From the NCBI GenBank assembly GCA_043805355.1, contig JAZDIB010000016.1, positions 1 to 38,668 of the forward strand: a stretch of DNA of 38,668 nucleotides, given 5' to 3'. Position 1 is the first letter of the stretch, and every line of letters begins with the position of its first letter. Shown one piece after another: positions 1 to 38,668 of the stretch. This DNA comes from Patescibacteria group bacterium (GTDB lineage Bacteria; Patescibacteriota; Patescibacteriia; 2-12-FULL-60-25). The notes under the pieces are model-generated. The model did no database searches. It worked only from the letters and a program-made list of their open reading frames with translations, and was not told the DNA's origin. The translations under genes and the position numbers were made by a program.

Positions 1-46
1 CATCGAGACGACGAGGATGAGTTGGATCAGCATATATGACCGTTTT

Positions 47-123
47 CTCCCCCTTACGAAGGGGGAGTTAGAGGGGGTTCAGCGGTCGAAACCTCCCCTA
101 ACCCCTCCTTCGTAAGGAGGGGG
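47..123. repeat. Imperfect 77-nt G/C-rich palindromic element made of two inverted units, each folding into its own 9-bp hairpin (REP-like or terminator-like)
   Basis: 47-67 (CTCCCCCTT-ACG-AAGGGGGAG) and 102-122 (CCCCTCCTT-CGT-AAGGAGGGG) are each perfect 9-bp stems with 3-nt loops. The inner arms 61-78 and 91-108 are inverted copies with 4 mismatches. The element starts 5 nt after the stop (128-130) of the minus-strand GT2 gene. No U-tract follows on either strand. Confidence 0.6.
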
Positions 124-127
124 ATGG

Positions 128-805
128 CTATCGAGTGAATATCCCGAGGAACAGGTGCCACGCGATGGCGGCGGCGTCCCAGGGCTTCTGGCCTTTCTTG
201 AGCGACTCCTCGGAGTATCGGATGCGGACCGGGACCTCGCGCCATCGGAGCGTCGAGCGCGTGACGAGGCGCAGGATCTCGGAGCAGTGCGCCATGCGGT
301 CCTGATGGAAGTCCACGCGGCGCGCGGCGTCGGCCGTGAGACTGCGGAAGCCGGACTGCGGGTCGGTCACGCGGCGCGGCACGCCGACGGCGAGCGCGTT
401 GAACGTGCGCGCGGCCGCGAGGAGCAGACGTCGCGACATGGGCATGCCCACGGCCTCGCCGAGGAACCGCGATCCGAACACGACGTCGGCCTCGCCGGCC
501 GCGAGAGGCGCGAGGAGCGCGGGGATGGATGCGGGGTCGTGCTGGCCGTCCGCGTCGATATGCAGGATGGCCTCGGCGCCGAGCCGAAGGGCCGCCTGGG
601 TCCCGGTCTTGAGCGCCGCGCCCTGTCCGCGGTTCAGCCGATGGCGCACCACGATGGCTCCCGCCTCTTTCGCGGCCTCCGCCGTCCGGTCCCCGGACCC
701 GTCGTCCACGACCACGGCCGCGGACACGTACGGCAAGACGCCGCGCACGGTCTCGCCGATGCGCGTCTCCTCCCGAAACCCGGGGATGACCGCGATGACC
801 TTCAC
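128..805 (-). CDS. Family 2 glycosyltransferase, polyprenyl-phosphate sugar transferase type (DPM1/GtrB/ArnC-like)
   Basis: 225-aa ORF with a GTG start. N-terminus MKVIAVIPGF, VVVDDGSGDRT, and the HIDADGQHDP (DxD) motif typical of GT2 enzymes. No membrane-spanning C-terminus is obvious. Confidence 0.85.
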   Translation of the reverse strand: MKVIAVIPGFREETRIGETVRGVLPYVSAAVVVDDGSGDRTAEAAKEAGAIVVRHRLNRGQGAALKTGTQAALRLGAEAILHIDADGQHDPASIPALLAPLAAGEADVVFGSRFLGEAVGMPMSRRLLLAAARTFNALAVGVPRRVTDPQSGFRSLTADAARRVDFHQDRMAHCSEILRLVTRSTLRWREVPVRIRYSEESLKKGQKPWDAAAIAWHLFLGIFTR

Positions 806-845
806 GAGGGGTACCTTACGCGAAAACGCGGGTTTTGTGCAGGGG

Positions 846-1871
846 TCACCCCGCCTTGAAGCCCAGGAGGCCTTTATGCGCCACGGTGTAGTCGATGGTC
901 TTCTTCAGGCCGTCGTCGAGGCCCACGAGCGGCAGCCAGCCGAGCGTGTCCTTGGCCTTGGTGAGGTCGGGCAGGCCGAGCTGGGTCATGAACATGAGCG
1001 GAGGCTCGAACCGGACCTTGGAACTGGAGCCGGTCATTTCGATGATGCGCTGGGCCACATCCACGATAGGCACGTCCAAGTCGCTCCCCAGGTTCACGGC
1101 TCCGAGGCCGGGCGCCGCAGCCATCATCTTCATCATCCCGTCCACGATGTCGCTCACGTAGATGAGCGTCGTGCGGAACGTCTCGTCTCCGTAGATGGTC
1201 AGGTCCTTGTTGTCGAGCGCGTCCATGATGAAGTCCGGGATCATGTGCCCGTCATACAGCGGCATGCGCGGCCCATACGTCCGGAAGATGCGCGCGATGC
1301 GCACGTCCAGCTTGTGGACCTGCGCGTACGTGGCGCACGCCGTCTCGGCGAAGCGTTTGCCCTCGTCGTAGCACGACCGCTCGTTCGTGAGGTCCACGGC
1401 GCCGTATTCCTCCTCCTTGAACGCATGCCCGTCCTTCGGGCGCGGGCCGTACACCACCGAGGTCGACGCGTGCAGGACCTTTGCCTTGTGCTTCACGGCG
1501 AGGTCGAGGACGTTCCGCATCCCGATGGAGTTCGCGTACAGCGTCTGCATCTTGAACTGGTCGAACTTCTTGGGGCTCGTCGGGCACGCGAGGTGGTAGA
1601 TCTCCTGGACGCCCTGGAACTTCAGCTTGAAGCGCGCGAGCTCCGGGAACGCGTCGAGGTCGAACGGCGCGTTGATGTCCTGGCGGATGAACTCGAAGTC
1701 CGGGTTCTTGAGCAGGAGGTCGATATTCGATTCCTGGGACGTGACGAACGTGTCCAGGCAGATGACGCGCGCGTTCGCCGCGAGCAACCTCTCGCACAGG
1801 AGCGACCCGATGACGCCCGCGCCGCCCGTGACCAGCACGTTCGGCTTATCGAAGATGGGGACGACAGGCAT
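846..1871 (-). CDS. UDP-glucuronate decarboxylase-like extended SDR (UXS/ArnA-C-terminal type), paralog 1
   Basis: Internal ATG at 1871 of track ORF 846-2603; the upstream 244 codons are R/H-rich junk overlapping the next gene. Motifs VLVTGGAGVIGS, CYDEGKRFAE (YxxxK) and IFRTYGPRM. Its start lies 2 nt after the stop of the upstream paralog. Confidence 0.85.
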   Translation of the reverse strand: MPVVPIFDKPNVLVTGGAGVIGSLLCERLLAANARVICLDTFVTSQESNIDLLLKNPDFEFIRQDINAPFDLDAFPELARFKLKFQGVQEIYHLACPTSPKKFDQFKMQTLYANSIGMRNVLDLAVKHKAKVLHASTSVVYGPRPKDGHAFKEEEYGAVDLTNERSCYDEGKRFAETACATYAQVHKLDVRIARIFRTYGPRMPLYDGHMIPDFIMDALDNKDLTIYGDETFRTTLIYVSDIVDGMMKMMAAAPGLGAVNLGSDLDVPIVDVAQRIIEMTGSSSKVRFEPPLMFMTQLGLPDLTKAKDTLGWLPLVGLDDGLKKTIDYTVAHKGLLGFKAG

Positions 1872-1873
1872 AT

Positions 1874-2890
1874 TCAGAAGGTGATGAGGTGTCGATGAGA
1901 TTTGGCGTACTCGATCATCTTGCGCAGGCCATCGTCGAGACGGACGAGCGGGATCCACCCGAGGATCTCGCGGGCGCGCGTGATGTCGGGCATGGGTGCC
2001 TCCGTGGCGTACGGTCCGGGCGGCTCGAAGCGGACGCGCGAGGAGGAGCCGGCGATCTCGATGATCTTCTGCGCGACGGACACGAGGCGATAGTCCGCGT
2101 CGGACCCGAGGTTCATGAGCGTGACGTCGATGGGCGTCGCCATGAGACGGATGAGTCCGTCCACGATATCGCTCACGTAGGTCGGCGCGATGCGCGTCTC
2201 CTCGTCGCCGGTCAGGACCACGTCGCGGTTCTCGAGCGCGTTCAGGATCATGTCCGGCATCAGGTTGCCGTCGAAGATCTTCATGCGCGGGCCGTACGTC
2301 CGGAAGATGCGCGCGATCTTCACGTCGAAGCCGTACACGTCGGCATAGGTCTGGAGGATGGCTTCGGAGAAGCGTTTGCCCTCGTCGTAGGCGCCGCGCG
2401 TCGTGAGGTGATCCAACCGGCACGCATCCGTCTCGCGGGCATGTTCCCCGTTCACGCGCGGCCCGTAGAGGACGCTCGACGAGGCGTAGAGCACCTTCGC
2501 ATGATGCGCGACGGCGAGGTCGAGCACGTTCTTGACGCCGATGGAATTGGTGAGGATGGTCGCGATCTTGAAGTCGTCGAAGTGCCGTTTCGAGATGGGG
2601 CACGCGAGGTGGTGGATTTCCTGGATGCCCTGGAACCGTACCTTGAACCGCTCGAGCTCCGGGAACGCGAGCGGGTCGATTGGCCGCGTGATGTCGTGGT
2701 TGATGAACTCGAAATGCGGGTCCTGCAACAGGTGGTCGATGTTCGCCTCGCCGCTCGTGATGAAGTTGTCGACGCAGATGACGTTCGCGTCCTTCACGAG
2801 GCGGTCGCAGAGGTGGGAGCCGATGAAGCCCGCACCTCCGGTGACCAGGACGTTCCGCCGCTCGAAGATCTGTTCGGACATAGGGATCAC
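1874..2890 (-). CDS. UDP-glucuronate decarboxylase-like extended SDR, paralog 2
   Basis: Motifs VLVTGGAGFIGS, AYDEGKRFSE and IFRTYGPRM. About half the positions look identical to paralog 1 by eye. The GTG start at 2890 gives a GTGA overlap with the GtrA stop; an alternative ATG is at 2881. Confidence 0.85.
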   Translation of the reverse strand: MIPMSEQIFERRNVLVTGGAGFIGSHLCDRLVKDANVICVDNFITSGEANIDHLLQDPHFEFINHDITRPIDPLAFPELERFKVRFQGIQEIHHLACPISKRHFDDFKIATILTNSIGVKNVLDLAVAHHAKVLYASSSVLYGPRVNGEHARETDACRLDHLTTRGAYDEGKRFSEAILQTYADVYGFDVKIARIFRTYGPRMKIFDGNLMPDMILNALENRDVVLTGDEETRIAPTYVSDIVDGLIRLMATPIDVTLMNLGSDADYRLVSVAQKIIEIAGSSSRVRFEPPGPYATEAPMPDITRAREILGWIPLVRLDDGLRKMIEYAKSHRHLITF

Positions 2891-3363
2891 GCCGATTGTA
2901 CCACGTCCGTCCGGCGTTTGTAGGGATCCGCGTGGAAGGTGAAGAGCCGATGAGTGACGAACGTGAACATGCTCACGAGCCCCGTCACGAAGACGATGAC
3001 GATGAGGTCGTACACCTTGAAGATCTCATGGCCGACGTAGAAGAGGCTCGCGTCGGCCGCCGCGCCGAACGCGAAGACGGTCAGGTACCGCTTCAAGGAC
3101 CCGGGCGCGGGCTCCTGATGGCCGAAGGTCCAATACCGGTTGCTAAAATAGTTGTAGACCTGCGCGGTGACCAACGCCATCACGTTCTCGATCGTATTCG
3201 GCCCCTCGACCCAGACGTACCGTGAAAGAAGCGTGTACAGTCCAATCTTTAAGAGGACCGTAGAGCCCCCGACGAGCACGAACCGCGAGATAGTTGCCCA
3301 TTCCTTGCGGAGGAGACTGATTGCCCACGAAATCGGGTTCACCATATCGGACGATTCTAGCAT
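2887..3363 (-). CDS. GtrA-family small polytopic membrane protein (lipid-linked sugar translocation family)
   Basis: 158 aa with about four hydrophobic helices. Contains RFVLVGGSTVLL and NRYWTF, typical of the GtrA family. It is the first gene of the minus block 3363 to 128. Confidence 0.75.
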   Translation of the reverse strand: MLESSDMVNPISWAISLLRKEWATISRFVLVGGSTVLLKIGLYTLLSRYVWVEGPNTIENVMALVTAQVYNYFSNRYWTFGHQEPAPGSLKRYLTVFAFGAAADASLFYVGHEIFKVYDLIVIVFVTGLVSMFTFVTHRLFTFHADPYKRRTDVVQSA

Positions 3364-3434
3364 GGGGCCGCGGACCGTGCGACCGCCCCGCAGACCTACC
3401 CAAATATGCGATTTCGTGCCAGGATGGGCGCGAT
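3364..3434. promoter_or_regulatory. Divergent intergenic region between the GtrA gene and the sugar phosphotransferase gene (promoters presumed, no hexamers resolved)
   Basis: 71-nt gap between two divergently oriented start codons (3363 minus, 3435 plus). I could not identify convincing -35/-10 hexamers. Confidence 0.3.
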
Positions 3435-4808
3435 ATGTTCCGTTCCGGCCTTCGGGTCAAACGCCTCGTGCTCGTCGCGGGCGACCTCCTCATCTTCCAG
3501 GGAGCCCTGCTCCTGACCTTGTGGTTGCGCTATGGCGCCGTGGAGCGCCACGTCTGGAATGCCCACGCCGTCCCCTTCGGCATCGTCAGCCTCCTCTGGG
3601 TCATCGGGTCCTACATCGCGGGCCTGTACGATTTGGGCGTTCTGAAGAACGGCGTCCGCTTCTTCCGGCTCTATCTCGAGGGGATGATCGCCAACCTCGC
3701 GGTCGCGCTCGCCTTCTTCTACCTCGTCCCGGTCTTCGGCATCGAGCCGCGCACCAACCTCTTCCTGTATTTCGCCATCACGCTCCTGCTCGGTTACGGC
3801 TGGCGTCTCGCCTACAACCGGTTCGTGACCAACGCGATGTTCCGCAACCGCGTCCTGTTCGTGGGCTCCGGCGCCGACGCGGCCAAAGTCAAGTCGCTCC
3901 TCGTACGGTCGTCCAGCGGCCTCGAGCTCGTCGCCGTCGTCGAGACCTACCCGGGCACGCGCTTCGACGACGACCGCATCACGTGGCACTTCTCGGTGGA
4001 CGCGCTCGACCGCGTCATCGTGGACCAACGCATCCACACCATCCTGCTCGGGCATCGTCCCGACGAGGTCCCGAACCTCCGTGACGCGCTGTACCGGACC
4101 ATCTTCACGCCCGTCGAGCTCGTGAACCGCACGGCGCTCGAGGAGGCGCTGACGGGACGCGTCCCGCTCGAGTACGTCTCCGAGACCTGGTTCCTCGAAC
4201 ACCTCCGCGAGAACGAGAAGACCTGGTATGAGGCCATGAAGCGCATCATCGACATCGTCCTCGCCGTCCCGGTCGGCCTCGTCGCGCTCGTCCTCTACCC
4301 GTTCGTCGCACTCTCCATCAAGCTGTCGTCGAAGGGACCGGTCCTCTACTCCCAAGTCCGCATCGGCAAGATGGGCAAGCCGTTCCGCATCTGGAAATTC
4401 CGGACCATGCGCCAGGACGCCGAAGCCGAGGGGCGTCCGGTCTGGGCCATGGAGAGCGATCCTCGCGTGACGCGCGTCGGCTCCTTCCTCCGCAAGACGC
4501 GCATCGACGAACTGCCGCAAATTTGGAACGTGCTGAAGGGCGAGATGTCGCTCATCGGCCCGCGTCCCGAGCGTCCGGAATTCGTCGAGGCCCTCACACG
4601 CGAGATGCCCTACTACACCCTCCGCCACCTGACGCGCCCGGGCCTCACGGGATGGGCGCAGGTGAAGTTCCCGTACGCCGGCACGCTCGAGGACAACCTC
4701 CAAAAGCTGCAATACGACCTCTACTACATCAAACACCGTTCCCTCTTCCTGGACATCGCCATCCTCCTGCGGACGATCGGCATCGTCCTCCGCAGAAAAG
4801 GGACGTAA
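3435..4808 (+). CDS. Polyprenyl-phosphate glycosyl-1-phosphate transferase (large WbaP/WcaJ-type bacterial sugar transferase), initiating enzyme
   Basis: ATG at 3435 inside track ORF 3321-4808. N-terminal TM helices, a central domain, and a C-terminal Bac_transf signature: GPVLYSQVRIGKMGKPFRIWKFRTM and DELPQIWNVLKGEMSLIGPRPERPEF. Confidence 0.92.
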   Translation: MFRSGLRVKRLVLVAGDLLIFQGALLLTLWLRYGAVERHVWNAHAVPFGIVSLLWVIGSYIAGLYDLGVLKNGVRFFRLYLEGMIANLAVALAFFYLVPVFGIEPRTNLFLYFAITLLLGYGWRLAYNRFVTNAMFRNRVLFVGSGADAAKVKSLLVRSSSGLELVAVVETYPGTRFDDDRITWHFSVDALDRVIVDQRIHTILLGHRPDEVPNLRDALYRTIFTPVELVNRTALEEALTGRVPLEYVSETWFLEHLRENEKTWYEAMKRIIDIVLAVPVGLVALVLYPFVALSIKLSSKGPVLYSQVRIGKMGKPFRIWKFRTMRQDAEAEGRPVWAMESDPRVTRVGSFLRKTRIDELPQIWNVLKGEMSLIGPRPERPEFVEALTREMPYYTLRHLTRPGLTGWAQVKFPYAGTLEDNLQKLQYDLYYIKHRSLFLDIAILLRTIGIVLRRKGT

Positions 4809-4853
4809 GTGAATTCGCGTCCCGACATATAGAACTCCGCGTCCCGAGGTACC

Positions 4854-4924
4854 CCGAGGGATCTTCAAGCGAGACGCAGCCCTTCGACCGACATGCCGCT
4901 GCAGTATATTTGAAGATCCTTCGG
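4854..4924. terminator. Long stem-loop in the convergent intergenic region (possible bidirectional terminator or structured RNA)
   Basis: 4854-4868 pairs with 4910-4924: 15 bp including one G-T wobble, around a 41-nt loop. It lies between the converging stops at 4806-4808 (plus) and 4959-4961 (minus). There is no U-tract, so it is not a canonical intrinsic terminator. Confidence 0.3.
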
Positions 4925-4958
4925 CTCGCGGACTCGCTCAGGACGCGAACATCACCGC

Positions 4959-5876
4959 TTATCCCTCCGGTTCAATCCCCTGCGACCGCAAGTATTCCCG
5001 CAGCCCTTCCTCGAACGCGACGGACGGTTCCCATCCAATCAGTTCCTTGGTCCGCGTGATGTCCGCCAGGGTGTGGCGTGCTTCGCCGACGCGTCCAGGT
5101 TGCCGTTCGACCGAACCTCCGACGATACGCGCGATGTCGTTGATGGAAAAATTGTTGCCGCCGCCGACGTTCATCACCTCGCCCTTGCCGACGTCCGGCG
5201 ATGCCATCGCGAGCATGTTGGCGCGCACCACGTCCGAGACATGCGTGAAGTCGCGCGTCTGTTCCCCGTCGCCGTGGATGGTGAGCGGCGTCCCGGCCTT
5301 CCGCTGGCGCATGAAGTGCGAGATGACCGTGACGTACGCGCCCTCATCCGCCATGCGCGGGCCGTACACGTTGAAGTACCGGAGCGAGACGGTCTCGAGG
5401 CCGTAGAATTTGGAGAAGTGTTCCGCGTTCTTCTCGCCGACGTACTTGTGCAGGGCGTACGGATTCAAGGGATTCGCCGGCATGTCCGGATGGAGCGGCA
5501 GGGTCTCCTGACTGCCGTACGCGGACGACGACGCGGAATACACGACACGCTTCACCTTTGCGTCGCGCGCCGCGACCAGGACGTTCAGCGTGCCGAAGAT
5601 GTTCGCCTTCGCCGACTCGGCGGGATGGTCGATGGAATACGGGATGCGCGGCAAGGCGCCGACATGGAAGACGCCGTCCACGCCCTCAAAAGCCGGGCGG
5701 ATGGATTCGAGGTCCGTGAAGTCAAGTTCGAACAGCTCCGCGCCTTCCGGTACGTTCGAACGCTTGCCGGTCGAGAAGTTATCGAGGATGCGCACACGAT
5801 GGCCCGCCTTCAAGAGCGCCTCCGCGAGGTTGCTCCCGATGAATCCGGCGCCGCCGGGGATGAGATAGAGGGACAT
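4959..5876 (-). CDS. NAD-dependent nucleotide-sugar 4-epimerase (WbpP/TviC-like extended SDR)
   Basis: ATG at 5876 (MSLYLIPGGAGFIGSNL). Motifs SASSSAYG, YALHKY (YxxxK) and RYFNVYGPR. Starts 1 nt after the stop of the dehydrogenase-like gene upstream. Confidence 0.85.
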   Translation of the reverse strand: MSLYLIPGGAGFIGSNLAEALLKAGHRVRILDNFSTGKRSNVPEGAELFELDFTDLESIRPAFEGVDGVFHVGALPRIPYSIDHPAESAKANIFGTLNVLVAARDAKVKRVVYSASSSAYGSQETLPLHPDMPANPLNPYALHKYVGEKNAEHFSKFYGLETVSLRYFNVYGPRMADEGAYVTVISHFMRQRKAGTPLTIHGDGEQTRDFTHVSDVVRANMLAMASPDVGKGEVMNVGGGNNFSINDIARIVGGSVERQPGRVGEARHTLADITRTKELIGWEPSVAFEEGLREYLRSQGIEPEG

Positions 5877-5877
5877 A

Positions 5878-6723
5878 TCAAGATTTCTTCGGGCTTCCTT
5901 CCTCCCACTGGATGTCGATGCCCTGCGAGGTCTGGAGCGCATTGTTGTACGCTTCGGCCGCCTTGAGCGTCGAGAGGTCCACGCCGAGCGATTCGCCGAG
6001 CTGGATGATGGAGCGCGTATCCTTCGGGAGGCACTTGCCGCCGTAGCCGCGATAGCCCTTGTGGAAGATCTCGAGGTGATGCGTGCCGATCCACGGCTCG
6101 GCCTTCGCGCATTCCTTCACGGCGTCGTAATCGACGTCGAGCTTCGAGCATACGTCGAACATCTGGTTCGCATACGCCACCTTGAGCGCGTAGAACGCGT
6201 TGCCGAAATACTTCACCAGTTCGGCCGCCTTCGCCGGGACGATGCGCTCGAACGACGCGCGCGGCAGGAGCCCCATCACGAGCTCCGCGTCGCGCCGGCT
6301 CTGCGCCGTGAACCCGACGATCTGCCGGTTCGGGTTCTGCATGTCGCGGTCCACGGTCGTCTCGGTGAGGAACTCCGGATTGAAGAGGACACGATGCTGT
6401 GGATACAGCTCCTGAAACCGCTCGGTCGTGCCCGGCAGGATGGTGGACTTGAGGACGACCGTCTTGCCCTCGACCGGGATCGCGTCGAACGCGGCGCGCA
6501 GGAACGAGTCGTCGAAACCGGACCCGTCCAGACCTGCCTGCCGGTCAGGCAGGTAGTACGGCGTCGGGACCGCGATGAAGATCACGTCGGCGTCGGCGAG
6601 GACGGACGCGTCGTCTAGGCCCTTCGGCGGGTCGTAGAGGGCGGGCTCGACGTGCTGGGTCTGGAAATACCGGGCGAGCGCGCCGCCGACCATCCCGGTG
6701 CCTATGATCGCGACTGTTGCCAT
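5878..6723 (-). CDS. Short UDP-glucose/GDP-mannose dehydrogenase-family protein lacking the C-terminal UDP-binding domain
   Basis: ATG at 6723 (MATVAIIGTGMVGGAL, Rossmann motif). NPEFL motif and the catalytic-Cys motif GYGGKCLPKDT are present. Only about 45 residues follow the Cys; 281 aa in total. Confidence 0.8.
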   Translation of the reverse strand: MATVAIIGTGMVGGALARYFQTQHVEPALYDPPKGLDDASVLADADVIFIAVPTPYYLPDRQAGLDGSGFDDSFLRAAFDAIPVEGKTVVLKSTILPGTTERFQELYPQHRVLFNPEFLTETTVDRDMQNPNRQIVGFTAQSRRDAELVMGLLPRASFERIVPAKAAELVKYFGNAFYALKVAYANQMFDVCSKLDVDYDAVKECAKAEPWIGTHHLEIFHKGYRGYGGKCLPKDTRSIIQLGESLGVDLSTLKAAEAYNNALQTSQGIDIQWEEGSPKKS

Positions 6724-6805
6724 GCAAAATCCATGTAACACGGAAACGTGGCTGGATGCAAGGATATGCACGGCCTCGCGGTCATCGAGAGTATCGTGCC
6801 AAACG

Positions 6806-7555
6806 TCAGAGTCCACGGAAATGCTCCATGTTCCGCATGTCGTTCTCGAGCGTCCCGTCTTTCTTCGGCACCTCGAAGATCAGCGAAATCTCCCGGTCGT
6901 TCGAGATCCGTTCGAGCATGCGTTTGACGGCCGCGACGTCGTACGTCGACGTCCAGAGGTCATCATGTTCATCCATCGGATTCGACGCGTCCCCTCCGGA
7001 AATATGGAAATATGACGGTTGAAGCGACCGGAGCCCCTCCTCGAGGAACTCCTGCCACGGCCTCCCCTGGTGCGTCGCGGCCTTCACCGCCTTCTCGATG
7101 TCGAAACAGACGGGCTTCCTGGTCCGGATGGTCGCAAGGTCGTCGAGTCTCTGGCCGAACATGGGGTTCCCGTACAGGTCGAGGCCGGCCATGTTCTCGA
7201 TGAGCATGCGCGGGTCATCGATCTTCGCGAGGTTCTCGAAGAAGGAATCGACCGTATGTGCGAGGCCGGGATGTACGATGATGGAGGTGGCGCGGACAAG
7301 GTCTGCCAGATGCAGCGTCTCGCGCCAGATGACGAGCTGTTCCTCGCCCATGATGAACTCATGGAACCCGCGGTCGGTCGGGGCATGGACCGTCATCGGG
7401 ATGTCACGCAACGGTTCGAGGGCCAACTCGTCGACCGGGACATCCGGGTGATGGGCGAGTTCGATGACATCGAACCGCTTCGCGTCGAAGAGCCGCCGCG
7501 CCTCCGTAAACCACGACGCGTTGTCCGAACGCAGCTTCAGTCCGTATCGGATCAT
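6806..7555 (-). CDS. TIM-barrel protein of the xylose-isomerase-like/AP-endonuclease-2 fold (sugar isomerase/epimerase-like), function unknown
   Basis: ATG at 7555 (MIRYGLKLRS), in an ATGA overlap with the upstream stop. Alternating pattern with VHP, ENM, CFDIEK and HISGG segments resembling the metal-ligand strands of this fold. The assignment is by pattern only. Confidence 0.45.
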   Translation of the reverse strand: MIRYGLKLRSDNASWFTEARRLFDAKRFDVIELAHHPDVPVDELALEPLRDIPMTVHAPTDRGFHEFIMGEEQLVIWRETLHLADLVRATSIIVHPGLAHTVDSFFENLAKIDDPRMLIENMAGLDLYGNPMFGQRLDDLATIRTRKPVCFDIEKAVKAATHQGRPWQEFLEEGLRSLQPSYFHISGGDASNPMDEHDDLWTSTYDVAAVKRMLERISNDREISLIFEVPKKDGTLENDMRNMEHFRGL

Positions 7556-8064
7556 GTCCGTTCGATGATCTTCAGCGCTTCGACAAGACTCCTTGAATAC
7601 AAGGGATAGAGTTCTTTGTAGACGCCGATGACCGTGTCGTTCTCGCGTTCCTTGAACAGTTCGACGATCGTCTCCCCCCGATCGACGAACTCCGTCATCC
7701 AATGGACGGCAACGGAGATGCGCTTTTCCCCATCAGCCAAGACGCGGCTGATGGGATCCGCGCCCTTGTACTTGTACAGGCAGGGATGGACATTGATCGC
7801 CTTGTAGCGGTTCAGGAGACGTGCCTTGATGATTTGGCGGCCGTGGCAGCAGACGAAGAGGTCGGCGCCGAGACCGTCCAGGTAATCCACGAATTCGTCG
7901 AGATTCACGTTCTTCGGTTTCTGGACGTTCAGCCCATGGGCCAACGCGACGGACTCGACCGGATCGTCCACCGGGACCACGCAGACGACCTTGTGGCCGA
8001 GGGCCATCAGGGTCAGGAGACCGACGACGCCCGACTGACGCCCGCCGTAATAGACGATGTTCAT
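7552..8064 (-). CDS. Formyltransferase N-terminal-domain-like protein (truncated, 170 aa)
   Basis: ATG at 8064, in an ATGA overlap with the pseI stop. INVHPCLYKYKGADPI resembles the N-x-H...SLLPxxRG motif of Formyl_trans_N. VDRGETI supplies the third catalytic-type Asp. There is no C-terminal domain. Confidence 0.55.
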   Translation of the reverse strand: MNIVYYGGRQSGVVGLLTLMALGHKVVCVVPVDDPVESVALAHGLNVQKPKNVNLDEFVDYLDGLGADLFVCCHGRQIIKARLLNRYKAINVHPCLYKYKGADPISRVLADGEKRISVAVHWMTEFVDRGETIVELFKERENDTVIGVYKELYPLYSRSLVEALKIIERT

Positions 8065-9122
8065 ATGATCAGTTCCCAGGATAAGGGGGTCCCGCGTTCG
8101 ATGTTCCGTCGGGCCCGCTTCCCGAGCACGTCCGGCAGTTCCTTCGGCGGGAGTCCGTACCCCGGGCGGATGCACCGGACGTTCTCCCGACTGAATGCTT
8201 CGCCTTCCGCGATGTCCGAAACGACGAACAGCGAACGACGGAACACGAGGTTCTCGGCTTCCTTCGGTCCGGCCGAATACGTCGGGACGCCGATCGCGGC
8301 CTCCGTCTCCCGGATTGCCCTGACCAACCCCTTCATCTCTTCCGGTTCCAACGAAAAGGCCGCGTCCGGTCCGCCGTCGCTCCGTCGGAGCGTGAAATGC
8401 TTTTCGACGATCGAAGCCCCCAACGCCACGGCCGCGACCGCCGTCGTCGTCCCCAACGTATGGTCGGACAACCCGACGACGGCGCCAAGCTGCCGTTCCA
8501 GGTCGGGAATCGTTGCTAGGTTCATCTGGCTCGGCTCTGCCGGATACGAACTCACGCAATGCAGGACCGCGACACCAGATACGCCCGCGTCCCGCAGGAC
8601 GTCCAACGCCGCGCGGACGTCGTCGAGAGGGGTCAGGCCGCGGGACATGATGACCGGCTTTCCGGTCGAACCGATGCGCTTCAGGAGTTCCAGATCCCCC
8701 GATTCGAACGACGCGACCTTGTACAGCGGGACCTCCAGCGTCTCCAGGAAATCGACCGCCGTCTCGTCGAACGGGGTCGAAAAGACCGTCAGCCCCTTCT
8801 GTTCCCCATAGGCCTTCATCTCCGCCTGCCATTCCCACGGCGTGAAGGCCGACTGATAGAGGCGATACAGCGTCTGACCTTTCCACGCGTCATTCACGCG
8901 GACCTGGAAATACTCGTTCTCGCAGTCGATCGTCAGCGTGTCGGGAGTGTACGTCTGCAGTTTCACGGCATCGACGCCGGCCTCCGCGGCGGCATCGATC
9001 AGACGGAAGGCTTTCTCCTTTTCCTGCTGGTGGTTGCCGGAAATCTCCGCGATGATGAACGTCGGAAATCCTTTTCCTATCCTTCGTTCGCCCTTCGGCG
9101 TCTGAAAACGGATGTCTTGCAT
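8061..9122 (-). CDS. pseI: Pseudaminic acid synthase-like NeuB-family nonulosonate synthase with a C-terminal SAF domain
   Basis: 353 aa with FIIAEISGNHQQ, LSDHTLG and a C-terminal SAF-like segment (FVVSDIAEGEAF..ENVRCIRPGYGL). It lies in the same operon as pseB and pseC. Confidence 0.8.
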   Translation of the reverse strand: MQDIRFQTPKGERRIGKGFPTFIIAEISGNHQQEKEKAFRLIDAAAEAGVDAVKLQTYTPDTLTIDCENEYFQVRVNDAWKGQTLYRLYQSAFTPWEWQAEMKAYGEQKGLTVFSTPFDETAVDFLETLEVPLYKVASFESGDLELLKRIGSTGKPVIMSRGLTPLDDVRAALDVLRDAGVSGVAVLHCVSSYPAEPSQMNLATIPDLERQLGAVVGLSDHTLGTTTAVAAVALGASIVEKHFTLRRSDGGPDAAFSLEPEEMKGLVRAIRETEAAIGVPTYSAGPKEAENLVFRRSLFVVSDIAEGEAFSRENVRCIRPGYGLPPKELPDVLGKRARRNIERGTPLSWELII

Positions 9123-9132
9123 GTCGATATCG

Positions 9133-10284
9133 TCAACCGTACTCCTGGTGACGTTTCATCAGGTTCCCGTCGGCATCGCGCGTCAATCCGCCCGAAGCAT
9201 CCGTCAGGAACAGGGACTTGTCCGTGAACGCATCCACGACGCGATCGAATTCGGATTGCGTCACCTTGAAGAACTCCAGGAATTCCTTGACGCCCTTCTT
9301 CGGGTATTTACCGTCATATTCCTTCACGATCCCCACGGCCTCCTCCCGGGCCATACGGCCGTTGCGGATATCCGTGCATGCGTGGTCCGTCGCCCGTCCG
9401 AACCCGAATTTGACGAACTTCATGTAGTCATGGACCGCCACCATGTTGTCGTCGAGGTTCTCGAAGTTGGTGTAGGTCCCTTCGACCACGCCGTCCTCCT
9501 TCACGGAGAAACCGAACTGGGTCCGCATGAGCTCGGTCTGCGGACGCGCGTCCCACTTGAAGAAGTAGCCGAGGAACGCGCCCGTGATGCCGGCCGCCGC
9601 AAGCTCCTCTTCCGTCGGGTAGAGATACGACACGAGGTCGGACCGCTGGATCCCTTCGACCCCGATCATGTCCTCCAGACGCTGCCCGAGCAGTCCGCCG
9701 AACTCCTCGAGCCAGCGCCGATCCAGGATATTCTTCATGCGTGCGGCCTTCGGTCCCCCGTATTCGAGCTGGGAGTTCTCCCCCCAGATGATGAGCGGGA
9801 TGCCGAGCTTGACCGCCAGGCGCACCGGGAGCGTGAAGATGCCGAGATGGTTCGGCCATTCGTGGTCCCCCACGCGGCGGAACCCTTCCAGGCACATCTT
9901 CTTGTACACGACCGGATTCTTCTCGAAGAGCATGAGGTCGCATCCGAACGCGGATTTGATGTTGTCCAGGTTCTTTCGCCCGAGCGGTGTCCGATTCGTC
10001 GTCTCGAAGCTCACCAGCAAGGGGTTCATGCCGTACAGCTTCTTCACGACGTAGACTTGATATGTGCTGTCCTTGCCGCCGCTCACCGGGACGATGCAGT
10101 CGTACCTCGTCCCGCTCGTGTCACGGTGCTTCTCCAGGAGCTCCTCGAATTCCTTCTTGCGCGCGTCCCAATCGATCGTCTTCTTCAGTTCCGCGGAACG
10201 GCATGCGTCGCAGACGCCCTCCTCGTCGAAGAAGAGGTCGGGCTTCGTGTTCGGCATCACGCATTTCCGGCAGTACTGGAACAT
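9133..10284 (-). CDS. N-acetyl sugar amidotransferase (PP-loop ATPase; WbuX/PseA/LfnA family)
   Basis: N-terminal zinc ribbon CRKCVMPNTKP...CDAC. PP-loop VPVSGGKDSTY. Adjacent to the HisH/HisF paralogs, as in known acetamidino-sugar loci. Confidence 0.85.
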   Translation of the reverse strand: MFQYCRKCVMPNTKPDLFFDEEGVCDACRSAELKKTIDWDARKKEFEELLEKHRDTSGTRYDCIVPVSGGKDSTYQVYVVKKLYGMNPLLVSFETTNRTPLGRKNLDNIKSAFGCDLMLFEKNPVVYKKMCLEGFRRVGDHEWPNHLGIFTLPVRLAVKLGIPLIIWGENSQLEYGGPKAARMKNILDRRWLEEFGGLLGQRLEDMIGVEGIQRSDLVSYLYPTEEELAAAGITGAFLGYFFKWDARPQTELMRTQFGFSVKEDGVVEGTYTNFENLDDNMVAVHDYMKFVKFGFGRATDHACTDIRNGRMAREEAVGIVKEYDGKYPKKGVKEFLEFFKVTQSEFDRVVDAFTDKSLFLTDASGGLTRDADGNLMKRHQEYG

Positions 10285-10288
10285 AACA

Positions 10289-10936
10289 TCACGCCTTCTC
10301 GAGGAGGAACATCTGGGTCACATTCTCGCTCCCGAGCATCGGATACTTCCGTTCCATGACGAGCTTCATGCCGGGGAATCGCTCAAGGTATGCCGCGGCG
10401 AAATCACGTTTCCAGAGCAGGTCCGTCCGTCCGTGGTACGGGATGTTCGTGAGCGTCGGGGCGAAATATTCGAACCCCCAGACGTATCGCCCGGAGACCC
10501 GCACGATCTCATCCATCGCCTTCGGCAGATTTTCCGGAGCGATATGGATGAGCACGCCCGAGGTGTAGGAAAGGTCGAACCACCCGTCCTTGAACGGAAG
10601 GTCGAGGACGTTCCCCTTGATGATGCTCACGTCTGGATGGATGCGCTTCGCCTCGCGGATGGCGTGGTCGTTGACGTCGATGCCGAGGAGGTCCGTGAAC
10701 CCCATGCGCCGGAGCATCTCCAGCTGCAGCCCGATATTCGCGCCGACCTCCAAGACGCGGATTCCCCGATCCAACGCGCCGAGGAATTCCTCGTTCATCT
10801 CCTTGCGCGGGACGCCATAATCCTTCGCGTGCAGCTCCTCGAGGCCATCCACGGATTGCGGGTTGCGGTCCGTGTATGCGGATCCGAACTCGTTCCCCCA
10901 CGTCTCGCCTTGTGTCGTCGACATCGTCTGCGTCAT
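10289..10936 (-). CDS. Class I SAM-dependent methyltransferase (pseudaminic-acid-biosynthesis-associated methylase type)
   Basis: 215 aa. SAM motif I VLEVGANIG, then DLPFKDGWFD and GVLIHI. Positioned between the amidotransferase and the HisF paralog. Confidence 0.75.
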   Translation of the reverse strand: MTQTMSTTQGETWGNEFGSAYTDRNPQSVDGLEELHAKDYGVPRKEMNEEFLGALDRGIRVLEVGANIGLQLEMLRRMGFTDLLGIDVNDHAIREAKRIHPDVSIIKGNVLDLPFKDGWFDLSYTSGVLIHIAPENLPKAMDEIVRVSGRYVWGFEYFAPTLTNIPYHGRTDLLWKRDFAAAYLERFPGMKLVMERKYPMLGSENVTQMFLLEKA

Positions 10937-10986
10937 ACGAAAAAATATCGAGGAATGATGCGCTGCTGGATGCTAGTAAACCAGCA

Positions 10987-11736
10987 TCAAATGCGCGTGT
11001 CAATGCCGTTGGCGCGCAAAAAATCCTTCACGTTCGCGGGCGTGACCTGCGTGTATTGAAAGATGCTCGCCGCAGCGACCGCAGATGCCCCGCCCTCCCT
11101 GACGGCCTGGACGAAGTGGTCGAGCGAGCCCGCTCCGCCGCACGCGATGACCGGGATATGGACCGCGGACGTGACGCGACTGACGAGCTCGATATCGTAT
11201 CCCTCCATCGTGCCGTCGCGGTCGATGGACGTGAGGAGGATCTCCCCTGCCCCGCGACGTTCCGCCTCCGCGGCCCACGCGTCCGGCGTCCGGCCGGTCG
11301 CCGTCCGACCGGAATCGCCGAAGACCTCGTACCCGTCGCCGACCTTCCGCGCATCGATGGACACGACGACGCACTGGCATCCATACCTCGAGGACGCTTC
11401 GTCGATGAGCTCGGGACGGGCAAGCGCGGCGGAATCGACGATGACCTTGTCCGCACCCGCGTTGAGGGCCGTTTGCACGTCGACGAGCGTCCTGATGCCC
11501 CCGCCGATAGCGAGGGGCATGAAGCACTCCTTCGCTGCGTCCCGAAGGAGCTCCGTCTTCAATCCGCTCACTGAGGCGTCCAAGTCCAGGAATGCCATCT
11601 CATCCACGTCGCGGCCGTTGAACACGCGGACCGCGGCGATGATGTTGCCGATGTTGCGGTGCTCCGCGAACCGGACGCTCTTCACGAGGCGCAGGTCCTT
11701 GACGGTCAGGCACGGGATGACCCTGGTCTTCAGCAT
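10987..11736 (-). CDS. hisF: HisF-like cyclase subunit paralog (WbuZ/AglZ-type acetamidino modification protein)
   Basis: ATG at 11736 inside track ORF 10987-12186. Motifs MLKTRVIPCLTVKD, AIGGGIRT and IACGGAGS. The glycan-locus context argues against a histidine-biosynthesis role. Confidence 0.85.
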   Translation of the reverse strand: MLKTRVIPCLTVKDLRLVKSVRFAEHRNIGNIIAAVRVFNGRDVDEMAFLDLDASVSGLKTELLRDAAKECFMPLAIGGGIRTLVDVQTALNAGADKVIVDSAALARPELIDEASSRYGCQCVVVSIDARKVGDGYEVFGDSGRTATGRTPDAWAAEAERRGAGEILLTSIDRDGTMEGYDIELVSRVTSAVHIPVIACGGAGSLDHFVQAVREGGASAVAAASIFQYTQVTPANVKDFLRANGIDTRI

Positions 11737-11743
11737 ATCCGCA

Positions 11744-12361
11744 TCATGCGATCTCCAGGAAATTCTTGAGCAGCGCAAGCCCGCTCTTCTGGCTTTTTTC
11801 CGGATGGAACTGCACACCCATGACGTTCCCGTGACGGACCGCGGCCGTGAACCGTTCGCCGTAGTCGCACGTCGCGATGACATCGGAATCTTCCGTCCCG
11901 TCGAAGAAAAAGCTGTGCACAAAATAGAAGATGGGCGATGCAATCCCGTCGAAAAGCGCTTCGCCAGGTTTCGGTTCGACATCGTCCCATCCGACATGCG
12001 GGACGCGGAACCGCTTCTCGTCGACGCGGAACCGACGGACGCGGCCGTGAATCCATCCGAGCCCCTCGTTCTCGCCTCCCTCCTCCCCCATATCGGCGAG
12101 GAGCTGCATCCCGAGGCAGATGCCGAGGAACGGTTTTCGCTTCTCGATTGCCTCGTGCGTGAGGACGTCAACGAGGCCGTGCGCACGGAGGTTCCGCATG
12201 CCGTCGCCGAACGCGCCGACGCCCGGAAGCACGATGTGTGTCGCGTCCTCGAAGGCCTCGGCGCGCGCCGTAATCGTCGCGTCCGCGCCCAACGAAAGGA
12301 ACGCGTTCCGCACGGACGCGACGTTCCCCATGCCGTAATCCACGATTGCGACCTTGGCCAT
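11744..12361 (-). CDS. hisH: HisH-like glutamine amidotransferase subunit paralog (WbuY type)
   Basis: ATG at 12361 (MAKVAIVDYGMGN). Nucleophile motif GICLGMQLL and VQFHPEKS. Paired with the HisF paralog across a 7-nt gap. Confidence 0.88.
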   Translation of the reverse strand: MAKVAIVDYGMGNVASVRNAFLSLGADATITARAEAFEDATHIVLPGVGAFGDGMRNLRAHGLVDVLTHEAIEKRKPFLGICLGMQLLADMGEEGGENEGLGWIHGRVRRFRVDEKRFRVPHVGWDDVEPKPGEALFDGIASPIFYFVHSFFFDGTEDSDVIATCDYGERFTAAVRHGNVMGVQFHPEKSQKSGLALLKNFLEIA

Positions 12362-12363
12362 GT

Positions 12364-13110
12364 TCAGGAAGGCTTCACCGGCTTCTGCTCGCATGACGCG
12401 TTCAGGGACGCGACCTCCGGATGCTTGTCGAGAAAGGCGAGGGCCTGCACCGTATCGATGATCGATCCCGGCCTGTAGAGCTCCACATAGATCCGTTCGA
12501 TGAGGGCGAAGTCCTCGGGGTAATCCACGGTCAGCCGATGCCCACGCGAGAGATCCGGCGGAACGGGGACGGCCTGACCGATCCTGAACGCCCCCTTCCT
12601 GTTCTCCCAGATGTACGGCGTCGCATGTTCCTTCTCATACGGCTCCGTCGCTTCAGCCGCAGCCGTCTCGAGCGGGGCGAATCCGAAAACTTCCACATCG
12701 AGGCCGCGCGGGAACGACCGATGGCCAGGGATGATGTTGCTCACGTAATCCACGGACTGCGTCTCGAACGCCCCGATGAACAGGTCGATGACGGTCGGAT
12801 CGATGAGCGGGCAATCCGACGTCACGCGGACGACCGTGTCCGCGCCCGCTTCCTTCGCCGCTCCGTGGTACCGCTCCAGGACGTCGTCGGACGAACCACG
12901 GAAACACTCGATGCCATTCTCCACGCAGAACGCCTCGACCGCATCGTCCTCCGGATTCGTGGTGGTCGCGACGATGACGCGGTCGACCTTCGTCGCCTTG
13001 CGGCACCGCACGACGACATGCCAGAGCATGGGCTTGCCAGCGAGCATCTTCAGGATCTTGCCGGGCAATCGCGTGGACCCCATCCGCGCTTGGATGATGC
13101 ATGCGGTCAT
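12364..13110 (-). CDS. SpsF-type cytidylyltransferase (CTP_transf_3 family), candidate CMP-pseudaminate synthetase
   Basis: ATG at 13110 (MTACIIQARMGSTRLPGKIL). 248 aa. Immediately downstream of pseC (2-nt gap). It is not the NeuA-like PseF type, so its role is assigned from position. Confidence 0.7.
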   Translation of the reverse strand: MTACIIQARMGSTRLPGKILKMLAGKPMLWHVVVRCRKATKVDRVIVATTTNPEDDAVEAFCVENGIECFRGSSDDVLERYHGAAKEAGADTVVRVTSDCPLIDPTVIDLFIGAFETQSVDYVSNIIPGHRSFPRGLDVEVFGFAPLETAAAEATEPYEKEHATPYIWENRKGAFRIGQAVPVPPDLSRGHRLTVDYPEDFALIERIYVELYRPGSIIDTVQALAFLDKHPEVASLNASCEQKPVKPS

Positions 13111-13112
13111 AG

Positions 13113-14240
13113 TCAAGCCAGGATGCCCCGGAGCGTCGAGATGACGGTCTGCTGGTCCTCCTCGCTCAACGTCGGGAAGATCGGAAGCGAGATCTCCGCC
13201 TCGGAAAACGCCTCGGCCTTCGGACAGGCGCCGACGGCATCTCCACGTCCCGCGTAGTACGGAAGCCGATGCACGGGGATGTAGTGGACCTGCACGCCGA
13301 TGCCCGCGTCGCGAAGTTTCGCGAACGCTTCGGCCCGGCGGCCGGCCCATGCGCCCCGGAGGCGGATCGGATAGATATGCCATCCGCAGCGGACGTCCTC
13401 GAGCTCCTGCGGGAGCTCGATTGACGGATGATCCGCGAACGCCTCGCGATACCGGGCGGCGATGGCGCGACGTGCCTCGATGAATCGCTCGAGCTTCTTC
13501 AGCTGCGAGGTCCCGAGTGCACATTGGAAGTCAGTGAGCCGCCCGTTCACGCCGAGCGCCTGCATCTCGTAATACCACGCGCCGGGCGAGGGGGTCCCCA
13601 GATGTTCCTTTGTGATGCCGTGGTTGCGGAACAGCCTCAAGCGTTCGGCATGTCCGGGGTCGTCCGTCGTGACGGCTCCGCCCTCCCCTGTCGTGATCGG
13701 CTTCACCGGATGGAAACTGAAGGCCGTCAGGTCCGCGATGGAACCGACCTTCCTCCCGTGGATCGCGGCACCGAGCGCATGGCACCCATCCTCGATGACG
13801 ATGAGCCCGTGGGCCTTCGCGATCTCCATGATGCGCAACATGTCCGCAGGATGTCCGGCATAGTCCACCGGGACGATGGCCTTCGTACGCGGCGTGATGG
13901 CAGCCTCGATCAGGTCCGGATCGATATTGCTGGTGCGCGGATCGACATCCACGAACACGGGCGTCGCCCCGAACCAGACGCCGGCATTGGACGTGGCCGC
14001 GAACGTGATGGGCGTGGTGATGAACTCGTCGCCATCCTTCAATCCCGCGACGAAGAACGACGCCATGAGAGCTACCATGCCGTTCGAGAAAGCGACGGCA
14101 TGCTTCGCGCCGACGGCATCCGCCAAGGCGCGCTCGAACGATTCGACCGCCGGCCCCTGCGTCAGCCAGTCGGATTTCAAGACACGGACGACCGCTTCCA
14201 CGTCATCGTCCTCGATAGTCTGCCGACCGTACGGGATCAT
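13113..14240 (-). CDS. pseC: UDP-4-amino-4,6-dideoxy-N-acetyl-beta-L-altrosamine transaminase-like DegT-family aminotransferase
   Basis: ATG at 14240 (MIPYGRQTIEDDDV), in an ATGA overlap with the pseB stop. FSFHPVKPITTGEGGAV carries the PLP lysine. WHIYPIRL and VHYIPVHRLPYY follow. Confidence 0.85.
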   Translation of the reverse strand: MIPYGRQTIEDDDVEAVVRVLKSDWLTQGPAVESFERALADAVGAKHAVAFSNGMVALMASFFVAGLKDGDEFITTPITFAATSNAGVWFGATPVFVDVDPRTSNIDPDLIEAAITPRTKAIVPVDYAGHPADMLRIMEIAKAHGLIVIEDGCHALGAAIHGRKVGSIADLTAFSFHPVKPITTGEGGAVTTDDPGHAERLRLFRNHGITKEHLGTPSPGAWYYEMQALGVNGRLTDFQCALGTSQLKKLERFIEARRAIAARYREAFADHPSIELPQELEDVRCGWHIYPIRLRGAWAGRRAEAFAKLRDAGIGVQVHYIPVHRLPYYAGRGDAVGACPKAEAFSEAEISLPIFPTLSEEDQQTVISTLRGILA

Positions 14241-15226
14241 AGCGAGGCGAGAAGGTCCTTCAGGCCCTGTTCGTCCAGCCATTGCGGATTCGCCTCGCTG
14301 CCGTATGACGCCCCCTCGGGGAACCCCTTACCTTCCGCATATCGCGGCGCCAGCCCCTCATCGAAGACAAACTCGGGAAGTATGACGAAGTGCCCGTCGA
14401 ATTCCTTCGCTCGGCGGGCCTCCTCCGGCGTGACGAGGACCTCATGGAGCTTCTCGCCAGGACGGATGCCGATGACCTTCATCGCGCATTCCGGCGCCAA
14501 TGTGTGCAGGAGATCCTTCACGCGCATGCTCGGGATCTTCGGGATGAAGATTTCCCCGCCATGCATCGACTCGAGCGCGCGCATCACGAGCGCGACACCT
14601 TGGTCGAGCGTGATCCAGAAGCGCGTCATCTCCTCGTGCGTCAGTGTGACGACGCCGGTCTTCCGCTGTTCCTCGACGAGTTTCAGCAGGCTCCCCCGGC
14701 TGCCGAGGACGTTTCCGTACCGGACCGCGGACAGCTTCGTGCGTCCGCTCGAATACGAATTTCCGCTCACGATGAGCTTTTCCGCGCAGAGCTTGGTCGC
14801 GCCGTACAGGTTCGCGGGGTTGGCCGCCTTGTCCGTGGAGATGAGGAGGACCTTCTGCACCCCTCGATCGATGGCTGCTTCGATGACGTTTTTGGTCCCG
14901 ATGATGTTCGTCTGGATGGCCTCGAACGGGTTATATTCGAGCAACGGTACCTGCTTGAGCGCCGCGGCATGCACGACGAAATCCACGCCTTCGAACGCCC
15001 TCGAGAGACGGGAGGCGTCCCGGACGTCGCCGAGGAAGAACCTCAAGCGCCCGAGATGCTCCGCGAACGTGGATTGCATCTGCGACTGCTTCAGCTCGTC
15101 GCGGCTGAAGACGATGATGCGGCTCGCCGTCGTCTGCTCCAGGAGCGTGCGGACGAAACGCTGGCCGAAGGAGCCGGTTCCGCCGGTCACGAGGATGCTT
15201 TTTCCGTCCAGGAATTCGTAGGTCAT
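14237..15226 (-). CDS. pseB: UDP-N-acetylglucosamine 4,6-dehydratase (inverting), FlaA1/PseB type
   Basis: 329 aa. Motifs ILVTGGTGSFG, SRDELKQ, FFLGDVRD, STDKAANPANLYGATKLCAEK, MTRFWITLD, GGEIFIPKIPSM and IGIRPGEKLHEV. Close motif-by-motif resemblance to Helicobacter FlaA1. Confidence 0.9.
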   Translation of the reverse strand: MTYEFLDGKSILVTGGTGSFGQRFVRTLLEQTTASRIIVFSRDELKQSQMQSTFAEHLGRLRFFLGDVRDASRLSRAFEGVDFVVHAAALKQVPLLEYNPFEAIQTNIIGTKNVIEAAIDRGVQKVLLISTDKAANPANLYGATKLCAEKLIVSGNSYSSGRTKLSAVRYGNVLGSRGSLLKLVEEQRKTGVVTLTHEEMTRFWITLDQGVALVMRALESMHGGEIFIPKIPSMRVKDLLHTLAPECAMKVIGIRPGEKLHEVLVTPEEARRAKEFDGHFVILPEFVFDEGLAPRYAEGKGFPEGASYGSEANPQWLDEQGLKDLLASL

Positions 15227-15246
15227 ACGGGGATGATGTGGCGTCC

Positions 15247-15275
15247 GTTATAGCATCGGTCGACCGCGAACGCAA
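15247..15275 (-). promoter_or_regulatory. Candidate sigma70-type promoter upstream of pseB (TTGCGT-17 nt-TATAAC on the minus strand)
   Basis: -35 TTGCGT (complement of 15270-15275), exact 17-nt spacer, -10 TATAAC (complement of 15247-15252). The -10 lies 20 nt upstream of the pseB ATG, within a 58-nt gap. Pattern match only; the organism's promoter consensus is unknown. Confidence 0.35.
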
Positions 15276-15284
15276 GCATCGGGC

Positions 15285-16229
15285 CTAGAGATAATCCGCG
15301 AGTTCTTCGGCGTTTTTCAGCTTCACGATTTCCGGAAACGGGAGGCGACAGCGGGCGGATTCGTCCAGGAAGACGCTGATCGCCCTCTTGCCGCAGATGA
15401 CCACAGCGGCGAGCGCCATGGTCTCGACGCCGACGACGACCGGAGCGGACGCGATATCCTCGCACAGCGTCCTGCCATCCGAAACGCGGATGTCGAGCGA
15501 CGCGCCGGATGCGGCAACGACCGCATCGAATTTCCCGCGCGGCTCGGCCGGGTGGAGGCGGATGATCAGCCGACGGTCCGGGGCATGCCGGACGACGACG
15601 CCGATGACGGCCTCGAGGACCTCGGTCTCCGTGAACGAGATCGGTTCCATGTCGCCGAGCGCGTTGACGCCCGAGTCGATCGGTTCGCTGACGAACAGAA
15701 TCGCCTGTGGATCTTCCGTAATCTTCCGCATCGCCTCCGCGAATTCCTCCTTCATCTCCACGAAGGCCTGGTTCGGGACAAGGCGGACCGTGCGGCCCGA
15801 AAAATCCCTTTGCGCGATCTCGACCGCATGCGAATCCCCGACCCATAGCTCGTCAGGCAGATTCCGTTCCCATCCTTCATGCGGATATAGGAATCGCTCC
15901 CGGTAGTTCACCCAGTGGTCCAGATAGCTGACGGTCGGGATGCCGCGTGCCTTGGCGGCGCGGATGAGGTCGGTCTCGAAGGAAGACGACCAACTCGGAT
16001 TCGCGATGACCATCTCGAGCGGTCCGCACCTCTCGAGGAGCGCCTCCGCGTCGGCATCGTCCGGATACGCCATGAACGGGACTCCTTTCCTCGTGAACGG
16101 CTTGATCGCGGCGCCGGACGCGTGGCAGATCCACGTCTTCTCGTCCCGATGCCGCTTGATGTATGCCGAAACGACGTCCGCGTCGCCCGCGCACCCGCTC
16201 GCGACCAGGACCTTCGGCGCCGGACTCAT
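15285..16229 (-). CDS. Uncharacterised two-Rossmann-domain (GT-B-like) protein; candidate PseG substitute or CMP-ulosonate transferase
   Basis: 314-aa well-formed ORF. The second half shows ILFVSEP...LIIRLHPAEP...VVVGVETMALAAVVICGKRAISVF. This is the same order of elements as the C-terminal half of the KpsS-like protein at 27629-29143. ATGA overlap with the ACP gene upstream. Confidence 0.35.
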   Translation of the reverse strand: MSPAPKVLVASGCAGDADVVSAYIKRHRDEKTWICHASGAAIKPFTRKGVPFMAYPDDADAEALLERCGPLEMVIANPSWSSSFETDLIRAAKARGIPTVSYLDHWVNYRERFLYPHEGWERNLPDELWVGDSHAVEIAQRDFSGRTVRLVPNQAFVEMKEEFAEAMRKITEDPQAILFVSEPIDSGVNALGDMEPISFTETEVLEAVIGVVVRHAPDRRLIIRLHPAEPRGKFDAVVAASGASLDIRVSDGRTLCEDIASAPVVVGVETMALAAVVICGKRAISVFLDESARCRLPFPEIVKLKNAEELADYL

Positions 16230-16483
16230 GCGAGGTGCCGCTCAATCGTCCCGATCAGCCCCCGTATCGTGCCGAAATCCTCATCCTGAAAATCCTCGTT
16301 CGTGAAACGGAAGTCGAATCGCGTTTCGGCGACCGACACGAAGGAGATGAACTTGAAGGAATCGACCCACTTCTCGACGAAATAGTTCACGTCAAGCTGC
16401 CGTTCGAGATCCTCGGAGGAGCGGCCCGTCTCCGTGACGAACCATTGTTTGACGAATTCCGCGACCTGATTCGAGGGGTCCAT
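16226..16483 (-). CDS. Acyl carrier protein (phosphopantetheine-binding, stand-alone)
   Basis: ATG at 16483 inside track ORF 16226-17095. 85 aa and acidic. The motif WVDSFKFISFV places the attachment Ser at residue 42. Confidence 0.75.
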   Translation of the reverse strand: MDPSNQVAEFVKQWFVTETGRSSEDLERQLDVNYFVEKWVDSFKFISFVSVAETRFDFRFTNEDFQDEDFGTIRGLIGTIERHLA

Positions 16484-16488
16484 ATGCG

Positions 16489-17169
16489 TCAGGAAAAAAG
16501 GAAGACGCGCGCGGGCGACCCGTCCGCCCCCCGGATCTTGAGGGGAACCGCGGCGATCGACCATCCTTCGAGCCGAGTCACGTCCTCGAGATTCGCCACG
16601 TACTCGACCATCACGACCCCGGCGCCGAGCAGGAGCTTGTGGATGGGCGAATCCTTGGGACTGCCGAGGTTCTCCCCCCTGAGAACGATGCGGCTGTCGT
16701 CCGGCGAGGGAGTGTCCATCGCGACCAGTTCGATGCCCTGGTCGATGAGATACCGTGCGGCCTCCTCCTCGAGATATGGATACCCCTGATAGAATCGGGG
16801 CGACCCCCAGTGCTTCCCCCATCCGTATTTCAGGAGGACCTTCCTGGTCGTGAGACTCCCCTTCAGCATGCCGGCGGTGACCGAGGCGTTCTCCCCCAAC
16901 CCGGTGAAATCGAGAATCGTCACGGGTCCGAACAGCCGTTCGAGCGGAAGCTCGTGGATCGCCTTCCCGCCGGGGATGAAGTGGAGCGGGGCATCGACGT
17001 GCGTGCCCGAATGCGAACCGAACGTGACTTTCCGTGTTTCCCTCCCTTCCTTGCCGTGCGTACCCATCCGCTCGATGGAGACCGTGGGATGCCATGAAGA
17101 CCCGAAGGTCAGCATGCCTTCGTGGATCTCGTGCGTGAGGTCAATCATCTCGTGGGTTTCGGGCGACAT
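16489..17169 (-). CDS. Cyclase-family metal-dependent hydrolase (kynurenine formamidase fold)
   Basis: 226 aa with the family signature HSGTHVDAPLHF, plus MDTPSPD. Confidence 0.75.
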   Translation of the reverse strand: MSPETHEMIDLTHEIHEGMLTFGSSWHPTVSIERMGTHGKEGRETRKVTFGSHSGTHVDAPLHFIPGGKAIHELPLERLFGPVTILDFTGLGENASVTAGMLKGSLTTRKVLLKYGWGKHWGSPRFYQGYPYLEEEAARYLIDQGIELVAMDTPSPDDSRIVLRGENLGSPKDSPIHKLLLGAGVVMVEYVANLEDVTRLEGWSIAAVPLKIRGADGSPARVFLFS

Positions 17170-17175
17170 ATCCGG

Positions 17176-18369
17176 TTACGGTACATCCTTCTCGTCCTCC
17201 GGGGCAATCTCCACGAACCTCCGCAGCCGCCTGACGAATTCCGCGATGTCCTGGTTCGAGACGGCAAGGCAGACGCGCAGATACCCCTCGCCCACGTCCC
17301 CGAACGCGATGCCGGGGACGGTCGACACCGATTCCTGTTCGAGGAACAGGGAGGCGAACCGCGCCGAGGAGGCCATGACCTGACGGATGTCGATGAACGC
17401 GTAGATCCCACCCTGGGGGCGGACCATCCCGATGCGCGGAATCGTCCGGCACTCCCGTTCCAGATCGTCGAGGTTGCGCTGGTACTGATCCAAGGAGAAC
17501 CGGACGAACGATTCCTCGTCGCGGAGCGCCTGCAATGCGCCGTACTGGAGAAAGGTCGTGGGGCACGTGACGGAATTCTGCTGGAGCCTGTCGATGGCGT
17601 CGATCATGTCTCCCGAGGCGAATACGAAGCCGAGCCGCCAGCCGGCCATCGCATAACTCTTCGAGAACCCATCGACGACGATCCCGTGGTCGAGCTTCGG
17701 GTCGACCTGATGCAGCGAATGGTGCTCGTGCCCCCGGAAGAGGAGACGGCCGTAAATCTCGTCCGAGATCAGGAGGATGCCGCTCCGCGCGCAGAGCCGA
17801 TGGAGGTCCTTGAGCGCCGCGAGGCCGATGGCATGCCCCGTCGGGTTGTTCGGGCTGTTGAGGATCAGGGCCTTCGTCCGTGGCGTGACCTTAGATTCCA
17901 CCGCATCGATCGCCGGGGCGAATCCGTCCGCGCCCGAGAGTCCGACGTGGACGGGGACGCCATCCGCCAGCTTAATCATCTCGTCATAACTGACCCATGC
18001 GGGAGTCATGACGATGACCTCGTCCCCGGGGTCGAGCGTCGCGAGGAGCGCATAGAGGATCGCCTGCTTCGCGCCTGGCGTGACGATAACGTTCCGATCC
18101 GGATCCAGTTCGACGCCAAACCGATCCCGAGCCATCCCGCAGAGGGCCTGCCTCAGCTCCGGCACTCCGCGGCTGTGGCTATACCCCGTCAGCCCGCGCT
18201 CGAGCGCGTCGATCGCCGCCTTCCGTATCCCCGGGGGCGTCGGGAAATTCGGCTCCCCCGTCTCCATGCGGAGGACGGGCGTCCCGCTCCGTTCCAGTTC
18301 ACGCGCGCGGTTGGCGAGCGCGACGATGGACGACGGGTTCAACTGCAGGGATCGTCTGGAAAATTTCAT
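17176..18369 (-). CDS. Class I/II PLP-dependent aminotransferase (aspartate/aromatic aminotransferase-like)
   Basis: 397 aa with NSPNNPTG and SKSYAMAGWRLG (PLP lysine). Confidence 0.9.
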   Translation of the reverse strand: MKFSRRSLQLNPSSIVALANRARELERSGTPVLRMETGEPNFPTPPGIRKAAIDALERGLTGYSHSRGVPELRQALCGMARDRFGVELDPDRNVIVTPGAKQAILYALLATLDPGDEVIVMTPAWVSYDEMIKLADGVPVHVGLSGADGFAPAIDAVESKVTPRTKALILNSPNNPTGHAIGLAALKDLHRLCARSGILLISDEIYGRLLFRGHEHHSLHQVDPKLDHGIVVDGFSKSYAMAGWRLGFVFASGDMIDAIDRLQQNSVTCPTTFLQYGALQALRDEESFVRFSLDQYQRNLDDLERECRTIPRIGMVRPQGGIYAFIDIRQVMASSARFASLFLEQESVSTVPGIAFGDVGEGYLRVCLAVSNQDIAEFVRRLRRFVEIAPEDEKDVP

Positions 18370-19139
18370 ACCTTCCGGGTCTGATGGACGACCGAGAAGA
18401 CCTCGGCGATCTCGCCATGGTCCCCGTATGCGAAAAAGACGTCGAGCCCCTTCCCGTCGATGACGACGGACTCGATGGGGGTCACGGAGATGCCGTCGCA
18501 GATCAGTCGTTCGCGCTCATGTCCCGCATCGGTCGCGACGAAGGCGAGGCAGCTGAACCCCGTCACGTCGAGCCGCGGTGCGGTCCCGGCGTCCGCGCGC
18601 GACCGCACCTCGAGCGTACAGACCCGGCCGGCGAACGGGGAATCCCACCGGAGCTCGTTCCCGAGCGTGCCTTCCATCGCCTCCACGAAACCGAAGGACC
18701 GCCAGAATCCGATGGTCCTGGCGGGATCCGACGTGACGGACACCAGTCGGTCGAAGACGAGACGCGCGCGCGGAGCTGTCCCGCGGACCTCGGCCCGGAA
18801 TTCGAGTGGGCCCGCCGAGACCGTCACGTGACCGTCTCCGGTCGTCCCGTCGTCGCGGACCGTCCACTCCGAAGGGATGTCGCCGAAAGACGGCATCAGG
18901 TTCGACTCGCCGGAAGACTCGTCATGATCGTGGATGAGCTCGATGGGGATGCTCGCGTCCGCACCCATCAGGACCAGGTCCTGGGTCGGCGCGCGCCGCG
19001 TCAGGAACGGCTCCTTGATAGCGGGATTCCCGATCCGACGTTCGACGAACCGCGTGACGTAGCCCGCGGATTCGAAAATGCCCGCGTCACGTGTGACGTC
19101 TTCCGAGACGAAGGCGACGTGGTCGATGCCGATAATCAT
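18366..19139 (-). CDS. Two-module VOC-superfamily protein (glyoxalase/dioxygenase/epimerase fold)
   Basis: 257 aa. IGIDHVAFVSEDV opens module 1. FDRLVSVTSDP...GFSCLAFVATD forms module 2. ATGA overlaps at both ends. Confidence 0.6.
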   Translation of the reverse strand: MIIGIDHVAFVSEDVTRDAGIFESAGYVTRFVERRIGNPAIKEPFLTRRAPTQDLVLMGADASIPIELIHDHDESSGESNLMPSFGDIPSEWTVRDDGTTGDGHVTVSAGPLEFRAEVRGTAPRARLVFDRLVSVTSDPARTIGFWRSFGFVEAMEGTLGNELRWDSPFAGRVCTLEVRSRADAGTAPRLDVTGFSCLAFVATDAGHERERLICDGISVTPIESVVIDGKGLDVFFAYGDHGEIAEVFSVVHQTRKV

Positions 19140-20644
19140 GTCTTGCCCGAAGCGTTACCATATAACGCTCTCAAGGCACGCATGTCAATCTTCCCGTTGA
19201 TGTTCCTCGGGACATCGTCCAGACGGAAGAACTCGTCGATGCGGCACGCGGGGCCGAGGCGTTCGACGACGCGTGCGCCGATCGTGCCGAGCGACCGCTC
19301 GGTGAACCGGCCCTCCCGCGGCACGTACATGCAGACGGTCTTCTCGCCGAGGGAGCCGTCAGGGATCCCCAAGACGACCGCGGATTCGATCTCATCGCTG
19401 TCCGCGAGGACGGACTCGATCGACCTCGGACTGATGTTGATCCCTCCGCGGATGATGATGTCCTTCTTCCTCCCCGTGATTGCCAGATGTCCATGCGCGT
19501 CGACCGTCCCGATGTCCCCGGAGTCGAAGGTCTGTCCACGATCGCGATCGCCGTCCGTCTCGTGTCGATATCCCTGGAACATCCATTCCGCCCGGATGCG
19601 GATCTCGTCGTCCGGTCCGAACGTCACCTCGACACCGTCCAACGGCGATCCGACGCCCCCTTCCGCGCATCGGTCCCCTGGGCGTTCGGTCGAAACGAAC
19701 AGCGTCTCCGACAGGCCGTAGCTCTCGTACAGCTCGATGCCGTACCTCTCCATGAACATCTTCTTCGTGCGGGGATCGAGCGGCGCGGTGCCCACGCATC
19801 CCATCACCCGCGCCTGCCGCGCGTAGTCCGCCCCCAGTGTGCCGCGATCGACCTTGAGGAGGATCGACAGGATGGCGGGGATGAACCAGAACGTGTTGAC
19901 GCGATGGCGGATCGGGTCGTCCCAGAACGACAGGGCCGAGGAGATGGAGAACCGGTCGCCGACCACAATCGAGCTCCCCGACAGCAAGGGCATCAGCCAC
20001 AAGTTCAGGATACCCGCCATATAGGTCATCGGCAGGTCGTGGTAGAAGACGTTCCCCTCATCGAACGAGAAGCGTTCCGCGAAACGACGTGCGCTGAGCG
20101 CGAGGTTCCCGAACGAGTGCCTGACGCCTTTCGGGACGCCCGTCGATCCCGACGTGAACGCGATAAGGAACGTCGATGCCGCGTCGACCGTCAGGAGCGC
20201 GTCGACGGACGCGGACGGTCCCCCGCCCGACGTGGGTCCGAGCGGGACGAGGTCGGCCGGATCGATCGTCGTCCGTGCGGCCCCCGCCCGTTCCGGCACA
20301 TCGGTGATGAGAAGCTTCACGTCGATCTGCGAAAGGATACCTTCGACCTCGTCCTTGCCTTTGAGCGGGTCGATCGGCACGACCGTATACCCGCCGAGGA
20401 GCGACGCGAGATACAGGACGAGGAGCCGGACGGAGTTCCCCATTATCAGCACGACGGTCTCTCCCCCGGCCAATCCGTGGGCACGAAGACGGGCAGCGCA
20501 GGAGACCGCCTCGTCGAGATATTCCCGATACGTCCATGAACGGCCGTCATGCGCATCTATGAGGCACGACGCATCCGCATGCGCCCGAAACGCCTCCACG
20601 AGCGCATCGACGCTAGGCTGGACGTTCCTGTTCTCCGCCGACAT
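19136..20644 (-). CDS. Adenylate-forming acyl/aminoacyl ligase (AMP-binding superfamily)
   Basis: Motifs FTSGSTGVPKGV, YGLSET, SGDIG and TGRKKDIIIRGGINISPRSIE. First ATG at 20644 (32-nt overlap with the aldolase gene). The track start at 20686 is a GTG. Confidence 0.9.
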   Translation of the reverse strand: MSAENRNVQPSVDALVEAFRAHADASCLIDAHDGRSWTYREYLDEAVSCAARLRAHGLAGGETVVLIMGNSVRLLVLYLASLLGGYTVVPIDPLKGKDEVEGILSQIDVKLLITDVPERAGAARTTIDPADLVPLGPTSGGGPSASVDALLTVDAASTFLIAFTSGSTGVPKGVRHSFGNLALSARRFAERFSFDEGNVFYHDLPMTYMAGILNLWLMPLLSGSSIVVGDRFSISSALSFWDDPIRHRVNTFWFIPAILSILLKVDRGTLGADYARQARVMGCVGTAPLDPRTKKMFMERYGIELYESYGLSETLFVSTERPGDRCAEGGVGSPLDGVEVTFGPDDEIRIRAEWMFQGYRHETDGDRDRGQTFDSGDIGTVDAHGHLAITGRKKDIIIRGGINISPRSIESVLADSDEIESAVVLGIPDGSLGEKTVCMYVPREGRFTERSLGTIGARVVERLGPACRIDEFFRLDDVPRNINGKIDMRALRALYGNASGKT

Positions 20645-21674
20645 ATCTGTCGAATCCGAATTTCCCGAAATAGATCTCCTCGCCACCCTGCATCCTCTTC
20701 GCGATGTCCTCGAGCTTCGCGACGTCGAGGTTGACCTTGTCGATCTTGCACATCTCGATGATGAGCAGGATGGGGTTGACGTTGAACTTCGCCGCGCATG
20801 CCTGGATGTGCGGCATGTAGCTCGAATGGAATTCGGCGAATCCCGACGTGATGTCGAGCGGCATCCGTCCCCTCACCCTCAACAGGGGCTGGATATAGTC
20901 CTGCCCAATCTCGAAGAGCTTCAGGATGTCGAGGTCCATGTGGTATCCCCGTTTCAGCAGGGCGGCGACGAGGATCTCGGTCACGGCGTTGCCCGCGCTC
21001 CTGCCGAGCCCCTGCAACGACGCGTCGACGAACTGGATACCCATGTCCGCGGCCGCGATGCTGTTCGAGACCGCCAGGCCAAGGTTGTCGTGCGCATGGA
21101 ATCCGACCGGGATATCCGACACCGCCCGGATCGCCTTGAAATACCTCTCGATGTCCTCGGCGAACATCCCTCCGGCCGAATCGACGATGTACACCATGTC
21201 CGCGCCATATCCTTCGGACAGCTTCACGTTCCTCGCGAATTCCTCCGGGGAGACGGCGTAGGATTTCATGTAGTTCGCGGCGACGAACATGCCGTGCCGC
21301 TTCGCCGTCCTGATGAACGGCTCCGATGCGGGAACGTCGGACACGTTCGTCCCGATCCTGACGAAGCCCATCCCGTGGCGTTTCGCGAGATCGAGGTCCT
21401 CCAGCCTGGCGATACCCGGGATGCAGAACATCCCGTATGTCGCCTTCGTAAGGACCTGTTCCGCGGCGATCATATATTCCTCGTCGGACTGGATCGCGCG
21501 TCCGAACCCGGATTCGCTTGCATGTAGGCCGACGCCGTGGCCGATTTCGATATATTCCACGCCGGCGTCCTCGAGCCGGCGGCAGATGAGGCGGACGTCC
21601 GAGGAGGTGAACGAAAAATCGATCTCGTAGCTCCCGTCCCGGATCGTCGTCTCGAGCAATGTGACGGTCTTCAT
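20613..21674 (-). CDS. HMGL-family pyruvate-dependent aldolase with a DmpG-type C-terminal domain (4-hydroxy-2-oxovalerate aldolase-like)
   Basis: ATG at 21674 (MKTVTLLETTIRDGSY). Motifs FHAHDNLGLAVSNS, GLGRSAGNA and a C-terminal GFAEFHSSYMPHIQACAAKF segment. No acetaldehyde dehydrogenase (DmpF) partner is present in the window. Confidence 0.8.
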   Translation of the reverse strand: MKTVTLLETTIRDGSYEIDFSFTSSDVRLICRRLEDAGVEYIEIGHGVGLHASESGFGRAIQSDEEYMIAAEQVLTKATYGMFCIPGIARLEDLDLAKRHGMGFVRIGTNVSDVPASEPFIRTAKRHGMFVAANYMKSYAVSPEEFARNVKLSEGYGADMVYIVDSAGGMFAEDIERYFKAIRAVSDIPVGFHAHDNLGLAVSNSIAAADMGIQFVDASLQGLGRSAGNAVTEILVAALLKRGYHMDLDILKLFEIGQDYIQPLLRVRGRMPLDITSGFAEFHSSYMPHIQACAAKFNVNPILLIIEMCKIDKVNLDVAKLEDIAKRMQGGEEIYFGKFGFDRYVGGEQERPA

Positions 21675-22132
21675 AGGGTCTTGTCGTCGATAAACGCGAC
21701 CGCGATCGCGTAGCCGTCCGCATGGGACAGGCTCAGTTTCAGAAAACAGCGACACGCGTCGTCGAGATGCAGTTCGACCCCGGGAGCGCCGTCCGCATCC
21801 GTCGTGATCGCGATCTTGGCGTATTCGGCCGGGGTGAACCGACGTCCCATCACGGAGCCAAGCGCCTTCATGACGGCCTCCTTCCCTGCATATCGGGCCG
21901 CGAGATGCTGCGCCGGATTCGCCTTCGAGAAGCAGTACGCGATCTCCTCGGACGTGAAGACGCGTTCGATCAGAGAGCTTCGTCTCGCGAGCCCCTTGAA
22001 CCGTCCGATGGATTCGATATCTACCCCGATGGAGGGGAAATCGTGCGGACCTGAAGGACGGGCTTCGCGGCGCGCAGCCTTCCGCTTGGGCGTCTTCGAT
22101 TCAGGACGCCGGCTCTCGGGAAGTCGTTTCAT
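21671..22132 (-). CDS. acpS: Holo-ACP synthase (AcpS-type 4'-phosphopantetheinyl transferase) with a basic N-terminal extension
   Basis: ATG at 22132, in an ATGA overlap with the upstream stop. IGVDIESIGRF and ARYAGKEAVMKALG are present. About 35 K/R/P-rich residues precede the core. Confidence 0.8.
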   Translation of the reverse strand: MKRLPESRRPESKTPKRKAARREARPSGPHDFPSIGVDIESIGRFKGLARRSSLIERVFTSEEIAYCFSKANPAQHLAARYAGKEAVMKALGSVMGRRFTPAEYAKIAITTDADGAPGVELHLDDACRCFLKLSLSHADGYAIAVAFIDDKTL

Positions 22133-22920
22133 TCGGTGACGTAAAAAGGTTCTTTCAGGAAAAAGCACGGATCGGTATCCAGGACCTTCATGCCCTGATC
22201 GAAACAGTCGGTGAAGTCGACCAGCTGGACCGGGGCGCCTGCGAACGTCGATGCCCGGACGAGGCCGAGCGAATCCATGTGCTTCTCGAAACGGGAAAAA
22301 TCGTACGGCTTCGATTTCCGGTTGCGCAGGAACGCGAGGAACGGGCCTTCGACGAGCTTCCCGTCACGATAGACCGGATGGAAGAACGCCTTGTGGTAGC
22401 AATGCGAGACGCCGTAGAGATGCTCGACGTAGTGGAGGAAGCTGCACGTTTCGCCCAACGTGATGCCCAGATAGAGGCACTTCGCCTTCAGGATATGCAG
22501 GCGATGGTACACGGACCCCCATCCGAACAGGGAACGCGAGACGCCGTCGCAGATGTCGTGGCTCTTCGAGCCGATGGCCGTGACCGAACCGATCGGATGG
22601 AAGGAACGGACGGCCCCGGGCATCCGTCGGATATGTTCGGTCAGGATCCCCGCCTCGGAAGGCGTCTCCTCATAGACGAACGGTTCGCCGTAGGTGCTGT
22701 ATCGCGTCGTATACGTGATGACGACGATCGTACCTTCGGGATATCCGACCGCATCGAGCAACGGGTCGAGAAAGATGCGGATGAATTCCTCCTGGTCCGA
22801 AGCGAGCCCCCCGAACCGGAAGAGGCGCGCATGGACGTAGACCGTATCGCCTTTCTGGATACCGATCCGCCCGAGGGTCTCCCTCAATTCCTGCGCGTGC
22901 GCGTTCGTCCCCATAGTCAC
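22129..22920 (-). CDS. AAC(3)-family (Antibiotic_NAT fold) N-acyltransferase
   Basis: 263 aa. GDTVYVHARLFRFGG, GTIVVITYT and RSFHPIGSVTAIG resemble aminoglycoside 3-N-acetyltransferases. The GTG at 22920 gives a GTGA overlap with the DegT stop; an alternative ATG is at 22914. Confidence 0.7.
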   Translation of the reverse strand: MTMGTNAHAQELRETLGRIGIQKGDTVYVHARLFRFGGLASDQEEFIRIFLDPLLDAVGYPEGTIVVITYTTRYSTYGEPFVYEETPSEAGILTEHIRRMPGAVRSFHPIGSVTAIGSKSHDICDGVSRSLFGWGSVYHRLHILKAKCLYLGITLGETCSFLHYVEHLYGVSHCYHKAFFHPVYRDGKLVEGPFLAFLRNRKSKPYDFSRFEKHMDSLGLVRASTFAGAPVQLVDFTDCFDQGMKVLDTDPCFFLKEPFYVTE

Positions 22921-24227
22921 GCGGCGCGGAGTTCGTCCCGATGTCCGTAGACCTTCTCGAAGGCATGGACCACGTCGTCCATATCCTCCTGCGTCGCCGG
23001 AGGCCGCATGAACTCGTTCAGGAAGAGTTCCTTCTCATGCAGCCGCTCGACGACGGGACAGATGCCCTTGGCGTAGGAGACGTTCCCGGGGTGGTACGGC
23101 GAGACGAACGGATACCCGTCCCGTCCGATGGCGATCTTCTTCTGGAACAGCGGCATGAGATACAGCGGCTTCACGTATCCGACGCTGAGCTGCGGCCCCT
23201 CGGCCTCGCGCAGCTCCGTCGGAGGGAGCTCCGCACGGACCGCGTCGATGAACGCGTCGCGCGGCACGCCGACGATGCCCTCGTCGAACAGGAACGGCTG
23301 CATGTAATAGACGTGCGTCGCGCCTTCGCGGACCTTCGGCGCGCGGATCCCGGGGAAGGCGCCAAGCTTCTCCGCGAGATACGTGCAGTTCCGGAGCCGC
23401 GCCTCGACGAGGCCGCTCAGCTTCTTCAATTGCTCGCGTCCGATCGCGGCCTGGATTTCCGTCAGCCGGAAATTCGACCCGAGCATGTTCACGAGGTCGG
23501 TCTCGCCCTTGTCCCCTACGACGGCTTCCGCATGGTTCCGGATGAGGCGGAGCCGTTCCGCCAGACGGTCGTCGTCCGTGACGACCACGCCGCCTTCGCC
23601 CGTATGGATGTGCTTGTGGTAATTCAGCGAATACACGCCCATGTCGCCGAGCGTCCCGGCGTATCGGCCCTTGTACATGGCTCCCGGTGCCTGCGCGCAG
23701 TCCTCGATGACCGTCAGGCCGTGCTCCTTCGCGATTGCATTGATCGCCTCCACGTCGTACGGCTGCCCCATGATATCCACCACGATGATGGCCTTGGTCC
23801 GTGGCGTGATGCGTGCTCGGACGGATTCCGGATCCAGGCAGAACTGCTCCGGTTCGATGTCCGCGAAGACCGGGATGGCCCCGTACCACAACGGCACGGT
23901 CGCGGAGACGGCCATGCTGTACGGCGAGACGATGACCTCGTCGCCCGGACCGATCCCCACGGCGCCGACGGCCGCCTGCAGCCCGGACGTGCAGGAGTTC
24001 ACGGCGATGGCATGCTTCACGCCGAAATGCGCGGCCCACTCCTTCTCGAACGCCTGGACTTCCGGGCCTCCATAGAAATCCTCATGCCAGCAACCGAGAT
24101 ACCGGGACAGGATACCCGAATCGATGACGCGGGAAACGGCGGCCTTCTCCTCTTCCCCGACGACCTTGTAGGCGGGGAACTTCCTCGTGCGGACCGGCTC
24201 TCCGCCATGGATGGCTAATCGCGGCAT
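22917..24227 (-). CDS. Long DegT/DnrJ/EryC1/StrS-family PLP aminotransferase (second sugar or keto-cyclitol aminotransferase)
   Basis: 436 aa. YSLNYHKHIHTGEGGVVVTDD carries the PLP lysine; NFRLTEIQAAIG follows. An N-terminal insertion RYLGCWHEDFYGGPEVQAFE is reminiscent of the glutamine:scyllo-inosose aminotransferase subgroup. Confidence 0.85.
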   Translation of the reverse strand: MPRLAIHGGEPVRTRKFPAYKVVGEEEKAAVSRVIDSGILSRYLGCWHEDFYGGPEVQAFEKEWAAHFGVKHAIAVNSCTSGLQAAVGAVGIGPGDEVIVSPYSMAVSATVPLWYGAIPVFADIEPEQFCLDPESVRARITPRTKAIIVVDIMGQPYDVEAINAIAKEHGLTVIEDCAQAPGAMYKGRYAGTLGDMGVYSLNYHKHIHTGEGGVVVTDDDRLAERLRLIRNHAEAVVGDKGETDLVNMLGSNFRLTEIQAAIGREQLKKLSGLVEARLRNCTYLAEKLGAFPGIRAPKVREGATHVYYMQPFLFDEGIVGVPRDAFIDAVRAELPPTELREAEGPQLSVGYVKPLYLMPLFQKKIAIGRDGYPFVSPYHPGNVSYAKGICPVVERLHEKELFLNEFMRPPATQEDMDDVVHAFEKVYGHRDELRAA

Positions 24228-24228
24228 A

Positions 24229-25203
24229 TCAGCGTGAGGTTACCTGTTCCAACAGCGTATCGCAAACGGCCTGTGTCTCCTCGGCGTCGGCAAGGACGCA
24301 CGCGAGTGGCTCCCCCCGATCGAGATGACGGACCGCGTTGTCGGCCATCCCAAGCATCGCCATGTCCATTCCCGACGCATGCGCCGACGGGTTCCCGAGC
24401 GTCCGGTATGAGGGATACGTCGCGTCGCTCGTCACGGCCTGCTCCTCCAAGCGGAACCCGACGTCCACGAGCCGGAAACGGCGCTTCTCGCAGACGACGT
24501 CGAGCTCGAACATGAACGCGCGACGCGCGTCGCCGATCATGAGATGGAACTCGGGGCACCGGCGGAACGAAAGGACCGCGCTCACGCACGAATCCTCCCG
24601 ATGGAAGTCCACGCGTGAGCCGAGGGCGCAGGCGGACACGACGTCCCCGAACAGGAACCGGGCAAGGTCGATGATGTGCGACCCGTTGTGCCGCAACCCC
24701 TTCACGTAGATCGCGGAGGCGGTCAGCACCTTCCCATATGCGCCGGACCGGAGGCCGTCGCGGAAATCCCGGAGACGAGGCCCGAACCGGTAGGAAAAAT
24801 TCACGAGAAGCGGGATACGCGTATAGGCCTTCGCGACCGTCCGGAGTCCGCGCATATCCGGGGCGACGGGCTTTTCGCAGATGACGAGTCTCGGACGGGC
24901 CTTCGCGACCCGGAGGAGCGTCGCGACGTGATCCGTGTCGGGCGTGCACACGCTCACGATGTCGGGCGCCGTCTCGCGGAGCATGGCGCCGAGGTCCGCA
25001 TACGCCGTGCATCCCCATCGGCGCGCCGCCTTCGCGGCCGCACGCGGATCGATGTCGCAGATGCCGACGAGGTCCGTCTTCGGGTGCCGGAAGAACGCAT
25101 GCGCATGCGTCAGGATCCCTCGGCTGCGCGGCGTATCGTACAACGCGGCGATGCTCCCAGCACCGACGATGGCTGCACGGAACCGCTTATCCTTCTTCGG
25201 CAT
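24229..25203 (-). CDS. Gfo/Idh/MocA-family NAD(P)-dependent oxidoreductase
   Basis: 324 aa with AAIVGAGSIA (Rossmann) and VICEKPVA (EKP motif). Its stop lies 1 nt upstream of the DegT start. Confidence 0.85.
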   Translation of the reverse strand: MPKKDKRFRAAIVGAGSIAALYDTPRSRGILTHAHAFFRHPKTDLVGICDIDPRAAAKAARRWGCTAYADLGAMLRETAPDIVSVCTPDTDHVATLLRVAKARPRLVICEKPVAPDMRGLRTVAKAYTRIPLLVNFSYRFGPRLRDFRDGLRSGAYGKVLTASAIYVKGLRHNGSHIIDLARFLFGDVVSACALGSRVDFHREDSCVSAVLSFRRCPEFHLMIGDARRAFMFELDVVCEKRRFRLVDVGFRLEEQAVTSDATYPSYRTLGNPSAHASGMDMAMLGMADNAVRHLDRGEPLACVLADAEETQAVCDTLLEQVTSR

Positions 25204-25945
25204 GTTTTTGTCTCACGTCCCTATTCATGTCCGCGAGGTCGGGATGTTCCGCCAACAGACGCACGACGTGCGATGCGCCGAAGTCCGGCGTTTCGCCGTG
25301 CAGTCGACCGAACACCTCTCCGATCAACGCATAGTCGTCCGGTTCGTCCAGGGTGACGCGGATGTGCGGGGCATGGCACTCGGGCTCCGCGGTCCAATTG
25401 TACGAACGGTATTCGTCCGGGTGCATGTAGATGTAATAGGAGACGTGCGTGCGGTCGATGGGATCCTGCGTCTTCCGATCCACCTCCGCGAGCACGCGCG
25501 TCGGGAAGACCTGGACCTCGAACCCGAGCGGATACGATTGCGTGAGGCAGTTCGCCGCGTAGTCCACGTCGCGTCCGAAGAATTCCTCGATGCCGCAGTC
25601 CACCACGCGGTGATCCATGAGCGGGCAGTCGCCGGTGATCTCCACGATGAGGTCGGCGGCATGGGCCTGGGCGGCACCGAGGACGCGGCCGAGCACGTCC
25701 TCCTCGCTTCCGCGAAACCATTTCGCCCCTGCACGCTCCGCGGCCTGGACGATCGCGTCATCCGCGGAATTCACGGTCGTCGCCACGACGACATCATCGA
25801 GGTATGCGCTCCGTTTGAGCCGTTCGATGAGCCGTTCCAACGCCGGTGCGCCGCCGAGGGGGAGCAGGACCTTGCCCGGCAAACGCGAAGAGGACATCCG
25901 GGCTTCGATGGTCGCGATGATCCGTTCAGGGCGGTCCGCATGCAT
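25187..25945 (-). CDS. Second SpsF-type cytidylyltransferase (CTP_transf_3 family)
   Basis: 252 aa with IIATIEARMSSSRLPGKVL and ITGDCPLMD. Paralogous to 12364-13110. 17-nt overlap with the oxidoreductase start. Confidence 0.75.
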   Translation of the reverse strand: MHADRPERIIATIEARMSSSRLPGKVLLPLGGAPALERLIERLKRSAYLDDVVVATTVNSADDAIVQAAERAGAKWFRGSEEDVLGRVLGAAQAHAADLIVEITGDCPLMDHRVVDCGIEEFFGRDVDYAANCLTQSYPLGFEVQVFPTRVLAEVDRKTQDPIDRTHVSYYIYMHPDEYRSYNWTAEPECHAPHIRVTLDEPDDYALIGEVFGRLHGETPDFGASHVVRLLAEHPDLADMNRDVRQKHAEEG

Positions 25946-25963
25946 AGGTCGTCTGTGGGTTCC

Positions 25964-25992
25964 TTGATATCACGTTCCGCCTTCCCGTTCAA
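25964..25992 (-). promoter_or_regulatory. Candidate internal promoter (TTGAAC-17 nt-TATCAA on the minus strand) upstream of the second cytidylyltransferase
   Basis: -35 is the complement of 25987-25992, -10 is the complement of 25964-25969, with a 17-nt spacer. It sits in the 64-nt gap between the flippase stop and the ATG at 25945. The leader would be very short. Pattern match only. Confidence 0.25.
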
Positions 25993-26009
25993 GGGTCTTG
26001 CCGAAGGCG

Positions 26010-27518
26010 TCAGAGGCCCCGTATCGGAATCCGGAGCTCCTTCATGACCGATCGGAACGTCATCCACGGGCCCGCCTTGAGCCGGATGCCCACGGTCCGG
26101 AGCACGGCCAGATACAGGAAGCCGAGGCCACAAAGGTAGGCGAGATCCGCGGGGATGCTATGTAGGGCATGGATCGGGCCGCGGAACGCGACGGCGGCGG
26201 CGACGACGACAATGCTCGCCAGGCCGGTCGACGCGAGAATCGGTACGAACGCGCTCTTGCCGAGCAGGAAGATCGGCCGCGCCTTCCACGCGACGAAGAC
26301 CAGCATGAGGATCCACATGACGACGATCGCGGCCGCAAGGCCGTTCGTCCGATAGGCCCATGCGCCGAGGACCATGAGCGGGATGCCGACGAACGCCTGA
26401 AGGAGATTCAGCTTGAAGTTCAGGTCCGGTCGGCCGAGGGCGGCGAAAATCGGCCGGACGACGCTTACGATGGCGTGGAACATCGCTCCGATGGAAAAGA
26501 TCTTGAGCGGAACGACGAGCGGCAGCCAGCGCTCCCCGAGCAGGATGGACACGAGGCTCCCACCTTCGAGCAGGATGAGGAGACTGTACGGAACCGCGCT
26601 CAACGAGAGCATGTCGAGCGATTTCGAGAACCCCTCGCGCACCTTGCCGATCTGGTCCTGGATCTTGGAGAACGCGGGGAACGCGATCTTGTCGACCAGC
26701 GAGGTGATGGATCCCGCGGCGAGGAGCGAGAAGTCCTTCGCCTTCGCATAGAAGCCGAGCTGGGTCGTGTCGAGCAGCCGGCCGAGTACGAGCTTATCCA
26801 CGTAGTTCAGCGCGTACTCCACGAGTTGCTGCCCATACACCCATTTCCCGTATCCGATGAGCGAGAGCAGGCGCCGAAACCGGAAGGAGACGCGCGGCCA
26901 AGACGGATACAGGACATAGCTGACGCCGACGCCGACGACGTACATGCCCATGTATCCCGCGAACAGCGCCCAGACCGTCGGCGAGACGAACATCGCGTAG
27001 AGGATGGCGACCGCCGAGAACGTCGCCTGCGCCGCGATATCTCGAACGAACAGCGCGCGGAAATTGAGCTCCTTGAACAGGTACGCGACGCGGACGTTCG
27101 CGAGGACCGGCACGAGGATCATGAGCCCCCCAAGCCGGAGGAGGAGCGCGTATGCGGGATCCACGTTGAAGAACGCGGCGACCCATCCGCCCACCCCGAA
27201 CAGCACGAGGGCGATGGCCGCGCTCCGGAGCAAATCGAGCGTCCAAAACGGATCGAGATAGCCCTCGATGTCCTCCTTCTTCTGGATCAGGGCGTTCATG
27301 AGGCCCGACGGCGTCGTGACCTGGCCCAGGAACCCTACGACGATGAGCACGATGGCGATGATCCCGTAGTCCGATGGCATGAGGAAGCGCGCGAGCACGA
27401 AGAACGTTACGAGGTTGATCGTCTTCTGCCCGAGCACGCTCAACATGAACCACTTGCCGCTCGTGACGGACCGGTGGTAGACCCCCTGGTTCCCTTCGTT
27501 GTTCGTCGTTGGTTCCAT
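26010..27518 (-). CDS. Wzx-like oligosaccharide/polysaccharide flippase (MOP superfamily)
   Basis: 502 aa, polytopic with about 12-14 hydrophobic helices. The N-terminus GKWFMLSVLGQKTINLVTFFVLARFL is typical of the polysaccharide biosynthesis protein family. It is the first gene of the long minus-strand block. Confidence 0.75.
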   Translation of the reverse strand: MEPTTNNEGNQGVYHRSVTSGKWFMLSVLGQKTINLVTFFVLARFLMPSDYGIIAIVLIVVGFLGQVTTPSGLMNALIQKKEDIEGYLDPFWTLDLLRSAAIALVLFGVGGWVAAFFNVDPAYALLLRLGGLMILVPVLANVRVAYLFKELNFRALFVRDIAAQATFSAVAILYAMFVSPTVWALFAGYMGMYVVGVGVSYVLYPSWPRVSFRFRRLLSLIGYGKWVYGQQLVEYALNYVDKLVLGRLLDTTQLGFYAKAKDFSLLAAGSITSLVDKIAFPAFSKIQDQIGKVREGFSKSLDMLSLSAVPYSLLILLEGGSLVSILLGERWLPLVVPLKIFSIGAMFHAIVSVVRPIFAALGRPDLNFKLNLLQAFVGIPLMVLGAWAYRTNGLAAAIVVMWILMLVFVAWKARPIFLLGKSAFVPILASTGLASIVVVAAAVAFRGPIHALHSIPADLAYLCGLGFLYLAVLRTVGIRLKAGPWMTFRSVMKELRIPIRGL

Positions 27519-27628
27519 ATCTAGGCCGGATGCGCCATGAATCCTTGCAACATGGGCCCCCTTTTAGTAACGTTGCCCCGTCACATCATAGGGCCAAACC
27601 CGACGGAACGGAAGGGTTCGCCCGCGCT
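27519..27628. promoter_or_regulatory. Divergent promoter region between the flippase block and the plus-strand block
   Basis: 110-nt gap between divergent start codons (27518 minus, 27629 plus). It contains a palindromic TTGCAA (27545-27550) followed 17 nt later by a weak TAACGT (27568-27573). The assignment is weak. Confidence 0.3.
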
Positions 27629-29143
27629 ATGAAAGGCTGTTTCCTCCTCCAACGCCAATTCGCCTATGTCGGCCATGCGCTCGCCCGACTCCTGATGGAG
27701 CGCGATGGCGTGAAGGGTTTTTGCGGCTACGTGTACGTGAGGCAGGGGTTCGATTTCCTGACATCGCAGACGGAGGTGCCCTACGGTACGCTCCTGCTCG
27801 ATGAGGAGATCCACGACCGATACAAGGACGAGGTCCTCGACCCGGCGTTCCTCGACAGGCTCGAGAAGGACTATGGCATCCCGAACCTCTGGCCCTATCT
27901 CAAGGTGGACCGCGTCCTCATGTCCAACCAGCTCGTGCGCGAATACCCGTACGACCGTTCGCCGTATACGCACGAGGAGCTGCTCCGCATCCTGCAGGTC
28001 CATGCGAAGGCCGTCATCGGCATGTTGGAGAAAGAGCGCCCGGATTTCCTGATCGGCTCCGTCTTCGGCGGGGTCGGAAGCCTGCTCCTCTACCACATCG
28101 CGGAACGCATGGGGGTCCGCACACTCAACGTGCTCTCGACCTGCATCAGGGACCGCTGGCTCCTGAGCGGCGCCTACGACACCTTCACGTCCGTCGATGC
28201 CCGCATGGCCGCGCCGGACGCGGCGATCGAGTCGTCCTCCGCGTGGACGCAGGCCGGGGCCTTTCTCGAGGAGTTCCGCGCGAAACCCATCCCCTACTTC
28301 AAGAACTCCACCCCCGAACACCAATCCGTGACGCGACGCCGTCAATTCAGGTTCCTCCTGCCGAAGAACATCCTCCGCTCGATTTCGTCGTACGTCGGCG
28401 AGGTGCGGCGGCACCTGGGCGGACGCGAGCGGTCGGACTACGACACGATCGGTCCGTGGAACTCCCTGAGGGACCGCCTCATGCGCAAGGCGCGGAACCT
28501 CATCGGCGCCGACGACCTCTACGACGAGGTCGTCCCCGGTGAGGAGTTCGCGTTTTTCCCGCTGCACTATGAGCCGGAGGTCTCGCTCCTCTTGCAGGCG
28601 CCGTTCACGACGGACCAAATCCACCTCATCAAGCAGATTGCGCGGTCGCTCCCGGTCCGGATGAAGCTGTACGTGAAGGAACACCCGGTCATGGCCGAAT
28701 ACCGGCCTCGGTCCTACTACAAGGAGCTGAAGAAGATCCATAACGTGAAGCTGATCCGTCCGACGGTGTCGAGCTACACGCTCATCCCGGACGCGAAGCT
28801 CGTGCTCACCATCACGGGGACGGTCGGCTGGGAAGCGATCCTGCTCAAGAAGCCGGTCATCATGTTCGGCCGCTGGTTCTACAGCACACTCCCGTTCGTG
28901 AAGCGGTGCACGGAGATGGAACGCCTCCCGTCGCTGGTGAAGGAGCAGCTCAAAGGGTTCCGGCATGACGAACGGGAGCTTAGGCGGTTCCTCGCGTACA
29001 TCTTCGAGGATTCCGCGGAGATCGACCTGAGCCGCATCTGGAACGAGGAACGCGATCCCGAGAGGAAGAAAGCCTCCCTCGCGCCCTTCGCCGACCTGCT
29101 GGCCAAGACGCTCGGGCTCACGTACCATTCATCGGACCTATGA
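27629..29143 (+). CDS. Capsule_synth (KpsS/KpsC-like) family protein, candidate CMP-ulosonate-dependent glycosyltransferase
   Basis: ATG at 27629 inside track ORF 27509-29143. The C-terminal half has FFPLHYEPEVSLL, KLYVKEHPV (HP motif) and LTITGTVGWEAILLKKPVIMFG, as in capsule polysaccharide biosynthesis proteins. Confidence 0.5.
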   Translation: MKGCFLLQRQFAYVGHALARLLMERDGVKGFCGYVYVRQGFDFLTSQTEVPYGTLLLDEEIHDRYKDEVLDPAFLDRLEKDYGIPNLWPYLKVDRVLMSNQLVREYPYDRSPYTHEELLRILQVHAKAVIGMLEKERPDFLIGSVFGGVGSLLLYHIAERMGVRTLNVLSTCIRDRWLLSGAYDTFTSVDARMAAPDAAIESSSAWTQAGAFLEEFRAKPIPYFKNSTPEHQSVTRRRQFRFLLPKNILRSISSYVGEVRRHLGGRERSDYDTIGPWNSLRDRLMRKARNLIGADDLYDEVVPGEEFAFFPLHYEPEVSLLLQAPFTTDQIHLIKQIARSLPVRMKLYVKEHPVMAEYRPRSYYKELKKIHNVKLIRPTVSSYTLIPDAKLVLTITGTVGWEAILLKKPVIMFGRWFYSTLPFVKRCTEMERLPSLVKEQLKGFRHDERELRRFLAYIFEDSAEIDLSRIWNEERDPERKKASLAPFADLLAKTLGLTYHSSDL

Positions 29144-29937
29144 ACATCGGCATCATCGGCCTCGGCGTCGTCGGAAGCGCCGTGAAGAACGGCTTCGAGA
29201 AGATTGGGCACTCCGTGTCCGTCTTCGATACGAAATACCCGGATTCTACCCTCGCGGACGTGCTCGGGACGGAGGTCTGCTTCCTCACCCTCCCGACCCC
29301 TCCGCGCGAGGACGGCTCCTGCGACATTTCCATCGTGGAACGGACGCTCCGCGACCTCGAGGCGAACGGATATGGAGGCCTCGCGGTCATCAAATCAACG
29401 GTCGAACCGGGAACCACGGACCGCCTCTCCAAGGAACTCAAGATCTCGCTCGCGTTCTGCCCTGAGTTCCTGCGGGAACGCGCCGCCTACACGGACTTCG
29501 CCGAGAACCACGACGTGCTCGTCATCGGGGCGTACTCGGACGAGCACCATGGTTTGATCCGGGAGACCCACGGGTCCCTGCCGAAGAACGTGTTCCTGAT
29601 GACGCCGCTCGAGGCGGAACTCGCGAAGTACTTCTCGAACGTGTACAACGCGCTGCGCATCACGTTCGCGAACGAATTCTACGAGGTCTGCACGGCGCTC
29701 GGGGCGGACTACGGCCGGATCAAGCACGCAATGGTGCACCGCCAGAACATCGAGGACGCCTACCTCGACTGCAACGAGAACTTCCGCGGGTTCGGCGGCG
29801 TCTGTCTGCCGAAAGATACGAAGGCACTCGCGGCGCTCGTCCGGAAGCTCGGGCTCGACCTCAAGCTTTTCGAGACCATCGTGGAAGAAAACGATAAATT
29901 CAAGCGCACGGTCCCGAAGGGCATGCGCGACGTATGA
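29140..29937 (+). CDS. Short UDP-glucose/GDP-mannose dehydrogenase-family protein lacking the C-terminal domain (paralog 2)
   Basis: 265 aa with MNIGIIGLGVVGSAV, CPEFLRE and GFGGVCLPKDT (catalytic Cys). Only about 35 residues follow the Cys motif. ATGA overlaps at both ends. Confidence 0.8.
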   Translation: MNIGIIGLGVVGSAVKNGFEKIGHSVSVFDTKYPDSTLADVLGTEVCFLTLPTPPREDGSCDISIVERTLRDLEANGYGGLAVIKSTVEPGTTDRLSKELKISLAFCPEFLRERAAYTDFAENHDVLVIGAYSDEHHGLIRETHGSLPKNVFLMTPLEAELAKYFSNVYNALRITFANEFYEVCTALGADYGRIKHAMVHRQNIEDAYLDCNENFRGFGGVCLPKDTKALAALVRKLGLDLKLFETIVEENDKFKRTVPKGMRDV

Positions 29938-30947
29938 AAAAAATCCTGGTGACAGGCGGGGCGGGCTTCATCGGCCTGTTCCTGTCGAAGCATCTCGCCG
30001 CCGATCCCGACACGGCGCTCGTCCTCGTCGACAACCTCCAGCGCGGCCGCATGGACGACGACCTGAAGGAATTCCTGGCGGCGAATGCCGGACGGGCGAC
30101 GTTCATCACGGCGGACCTGACGGATCCGAAATCCTTCGAGACGCTCGACAGGGACTTCGATCACGTCTACCACCTCGCGGCCGTGAACGGGACCAAGTGG
30201 TTCTACGAGATGCCGCAGGAGGTCCTGCGCATCAACACGCTCTCGCTGACGAACGTCCTCGCGTGGATCACGACGCTCGAGAAGAAGCCGAAGCTGTGCT
30301 TCACCTCATCGAACGAGGCCTACGCAGGAGCGCTCGCGTCGTTCGACCAATTGCCGATCCCGACGCCGGAGGACGTCCCGCTCGTCATCAGCGATACCTA
30401 CAACCCGCGCTGGACATATGCGGCGACCAAGCTCATCGGCGAGCTGTTCGTCATCCACTACGCGAAGCGCTACGGGTTCCCGGCCCTCATCGTCCGCCCG
30501 CACAACTTCTACGGCCCGCGCGCCGGGTACGACCACGTCATCCCGGAATTCTGCAAGCGTATCCAGGACCGCGTCGACCCGTTCCAGGTCTTCGGGCCGG
30601 ACGAGACGCGGACGTTCTGCTACATCACCGACGCGGTCAGGGCCATGCAGATGCTGATGGACTCGCCGAAGACCGATGGCCAGCCCGTCGAGACCGTGCA
30701 CATCGGCAACACGGACGAGATCACGATGCAGGGCTTGGCGGATAAGCTGTTCGCCGTCACGGGGTGGAAGCCGTCGAGGATCGACGTCAAGGAATCCCCC
30801 GCAGGCAGCGTGAAGCGACGGCTCGCCGACATCTCGAAGATCGAGTCGATGATCGGCTGGAGGCCCGAGATCCCGCTCGAGGAGGGGCTTAAGCGGACGT
30901 TCGACTGGTACGCCCTCCATCCCAAACCCGCGAATAAGGACGCATGA
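29934..30947 (+). CDS. NAD-dependent nucleotide-sugar epimerase/dehydratase/reductase (extended SDR)
   Basis: 337 aa with ILVTGGAGFIG, TSSNEAYA, YAATK (YxxxK) and RPHNFYGPR. Confidence 0.85.
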   Translation: MKKILVTGGAGFIGLFLSKHLAADPDTALVLVDNLQRGRMDDDLKEFLAANAGRATFITADLTDPKSFETLDRDFDHVYHLAAVNGTKWFYEMPQEVLRINTLSLTNVLAWITTLEKKPKLCFTSSNEAYAGALASFDQLPIPTPEDVPLVISDTYNPRWTYAATKLIGELFVIHYAKRYGFPALIVRPHNFYGPRAGYDHVIPEFCKRIQDRVDPFQVFGPDETRTFCYITDAVRAMQMLMDSPKTDGQPVETVHIGNTDEITMQGLADKLFAVTGWKPSRIDVKESPAGSVKRRLADISKIESMIGWRPEIPLEEGLKRTFDWYALHPKPANKDA

Positions 30948-31906
30948 GCCGGATTCTCATCACCGGAAGCGAAGGCAATATCGGCACGTACATCACCGAA
31001 GCGGTTCGGCGTCTCTTGCCGGACGCGGAGATCGTCCGCGTGGACCGTACGCGCCGGGTGGACGCGGACGCAGGACTCCATGCAGGCGACCTGCTCGACC
31101 CGACATTCGTCCGGACGCTGTTCGAGAAACCTGTCGACGTCGTCATCCACGCGGCCGCGCCGCCCTACAACGCGACGACCTACAGGGAGAACCCGTACGG
31201 CGTCTTCCGCGACGACGTACGCCTTTTTTCCAACGTCCTCGAGAACTGCACGCGTGACGTGAAGAAGGTCGTCTATCTCTCGTCCGCCATGGTCTACGAA
31301 GGCGTCGAGGAACTCCCGTTCCGGGAAGACGCGACGGACATGTCCCCCGCTCCCCGCTCCCCCTACGGCCTCGCGAAGTACGTGAACGAGCGTGCCCTGA
31401 AGTTCCTCCACGCGCAGCACGGAACCGACTACACGATCTGGCGCATGTTCAACGTCGTCTCGCCGCGCGAGGACCATTCGAAGCCCGGCGCGCACGTCTA
31501 CGTCGATTTCTACCGCAAGCTGTTCGTCGAGCGCGTCCCCGTCCTCGACATCTTCGGCGACGGCACGCAGGTCCGCAGCTTCACCTGGGTCGGGGACGTC
31601 GCCGACACCATCGTCCGCCATCTCGACGATGGCCGGACATCGGGTCAGACGATCAACCTCGCCGGTAACGAACCGCACAGCCTGCTGGACCTGAAGGACG
31701 CGTTCCTCGACATCGGGATGGCGACCGGCCTCCTGCCCGCGGACTATCATCCGGACGTGAAGACCGGCGAAACCTTTTTCGGCGTCGAGGCCCCGAAACG
31801 GATCCCGAGCCTGGAGAAGCTGACGACGCTCGTCGCCGGAGGGTGCGCCACGGACTTCAGGACGTGCTTCGAACGTTTCATCCTCGGCAAGAACCCGACC
31901 GTATGA
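30944..31906 (+). CDS. NAD-dependent epimerase/reductase (SDR with a variant glycine motif)
   Basis: 320 aa with ILITGSEGNIG, LSSAMVYE, YGLAKY (YxxxK) and GDGTQVRSF. Confidence 0.8.
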   Translation: MSRILITGSEGNIGTYITEAVRRLLPDAEIVRVDRTRRVDADAGLHAGDLLDPTFVRTLFEKPVDVVIHAAAPPYNATTYRENPYGVFRDDVRLFSNVLENCTRDVKKVVYLSSAMVYEGVEELPFREDATDMSPAPRSPYGLAKYVNERALKFLHAQHGTDYTIWRMFNVVSPREDHSKPGAHVYVDFYRKLFVERVPVLDIFGDGTQVRSFTWVGDVADTIVRHLDDGRTSGQTINLAGNEPHSLLDLKDAFLDIGMATGLLPADYHPDVKTGETFFGVEAPKRIPSLEKLTTLVAGGCATDFRTCFERFILGKNPTV

Positions 31907-33108
31907 CGACCTCCTGCCAGCTCTGCCGATCCGCGGACCTCGTCCCCGTGATCGACCTCGGCCACCATCCGCTCGCGGACACGTTCCTGCCTGCCGACCG
32001 GCTCGACCAGGAGGAGACGACCTATCCCCTTCGCGTGCTCCTCTGCCGCGGATGCGGATACGCGACGCTCCACTACGTCGTCCCGCCCGAAGAGCGGTAC
32101 CAGAAGACCGACTACAGCTACACGTCCGCGAACTCGCCGGTCGCGGTGAAGCATTTCGCGGACATGGCCGAGGACATCGGGACCGTGGCCGGCATCGAGT
32201 CCTCCGACCTCGTCGTGGACATCGGCAGCAGCGACGGCACGCTCCTCAAGGCGTTCCGCGACCGTTCCGGCTGCGCCGTCCTGGGCATCGAGCCGGCGCC
32301 GAACATCGCGAAGCTGGCCTCGGATGGCGGTGTCCCGACGATCCAGGACTTCTTCGGCGAGTCCGTCGCGGAGCGGATCCTCGCGCAGGGCAAGGCGAAG
32401 GCCATCACCGCGAACAACGTCTTCAACCACATCACGGACCTCCCGGACTTCATGACGAACATCGCCAAGGTCCTCGCGGACGACGGGCTGTTCGTGTTCG
32501 AGGCGCCCTCGCTCCTGGAACTCGTGCGCCGCCTCGCGTTCGACACGATCTACCTGGAACACGTCTCCTATTTCGGCATCAAGCCGCTCGCGCGGTTCTT
32601 CAGAGCGTTTGAGCTATCCATCCGACGCATCGAGACGAACGACTACATGGGCGGGTCCATGCGCGTCTTCGTGGGTAAACGAGCTTCGGACGACGACGTG
32701 GTCTCCTCGTTCATCGAAGAGGAAGAAGCGGCCGGCATCTACGACCCCGCGACCTACCGCGTCTTCATGGAGAAGGTCCGGCGGTTCAAGATGGACCTGT
32801 GCCGACAGGTCTACGACATCAAGGCGAAGGGCGGGATCATCGTCGCGATCGGCGCGGCGACCAAAGGCAACACCTTGCTGAACACCTGCAAGCTGGACCG
32901 CACGGTCCTCGAATGCGTGACGGACAGCTCCCCGCTCAAGATCGGGAAATTCCTGCCCGGCTCGCATCTCCCCATCGTCGCGGACGCGGACATCCCTGCG
33001 GACGCGACGCACGGGCTCATCCTGCCGTGGAACATCGGCGCGTTCCTCAAGGACAAACTCAAGCATCTTAATCTCGAATTCATCATTCCTCACATGGACA
33101 CGCTATGA
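31903..33108 (+). CDS. NDP-hexose C-methyltransferase (TylCIII-type; N-terminal zinc-binding domain plus SAM domain plus C-terminal C-methyltransferase domain)
   Basis: ATG at 31903 (ATGA overlap). Four Cys in CQLCRS...CRGCG. SAM motif VVDIGSSDG. LEHVSYF and a C-terminal IVAIGAATKGNTLLN segment. Confidence 0.8.
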   Translation: MTTSCQLCRSADLVPVIDLGHHPLADTFLPADRLDQEETTYPLRVLLCRGCGYATLHYVVPPEERYQKTDYSYTSANSPVAVKHFADMAEDIGTVAGIESSDLVVDIGSSDGTLLKAFRDRSGCAVLGIEPAPNIAKLASDGGVPTIQDFFGESVAERILAQGKAKAITANNVFNHITDLPDFMTNIAKVLADDGLFVFEAPSLLELVRRLAFDTIYLEHVSYFGIKPLARFFRAFELSIRRIETNDYMGGSMRVFVGKRASDDDVVSSFIEEEEAAGIYDPATYRVFMEKVRRFKMDLCRQVYDIKAKGGIIVAIGAATKGNTLLNTCKLDRTVLECVTDSSPLKIGKFLPGSHLPIVADADIPADATHGLILPWNIGAFLKDKLKHLNLEFIIPHMDTL

Positions 33109-33503
33109 TTTTCACCCATCTCCCCATCAACTTCGAGGACGGCCGCGGCTCCATCCGCGACATCTTCGCGCGCGAACCTAAGGACACCTGCACGATCATC
33201 GTATCGAAGAAGGGTGCAGTCCGCGGCAACCACTACCACAAGCAGAGCACGCAATACACCTACGTCGTGAGCGGGCAGCTCACCATGCTCTCGCAGAAGG
33301 TTGGCGAGACGGCCATCGAGAAGCACGTGCTGCGCGAGGGCGACATGATGACGCACGGCCCGAACGAGGCGCACGCCATGACCGCGGACGAGGACACGAC
33401 GTTCCTCGCGTTCGCGGACGGCCTCCGCGGCGGAGAGGACTACGAAAAAGACACGTTCCGGCTGGACGTGCCCCTTCAGGACCTGCCCGCGGCAACGTCC
33501 TGA
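33105..33503 (+). CDS. Cupin-fold sugar ketoisomerase/epimerase-like protein (WxcM/FdtA-like)
   Basis: 132 aa with DGRGSIRDIF and VRGNHYHK, typical of the FdtA/WxcM C-terminal-domain cupins. ATGA overlap with the methyltransferase stop. Confidence 0.65.
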   Translation: MIFTHLPINFEDGRGSIRDIFAREPKDTCTIIVSKKGAVRGNHYHKQSTQYTYVVSGQLTMLSQKVGETAIEKHVLREGDMMTHGPNEAHAMTADEDTTFLAFADGLRGGEDYEKDTFRLDVPLQDLPAATS

Positions 33504-34681
33504 AACAGCTTGCCGAACCGCTCCACGATCATCGCGTCCGTGTACTTCAGGACCTCCTGTCGTCCGCCGGCGATGATGGTCTTCTTCAGTTCCGGATCCG
33601 AAAGGCGCTTAAGGTTGTCCGCGAACGACCGCGGATCCCCCTTCTTCGACACGAGGCCGGTCACGCCGTCCTTGAGGAACTCGTCGTAGACCGGGATGTC
33701 TGTGCCGAGGACCGGCACGCCGGCCGCGAACGACTCGAACACCGTGAGGCCGAAGCCCTCGTACCGGCTCGGCGCGAGCGTGGCTTCGGCGCGGGCATAC
33801 AGCCACGCCTTTTCCTCGTTAGAGATGCGGAACAGGAACGTCACCTGATCCGACAGGTCGAGCGCCGCGACACGGTCGATGGCTTCCTGATACTCCTCCG
33901 GGCTCGAGCTCGTCACGAACACGAGATGCTTGCGGATCCCTTCCTGCTTCAGCGACGCCAGCGCCTCCACGATCGTGTCCCACCCCTTCCGGCGCTTCAC
34001 CTGCCCGATGTAGAACAGAAACGTCTCCGGCGGCTCCATGCCTGACGGGAACGACGGTTTCCGTTCGACGACGTCCGGCTTCAGCGGGACACCCCACGGG
34101 ATCACGATGGAATCGCGCCCCATCTTCTCGCGGACCATGCGACGCTCGAATTCCGTGATGGTGACGAGCACGTCGGCCCGGACCAGCGGGACATGGAACG
34201 CGAAATTCTCCCAACAATCCGCGACCGCGCGCGTCCGGAACGCGCAGGACAGGAACGAACGCAAGGTCGTGATGGCTTTCGGCTTAGTGAAGATCGTCTC
34301 AAGTGGGTCGTCGCGGTCCCCGACGATGTACGGGTCATGCAGGAATCCGATGACCTGGAAGATGACCTTCGCCCCGACCAACCGCGCGGCCACGTACGCC
34401 CCGAGGTTCAGCCAGCTCCGGATGTGGCAGAGCATGACGACCTGCGGCCGCCACGCGAGGATCTGCCAGATGAGCCGCGGCGCGAACCCGACCTTCTGCG
34501 GACAGCGGAAGACCCGCACGCCTTTCCGGACCTTGTCGACGTATTCCGGATTGGACCTGATGCGGTACGTGAACATCCGGACGTCGTCTCCCCGCGCCGC
34601 GAGTCCCACGGACGCCACGAACTCCGCGAAGACGTCCAGGCGCACTTCCGCGCCGAATGGCGTCACGACCGCGATCTTCAT
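33476..34681 (-). CDS. Family 4 (GT-B, Glycos_transf_1) glycosyltransferase
   Basis: ATG at 34681 (MKIAVVTPFG) inside track ORF 33476-34786. Motif SRYEGFGLTVFESFAAGVPVLGTD...DGVTGL. Its 3' end overlaps the convergent cupin gene by 28 nt. Confidence 0.9.
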   Translation of the reverse strand: MKIAVVTPFGAEVRLDVFAEFVASVGLAARGDDVRMFTYRIRSNPEYVDKVRKGVRVFRCPQKVGFAPRLIWQILAWRPQVVMLCHIRSWLNLGAYVAARLVGAKVIFQVIGFLHDPYIVGDRDDPLETIFTKPKAITTLRSFLSCAFRTRAVADCWENFAFHVPLVRADVLVTITEFERRMVREKMGRDSIVIPWGVPLKPDVVERKPSFPSGMEPPETFLFYIGQVKRRKGWDTIVEALASLKQEGIRKHLVFVTSSSPEEYQEAIDRVAALDLSDQVTFLFRISNEEKAWLYARAEATLAPSRYEGFGLTVFESFAAGVPVLGTDIPVYDEFLKDGVTGLVSKKGDPRSFADNLKRLSDPELKKTIIAGGRQEVLKYTDAMIVERFGKLFQDVAAGRS

Positions 34682-34682
34682 C

Positions 34683-36437
34683 CTAGAAGCCATAGACATA
34701 GACGTTCCCGACCTTACCGAACTCCTCGACGATTCCGATGAGCGTCCTCTCGTCCTCGCTGAGCGGCGTCTCGGACACCAGGACATCCACGCGGTACATA
34801 CGGATCTGCGCGGCCAGATCCCCTTTCAGGAATTCCGTGTACTCGGTGGCGAGCTCCACCTCTTTCGCGATGAGCCATGCGTCGCGCTCACGGCCGAACA
34901 GCGTCTCCCAATCATCGAAGAAATACCCGCGCACTTCTTCCGGATGCGCCTCAAAATGCGCACGGACCGAATCCGCCGTCACGCCGTTCAAGCGAAGGTA
35001 CACGAAATAATCATGGAGTACGCGTTCCTGCGGAATGCCGGAGAAGACCCAGGTCGTCGCGTATGTATTGCAGTGCGTATAGGACGGAATGATGCGGTTC
35101 AGGCGCTCTCCCTGTTCATTCACGAGGACGACGCAGTCCACTGGCTCGTTCGTTTCCAGCCAGGCGAAGAGCGGCGCATCGGCTTGCCTCCCGCGAAAAT
35201 CAGGAAGCACGGCAGCGGAACTCGTGGCGACACGGAGACCGAACGCCAGCGGAGCGACGATGCCGACGGCCGCGACCACTCCCCACGCCCACCGGATCCT
35301 CGGCCGCACAACCTCATGAATCGCGACGAGGCAGACGATCATGCAGAACGGGATGGAATACTGCACGAAGTGATGCGACCAGAGGTCCCGACCCGTGATG
35401 ACCTGCTGGTTGAACGCGATGACGCTCCCGAGAAGCAGGCTCGCGCAGAAGATCCACCACGGACGCGACGCGATTCCCTTCAGCTTCCGCGTCTTCAGCC
35501 ATTCGAGAAACGTCAATGCGATGAAGAACGCTAACGACGCGAGTACGACCTTGTTCAAGACCGGCGTGTGCGTGAAGGCGATGCCGTTCTTCGCGGACAC
35601 GGCACTGCCGTCGCCTAAGCTCATGCTCTGCAGAGCACCAAATAGATACGGCGAAGCTACCACAAGGTCCGCAACACCGGCGACGAATAGGTGTTTTACC
35701 ATCTTCCAATCCTTCAAGGCCGCGTACAGAATGAACAGGGATAACAGAACCGCAGAACCAATCATCCAACTGAAATAGTAGTTGTACAGCATGACGCCGG
35801 AGAGGGCACCTGCCGTGATGAACCATCGCATACGCTTCATCTCAAGCGCATTCTTCACGAGCAGAAGAGACGCGAAGAGCAGAAGCGCTCCGATGATGGG
35901 ATTCACAAGCCGCGTCCAAAGCGAAAGGTCCATACCTTGGACGGACCCTAAGAGATATCGGATGACGTAGGCGACGTTCGTGAACCCATACCCGAGCGTT
36001 ACCAACAGTCCCGCAGCAATGGTTGTCACGCGTCCATCGACGTGATTCGGCTCGGACACGAGCCGTCGCGTCATCGCGTAGACGAGGAGGAACAACAGCG
36101 CAGGGAACACGAATTTTGTGACGGGGACCACGACATCGGGATTGATGCCTGCCAGCATCGGGAGCGCATAGAAAAACTCCCCGAAGGGATACAGGAACGG
36201 ACGCGCATCCTTGTACTCTGCGAGAAAGACCGATCCGAGCATCGGATGCCCGTCCACGATTTCGTGGATACGGGCAAGGTAGATATCCTCGTCATCGAGG
36301 TACAGGAACGGGATGCCTTGGTAGCTCCCTCCTAGCGCACGGACGGCAAGAACACTCGGCGCCGCGGAAAGCGCGCCGACCACGAGCGCCATGACGAGCG
36401 CGAGCCAGTGGCGCTTCAAGACGGCTGGAATCTTCAT
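34683..36437 (-). CDS. Large polytopic membrane protein with a C-terminal soluble domain (GT-C-like glycosyltransferase or polymerase candidate)
   Basis: 584 aa with about 11-13 hydrophobic helices. An acidic first loop follows TM1 (FLYLDDEDIYLARIHE). A non-hydrophobic C-terminal domain of about 170 aa follows. No family is recognised by eye. Confidence 0.45.
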   Translation of the reverse strand: MKIPAVLKRHWLALVMALVVGALSAAPSVLAVRALGGSYQGIPFLYLDDEDIYLARIHEIVDGHPMLGSVFLAEYKDARPFLYPFGEFFYALPMLAGINPDVVVPVTKFVFPALLFLLVYAMTRRLVSEPNHVDGRVTTIAAGLLVTLGYGFTNVAYVIRYLLGSVQGMDLSLWTRLVNPIIGALLLFASLLLVKNALEMKRMRWFITAGALSGVMLYNYYFSWMIGSAVLLSLFILYAALKDWKMVKHLFVAGVADLVVASPYLFGALQSMSLGDGSAVSAKNGIAFTHTPVLNKVVLASLAFFIALTFLEWLKTRKLKGIASRPWWIFCASLLLGSVIAFNQQVITGRDLWSHHFVQYSIPFCMIVCLVAIHEVVRPRIRWAWGVVAAVGIVAPLAFGLRVATSSAAVLPDFRGRQADAPLFAWLETNEPVDCVVLVNEQGERLNRIIPSYTHCNTYATTWVFSGIPQERVLHDYFVYLRLNGVTADSVRAHFEAHPEEVRGYFFDDWETLFGRERDAWLIAKEVELATEYTEFLKGDLAAQIRMYRVDVLVSETPLSEDERTLIGIVEEFGKVGNVYVYGF

Positions 36438-37300
36438 GACCGTTTCCGCCCGATGAAATAGAACCCGAGCGCGATGTCGTCCGAGACGGCCATGCGGTTG
36501 AAGAGCAGGTCGAACACGTGCGCGAACGGGGTGAGAAGGGTCATCCCGACGAGCACCATGACCTCATGCAGACGCTTCGAACCGAACGACAGCGGGATCG
36601 CGATCCAGTAGATGAGGATCATGAAGAGGGCCGCCGTGGGTCCGTGCCGCAATCCCGAAGCGACCTCCTCGAATCCTGCGCGCGCCGCGACGAGCCGAAG
36701 CCCCTCCAGCGTCCAGCGGTAATAATCGTTCGGCGACGAGTGAAACGGATAGATGAACGGGACGGTGACGAAGCATGTGCCGCCCGGTTTCGTGACGCGC
36801 GACATCTCCTGCAACACGGCGTTCGGCTCGTCGATATGCTCGAGGACCGTGACGCACATCGTCTCGTCCACGCTGCCGTCCTTGAACGGCAGATGTCGGA
36901 TGTCTGCGATGATGTCCACGCCGGGGAATGCGAACATGTCCACGTTCATGGTGCCGGCAAGCTTATCCTGCGTCCCGGCGCCGAGGTTCAGCGTCACATG
37001 GCCCGGCGCGGAATACTTCCCGAGGAATTTCTTCGGCGAATATCCCCCGTTCGAGGCGCCGAAGATGCGGATGAGCACGTTATAGAACCACGCGGACCGC
37101 TTGAAGAAATTCTTGATGCCGATGAGGATGGAATCCGGGCGGTCCTCGGCCGGATGCGCGGACTGCAGCGTCACGAAACAGAGCCCGTCGCCGATTGCGG
37201 GATAGGACGCCCGGCACGACGGACAGGACGCGCCCCGGTCATCGAACACAAGGTCGACGCGGCAGGTCGGGCACCAGACGATTTCAAGGTTGGTCATCAT
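36434..37300 (-). CDS. Class I SAM-dependent methyltransferase with an N-terminal zinc ribbon and C-terminal membrane helices
   Basis: 288 aa. CPTCR...CPSCR (Trm112-like ribbon). LNLGAG (motif I), LPFKDGSVDE, VLEHI and KPGG. A hydrophobic tail AALFMILIYWIAIPL...VLVGMTLLTPF. ATGA overlaps at both ends. Confidence 0.8.
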   Translation of the reverse strand: MMTNLEIVWCPTCRVDLVFDDRGASCPSCRASYPAIGDGLCFVTLQSAHPAEDRPDSILIGIKNFFKRSAWFYNVLIRIFGASNGGYSPKKFLGKYSAPGHVTLNLGAGTQDKLAGTMNVDMFAFPGVDIIADIRHLPFKDGSVDETMCVTVLEHIDEPNAVLQEMSRVTKPGGTCFVTVPFIYPFHSSPNDYYRWTLEGLRLVAARAGFEEVASGLRHGPTAALFMILIYWIAIPLSFGSKRLHEVMVLVGMTLLTPFAHVFDLLFNRMAVSDDIALGFYFIGRKRS

Positions 37301-38658
37301 CGGATTTCAGTGTCATCTTGGGCGCGGTATCGCAGGCCGTACGTGTCCCACTGCCAGAGCCGTACGATCCGCTCCTCAAAGTATGCGGAATCCATGAACT
37401 CGCCTTCGGGCCGGATCACGACATCATACGCATCCGTGACTTCGGCAGGAGGCGCGGCGTCTTTGCACCAATATGTCATGGAGAGCGGCTTCTGGCCATC
37501 CGGAGCAGGCAGGCTGGCCATATACGGATACAGGTCGGATTCGTACGGGAGGCAGGACGACGCGTACGCGAGGAAGGATGCCGAGTCGTGCCAGGCAGGC
37601 AGGAGCCGTCCGACGAACAGGACCGATGTGCCTTGCGGAAGCGATCGGACGTATTCCGCGGCCTTCATCTCGACGGGCTTCGCAGAGGCGAGGCGCATCC
37701 ACTGGATGTCGTTCGCAGACTGGAACAGGAACGCCGCGACCGTCAGGCCGACGATGGCGACCATGAACGGGCGGATGGCCTTGATGCGATCCCATTCCAT
37801 GGCGACGACGCCCCCGACGGACAGGATCATGAACAGGACAATCGGCATCGAATAGCGCGGCACGAATCCTTGGGAGGACGCGAAGAACGTGAAGTGAACG
37901 GCGATGGCGAGGCATACGGCCTGGAACCAGGTCGCCGCGTACAACCGACGGAACGTCAGGCCATATCCCACGAGGAGGACATAGGCGGCCGTGATGAACG
38001 GATGATTCAGGACGATGACTTTTACATAGAACCAGAGTCCCGGGAACGACAGGGTCGACCGATATCCCTCGGTCCGCGACATGCGCCACAGACGCAGGTA
38101 CGGGTCCGGCGCCCATGCCACGAGCGCGGCCATCCCGAGGAGGAGCGCTCCGCAATACCACCCGAACCGGATGAGTCTCGCGCGATCGTGCCGTCGGATC
38201 CACCGGACGAGGAACGGAAACCACATGATCTGATACAGCAGGGAAATATAGCTCACGCCGAATCCCGCGAGCGTGAGCGCGGCAAGAGCGACCCAGGGCT
38301 TCTTCGATTCGGATTCGTCGGCACGGAGCAGGAACCACGCGGTCCACGGGAGGGAGGCGACGATGAAGATCCAATGGCGGAACTCATGCGAATACTTGAA
38401 ATAGAAGAAGCTCGTGCCGAGGATCACGGCCGTCACGACCGCGATCCATACGCGTCGCGACGGATTCACGGACGGATGCATGAGGAGGCGCATCGTCCCC
38501 ACGAGGCCGAGAAGGCCAATGAGGACCGCAATCCAGCGCGCGAGATACAAGACACCGCCCCAGTCGTATGTCACGGCTGCTCGATAGGCATCGGCGGAAC
38601 GGACGCCAGCCGTGACGGCCTTGATCCCCGCGTCCGCGAGGACGGGCGGCAGGGCCAT
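37297..38658 (-). CDS. Second large polytopic membrane protein with a C-terminal soluble domain (GT-C-like candidate); the 5' end may lie beyond the window
   Basis: 453 aa from the ATG at 38658. The frame stays open to the window edge (38668), so the true start is uncertain. Multiple hydrophobic helices are followed by a soluble tail of about 130 aa. Confidence 0.45.
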   Translation of the reverse strand: MALPPVLADAGIKAVTAGVRSADAYRAAVTYDWGGVLYLARWIAVLIGLLGLVGTMRLLMHPSVNPSRRVWIAVVTAVILGTSFFYFKYSHEFRHWIFIVASLPWTAWFLLRADESESKKPWVALAALTLAGFGVSYISLLYQIMWFPFLVRWIRRHDRARLIRFGWYCGALLLGMAALVAWAPDPYLRLWRMSRTEGYRSTLSFPGLWFYVKVIVLNHPFITAAYVLLVGYGLTFRRLYAATWFQAVCLAIAVHFTFFASSQGFVPRYSMPIVLFMILSVGGVVAMEWDRIKAIRPFMVAIVGLTVAAFLFQSANDIQWMRLASAKPVEMKAAEYVRSLPQGTSVLFVGRLLPAWHDSASFLAYASSCLPYESDLYPYMASLPAPDGQKPLSMTYWCKDAAPPAEVTDAYDVVIRPEGEFMDSAYFEERIVRLWQWDTYGLRYRAQDDTEIR

Positions 38659-38668
38659 GACGGAAAGC

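Follow-up and report, generated by a model that had tools for sequence, protein, structure and literature searches.

Cassettes built around an acyl carrier protein (ACP) have already been noted in the pseudaminic-acid loci of Campylobacter jejuni, Aeromonas and Enterobacteriaceae. In C. jejuni, a genetic link shows that Cj1295 is needed for di-O-methylglyceroyl-pseudaminic acid; in the same species Cj1296/7 is the N-acetyltransferase-like gene, and an FkbH domain is encoded by cj1302. The flagellin of Treponema denticola carries a 2-methoxy-4,5,6-trihydroxyhexanoyl-nonulosonic acid, and thus nonulosonic acids can bear an acyl group whose carbon skeleton is that expected from aldol addition of pyruvate to an aldehyde. 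ElaB (a CTP-transferase) and ElaA (Gfo/Idh/MocA family) act on CMP-Leg5,7Ac2 and oxidise C8 of CMP-legionaminic acid.

The window analysed here (the whole 38.7-kb stretch of DNA) contains a pseudaminic-acid locus with a module of eight genes, which encode an aldolase, ligase, VOC protein, cyclase, aminotransferase, ACP, phosphopantetheinyl transferase (PPTase) and AAC(3)-fold protein (Table 1). The preliminary description did not recognise this combination from known pathways; we likewise found no description of it in the literature, but the ACP cassettes mentioned above are related to it.

Table 1. Genes of the module and of the surrounding locus
Product	Length (aa)	Position	Strand	Basis
PseI		8061-9122	-	above NCBIfam cut-off
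WbuX		9133-10284	-	above NCBIfam cut-off
Methyltransferase, downstream group		10289-10936	-	Pfam
HisF/WbuZ		10987-11745	-	Pfam
HisH		11744-12394	-	Pfam
Cytidylyltransferase, downstream group		~12364-13107	-	Pfam
PseC		13113-14282	-	above NCBIfam cut-off
PseB		14237-15226	-	above NCBIfam cut-off
GT-B-fold protein, between ACP gene and pseB	314	15285-16229	-	AF2 + Foldseek
Stand-alone ACP	85	16226-16483	-	attachment serine Ser42 in W-x-DSF
Cyclase/kynurenine-formamidase-fold metal-dependent hydrolase	226	16489-17169	-	PF04199 (Cyclase) 1.2e-30
Class I (aspartate-aminotransferase-type) PLP aminotransferase	397	17176-18369	-	PF00155 (Aminotran_1_2) 2.2e-67
Two-domain VOC (glyoxalase/MMCE-type) metalloenzyme	257	18366-19139	-	AF2 model + Foldseek
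Adenylate-forming (ANL) ligase	502-516	19136-20686	-	AMP-binding 1.4e-53 + AMP-binding_C (Pfam)
DmpG-like class II pyruvate aldolase	353	20613-21674	-	HMGL-like 8.9e-37 (Pfam)
AcpS-type 4'-phosphopantetheinyl transferase	153	21671-22132	-	PF01648 (ACPS) 2.5e-18
AAC(3)-fold (Antibiotic_NAT) N-acyltransferase	263	22129-22920	-	PF02522 9.9e-30
Second DegT aminotransferase (DegT2)		22917-24227	-	Pfam; upstream trio
Gfo/Idh/MocA oxidoreductase (Gfo)		24229-25203	-	Pfam; upstream trio
CTP_transf_3 cytidylyltransferase (CTP2)		25187-25945	-	Pfam; upstream trio

All eight open reading frames are present on the minus strand where they were first placed (16226-22920), with coding-type GC3 values of 0.73-0.84, and we describe them as co-transcribed. 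They are tightly coupled in translation: direct reading of the sequence confirmed the five ATGA overlaps reported earlier (16226, 18366, 19136, 21671 and 22129), two of which flank the PPTase gene, as well as the GTGA overlap at 22917 between the DegT2 and AAC(3) genes. The ligase starts at 20686 or 20644 and overlaps the aldolase gene in both cases; the AAC(3) gene has an alternative ATG start at 22914. A Pfam scan of the ~38 largest reading frames in the window detected no ketosynthase, NRPS condensation domain or FAS gene, which agrees with the earlier view that the module is not a PKS, NRPS or FAS fragment. It had been placed directly between pseB/pseC and a second oxidoreductase/aminotransferase pair. 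The pair is indeed immediately upstream, but the gene of the GT-B-fold protein intervenes on the other side, and hence the module does not directly adjoin pseB. The GT-B-fold protein has no Pfam or NCBIfam match; its model (pLDDT 84) retrieves UDP-sugar 2-epimerases including NeuC, polysialyltransferase and MurG in Foldseek, its gene is found together with the AAC(3) gene in most loci compared, and it is a candidate nucleotide-sugar hydrolase with a PseG/NeuC-like role.

The predicted identity of the eight products was borne out by reading frames, Pfam, profile and structure comparisons taken together. Among the Pfam families proposed for them, Cyclase, Aminotran_1_2, AMP-binding, HMGL-like, ACPS and Antibiotic_NAT were detected, whereas PP-binding (16.7 bits on the ACP, cut-off 20.8) and DmpG_comm (18.6 on the aldolase, cut-off 27) remained sub-threshold and the VOC protein had no match. 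Since the ACP and VOC proteins escape Pfam alone, they were checked by profile and structure. As a single sequence the 85-residue protein gives weak matches to AmcB ACP, DltC and PP-binding, and a profile of this protein and four positional equivalents matches solved ACPs (2lml, 9e-8); W39, D41 and S42 are invariant in the alignment, in agreement with the proposed attachment motif DSF at Ser42. The PPTase has a basic 32-residue N-terminal extension and scores above the cut-off of the acpS model TIGR00516 (62.5 vs 59.8).

The aldolase exceeds the NF006049 cut-off (296 vs 229), falls below that of TIGR03217 (271.8 vs 286) and belongs to a distinct TLRDGSY clade; 4-hydroxy-2-oxovalerate aldolases 8ih7 and 1nvm match it at 1e-54 to 1e-55. 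The HxH motif is retained in all five module aldolases, but each has Tyr at the position of a histidine of 8ih7; as this is the site of the proposed catalytic His of DmpG, the reaction of the aldolase studied here may differ. Among solved structures, those closest to the ligase belong to malonyl-CoA and oxalyl-CoA synthetases, which it resembles more than it does amino-acid adenylation domains; this suggests that a keto or hydroxy acid may be loaded and that the aminotransferase may act elsewhere. The top NCBIfam matches of the latter are aspartate aminotransferases, all under their cut-offs.

The AF2 model of the VOC protein (pLDDT 93.5) resembles two-domain glyoxalase-type proteins, e.g. GLOD4 and maize GlxI (E 2.6e-10). 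Its family comprises 452 representative clusters at E<=1e-3; of 40 family members, 30 match PF00903, and D6, H7, K42, E67 and E246 are invariant across 40 homologues, with conserved residues in both domains, a distribution shared with glyoxalase/MMCE-type enzymes. The HxGTHxDxPxH motif of the cyclase-fold protein aligns with solved metal-dependent hydrolases and formamidases, and its score against the arylformamidase equivalog (70) lies below the cut-off of 223. The ligase gene adjoins or overlaps the VOC gene in seven of nine loci, and in one locus (L021) the ligase and cyclase domains are fused.

Comparison of neighbourhoods revealed the aldolase/ligase/VOC/cyclase/ACP block in seven other loci, and without the aldolase in an eighth, from Ca. 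Omnitrophota (L016). The block extended by the PPTase gene is found in Ca. Uhrbacteria (L001), a gammaproteobacterial MAG (L013) and metagenome loci L018-L021. It is conserved in glycan loci of CPR, DPANN and Omnitrophota, and lies in a glycan locus wherever the context is informative. The modules of L013, L019, L020 and L021 include the class I aminotransferase; those of L016 and L018 showed no counterpart and have a methyltransferase (in L016 additionally a 2-hydroxyacid dehydrogenase) in its place, consistent with C2 tailoring of a 2-oxo acid.

The AAC(3) gene is embedded in a wider pattern. Of 12 other loci with an AAC(3) homologue, 11 have an ACP gene at most a few genes away from it, whatever the loader; in L012 none was detected. 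The AAC(3)+ACP+AcpS core also occurs with other ACP-loading chemistry, namely FkbH plus a methyltransferase in some loci, and MaoC, an SDR and a short HAD/FkbH-like protein in others. PseB and/or NeuB accompany the core in most loci, and neither was found in the sequence covered of L015 and L018. The L015 version (FkbH, ACP, methyltransferase, AAC(3), DUF4910) mirrors C. jejuni Cj1295-Cj1302. The AAC(3)-fold protein itself is far under the AAC_3 resistance equivalog (77 vs 270 bits); its family profile matches AAC(3) structures and FrbF, and the His and Glu of the LHxxE motif are retained (H163 invariant, E166 in at least 90%).

Together, the recurrent block, the interchangeable acyl builders and the C. 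jejuni match mean that the general logic suggested earlier for this pseudaminic-acid locus, in which an acyl group would be built on an ACP and then passed to the amine of a sugar, has good support from synteny. For the last transfer step the AAC(3)-fold enzyme is the strongest candidate, as previously supposed, and its use of acyl-ACP is suggested by gene context. At somewhat less than even confidence, we favour the explanation that the eight genes form a self-contained cassette, by which a short polar acyl group is made and amide-linked to an intermediate of the pseudaminic-acid pathway; we infer the precise nature of the acyl group, the sequence of the reactions and the amine that is acylated as follows. 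The aldolase would condense pyruvate with a small aldehyde to a 4-hydroxy-2-oxo acid, and the aminotransferase would aminate C2 to yield a gamma-hydroxy-alpha-amino acid; the methyltransferase and/or 2-hydroxyacid dehydrogenase would act instead in the sister cassettes. AcpS would convert the ACP to its holo form, and the ligase would adenylate the acid and load it on the Ser42 phosphopantetheine. Gamma-hydroxy acids form lactones readily, and our best guess is that the cyclase-fold hydrolase, working directly with the ligase, opens or edits a lactone. The VOC enzyme may use the thioester as its substrate, with epimerisation at C2 as the likeliest reaction; both roles are guesses from fold, conserved residues, adjacency and the single fusion. 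Finally, the ACP-bound acyl group would be handed to a sugar amine by the AAC(3)-fold enzyme.

As acceptor we favour the 4-amino group of UDP-4-amino-4,6-dideoxy-beta-L-AltNAc, the product of PseB and PseC. No PseH-type GNAT was found in the window, nor in L001, L005, L013 and L014, and therefore the PseC product could be the acceptor: PseB, PseC, PseI and the GT-B PseG candidate are all present. The AAC(3)-fold enzyme would thus substitute for PseH to yield a 7-N-acyl pseudaminic acid, whose 5-N-acetyl group WbuX, HisH and HisF would then turn into acetamidino. A GNAT gene occurs besides the AAC(3) gene in L003 and L006, which counts against this acceptor. If true, the scheme offers a testable answer to how bacteria attach non-acetyl decorations to sialic-acid-like sugars.

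The same cassette and ACP chemistry could instead serve a newly made amine, the upstream trio being a possible supplier of it. CTP2 would form the CMP-nonulosonate, Gfo would oxidise a hydroxyl (that at C8 if it works like ElaA), the resulting ketone would be transaminated by DegT2, and acylation of the new amine by the AAC(3)-fold enzyme would give a triamino nonulosonic acid with an N-acyl chain. The trio is immediately upstream, coupled to the AAC(3) gene through the DegT2 overlap, and DegT2 retains the PLP lysine in its translation; in most loci no gene is better conserved than DegT2 (62-76% identity between loci). CTP2, Gfo and DegT2 accompany the cassette in the window, L001, L005, L011, L013 (DegT2 truncated), L014 and L021, and Gfo and DegT2 do so in L003 and L006; this association in nine loci, including L021 where no PseB was seen, favours a different acceptor. 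L012, L015, L016 and L018 lack the trio and have a DUF4910/M28-like putative deacylase instead. ElaB and ElaA provide a precedent from the same families, and the GNAT of L003 and L006 could be PseH. However, similarity to the ElaA/ElaB sequences could not be shown, we found no literature report of a triamino nonulosonic acid, L010 has the AAC(3) cassette with no Gfo or DegT2 within 10 kb, and the window and four other loci would be left without PseH activity, so that the canonical pathway should stall. We regard this explanation as rather unlikely.

A distinctly improbable alternative is that PseH has been replaced by the AAC(3)-fold enzyme, acting as a non-homologous but ordinary N-acetyltransferase that depends on acetyl-CoA, with the ACP module making another glycan substituent (e.g. 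O-acyl or lipid-type) for another transferase. To our knowledge, all characterised AAC(3)-fold members, including FrbF, use acetyl-CoA, and the block occurs without an AAC(3) gene both in L021, beside GNAT and MBOAT genes, and in L020 (17.5 kb of sequence). Against this stand the ACP genes near members of the AAC(3) clade, the lack of any other acyltransferase in the window operon according to Pfam, and the C. jejuni counterpart, located in a cassette tied to the N-linked di-O-methylglyceroyl group. Finally, extradiol dioxygenase (VOC), DmpG aldolase and hydrolase families co-occur in meta-cleavage operons and the aldolase passes its NF006049 subfamily cut-off, but the possibility that the VOC, aldolase and hydrolase genes are aromatic catabolic remnants present in a glycan locus by chance is effectively refuted by synteny, given their translational coupling to the ACP, PPTase and ligase genes, the retention of the block in glycan loci of CPR, DPANN and Omnitrophota, the absence of a DmpF dehydrogenase or hydratase, the two-domain distribution of conserved VOC residues and the replaced histidine of the aldolase.

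The eight consecutive minus-strand ORFs of the module are present in the sequence, show codon-position GC of the coding type (GC3 0.73-0.84) and form part of one long minus-strand operon (see the table below). All claimed overlaps between neighboring genes were read in the sequence, namely ATGA at 16226, 18366, 19136, 21671 and 22129, and GTGA at 22917. In addition, the ligase and aldolase genes overlap with either possible ligase start (20686 or 20644), an arrangement also seen in the related loci, and the AAC(3)-fold gene has a possible alternative start at ATG 22914. Six of the eight proteins were confirmed outright by hmmscan against Pfam. The Pfam scan of the ~38 largest ORFs of the window revealed no ketosynthase, condensation domain or FAS gene, which rules out a PKS, NRPS or FAS fragment. 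A remnant of an aromatic meta-cleavage pathway was likewise rejected as the identity of the module genes.

Genes of the minus-strand operon in order of descending position, with family matches (E-values for the module genes, scores against cut-offs for the others)
Feature	Coordinates	Strand	Family match
Wzx-type flippase	26010-27518	minus	
CTP_transf_3 cytidylyltransferase	25187-25945	minus	
Gfo/Idh/MocA oxidoreductase	24229-25203	minus	
DegT2, second DegT aminotransferase	22917-24227	minus	
Eight-gene module	16226-22920	minus	
Module: AAC(3)-fold transferase		minus	Antibiotic_NAT PF02522, 9.9e-30
Module: AcpS-type PPTase	21671-22132	minus	ACPS PF01648, 2.5e-18
Module: DmpG-like aldolase		minus	HMGL-like, 8.9e-37
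Module: ANL ligase		minus	AMP-binding PF00501, 1.4e-53; AMP-binding_C PF13193, 2e-9
Module: VOC protein		minus	
Module: class I aminotransferase		minus	Aminotran_1_2, 2.2e-67
Module: cyclase-fold hydrolase		minus	Cyclase PF04199, 1.2e-30
Module: ACP		minus	
314-aa protein	15285-16229	minus	
PseB	14237-15226	minus	TIGR03589, 445.8 vs 407.75
PseC	13113-14282	minus	TIGR03588, 472.7 vs 423.5
Second cytidylyltransferase	~12364-13107	minus	
HisH	11744-12394	minus	
HisF/WbuZ	10987-11745	minus	
SAM methyltransferase	10289-10936	minus	
WbuX amidotransferase	9133-10284	minus	above NCBIfam cut-off
PseI	8061-9122	minus	TIGR03586, 451.7 vs 340.25

The PseB, PseC and PseI equivalogs all score above their cut-offs, identifying a pseudaminic-acid locus. 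Neither a PseH-type GNAT nor a recognizable PseG was found among the window ORFs scanned with Pfam (~38 largest). The pseB stop codon overlaps an in-frame ATG of pseC (ATGA at 14237), so that translation of PseC probably begins at Met15 of the listed ORF and is coupled to that of PseB as well. The WbuX, HisF/WbuZ and HisH genes together with the methyltransferase gene (9133-12394) suggest that the same sugar acquires an acetamidino group, perhaps an N-methylated one. The preliminary description placed the module directly between pseB/pseC and a second oxidoreductase/aminotransferase pair, but the gene of a 314-aa protein separates the ACP gene from pseB. This protein matched no Pfam or NCBIfam family, and a sequence-profile search of the PDB found nothing. 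Its AlphaFold (AF2) model (pLDDT 84) has a GT-B fold, with UDP-sugar 2-epimerases including NeuC, polysialyltransferase and MurG as the closest matches, and its gene occurs together with the AAC(3) gene at most of the loci. Judging from the model, it probably represents an unrecognized family of PseG/NeuC-type nucleotide-sugar hydrolases.

Taken alone, the 85-aa carrier protein scores 16.7 bits with PP-binding PF00550, under the Pfam gathering threshold of 20.8. When combined into a profile with the small proteins that occupy its place in four related loci, it matches 2lml (9e-8) and dozens of other solved ACPs, and W39, D41 and S42 are invariant across these five positional equivalents. The profile supports the assignment as a stand-alone ACP, and the DSF motif with Ser42 was read correctly. 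The match of the window ACP to the DltC model is weak (E 6.5e-4, score 19.7 vs a cut-off of 68). The AcpS-type PPTase described as dedicated to this ACP is encoded in the same operon and exceeds both relevant cut-offs (PF01648, 66.6 bits vs 25; TIGR00516, 62.5 vs 59.8). It carries a lysine/arginine-rich N-terminal extension of 32 aa, absent from the 110-145-aa homologs in related loci.

The designation of the aldolase as DmpG-type holds for the HMGL-like family and for the closeness to DmpG/BphI (structures 1nvm and 8ih7, 1e-54 to 1e-55), but not for the DmpG_comm domain, which stays below threshold (18.6 vs 27). Similarly, the subfamily model NF006049 is passed (296 vs 229), whereas the equivalog TIGR03217 is missed (271.8 vs 286). 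The enzyme retains the HxH motif and the DRE-TIM fold of the DmpG/BphI 4-hydroxy-2-oxovalerate aldolases. It differs from them in having no DmpF partner in the window and in the sequence TLRDGSY, found in five out of five module aldolases, where Tyr occupies the position of His in the solved aldolase 8ih7 (RDGMH); this His after RDG is the proposed catalytic base in DmpG. On sequence grounds, the module aldolases are a distinct clade without a DmpF partner, presumably running in the synthetic direction. The ligase possesses both the AMP-binding N-terminal domain and the C-terminal domain of the ANL architecture. Its nearest PDB structures are malonyl-CoA and oxalyl-CoA synthetases (~1e-36 to 1e-38), followed by NRPS A domains (1e-26) including those of gramicidin synthetase, and it scores 130 with the amino-acid adenylation model TIGR01733 (cut-off 317). 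A small polar acid is a plausible substrate; there is no specific indication of an alpha-amino acid.

The 257-aa VOC protein has no match in Pfam or NCBIfam, although 30 of 40 homologs match PF00903. Its AF2 model (pLDDT 93.5, pTM 0.91) shows the paired beta-alpha-beta-beta-beta modules expected from its description as a two-module VOC protein, and Foldseek matches it to two-domain glyoxalase-type proteins (GLOD4 at 2.6e-10, maize glyoxalase I). D6, H7, K42, E67 and E246 are invariant in the family. With the ligand positions H7, E67 and E246 placed by motif, and Asn or Ser where the fourth metal ligand is expected, we read the protein as probably having a single site of the glyoxalase I/methylmalonyl-CoA-epimerase type across both domains. 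Since glyoxalase I and methylmalonyl-CoA epimerase act on thioester or hemithioacetal substrates, our best guess by analogy is that the VOC protein would act on acyl-S-ACP, most simply by C2 epimerization. The cyclase-fold hydrolase has an intact HxGTHxDxPxH motif and scores 70.5 with the arylformamidase equivalog TIGR03035 (cut-off 223); a kynurenine formamidase ortholog is thus excluded, only the broader PF04199 family applying. In the metagenome locus L021 a single ORF of 757 aa (6707-8980) joins an ANL ligase to a cyclase-fold hydrolase, which suggests that the cyclase-fold enzyme handles the substrate or product of the ligase. As gamma-hydroxy acids and their activated forms lactonize readily, it may serve for lactone opening or editing.

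The module recurs in other genomes. Over ~20 kb, the window is in synteny with a Ca. Uhrbacteria locus (L001/L002/L007), which contains all of the module genes but an adjacent class I aminotransferase. The complete set of eight, in a rearranged order, is present in a gammaproteobacterial MAG (L013). A word-indexed homolog search with the VOC protein, then with its family alignment, yielded only 2-3 proteins, and an exhaustive search of representatives was used instead, giving 452 representative clusters at E<=1e-3; the named members belong to Ca. Uhrbacteria, Ca. Omnitrophota and Ca. Micrarchaeota, and every one of them is annotated as a hypothetical protein. The same acyl-building block was seen in all five further VOC contexts sampled, in one of them (L016) without the aldolase. 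The Ca. Omnitrophota locus L016 encodes ligase, VOC, methyltransferase, ACP, radical SAM, AAC(3), DUF4910, 2-hydroxyacid dehydrogenase and cyclase, with a PseB-like neighbor and no aldolase. The metagenome loci contain AcpS, aldolase, ligase, VOC, methyltransferase, cyclase, ACP, AAC(3) and DUF4910 (L018); aldolase, ligase, VOC, aminotransferase and cyclase (L019); AcpS, aldolase, VOC, cyclase, ligase and aminotransferase (L020); and DegT2, cytidylyltransferase, Gfo, a 314-aa homolog, aminotransferase, aldolase, the ligase-cyclase fusion, VOC, ACP and GNAT (L021). The last locus has the GNAT gene instead of an AAC(3) gene beside the ACP gene, and an MBOAT gene downstream. In most related loci no gene is better conserved than that of DegT2 (62-76% identity); in the gammaproteobacterial MAG (L008/L013, 5174-5776) only its N-terminal 201 residues are encoded (75% identity), owing to truncation of the gene or to an artefact of the assembly.

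From gene content, three layers can be distinguished: a transfer core (AAC(3)-fold protein, ACP and AcpS), interchangeable acyl builders and, within the aldolase set, a C2 tailoring enzyme that varies between loci. The builders are the aldolase/ligase/VOC/cyclase set; FkbH, a known glyceryl-ACP loader, with a methyltransferase (L005, L015); and FkbH or a short HAD-type FkbH-like protein with MaoC and SDR (L003, L006, L010, L011). The tailoring slot is filled by the class I aminotransferase in the window, L013, L019, L020 and L021, by a methyltransferase replacing it in L018, and by a methyltransferase plus 2-hydroxyacid dehydrogenase in L016. Such a swap is as expected if the aldolase makes a 4-hydroxy-2-oxo acid whose C2 is converted to amino, hydroxy or methoxy. 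The flagellin sugar of Treponema denticola carries a 2-methoxy-4,5,6-trihydroxyhexanoyl group; such acyl groups thus exist on nonulosonic acids, and the skeleton is that of the aldol product of pyruvate and glyceraldehyde.

The AAC(3)-fold protein keeps the His and Glu of LHxxE (H163 invariant, E166 in at least 90%), the catalytic pair in AAC(3)-VIa. It scores 77 with the resistance equivalog NF033082, far under the cut-off of 270, and only the fold family PF02522 applies; an aminoglycoside-resistance gene was therefore rejected. Among its matches is FrbF, an AAC(3)-fold enzyme that acts on a CMP-linked amine. The homologs are rare (29 clusters, 41-65% identity; those with organism names are from Ca. 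Uhrbacteria and Ca. Kaiserbacteria), and a search of species-representative genome contigs with the AAC(3) alignment profile gave six loci, mostly CPR, too few for a census. An ACP gene lies near the AAC(3) homolog in 11 of 12 other loci, L012 being the exception with none detected, and nine of them have AcpS nearby as well. Flanking by PseB and/or NeuB genes holds for most of these loci but not for all, and the modules sampled were not found mainly outside glycan loci. On the basis of this synteny, we propose that the AAC(3)-fold clade may comprise acyl-ACP-dependent sugar N-acyltransferases.

Two candidates were considered for the acceptor amine. According to the first, the AAC(3)-fold enzyme would acylate the PseC product, filling the PseH step. 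PseB occurs without a GNAT in the window and in L001, L005, L013 and L014, with NeuB or PseI too where the contig extends, and the AAC(3) gene adjoins the GT-B PseG candidate in most loci; for these reasons the PseH step could be that of the AAC(3)-fold enzyme. The proposed enzyme would share the pathway step with PseH but have an unrelated fold (Antibiotic_NAT, not GNAT) and acyl-ACP rather than acetyl-CoA as the donor. This would yield a 7-N-acyl pseudaminic acid, with its 5-N-acetyl group converted to acetamidino by WbuX/HisH/HisF, the same substitution pattern as in Pse5Am7Gra of Tannerella forsythia.

The second, also a serious candidate, is a new amine made by the cytidylyltransferase, Gfo and DegT2, that is, an 8-amino sugar. 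With this trio (22917-25945) lying directly upstream of the module and resembling ElaB and ElaA in its families, an 8-amino (triamino) nonulosonic acid is a possible product. The three genes travel with the cassette in nine loci, including L021 with no PseB in view, and are absent from loci with the DUF4910 putative deacylase; moreover, L003 and L006 have a GNAT besides the AAC(3) gene. In Acinetobacter baumannii, ElaB (CTP-transferase) and ElaA (Gfo/Idh/MocA) yield CMP-8-keto-legionaminic acid, which is then reduced by an SDR. The trio resembles this CMP-legionaminic acid 8-epimerase system in families and in combining CTP-transferase and Gfo/Idh/MocA genes in a nonulosonate locus, the third gene here encoding a DegT aminotransferase and not the SDR reductase (ElaC); by analogy, this swap would give an 8-amino sugar. 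However, neither the Gfo protein nor the cytidylyltransferase showed sequence similarity to ElaA or ElaB, their best matches being inositol dehydrogenase and the structural-genomics cytidylyltransferase 6oew, and no report of a triamino nonulosonic acid was found in the literature searched. We give a slight edge to acylation of the PseC product, because otherwise the canonical pathway would be without an essential step. Taken together, the data establish which genes are present, that they are coupled and that they recur; the order of the pathway, the structure of the acyl group, the functions of the VOC and cyclase-fold enzymes, the type of donor and the acceptor are predictions.

The ACP-dependent building of unusual N-acyl groups for amino sugars is already known. 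Like the window, the Cj1295-Cj1302 cassette of Campylobacter jejuni, which also includes a methyltransferase gene, combines an AAC(3)-fold protein and a stand-alone ACP in a pseudaminic-acid locus, and is tied genetically to a non-acetyl N-acyl group. It differs in having FkbH as the (glyceryl-ACP) loader in place of aldolase, aminotransferase and ANL ligase, in the M28/DUF4910-like putative deacylase Cj1295 and in the absence of VOC and cyclase; the AAC(3) proteins of such cassettes are only 35-41% identical to that of the window. In strain NCTC 11168, formation of di-O-methylglyceroyl-pseudaminic acid requires Cj1295, which is annotated as an aminopeptidase. Next to it lies Cj1296/7, an N-acetyltransferase-like gene of the AAC(3) kind, and an FkbH domain is encoded by cj1302. 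Counterparts among the homologs of the window protein are L012 and L015, and the arrangement FkbH/ACP/methyltransferase/AAC(3)/DUF4910 of L015 mirrors that of NCTC 11168, which connects the transfer core with an N-acyl modification of defined chemistry.

In Vibrio cholerae O1, RfbK/L/M/N/O provide the ACP-dependent 3-deoxy-L-glycero-tetronyl N-acyl group of perosamine. Here, too, an O-antigen locus pairs a stand-alone ACP with an AMP-ligase for a short hydroxy-acyl group that becomes amide-linked to an amino sugar, but with LuxC/E-like reductases, Fe-ADH and a hexapeptide acetyltransferase, and without aldolase, VOC, cyclase, dedicated PPTase or AAC(3)-fold protein. Similar ACP/ligase/LuxC/LuxE sets are annotated in pseudaminic-acid islands of Aeromonas and Enterobacteriaceae. 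In DltA/DltC, likewise, a ligase of the ANL type works with its own small carrier protein, but the target is teichoic acid via an ester bond, and DltB and DltD are absent from the window. The AHBA side chain of butirosin (BtrI ACP, BtrJ, BtrK, BtrO/V, BtrH, BtrG) follows the same logic: a gamma-substituted alpha-hydroxy/alpha-amino acyl group on a dedicated ACP is passed to an amine of a sugar-like scaffold, although with an ATP-grasp-type loader, another transferase family and an aminoglycoside acceptor.

The literature searched (ACP/PPTase with pseudaminic, legionaminic or nonulosonic acids) contained no description of an aldolase/aminotransferase/ANL-ligase/VOC/cyclase builder or of a dedicated AcpS in such a locus, and no proposal of AAC(3)-fold enzymes as acyl-ACP-dependent transferases. 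N-acyl groups on pseudaminic and legionaminic acids include glyceroyl, hydroxybutyryl, methoxy-trihydroxyhexanoyl and amino-acyl groups, and nonulosonate N-acyl groups shape antigenicity, phage binding and flagellar assembly; to our knowledge, the enzymes installing the non-acetyl ones are largely unknown. Work on T. forsythia noted the scarce knowledge of nonulosonate-modifying enzymes, called glyceroyl and acetimidoyl substitutions 'a major challenge' and left the genes for them to be identified.

A farther-reaching reading, which we consider rather unlikely as a whole, is that the AAC(3)-fold clade constitutes unrecognized acyl-ACP:nonulosonate N-acyltransferases which, with private ACP and AcpS, would form plug-and-play cassettes with interchangeable builders (aldolase/aminotransferase/ligase/VOC/cyclase here, FkbH or MaoC/SDR elsewhere), to which pseudaminic and legionaminic acids would owe much of their N-acyl diversity. 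The acceptor would in this case be an extra CMP-sugar amine from the ElaB/ElaA-like pair and the aminotransferase, and the product a triamino nonulosonic acid with a gamma-hydroxy-alpha-amino acyl chain. The comparison offers a testable scheme of private ACP and PPTase, exchangeable acyl-building set and AAC(3)-fold transferase, in which the AAC(3) fold, known for antibiotic resistance, would gain a physiological role with a new type of donor. The spread of the cassette over uncultivated CPR, DPANN and Omnitrophota suggests that organisms with very small genomes have an elaborate chemistry of surface sugars.

Divergent from the operon, a plus-strand block (27509-33108) encodes Capsule_synth, a short UDP-glucose-dehydrogenase-like ORF (265 aa), two epimerases/dehydratases and a C-methyltransferase, and is syntenic with the Ca. 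Uhrbacteria locus at 54-65% identity. The GC content of the window is 63% and that of the Ca. Uhrbacteria locus 57%; the whole ~25-kb glycan island is therefore common to distant genomes. Inside the latter locus (L001, 17857-20346) lies an ATP-citrate-lyase-like triple (ATP-grasp_2/Citrate_bind, CoA_binding/Succ_CoA_lig and a short Citrate_synt), which may supply substrate for the aldolase module.

Follow-up and report, generated by a model that had tools for sequence, protein, structure and literature searches.

An AAC(3)-fold protein encoded in a pseudaminic acid gene cluster is a candidate acyl carrier protein-dependent N-acyltransferase

The gene at positions 22129 to 22920 of contig JAZDIB010000016.1 from a Patescibacteria group bacterium (38,668 nucleotides in total, referred to here as the window) encodes an acyltransferase (NAT) that was assigned to the aminoglycoside 3-N-acetyltransferase [AAC(3)] fold (PF02522) on the basis of Pfam, an AlphaFold2 model, and a motif alignment. 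Judging from its sequence and gene neighborhood, we consider it probable, though far from assured, that NAT N-acylates a sugar amine in an acyl-acyl carrier protein (acyl-ACP)-dependent reaction. In place of acetyl-CoA, the donor would most likely be an acyl thioester carried by the ACP that the operon itself encodes (16226 to 16483). All of the window genes described here, including NAT, are on the minus strand. The host is an uncultured bacterium with a tiny genome, and its assembly is 94% complete.

The NAT open reading frame (ORF) opens with a GTG at 22920 and has a coding-type GC3 of 0.79. The true start is probably the ATG at 22914, where the homologs begin, resulting in a protein of 261 aa (the numbering used below). 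The upstream neighbor is a long (436-aa) DegT-family aminotransferase (DegT436; 22917 to 24227; PF01041, E = 2e-88). Its stop codon (22917 to 22919) overlaps a GTG start of NAT as GTGA or otherwise lies 2 nt ahead of the ATG. The downstream neighbor is an AcpS-type phosphopantetheinyl transferase (PPTase; 21671 to 22132; PF01648, E = 2.5e-18), the ATG of which (22130 to 22132) overlaps the NAT stop codon (22129 to 22131) as ATGA. An earlier note made from the DNA sequence had described the ORF as tightly coupled to both neighbors; the ORF is real, and the coupling was confirmed.

NAT matched the Antibiotic_NAT profile (PF02522) with 104.3 bits (cutoff, 25; E = 9.8e-30) over 230 of the 232 profile positions. 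Its AlphaFold2 model had a pLDDT of 91.7, and a Foldseek search with this model returned AAC(3)-Xa, AAC(3)-IVa, AAC(3)-IIIb, AAC(3)-VIa, BA2930, YokD, and FrbF (TM score, 0.74 to 0.79; probability, 1.00; PDB matches 7lap, 6mn3, 6mb6, 3kzl, 2nyg, and 3sma). An RSFHP motif is present at residues 103 to 107. The catalytic motif is intact (S158-F-L-H161-Y-V-E164; i.e., S/T-x-x-H-x-x-E), and its S158, H161, and E164 align with T186, H189, and E192 of AAC-VIa. The T-x-Phi-H-Phi-A-E catalytic motif of the Antibiotic_NAT family and the roles of its Thr, His, and Glu residues have been described (PMC8956665, PMC5884680). Among 181 aligned rows, the His was conserved in 173 and the Glu in 175. The profile match, the confident model, the similarity to solved structures, and the intact motif bear out the hallmarks of the fold that had been pointed out earlier.

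The fold suggests antibiotic resistance, and the earlier note had expected automated pipelines to flag the gene accordingly while arguing for a biosynthetic role. The reading of NAT as an aminoglycoside 3-N-acetyltransferase, i.e., a resistance or self-protection gene, can draw on the PF02522 match and on the NCBI label of one NAT ortholog ("aminoglycoside N(3)-acetyltransferase"). The expected mislabeling thus occurs in that name, but curated antimicrobial resistance models would not call NAT, which scored below every NCBIfam AAC(3) cutoff (77.3 bits versus 270 for AAC_3; 45 versus 560, 45 versus 480, 39 versus 420, and 31 versus 675 for the AAC(3)-II, AAC(3)-IV, AAC(3)-VI, and AAC(3)-VIII models, respectively). 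Its sequence identity to AAC(3)s was 19 to 27% (24 to 27% for the clinical AAC(3)-IVa, AAC(3)-IId, and AAC(3)-VIa). In a phylogeny with characterized AAC(3)s, NAT did not cluster with these three enzymes; they were split from the 176-row NAT clade with 99% local support. Subfamily HMM scores were 157 to 443 bits for the NAT clade and 41 to 54 bits for the AAC(3)s. NAT as a resistance-type AAC(3) was rejected on the curated cutoffs, the 24 to 27% identity, and the separate clade, in agreement with the biosynthetic role proposed earlier. Also against resistance, NAT is translationally coupled to its neighbors in a glycan operon that is itself conserved, there is no mobile element nearby, and NAT carries less negative charge than the AAC(3)s do (net charge, −3 for NAT, 0 for the clade median, −4 to −10 for AAC(3)s, and −3 to −9 for ACPs). 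Furthermore, those proteins of this fold that are not AACs and have been characterized structurally are inactive on aminoglycosides (PMC8956665). The resistance reading is therefore scarcely credible.

The operon is a pseudaminic acid cluster. By their model scores, PseB (14237 to 15226; TIGR03589, 446 bits versus a cutoff of 408), PseC (13113 to 14282; TIGR03588, 473 versus 423.5 bits), and the pseudaminic acid synthase PseI (8061 to 9122; TIGR03586, 452 versus 340 bits) are true equivalogs. Of two CTP_transf_3 cytidylyltransferases, the first (25187 to 25945) is not a PseF equivalog, and the second (12364 to 13110) is in the PseF position. A search for PseH (TIGR03585) or a GNAT gave no match at an E value of ≤0.01 anywhere in the 94%-complete genome, while 14 of 14 control genomes were matched. 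The earlier statement that the window has no left-handed beta-helix (LbH) or GNAT N-acetyltransferase held for the 40-odd ORFs scanned with Pfam, with two qualifications. An Fmt-like formyltransferase N-domain protein (168 aa; 7552 to 8058) is, apart from NAT, the window's single candidate for N-acyl(formyl) transfer, and one LbH (NeuD-like; 77 bits) is encoded on a different contig of the same genome. The glycan operon setting proposed for NAT was likewise upheld, with the orthologs also found in nonulosonic acid clusters.

Upstream of DegT436 is a Gfo/Idh/MocA oxidoreductase (24229 to 25203), which co-occurs with it. DegT436 has orthologs (57 to 76% identical) in most NAT loci, and its nearest solved relative is Fic25 (8gyh/8gyj), the substrate of which is a carrier-protein-bound keto acid, not a nucleotide sugar. 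Given this resemblance, the amine formed beside NAT may not be a sugar amine. On the other side of NAT, AcpS is followed by a DmpG-type 4-hydroxy-2-oxovalerate aldolase (HMGL-like; 20613 to 21755, with a probable start near 21674) and an AMP-forming ligase (19136 to 20686), the presumed ACP loader. Next are a conserved protein of 257 aa that matched no family (18366 to 19139), which is a member of the aldolase-type cassette in the related loci L001 and L002; a class I/II aminotransferase (17176 to 18369), present in L002 and not in L001; and a PF04199 cyclase/formamidase-fold hydrolase (16489 to 17169). The stand-alone ACP (85 aa; 16226 to 16483) carries a DSF attachment motif, is weakly DltC/AmcB-like, and has a net charge of −8. 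A 314-aa GT-B-fold protein (15285 to 16229), which has NAT as its neighbor in many loci and forms a fusion with PseB in L002, is a candidate PseG substitute; its structural matches are generic (UDP-sugar 2-epimerases and a polysialyltransferase; TM score, about 0.6), fitting such a role without proving it. The operon also contains an acetamidino-forming set with a methyltransferase (9133 to 12394), i.e., HisH-like (11744 to 12394), WbuZ/HisF-like (10987 to 11757), methyltransferase (10289 to 10936), and WbuX (9133 to 10284) genes.

Twenty related loci were compared from genome and metagenome contigs, several of which represent the same organism twice. The NAT orthologs with enough context, from several phyla, were all located in clusters with PseB, NeuB, and cytidylyltransferase genes and had an ACP cassette as a neighbor. 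Encoded next to NAT in these loci were thus an ACP (with AcpS in some cases) and a loader (an AMP-ligase or an FkbH-like protein). Three cassettes were distinguished: AcpS, aldolase, AMP-ligase, and ACP (the window, L001, and L002); AcpS, FkbH-like protein, ACP, MaoC, and SDR (L003/L024/L025, L004/L028, L006, L020, L021, L022, and L026); and AMP-ligase, ACP, and NAT (L005/L029). DegT436 with Gfo, the GT-B protein, PseB, and NeuB accompanied NAT in most loci; no DegT was found in the L004 genome, which may be incomplete. Across the loci, the cassette varies and NAT is constant, being the sole conserved acyltransferase-fold protein. The NAT phylogeny follows cassette type: the aldolase-type loci form one subclade (97% local support), and one change of cassette type suffices.

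Domain fusions in relatives within the NAT clade involve the same functions. The architecture is ACP-NAT in P0094, P0090 (E = 2e-20), and P0120 (E = 1e-8), AMP-binding-linker-NAT in P0057 and P0059, MaoC-NAT in P0031 and P0066, and NAT-DUF4910-HTH-ACPS in P0056. The window NAT itself is unfused, and no fused forms were found within its close subfamily, the fusions belonging to the wider clade. Together with the constant ACP cassette, these fusions to ACP, adenylation, MaoC, and PPTase domains support, in silico, the acyl-ACP donor suggested in the earlier note. In an alignment of low identity, Lys175 (99%) and Arg197 (92%) were clade-specific residues, and the CoA-responsive Arg48 of AAC-VIa corresponded to Phe in NAT. 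We count these residues, and the net charge of NAT set against the acidic ACPs, in favor of an ACP donor, with the low identity of the alignment as a weakness of both arguments.

In the mechanism that we propose, AcpS would convert the ACP to its holo form. The DmpG-type aldolase, the class I aminotransferase, and accessory enzymes would produce a short hydroxy or amino acid, probably of the C5 4-hydroxy-2-oxo- or 2-amino-pentanoate type, which the AMP-ligase would load onto the holo-ACP. NAT would hold the phosphopantetheine arm in the groove used for the CoA pantetheine in AAC(3). The sugar amine, deprotonated by His161 (polarized by Glu164), would then attack the thioester, with Ser158 stabilizing the oxyanion, to give an N-acylated amino sugar of the pseudaminic acid pathway. 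The acceptor may be the PseB/PseC product UDP-4-amino-4,6-dideoxy-L-AltNAc, in which case NAT would fill the PseH step and lead to 7-N-acyl pseudaminic acid, or an amine from the adjacent Gfo/Idh/MocA and DegT436 pair; we give these two candidates the same weight. NAT is proposed as the transferase because an ACP-borne acyl group needs one and NAT is the only conserved acyltransferase fold.

The intact catalytic motif, the absence of PseH beside PseB, PseC, and PseI, and the precedent of FrbF, which acetylates a CMP-linked amine in biosynthesis (PMC8956665), would also suit a conventional sugar N-acetyltransferase that uses acetyl-CoA and stands in for PseH (or for WbpD-like enzymes), the ACP cassette being merely co-located in a glycan island. 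We regard this as unlikely, since the cassette stays with NAT through three cassette types and several phyla, the fusions recruit ACP, adenylation, MaoC, and PPTase domains, and the NAT phylogeny tracks cassette type. It would also leave the ACP-borne acyl group without a transferase. The PseH step itself could be filled by the Fmt-like gene in the window or by the LbH gene elsewhere in the genome, which runs counter to acyl-ACP-dependent N-acylation by NAT, as does the loss of a dyad residue in some NAT orthologs (His to Leu in L005 and Glu to Gly in L003, P0021, and P0024).

A different possibility is that the carrier-bound partner is the substrate: NAT would use acetyl-CoA to acetylate an amine on an ACP-tethered acyl chain (possible sources of this amine include the class I aminotransferase and the Gfo-DegT436 pair), and another enzyme would move the chain to the sugar. 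N-acetyl-aminoacyl groups do occur on nonulosonic acids, and the solved enzyme closest to DegT436, Fic25, introduces an amine into a keto acid that is bound to a carrier protein. If NAT acetylated an ACP-bound amine, its adjacency and fusion to ACP would be expected just as well, which weighs against acyl-ACP as the donor. All characterized Antibiotic_NAT enzymes (AAC(3)s and FrbF), moreover, use acetyl-CoA (PMC8956665). Nevertheless, the FkbH, MaoC, and SDR cassettes make glyceryl- or lactyl-type chains without an amine of their own, no further conserved acyltransferase is present for chain release, and a release step would be missing from the L005 operon, which is minimal (AMP-ligase-ACP-NAT), as well as from the adenylation-linker-NAT fusion proteins. 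Acetylation of a tethered chain is accordingly, in our estimation, distinctly unlikely.

Acyl-ACP-dependent N-acylation of a sugar amine by NAT, the reading that we prefer, could have a wider counterpart. The sister clade of the AAC(3)s comprises at least 176 rows in the tree and 533 representative clusters at an E value of <1e-30. It is possible, although we hold this quite tentatively, that the clade as a whole consists of carrier-protein-dependent amide synthases that equip surface glycans (e.g., nonulosonic acids) with tailored acyl groups. As the natural adenylation-linker-NAT and ACP-NAT fusions suggest, its members would then be free-standing functional equivalents of NRPS condensation domains, and the acetyl-CoA-using aminoglycoside acetyltransferases would be the atypical branch of the fold. 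We found no literature linking PF02522/AAC(3)-like proteins to nonulosonic acids or to ACP-dependent N-acylation.

From chemistry, numerous N-acyl groups are known on pseudaminic and legionaminic acids, including glyceroyl, hydroxybutyryl, and alanyl groups, and the enzymes that install them are, to our knowledge, largely unknown. If our reading is correct, an AAC(3)-fold transferase fed by a carrier protein would supply this missing N-acylation step, and a fold thought to use only acetyl-CoA would gain a new donor type. Hundreds of "aminoglycoside N(3)-acetyltransferase" clusters would be relabeled, which matters for resistome surveys, above all those that cover uncultured bacteria with small genomes. 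Swapping donor cassettes around a constant transferase would be a way to generate surface-glycan diversity.

Among known systems, AAC(3)s share with NAT the fold, the T/S-x-Phi-H-Phi-A/V-E catalytic motif, and the RSxHP motif. However, AAC(3)s are found on mobile elements and never need a carrier protein, whereas NAT is in a glycan operon and always has a carrier protein beside it; NAT also has no equivalent of the basic residue Arg48 of AAC-VIa and is the less acidic protein. FrbF, from the FR-900098 phosphonate pathway (PDB 3sma), has the Antibiotic_NAT fold and a known biosynthetic role, as is proposed for NAT. Its substrate is a cytidylylated (CMP-linked) amine, and it is inactive on aminoglycosides (PMC8956665). 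In parallel, the window has cytidylyltransferases beside amine-forming genes. In contrast to what is proposed for NAT, the donor of FrbF is acetyl-CoA; FrbF also lacks a carrier-protein partner, and with 60 bits on the NAT subfamily profile, it is no nearer to NAT than the AAC(3)s are.

The proposed reaction resembles that of LpxD and other acyl-ACP-dependent amino-sugar N-acyltransferases, which acylate nucleotide-linked amino sugars at the amine with a group taken from ACP. In Vibrio cholerae O1, the tetronate (RfbK-O) module serves perosamine N-acylation and, as in the window, an ACP and an AMP-ligase are found in an O-antigen or glycan locus. The transferases of these systems have the left-handed beta-helix fold, which is absent from the window. 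PseH, the GNAT that N-acetylates UDP-4-amino-4,6-dideoxy-L-AltNAc, has the same candidate pathway position as NAT, but its fold is unrelated and the proposed NAT donor is acyl-ACP, not acetyl-CoA; a PseH-like role is suggested by analogy only. Finally, the FkbH-ACP-DH-KR "lactate/glycerate starter" modules of trans-AT polyketide synthases resemble the free-standing FkbH-like, ACP, MaoC, and SDR proteins of the sister loci. The window instead has an aldolase, aminotransferase, and AMP-ligase route, and whereas the starter chain of the polyketide synthases passes to a ketosynthase, NAT is proposed to pass its chain to an amine.

The ORF at 22129-22920 on the minus strand, which encodes the AAC(3)-fold protein (referred to here as NAT), had the same codon-position GC pattern as the surrounding genes (GC3, 0.79). 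On the basis of its orthologs, the protein probably has 261 aa, with the ATG at 22914 encoding the first residue. The stop codon (22917-22919) of the upstream DegT gene (DegT436; 436 aa; 22917-24227) either overlaps a GTG start as GTGA or lies 2 bases before the ATG of NAT, and the NAT stop overlaps the AcpS start as ATGA. In Pfam scans, NAT covered the whole PF02522 (Antibiotic_NAT) profile (E = 9.8e-30), and its neighbors matched DegT (E = 2e-88) and ACPS (E = 2.5e-18). An AlphaFold2 model built from 18 orthologs (mean pLDDT, 91.7) matched AAC(3)-Xa, -IVa, -IIIb, and -VIa, BA2930, YokD, and FrbF at TM scores of 0.74 to 0.79 (19 to 24% identity). The fold assignment of the earlier note and the coupling that it described to DegT upstream and AcpS downstream were thus borne out.

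NAT scored 77 bits against the NCBIfam AAC_3 model (cutoff, 270 bits) and 31 to 45 bits against the subtype models, and the clinical AAC(3)-IVa, -IId, -IIe, and -VIa genes among 72,556 plasmids showed just 24 to 27% identity to it. On an HMM of NAT orthologs, these AAC(3) enzymes reached 41 to 54 bits, and the 150 top-scoring representatives out of 1.84 billion proteins reached 157 to 443 bits. In a FastTree phylogeny of 180 rows, the comparison proposed in the earlier note, 176 NAT-like rows formed one clade apart from the three AAC(3)s included (branch, 0.51; local support, 99%). Given the failed cutoff, the low identity, and the separate clade, we reject a resistance-type AAC(3); in silico, this supports the biosynthetic role argued for previously. 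The catalytic motif is nevertheless kept: in the alignment, the counterparts of S158, H161, and E164 in AAC-VIa are T186, H189, and E192, of which T186 stabilizes the oxyanion and the H189/E192 dyad activates the amine for attack (PMC5884680). The motif of the Antibiotic_NAT family is TxΦHΦAE, and the fold includes members without aminoglycoside activity, namely, FrbF, YokD, and BA2930 (PMC8956665).

Some orthologs have lost a dyad residue: Leu replaces the catalytic His in the protein of locus L005 (2638-3426), and the Glu is Gly in those of locus L003 (1185-1961), P0024, and P0021. A haloarchaeal "AAC(3) family" gene on a Natrononativus amylolyticus megaplasmid (L009:8956-9756; 34% identity to NAT), which branches outside the 176-row clade, has sulfatase, Gfo/Idh/MocA, DegT, and PIG-L deacetylase genes as neighbors and is a further nonresistance setting of the fold.

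When some forty ORFs were scanned with Pfam and NCBIfam, NAT fell within one long minus-strand glycan operon. Genes for a Wzx flippase (26010-27518), a CTP_transf_3 cytidylyltransferase (25187-25945), and a Gfo/Idh/MocA oxidoreductase (24229-25203) precede DegT436 and NAT, which are followed by AcpS (21671-22132), a DmpG-type aldolase (20613-21755), an AMP-ligase (19136-20686), a 257-aa unknown protein (18366-19139), a class I aminotransferase (17176-18369), a PF04199 cyclase-fold hydrolase (16489-17169), an 85-aa ACP with a DSF motif (16226-16483), and a 314-aa unknown protein (15285-16229). Downstream lie PseB (14237-15226; 446 bits; cutoff, 408), PseC (13113-14282; 473 bits; cutoff, 423.5), a second cytidylyltransferase (12364-13110), a HisH/WbuZ/methyltransferase/WbuX acetamidino set (9133-12394), PseI (8061-9122; 452 bits; cutoff, 340), and a small Fmt-like domain (168-aa N-domain ORF; 7552-8058). 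Given that PseB, PseC, and PseI all exceeded their equivalog cutoffs, this is a genuine pseudaminic acid pathway.

Neither PseH nor PseG was recognizable among these ORFs. A search of the whole genome (986 kb; 94% complete) gave no PseH match at E ≤ 0.01, while the same search was positive in 14 of 14 control genomes. The sole LbH-type acyltransferase of the genome is on another contig (G000:C28:2994-3302; NeuD/PglD-like; 77 bits). The 314-aa protein was modeled as a GT-B fold, with UDP-sugar 2-epimerases (including hydrolyzing NeuC) and a polysialyltransferase as best matches. In a gammaproteobacterial MAG, its homolog and PseB form one 706-aa ORF (L002:6655-8775), a Rosetta-stone link between it and the UDP-sugar steps of the pathway. 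The model and the fusion fit a candidate PseG substitute.

The Fmt-like ORF overlaps by ~150 nt a 298-aa ORF without a family match (6806-7702), and together (6806-8058) they could represent a formyltransferase-like gene that is frameshifted or split in two. Two short UDP-glucose/GDP-mannose dehydrogenase paralogs (5878-6816, 312 aa; 29140-29937, 265 aa) have N-terminal and central domains only, each with an adjoining SDR.

The close NAT subfamily is rare (28 proteins in a word-based search; 3 of 401 sampled genomes of the window's phylum), occurring in MAGs labeled Uhrbacteria, Saccharibacteria, Paceibacterota, Kaiserbacteria, Omnitrophota, and Gammaproteobacteria. We compared 6 genome and 14 metagenome loci with the window by tblastn and Pfam. 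Wherever enough context was available, NAT lay in a nonulosonic acid cluster (i.e., PseB, NeuB-type synthase, cytidylyltransferase, and GT-B protein) with an adjoining carrier-protein cassette. An aldolase cassette (AcpS, aldolase, AMP-ligase, 257-aa protein, cyclase, and ACP) is common to the window, L001, and L002. An FkbH cassette (FkbH-like HAD, ACP, and MaoC dehydratase, with AcpS and/or SDR where the contig reaches far enough) is present in L003 (= L024/L025), L004 (= L028), L006, L020, L021, L022, and L026. A minimal cassette in L005 (= L029) consists of AMP-ligase, ACP, and NAT alone, with overlapping stops and starts. NAT and ACP are thus the invariant pair, and the chemistry filling the ACP is interchangeable. 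In a careful-model tree of the subfamily, the three aldolase-type members formed one subclade with 97% support, and one cassette-type change sufficed for all ten labeled rows, indicating that the cassette was swapped once under a retained transferase.

The region 5′ of the FkbH-NAT cassette in L004 (2273-7198) encodes a TPP enzyme of 401 aa with two domains, together with an Fe-alcohol dehydrogenase, a CDP-alcohol phosphatidyltransferase, and a Glyphos_transf protein, and resembles a module for phosphonate or teichoic-type decoration. The L005 locus had no PseB and no NeuB; its cassette is followed directly (3436-5706) by a cytidylyltransferase and then by a B12-binding radical SAM enzyme, which recalls CMP-linked phosphonate tailoring (Fom3/FrbF-like logic).

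Fusions were sought among the 150 best representatives, many of them >350 aa, with Pfam and with an HMM of the ACPs in these loci. NAT was joined to PP-binding domains in P0094, P0090 (E = 2e-20), and P0120 (E = 1e-8); to MaoC in P0066 and in P0031, the latter from the word-based search; to a methyltransferase in P0063; and, in P0057 and P0059 (about 900 aa), to AMP-binding through a linker of roughly 150 aa that carries a weak ACP-like signal. P0056 combines NAT, DUF4910/M28-like, HTH, and ACPS phosphopantetheinyl transferase domains. In the tree, these fusions are scattered over multiple branches of the 176-row clade and flank the window's subfamily on either side. An A-carrier-NAT protein follows the logic of an NRPS module, with NAT in the place of the condensation domain. 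The DUF4910/DUF2172/M28-like aminopeptidase domain is a recurring fusion partner of NAT, in P0056 and P0070.

Net charge was −4 to −10 for the three AAC(3)s, in agreement with polycationic substrates, −3 for NAT (clade median, 0), and −3 to −9 for the ACPs. Lys175 is present in 99% of the clade and Arg197 in 92%; the matching residues of AAC(3)-IId, -VIa, and -IVa are Val/Val/Arg and gap/Ser/Ser, respectively. In AAC-VIa, no side chain other than Arg48 has been reported to shift when CoA binds (PMC5884680); the three AAC(3)s have Arg/Arg/Lys at this position, NAT has Phe, and the clade has Phe/Leu/Ser/Gly. In an alignment of such low identity, these differences may be weak hints and are suggestive only.

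We propose that AcpS would make holo-ACP; the aldolase, aminotransferase, and accessory enzymes would produce a short hydroxy or amino acid; and the AMP-ligase would load it on the ACP. NAT would take the acyl-phosphopantetheine arm into the groove that houses the CoA pantetheine, and the His161/Glu164 dyad would activate the sugar amine for attack on the thioester. In sister loci, what this transferase passes on would be a glyceryl- or lactyl-type group built by FkbH/MaoC/SDR. The chief reason to name NAT as the candidate transferase is necessity: an ACP-bound acyl group needs one, and NAT is the sole acyltransferase-fold protein kept across all cassette types. The acyl-ACP donor raised in the earlier note gained in silico support from the fusions and from the ACP beside NAT in all context-rich loci. 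We therefore somewhat favor NAT as an acyl-ACP:amino-sugar N-acyltransferase of the pseudaminic acid pathway, a probable new functional variant of the Antibiotic_NAT fold; the strong genomic association is set against the use of acetyl-CoA by all characterized family members.

The acceptor may be the PseC product, with NAT filling the missing PseH step to give 7-N-acyl pseudaminic acid, the 5-N-acetyl of which would then be turned into an acetamidino group by WbuX/HisH/WbuZ; this route fits the absence of PseH and the genes for the GT-B protein and PseB that often adjoin NAT. Alternatively, it may be an amine made by the adjacent Gfo and DegT436 pair. DegT436 is translationally coupled to NAT in the window, L001, and L018 and is always preceded by a cytidylyltransferase. 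Orthologs with 57 to 76% identity accompany NAT in the majority of its loci or genomes; the L004 genome gave no match. The ortholog in L002 (5174-5917), directly before an intact NAT gene, is cut to a 247-aa N-terminal half, which is either a true truncation or an artifact of MAG assembly. The nearest solved relative over the whole length is Fic25 (8gyh/8gyj; 231 bits), an aminotransferase that works on a keto acid tethered to an amino-group carrier protein, not on a nucleotide sugar (PMC11726168), followed by perosamine synthase, 2-deoxy-scyllo-inosose aminotransferases, and Kdo8N transaminase. The substrate could thus be a nucleotide sugar, a CMP-ulosonate, in keeping with the preceding cytidylyltransferase, or a tethered chain. 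If DegT436 acts on the tethered chain itself, as its likeness to Fic25 allows, NAT might N-acetylate an ACP-bound amine with acetyl-CoA. We place this main rival lower because the FkbH cassettes themselves supply no amine and no release enzyme besides NAT is kept across loci.
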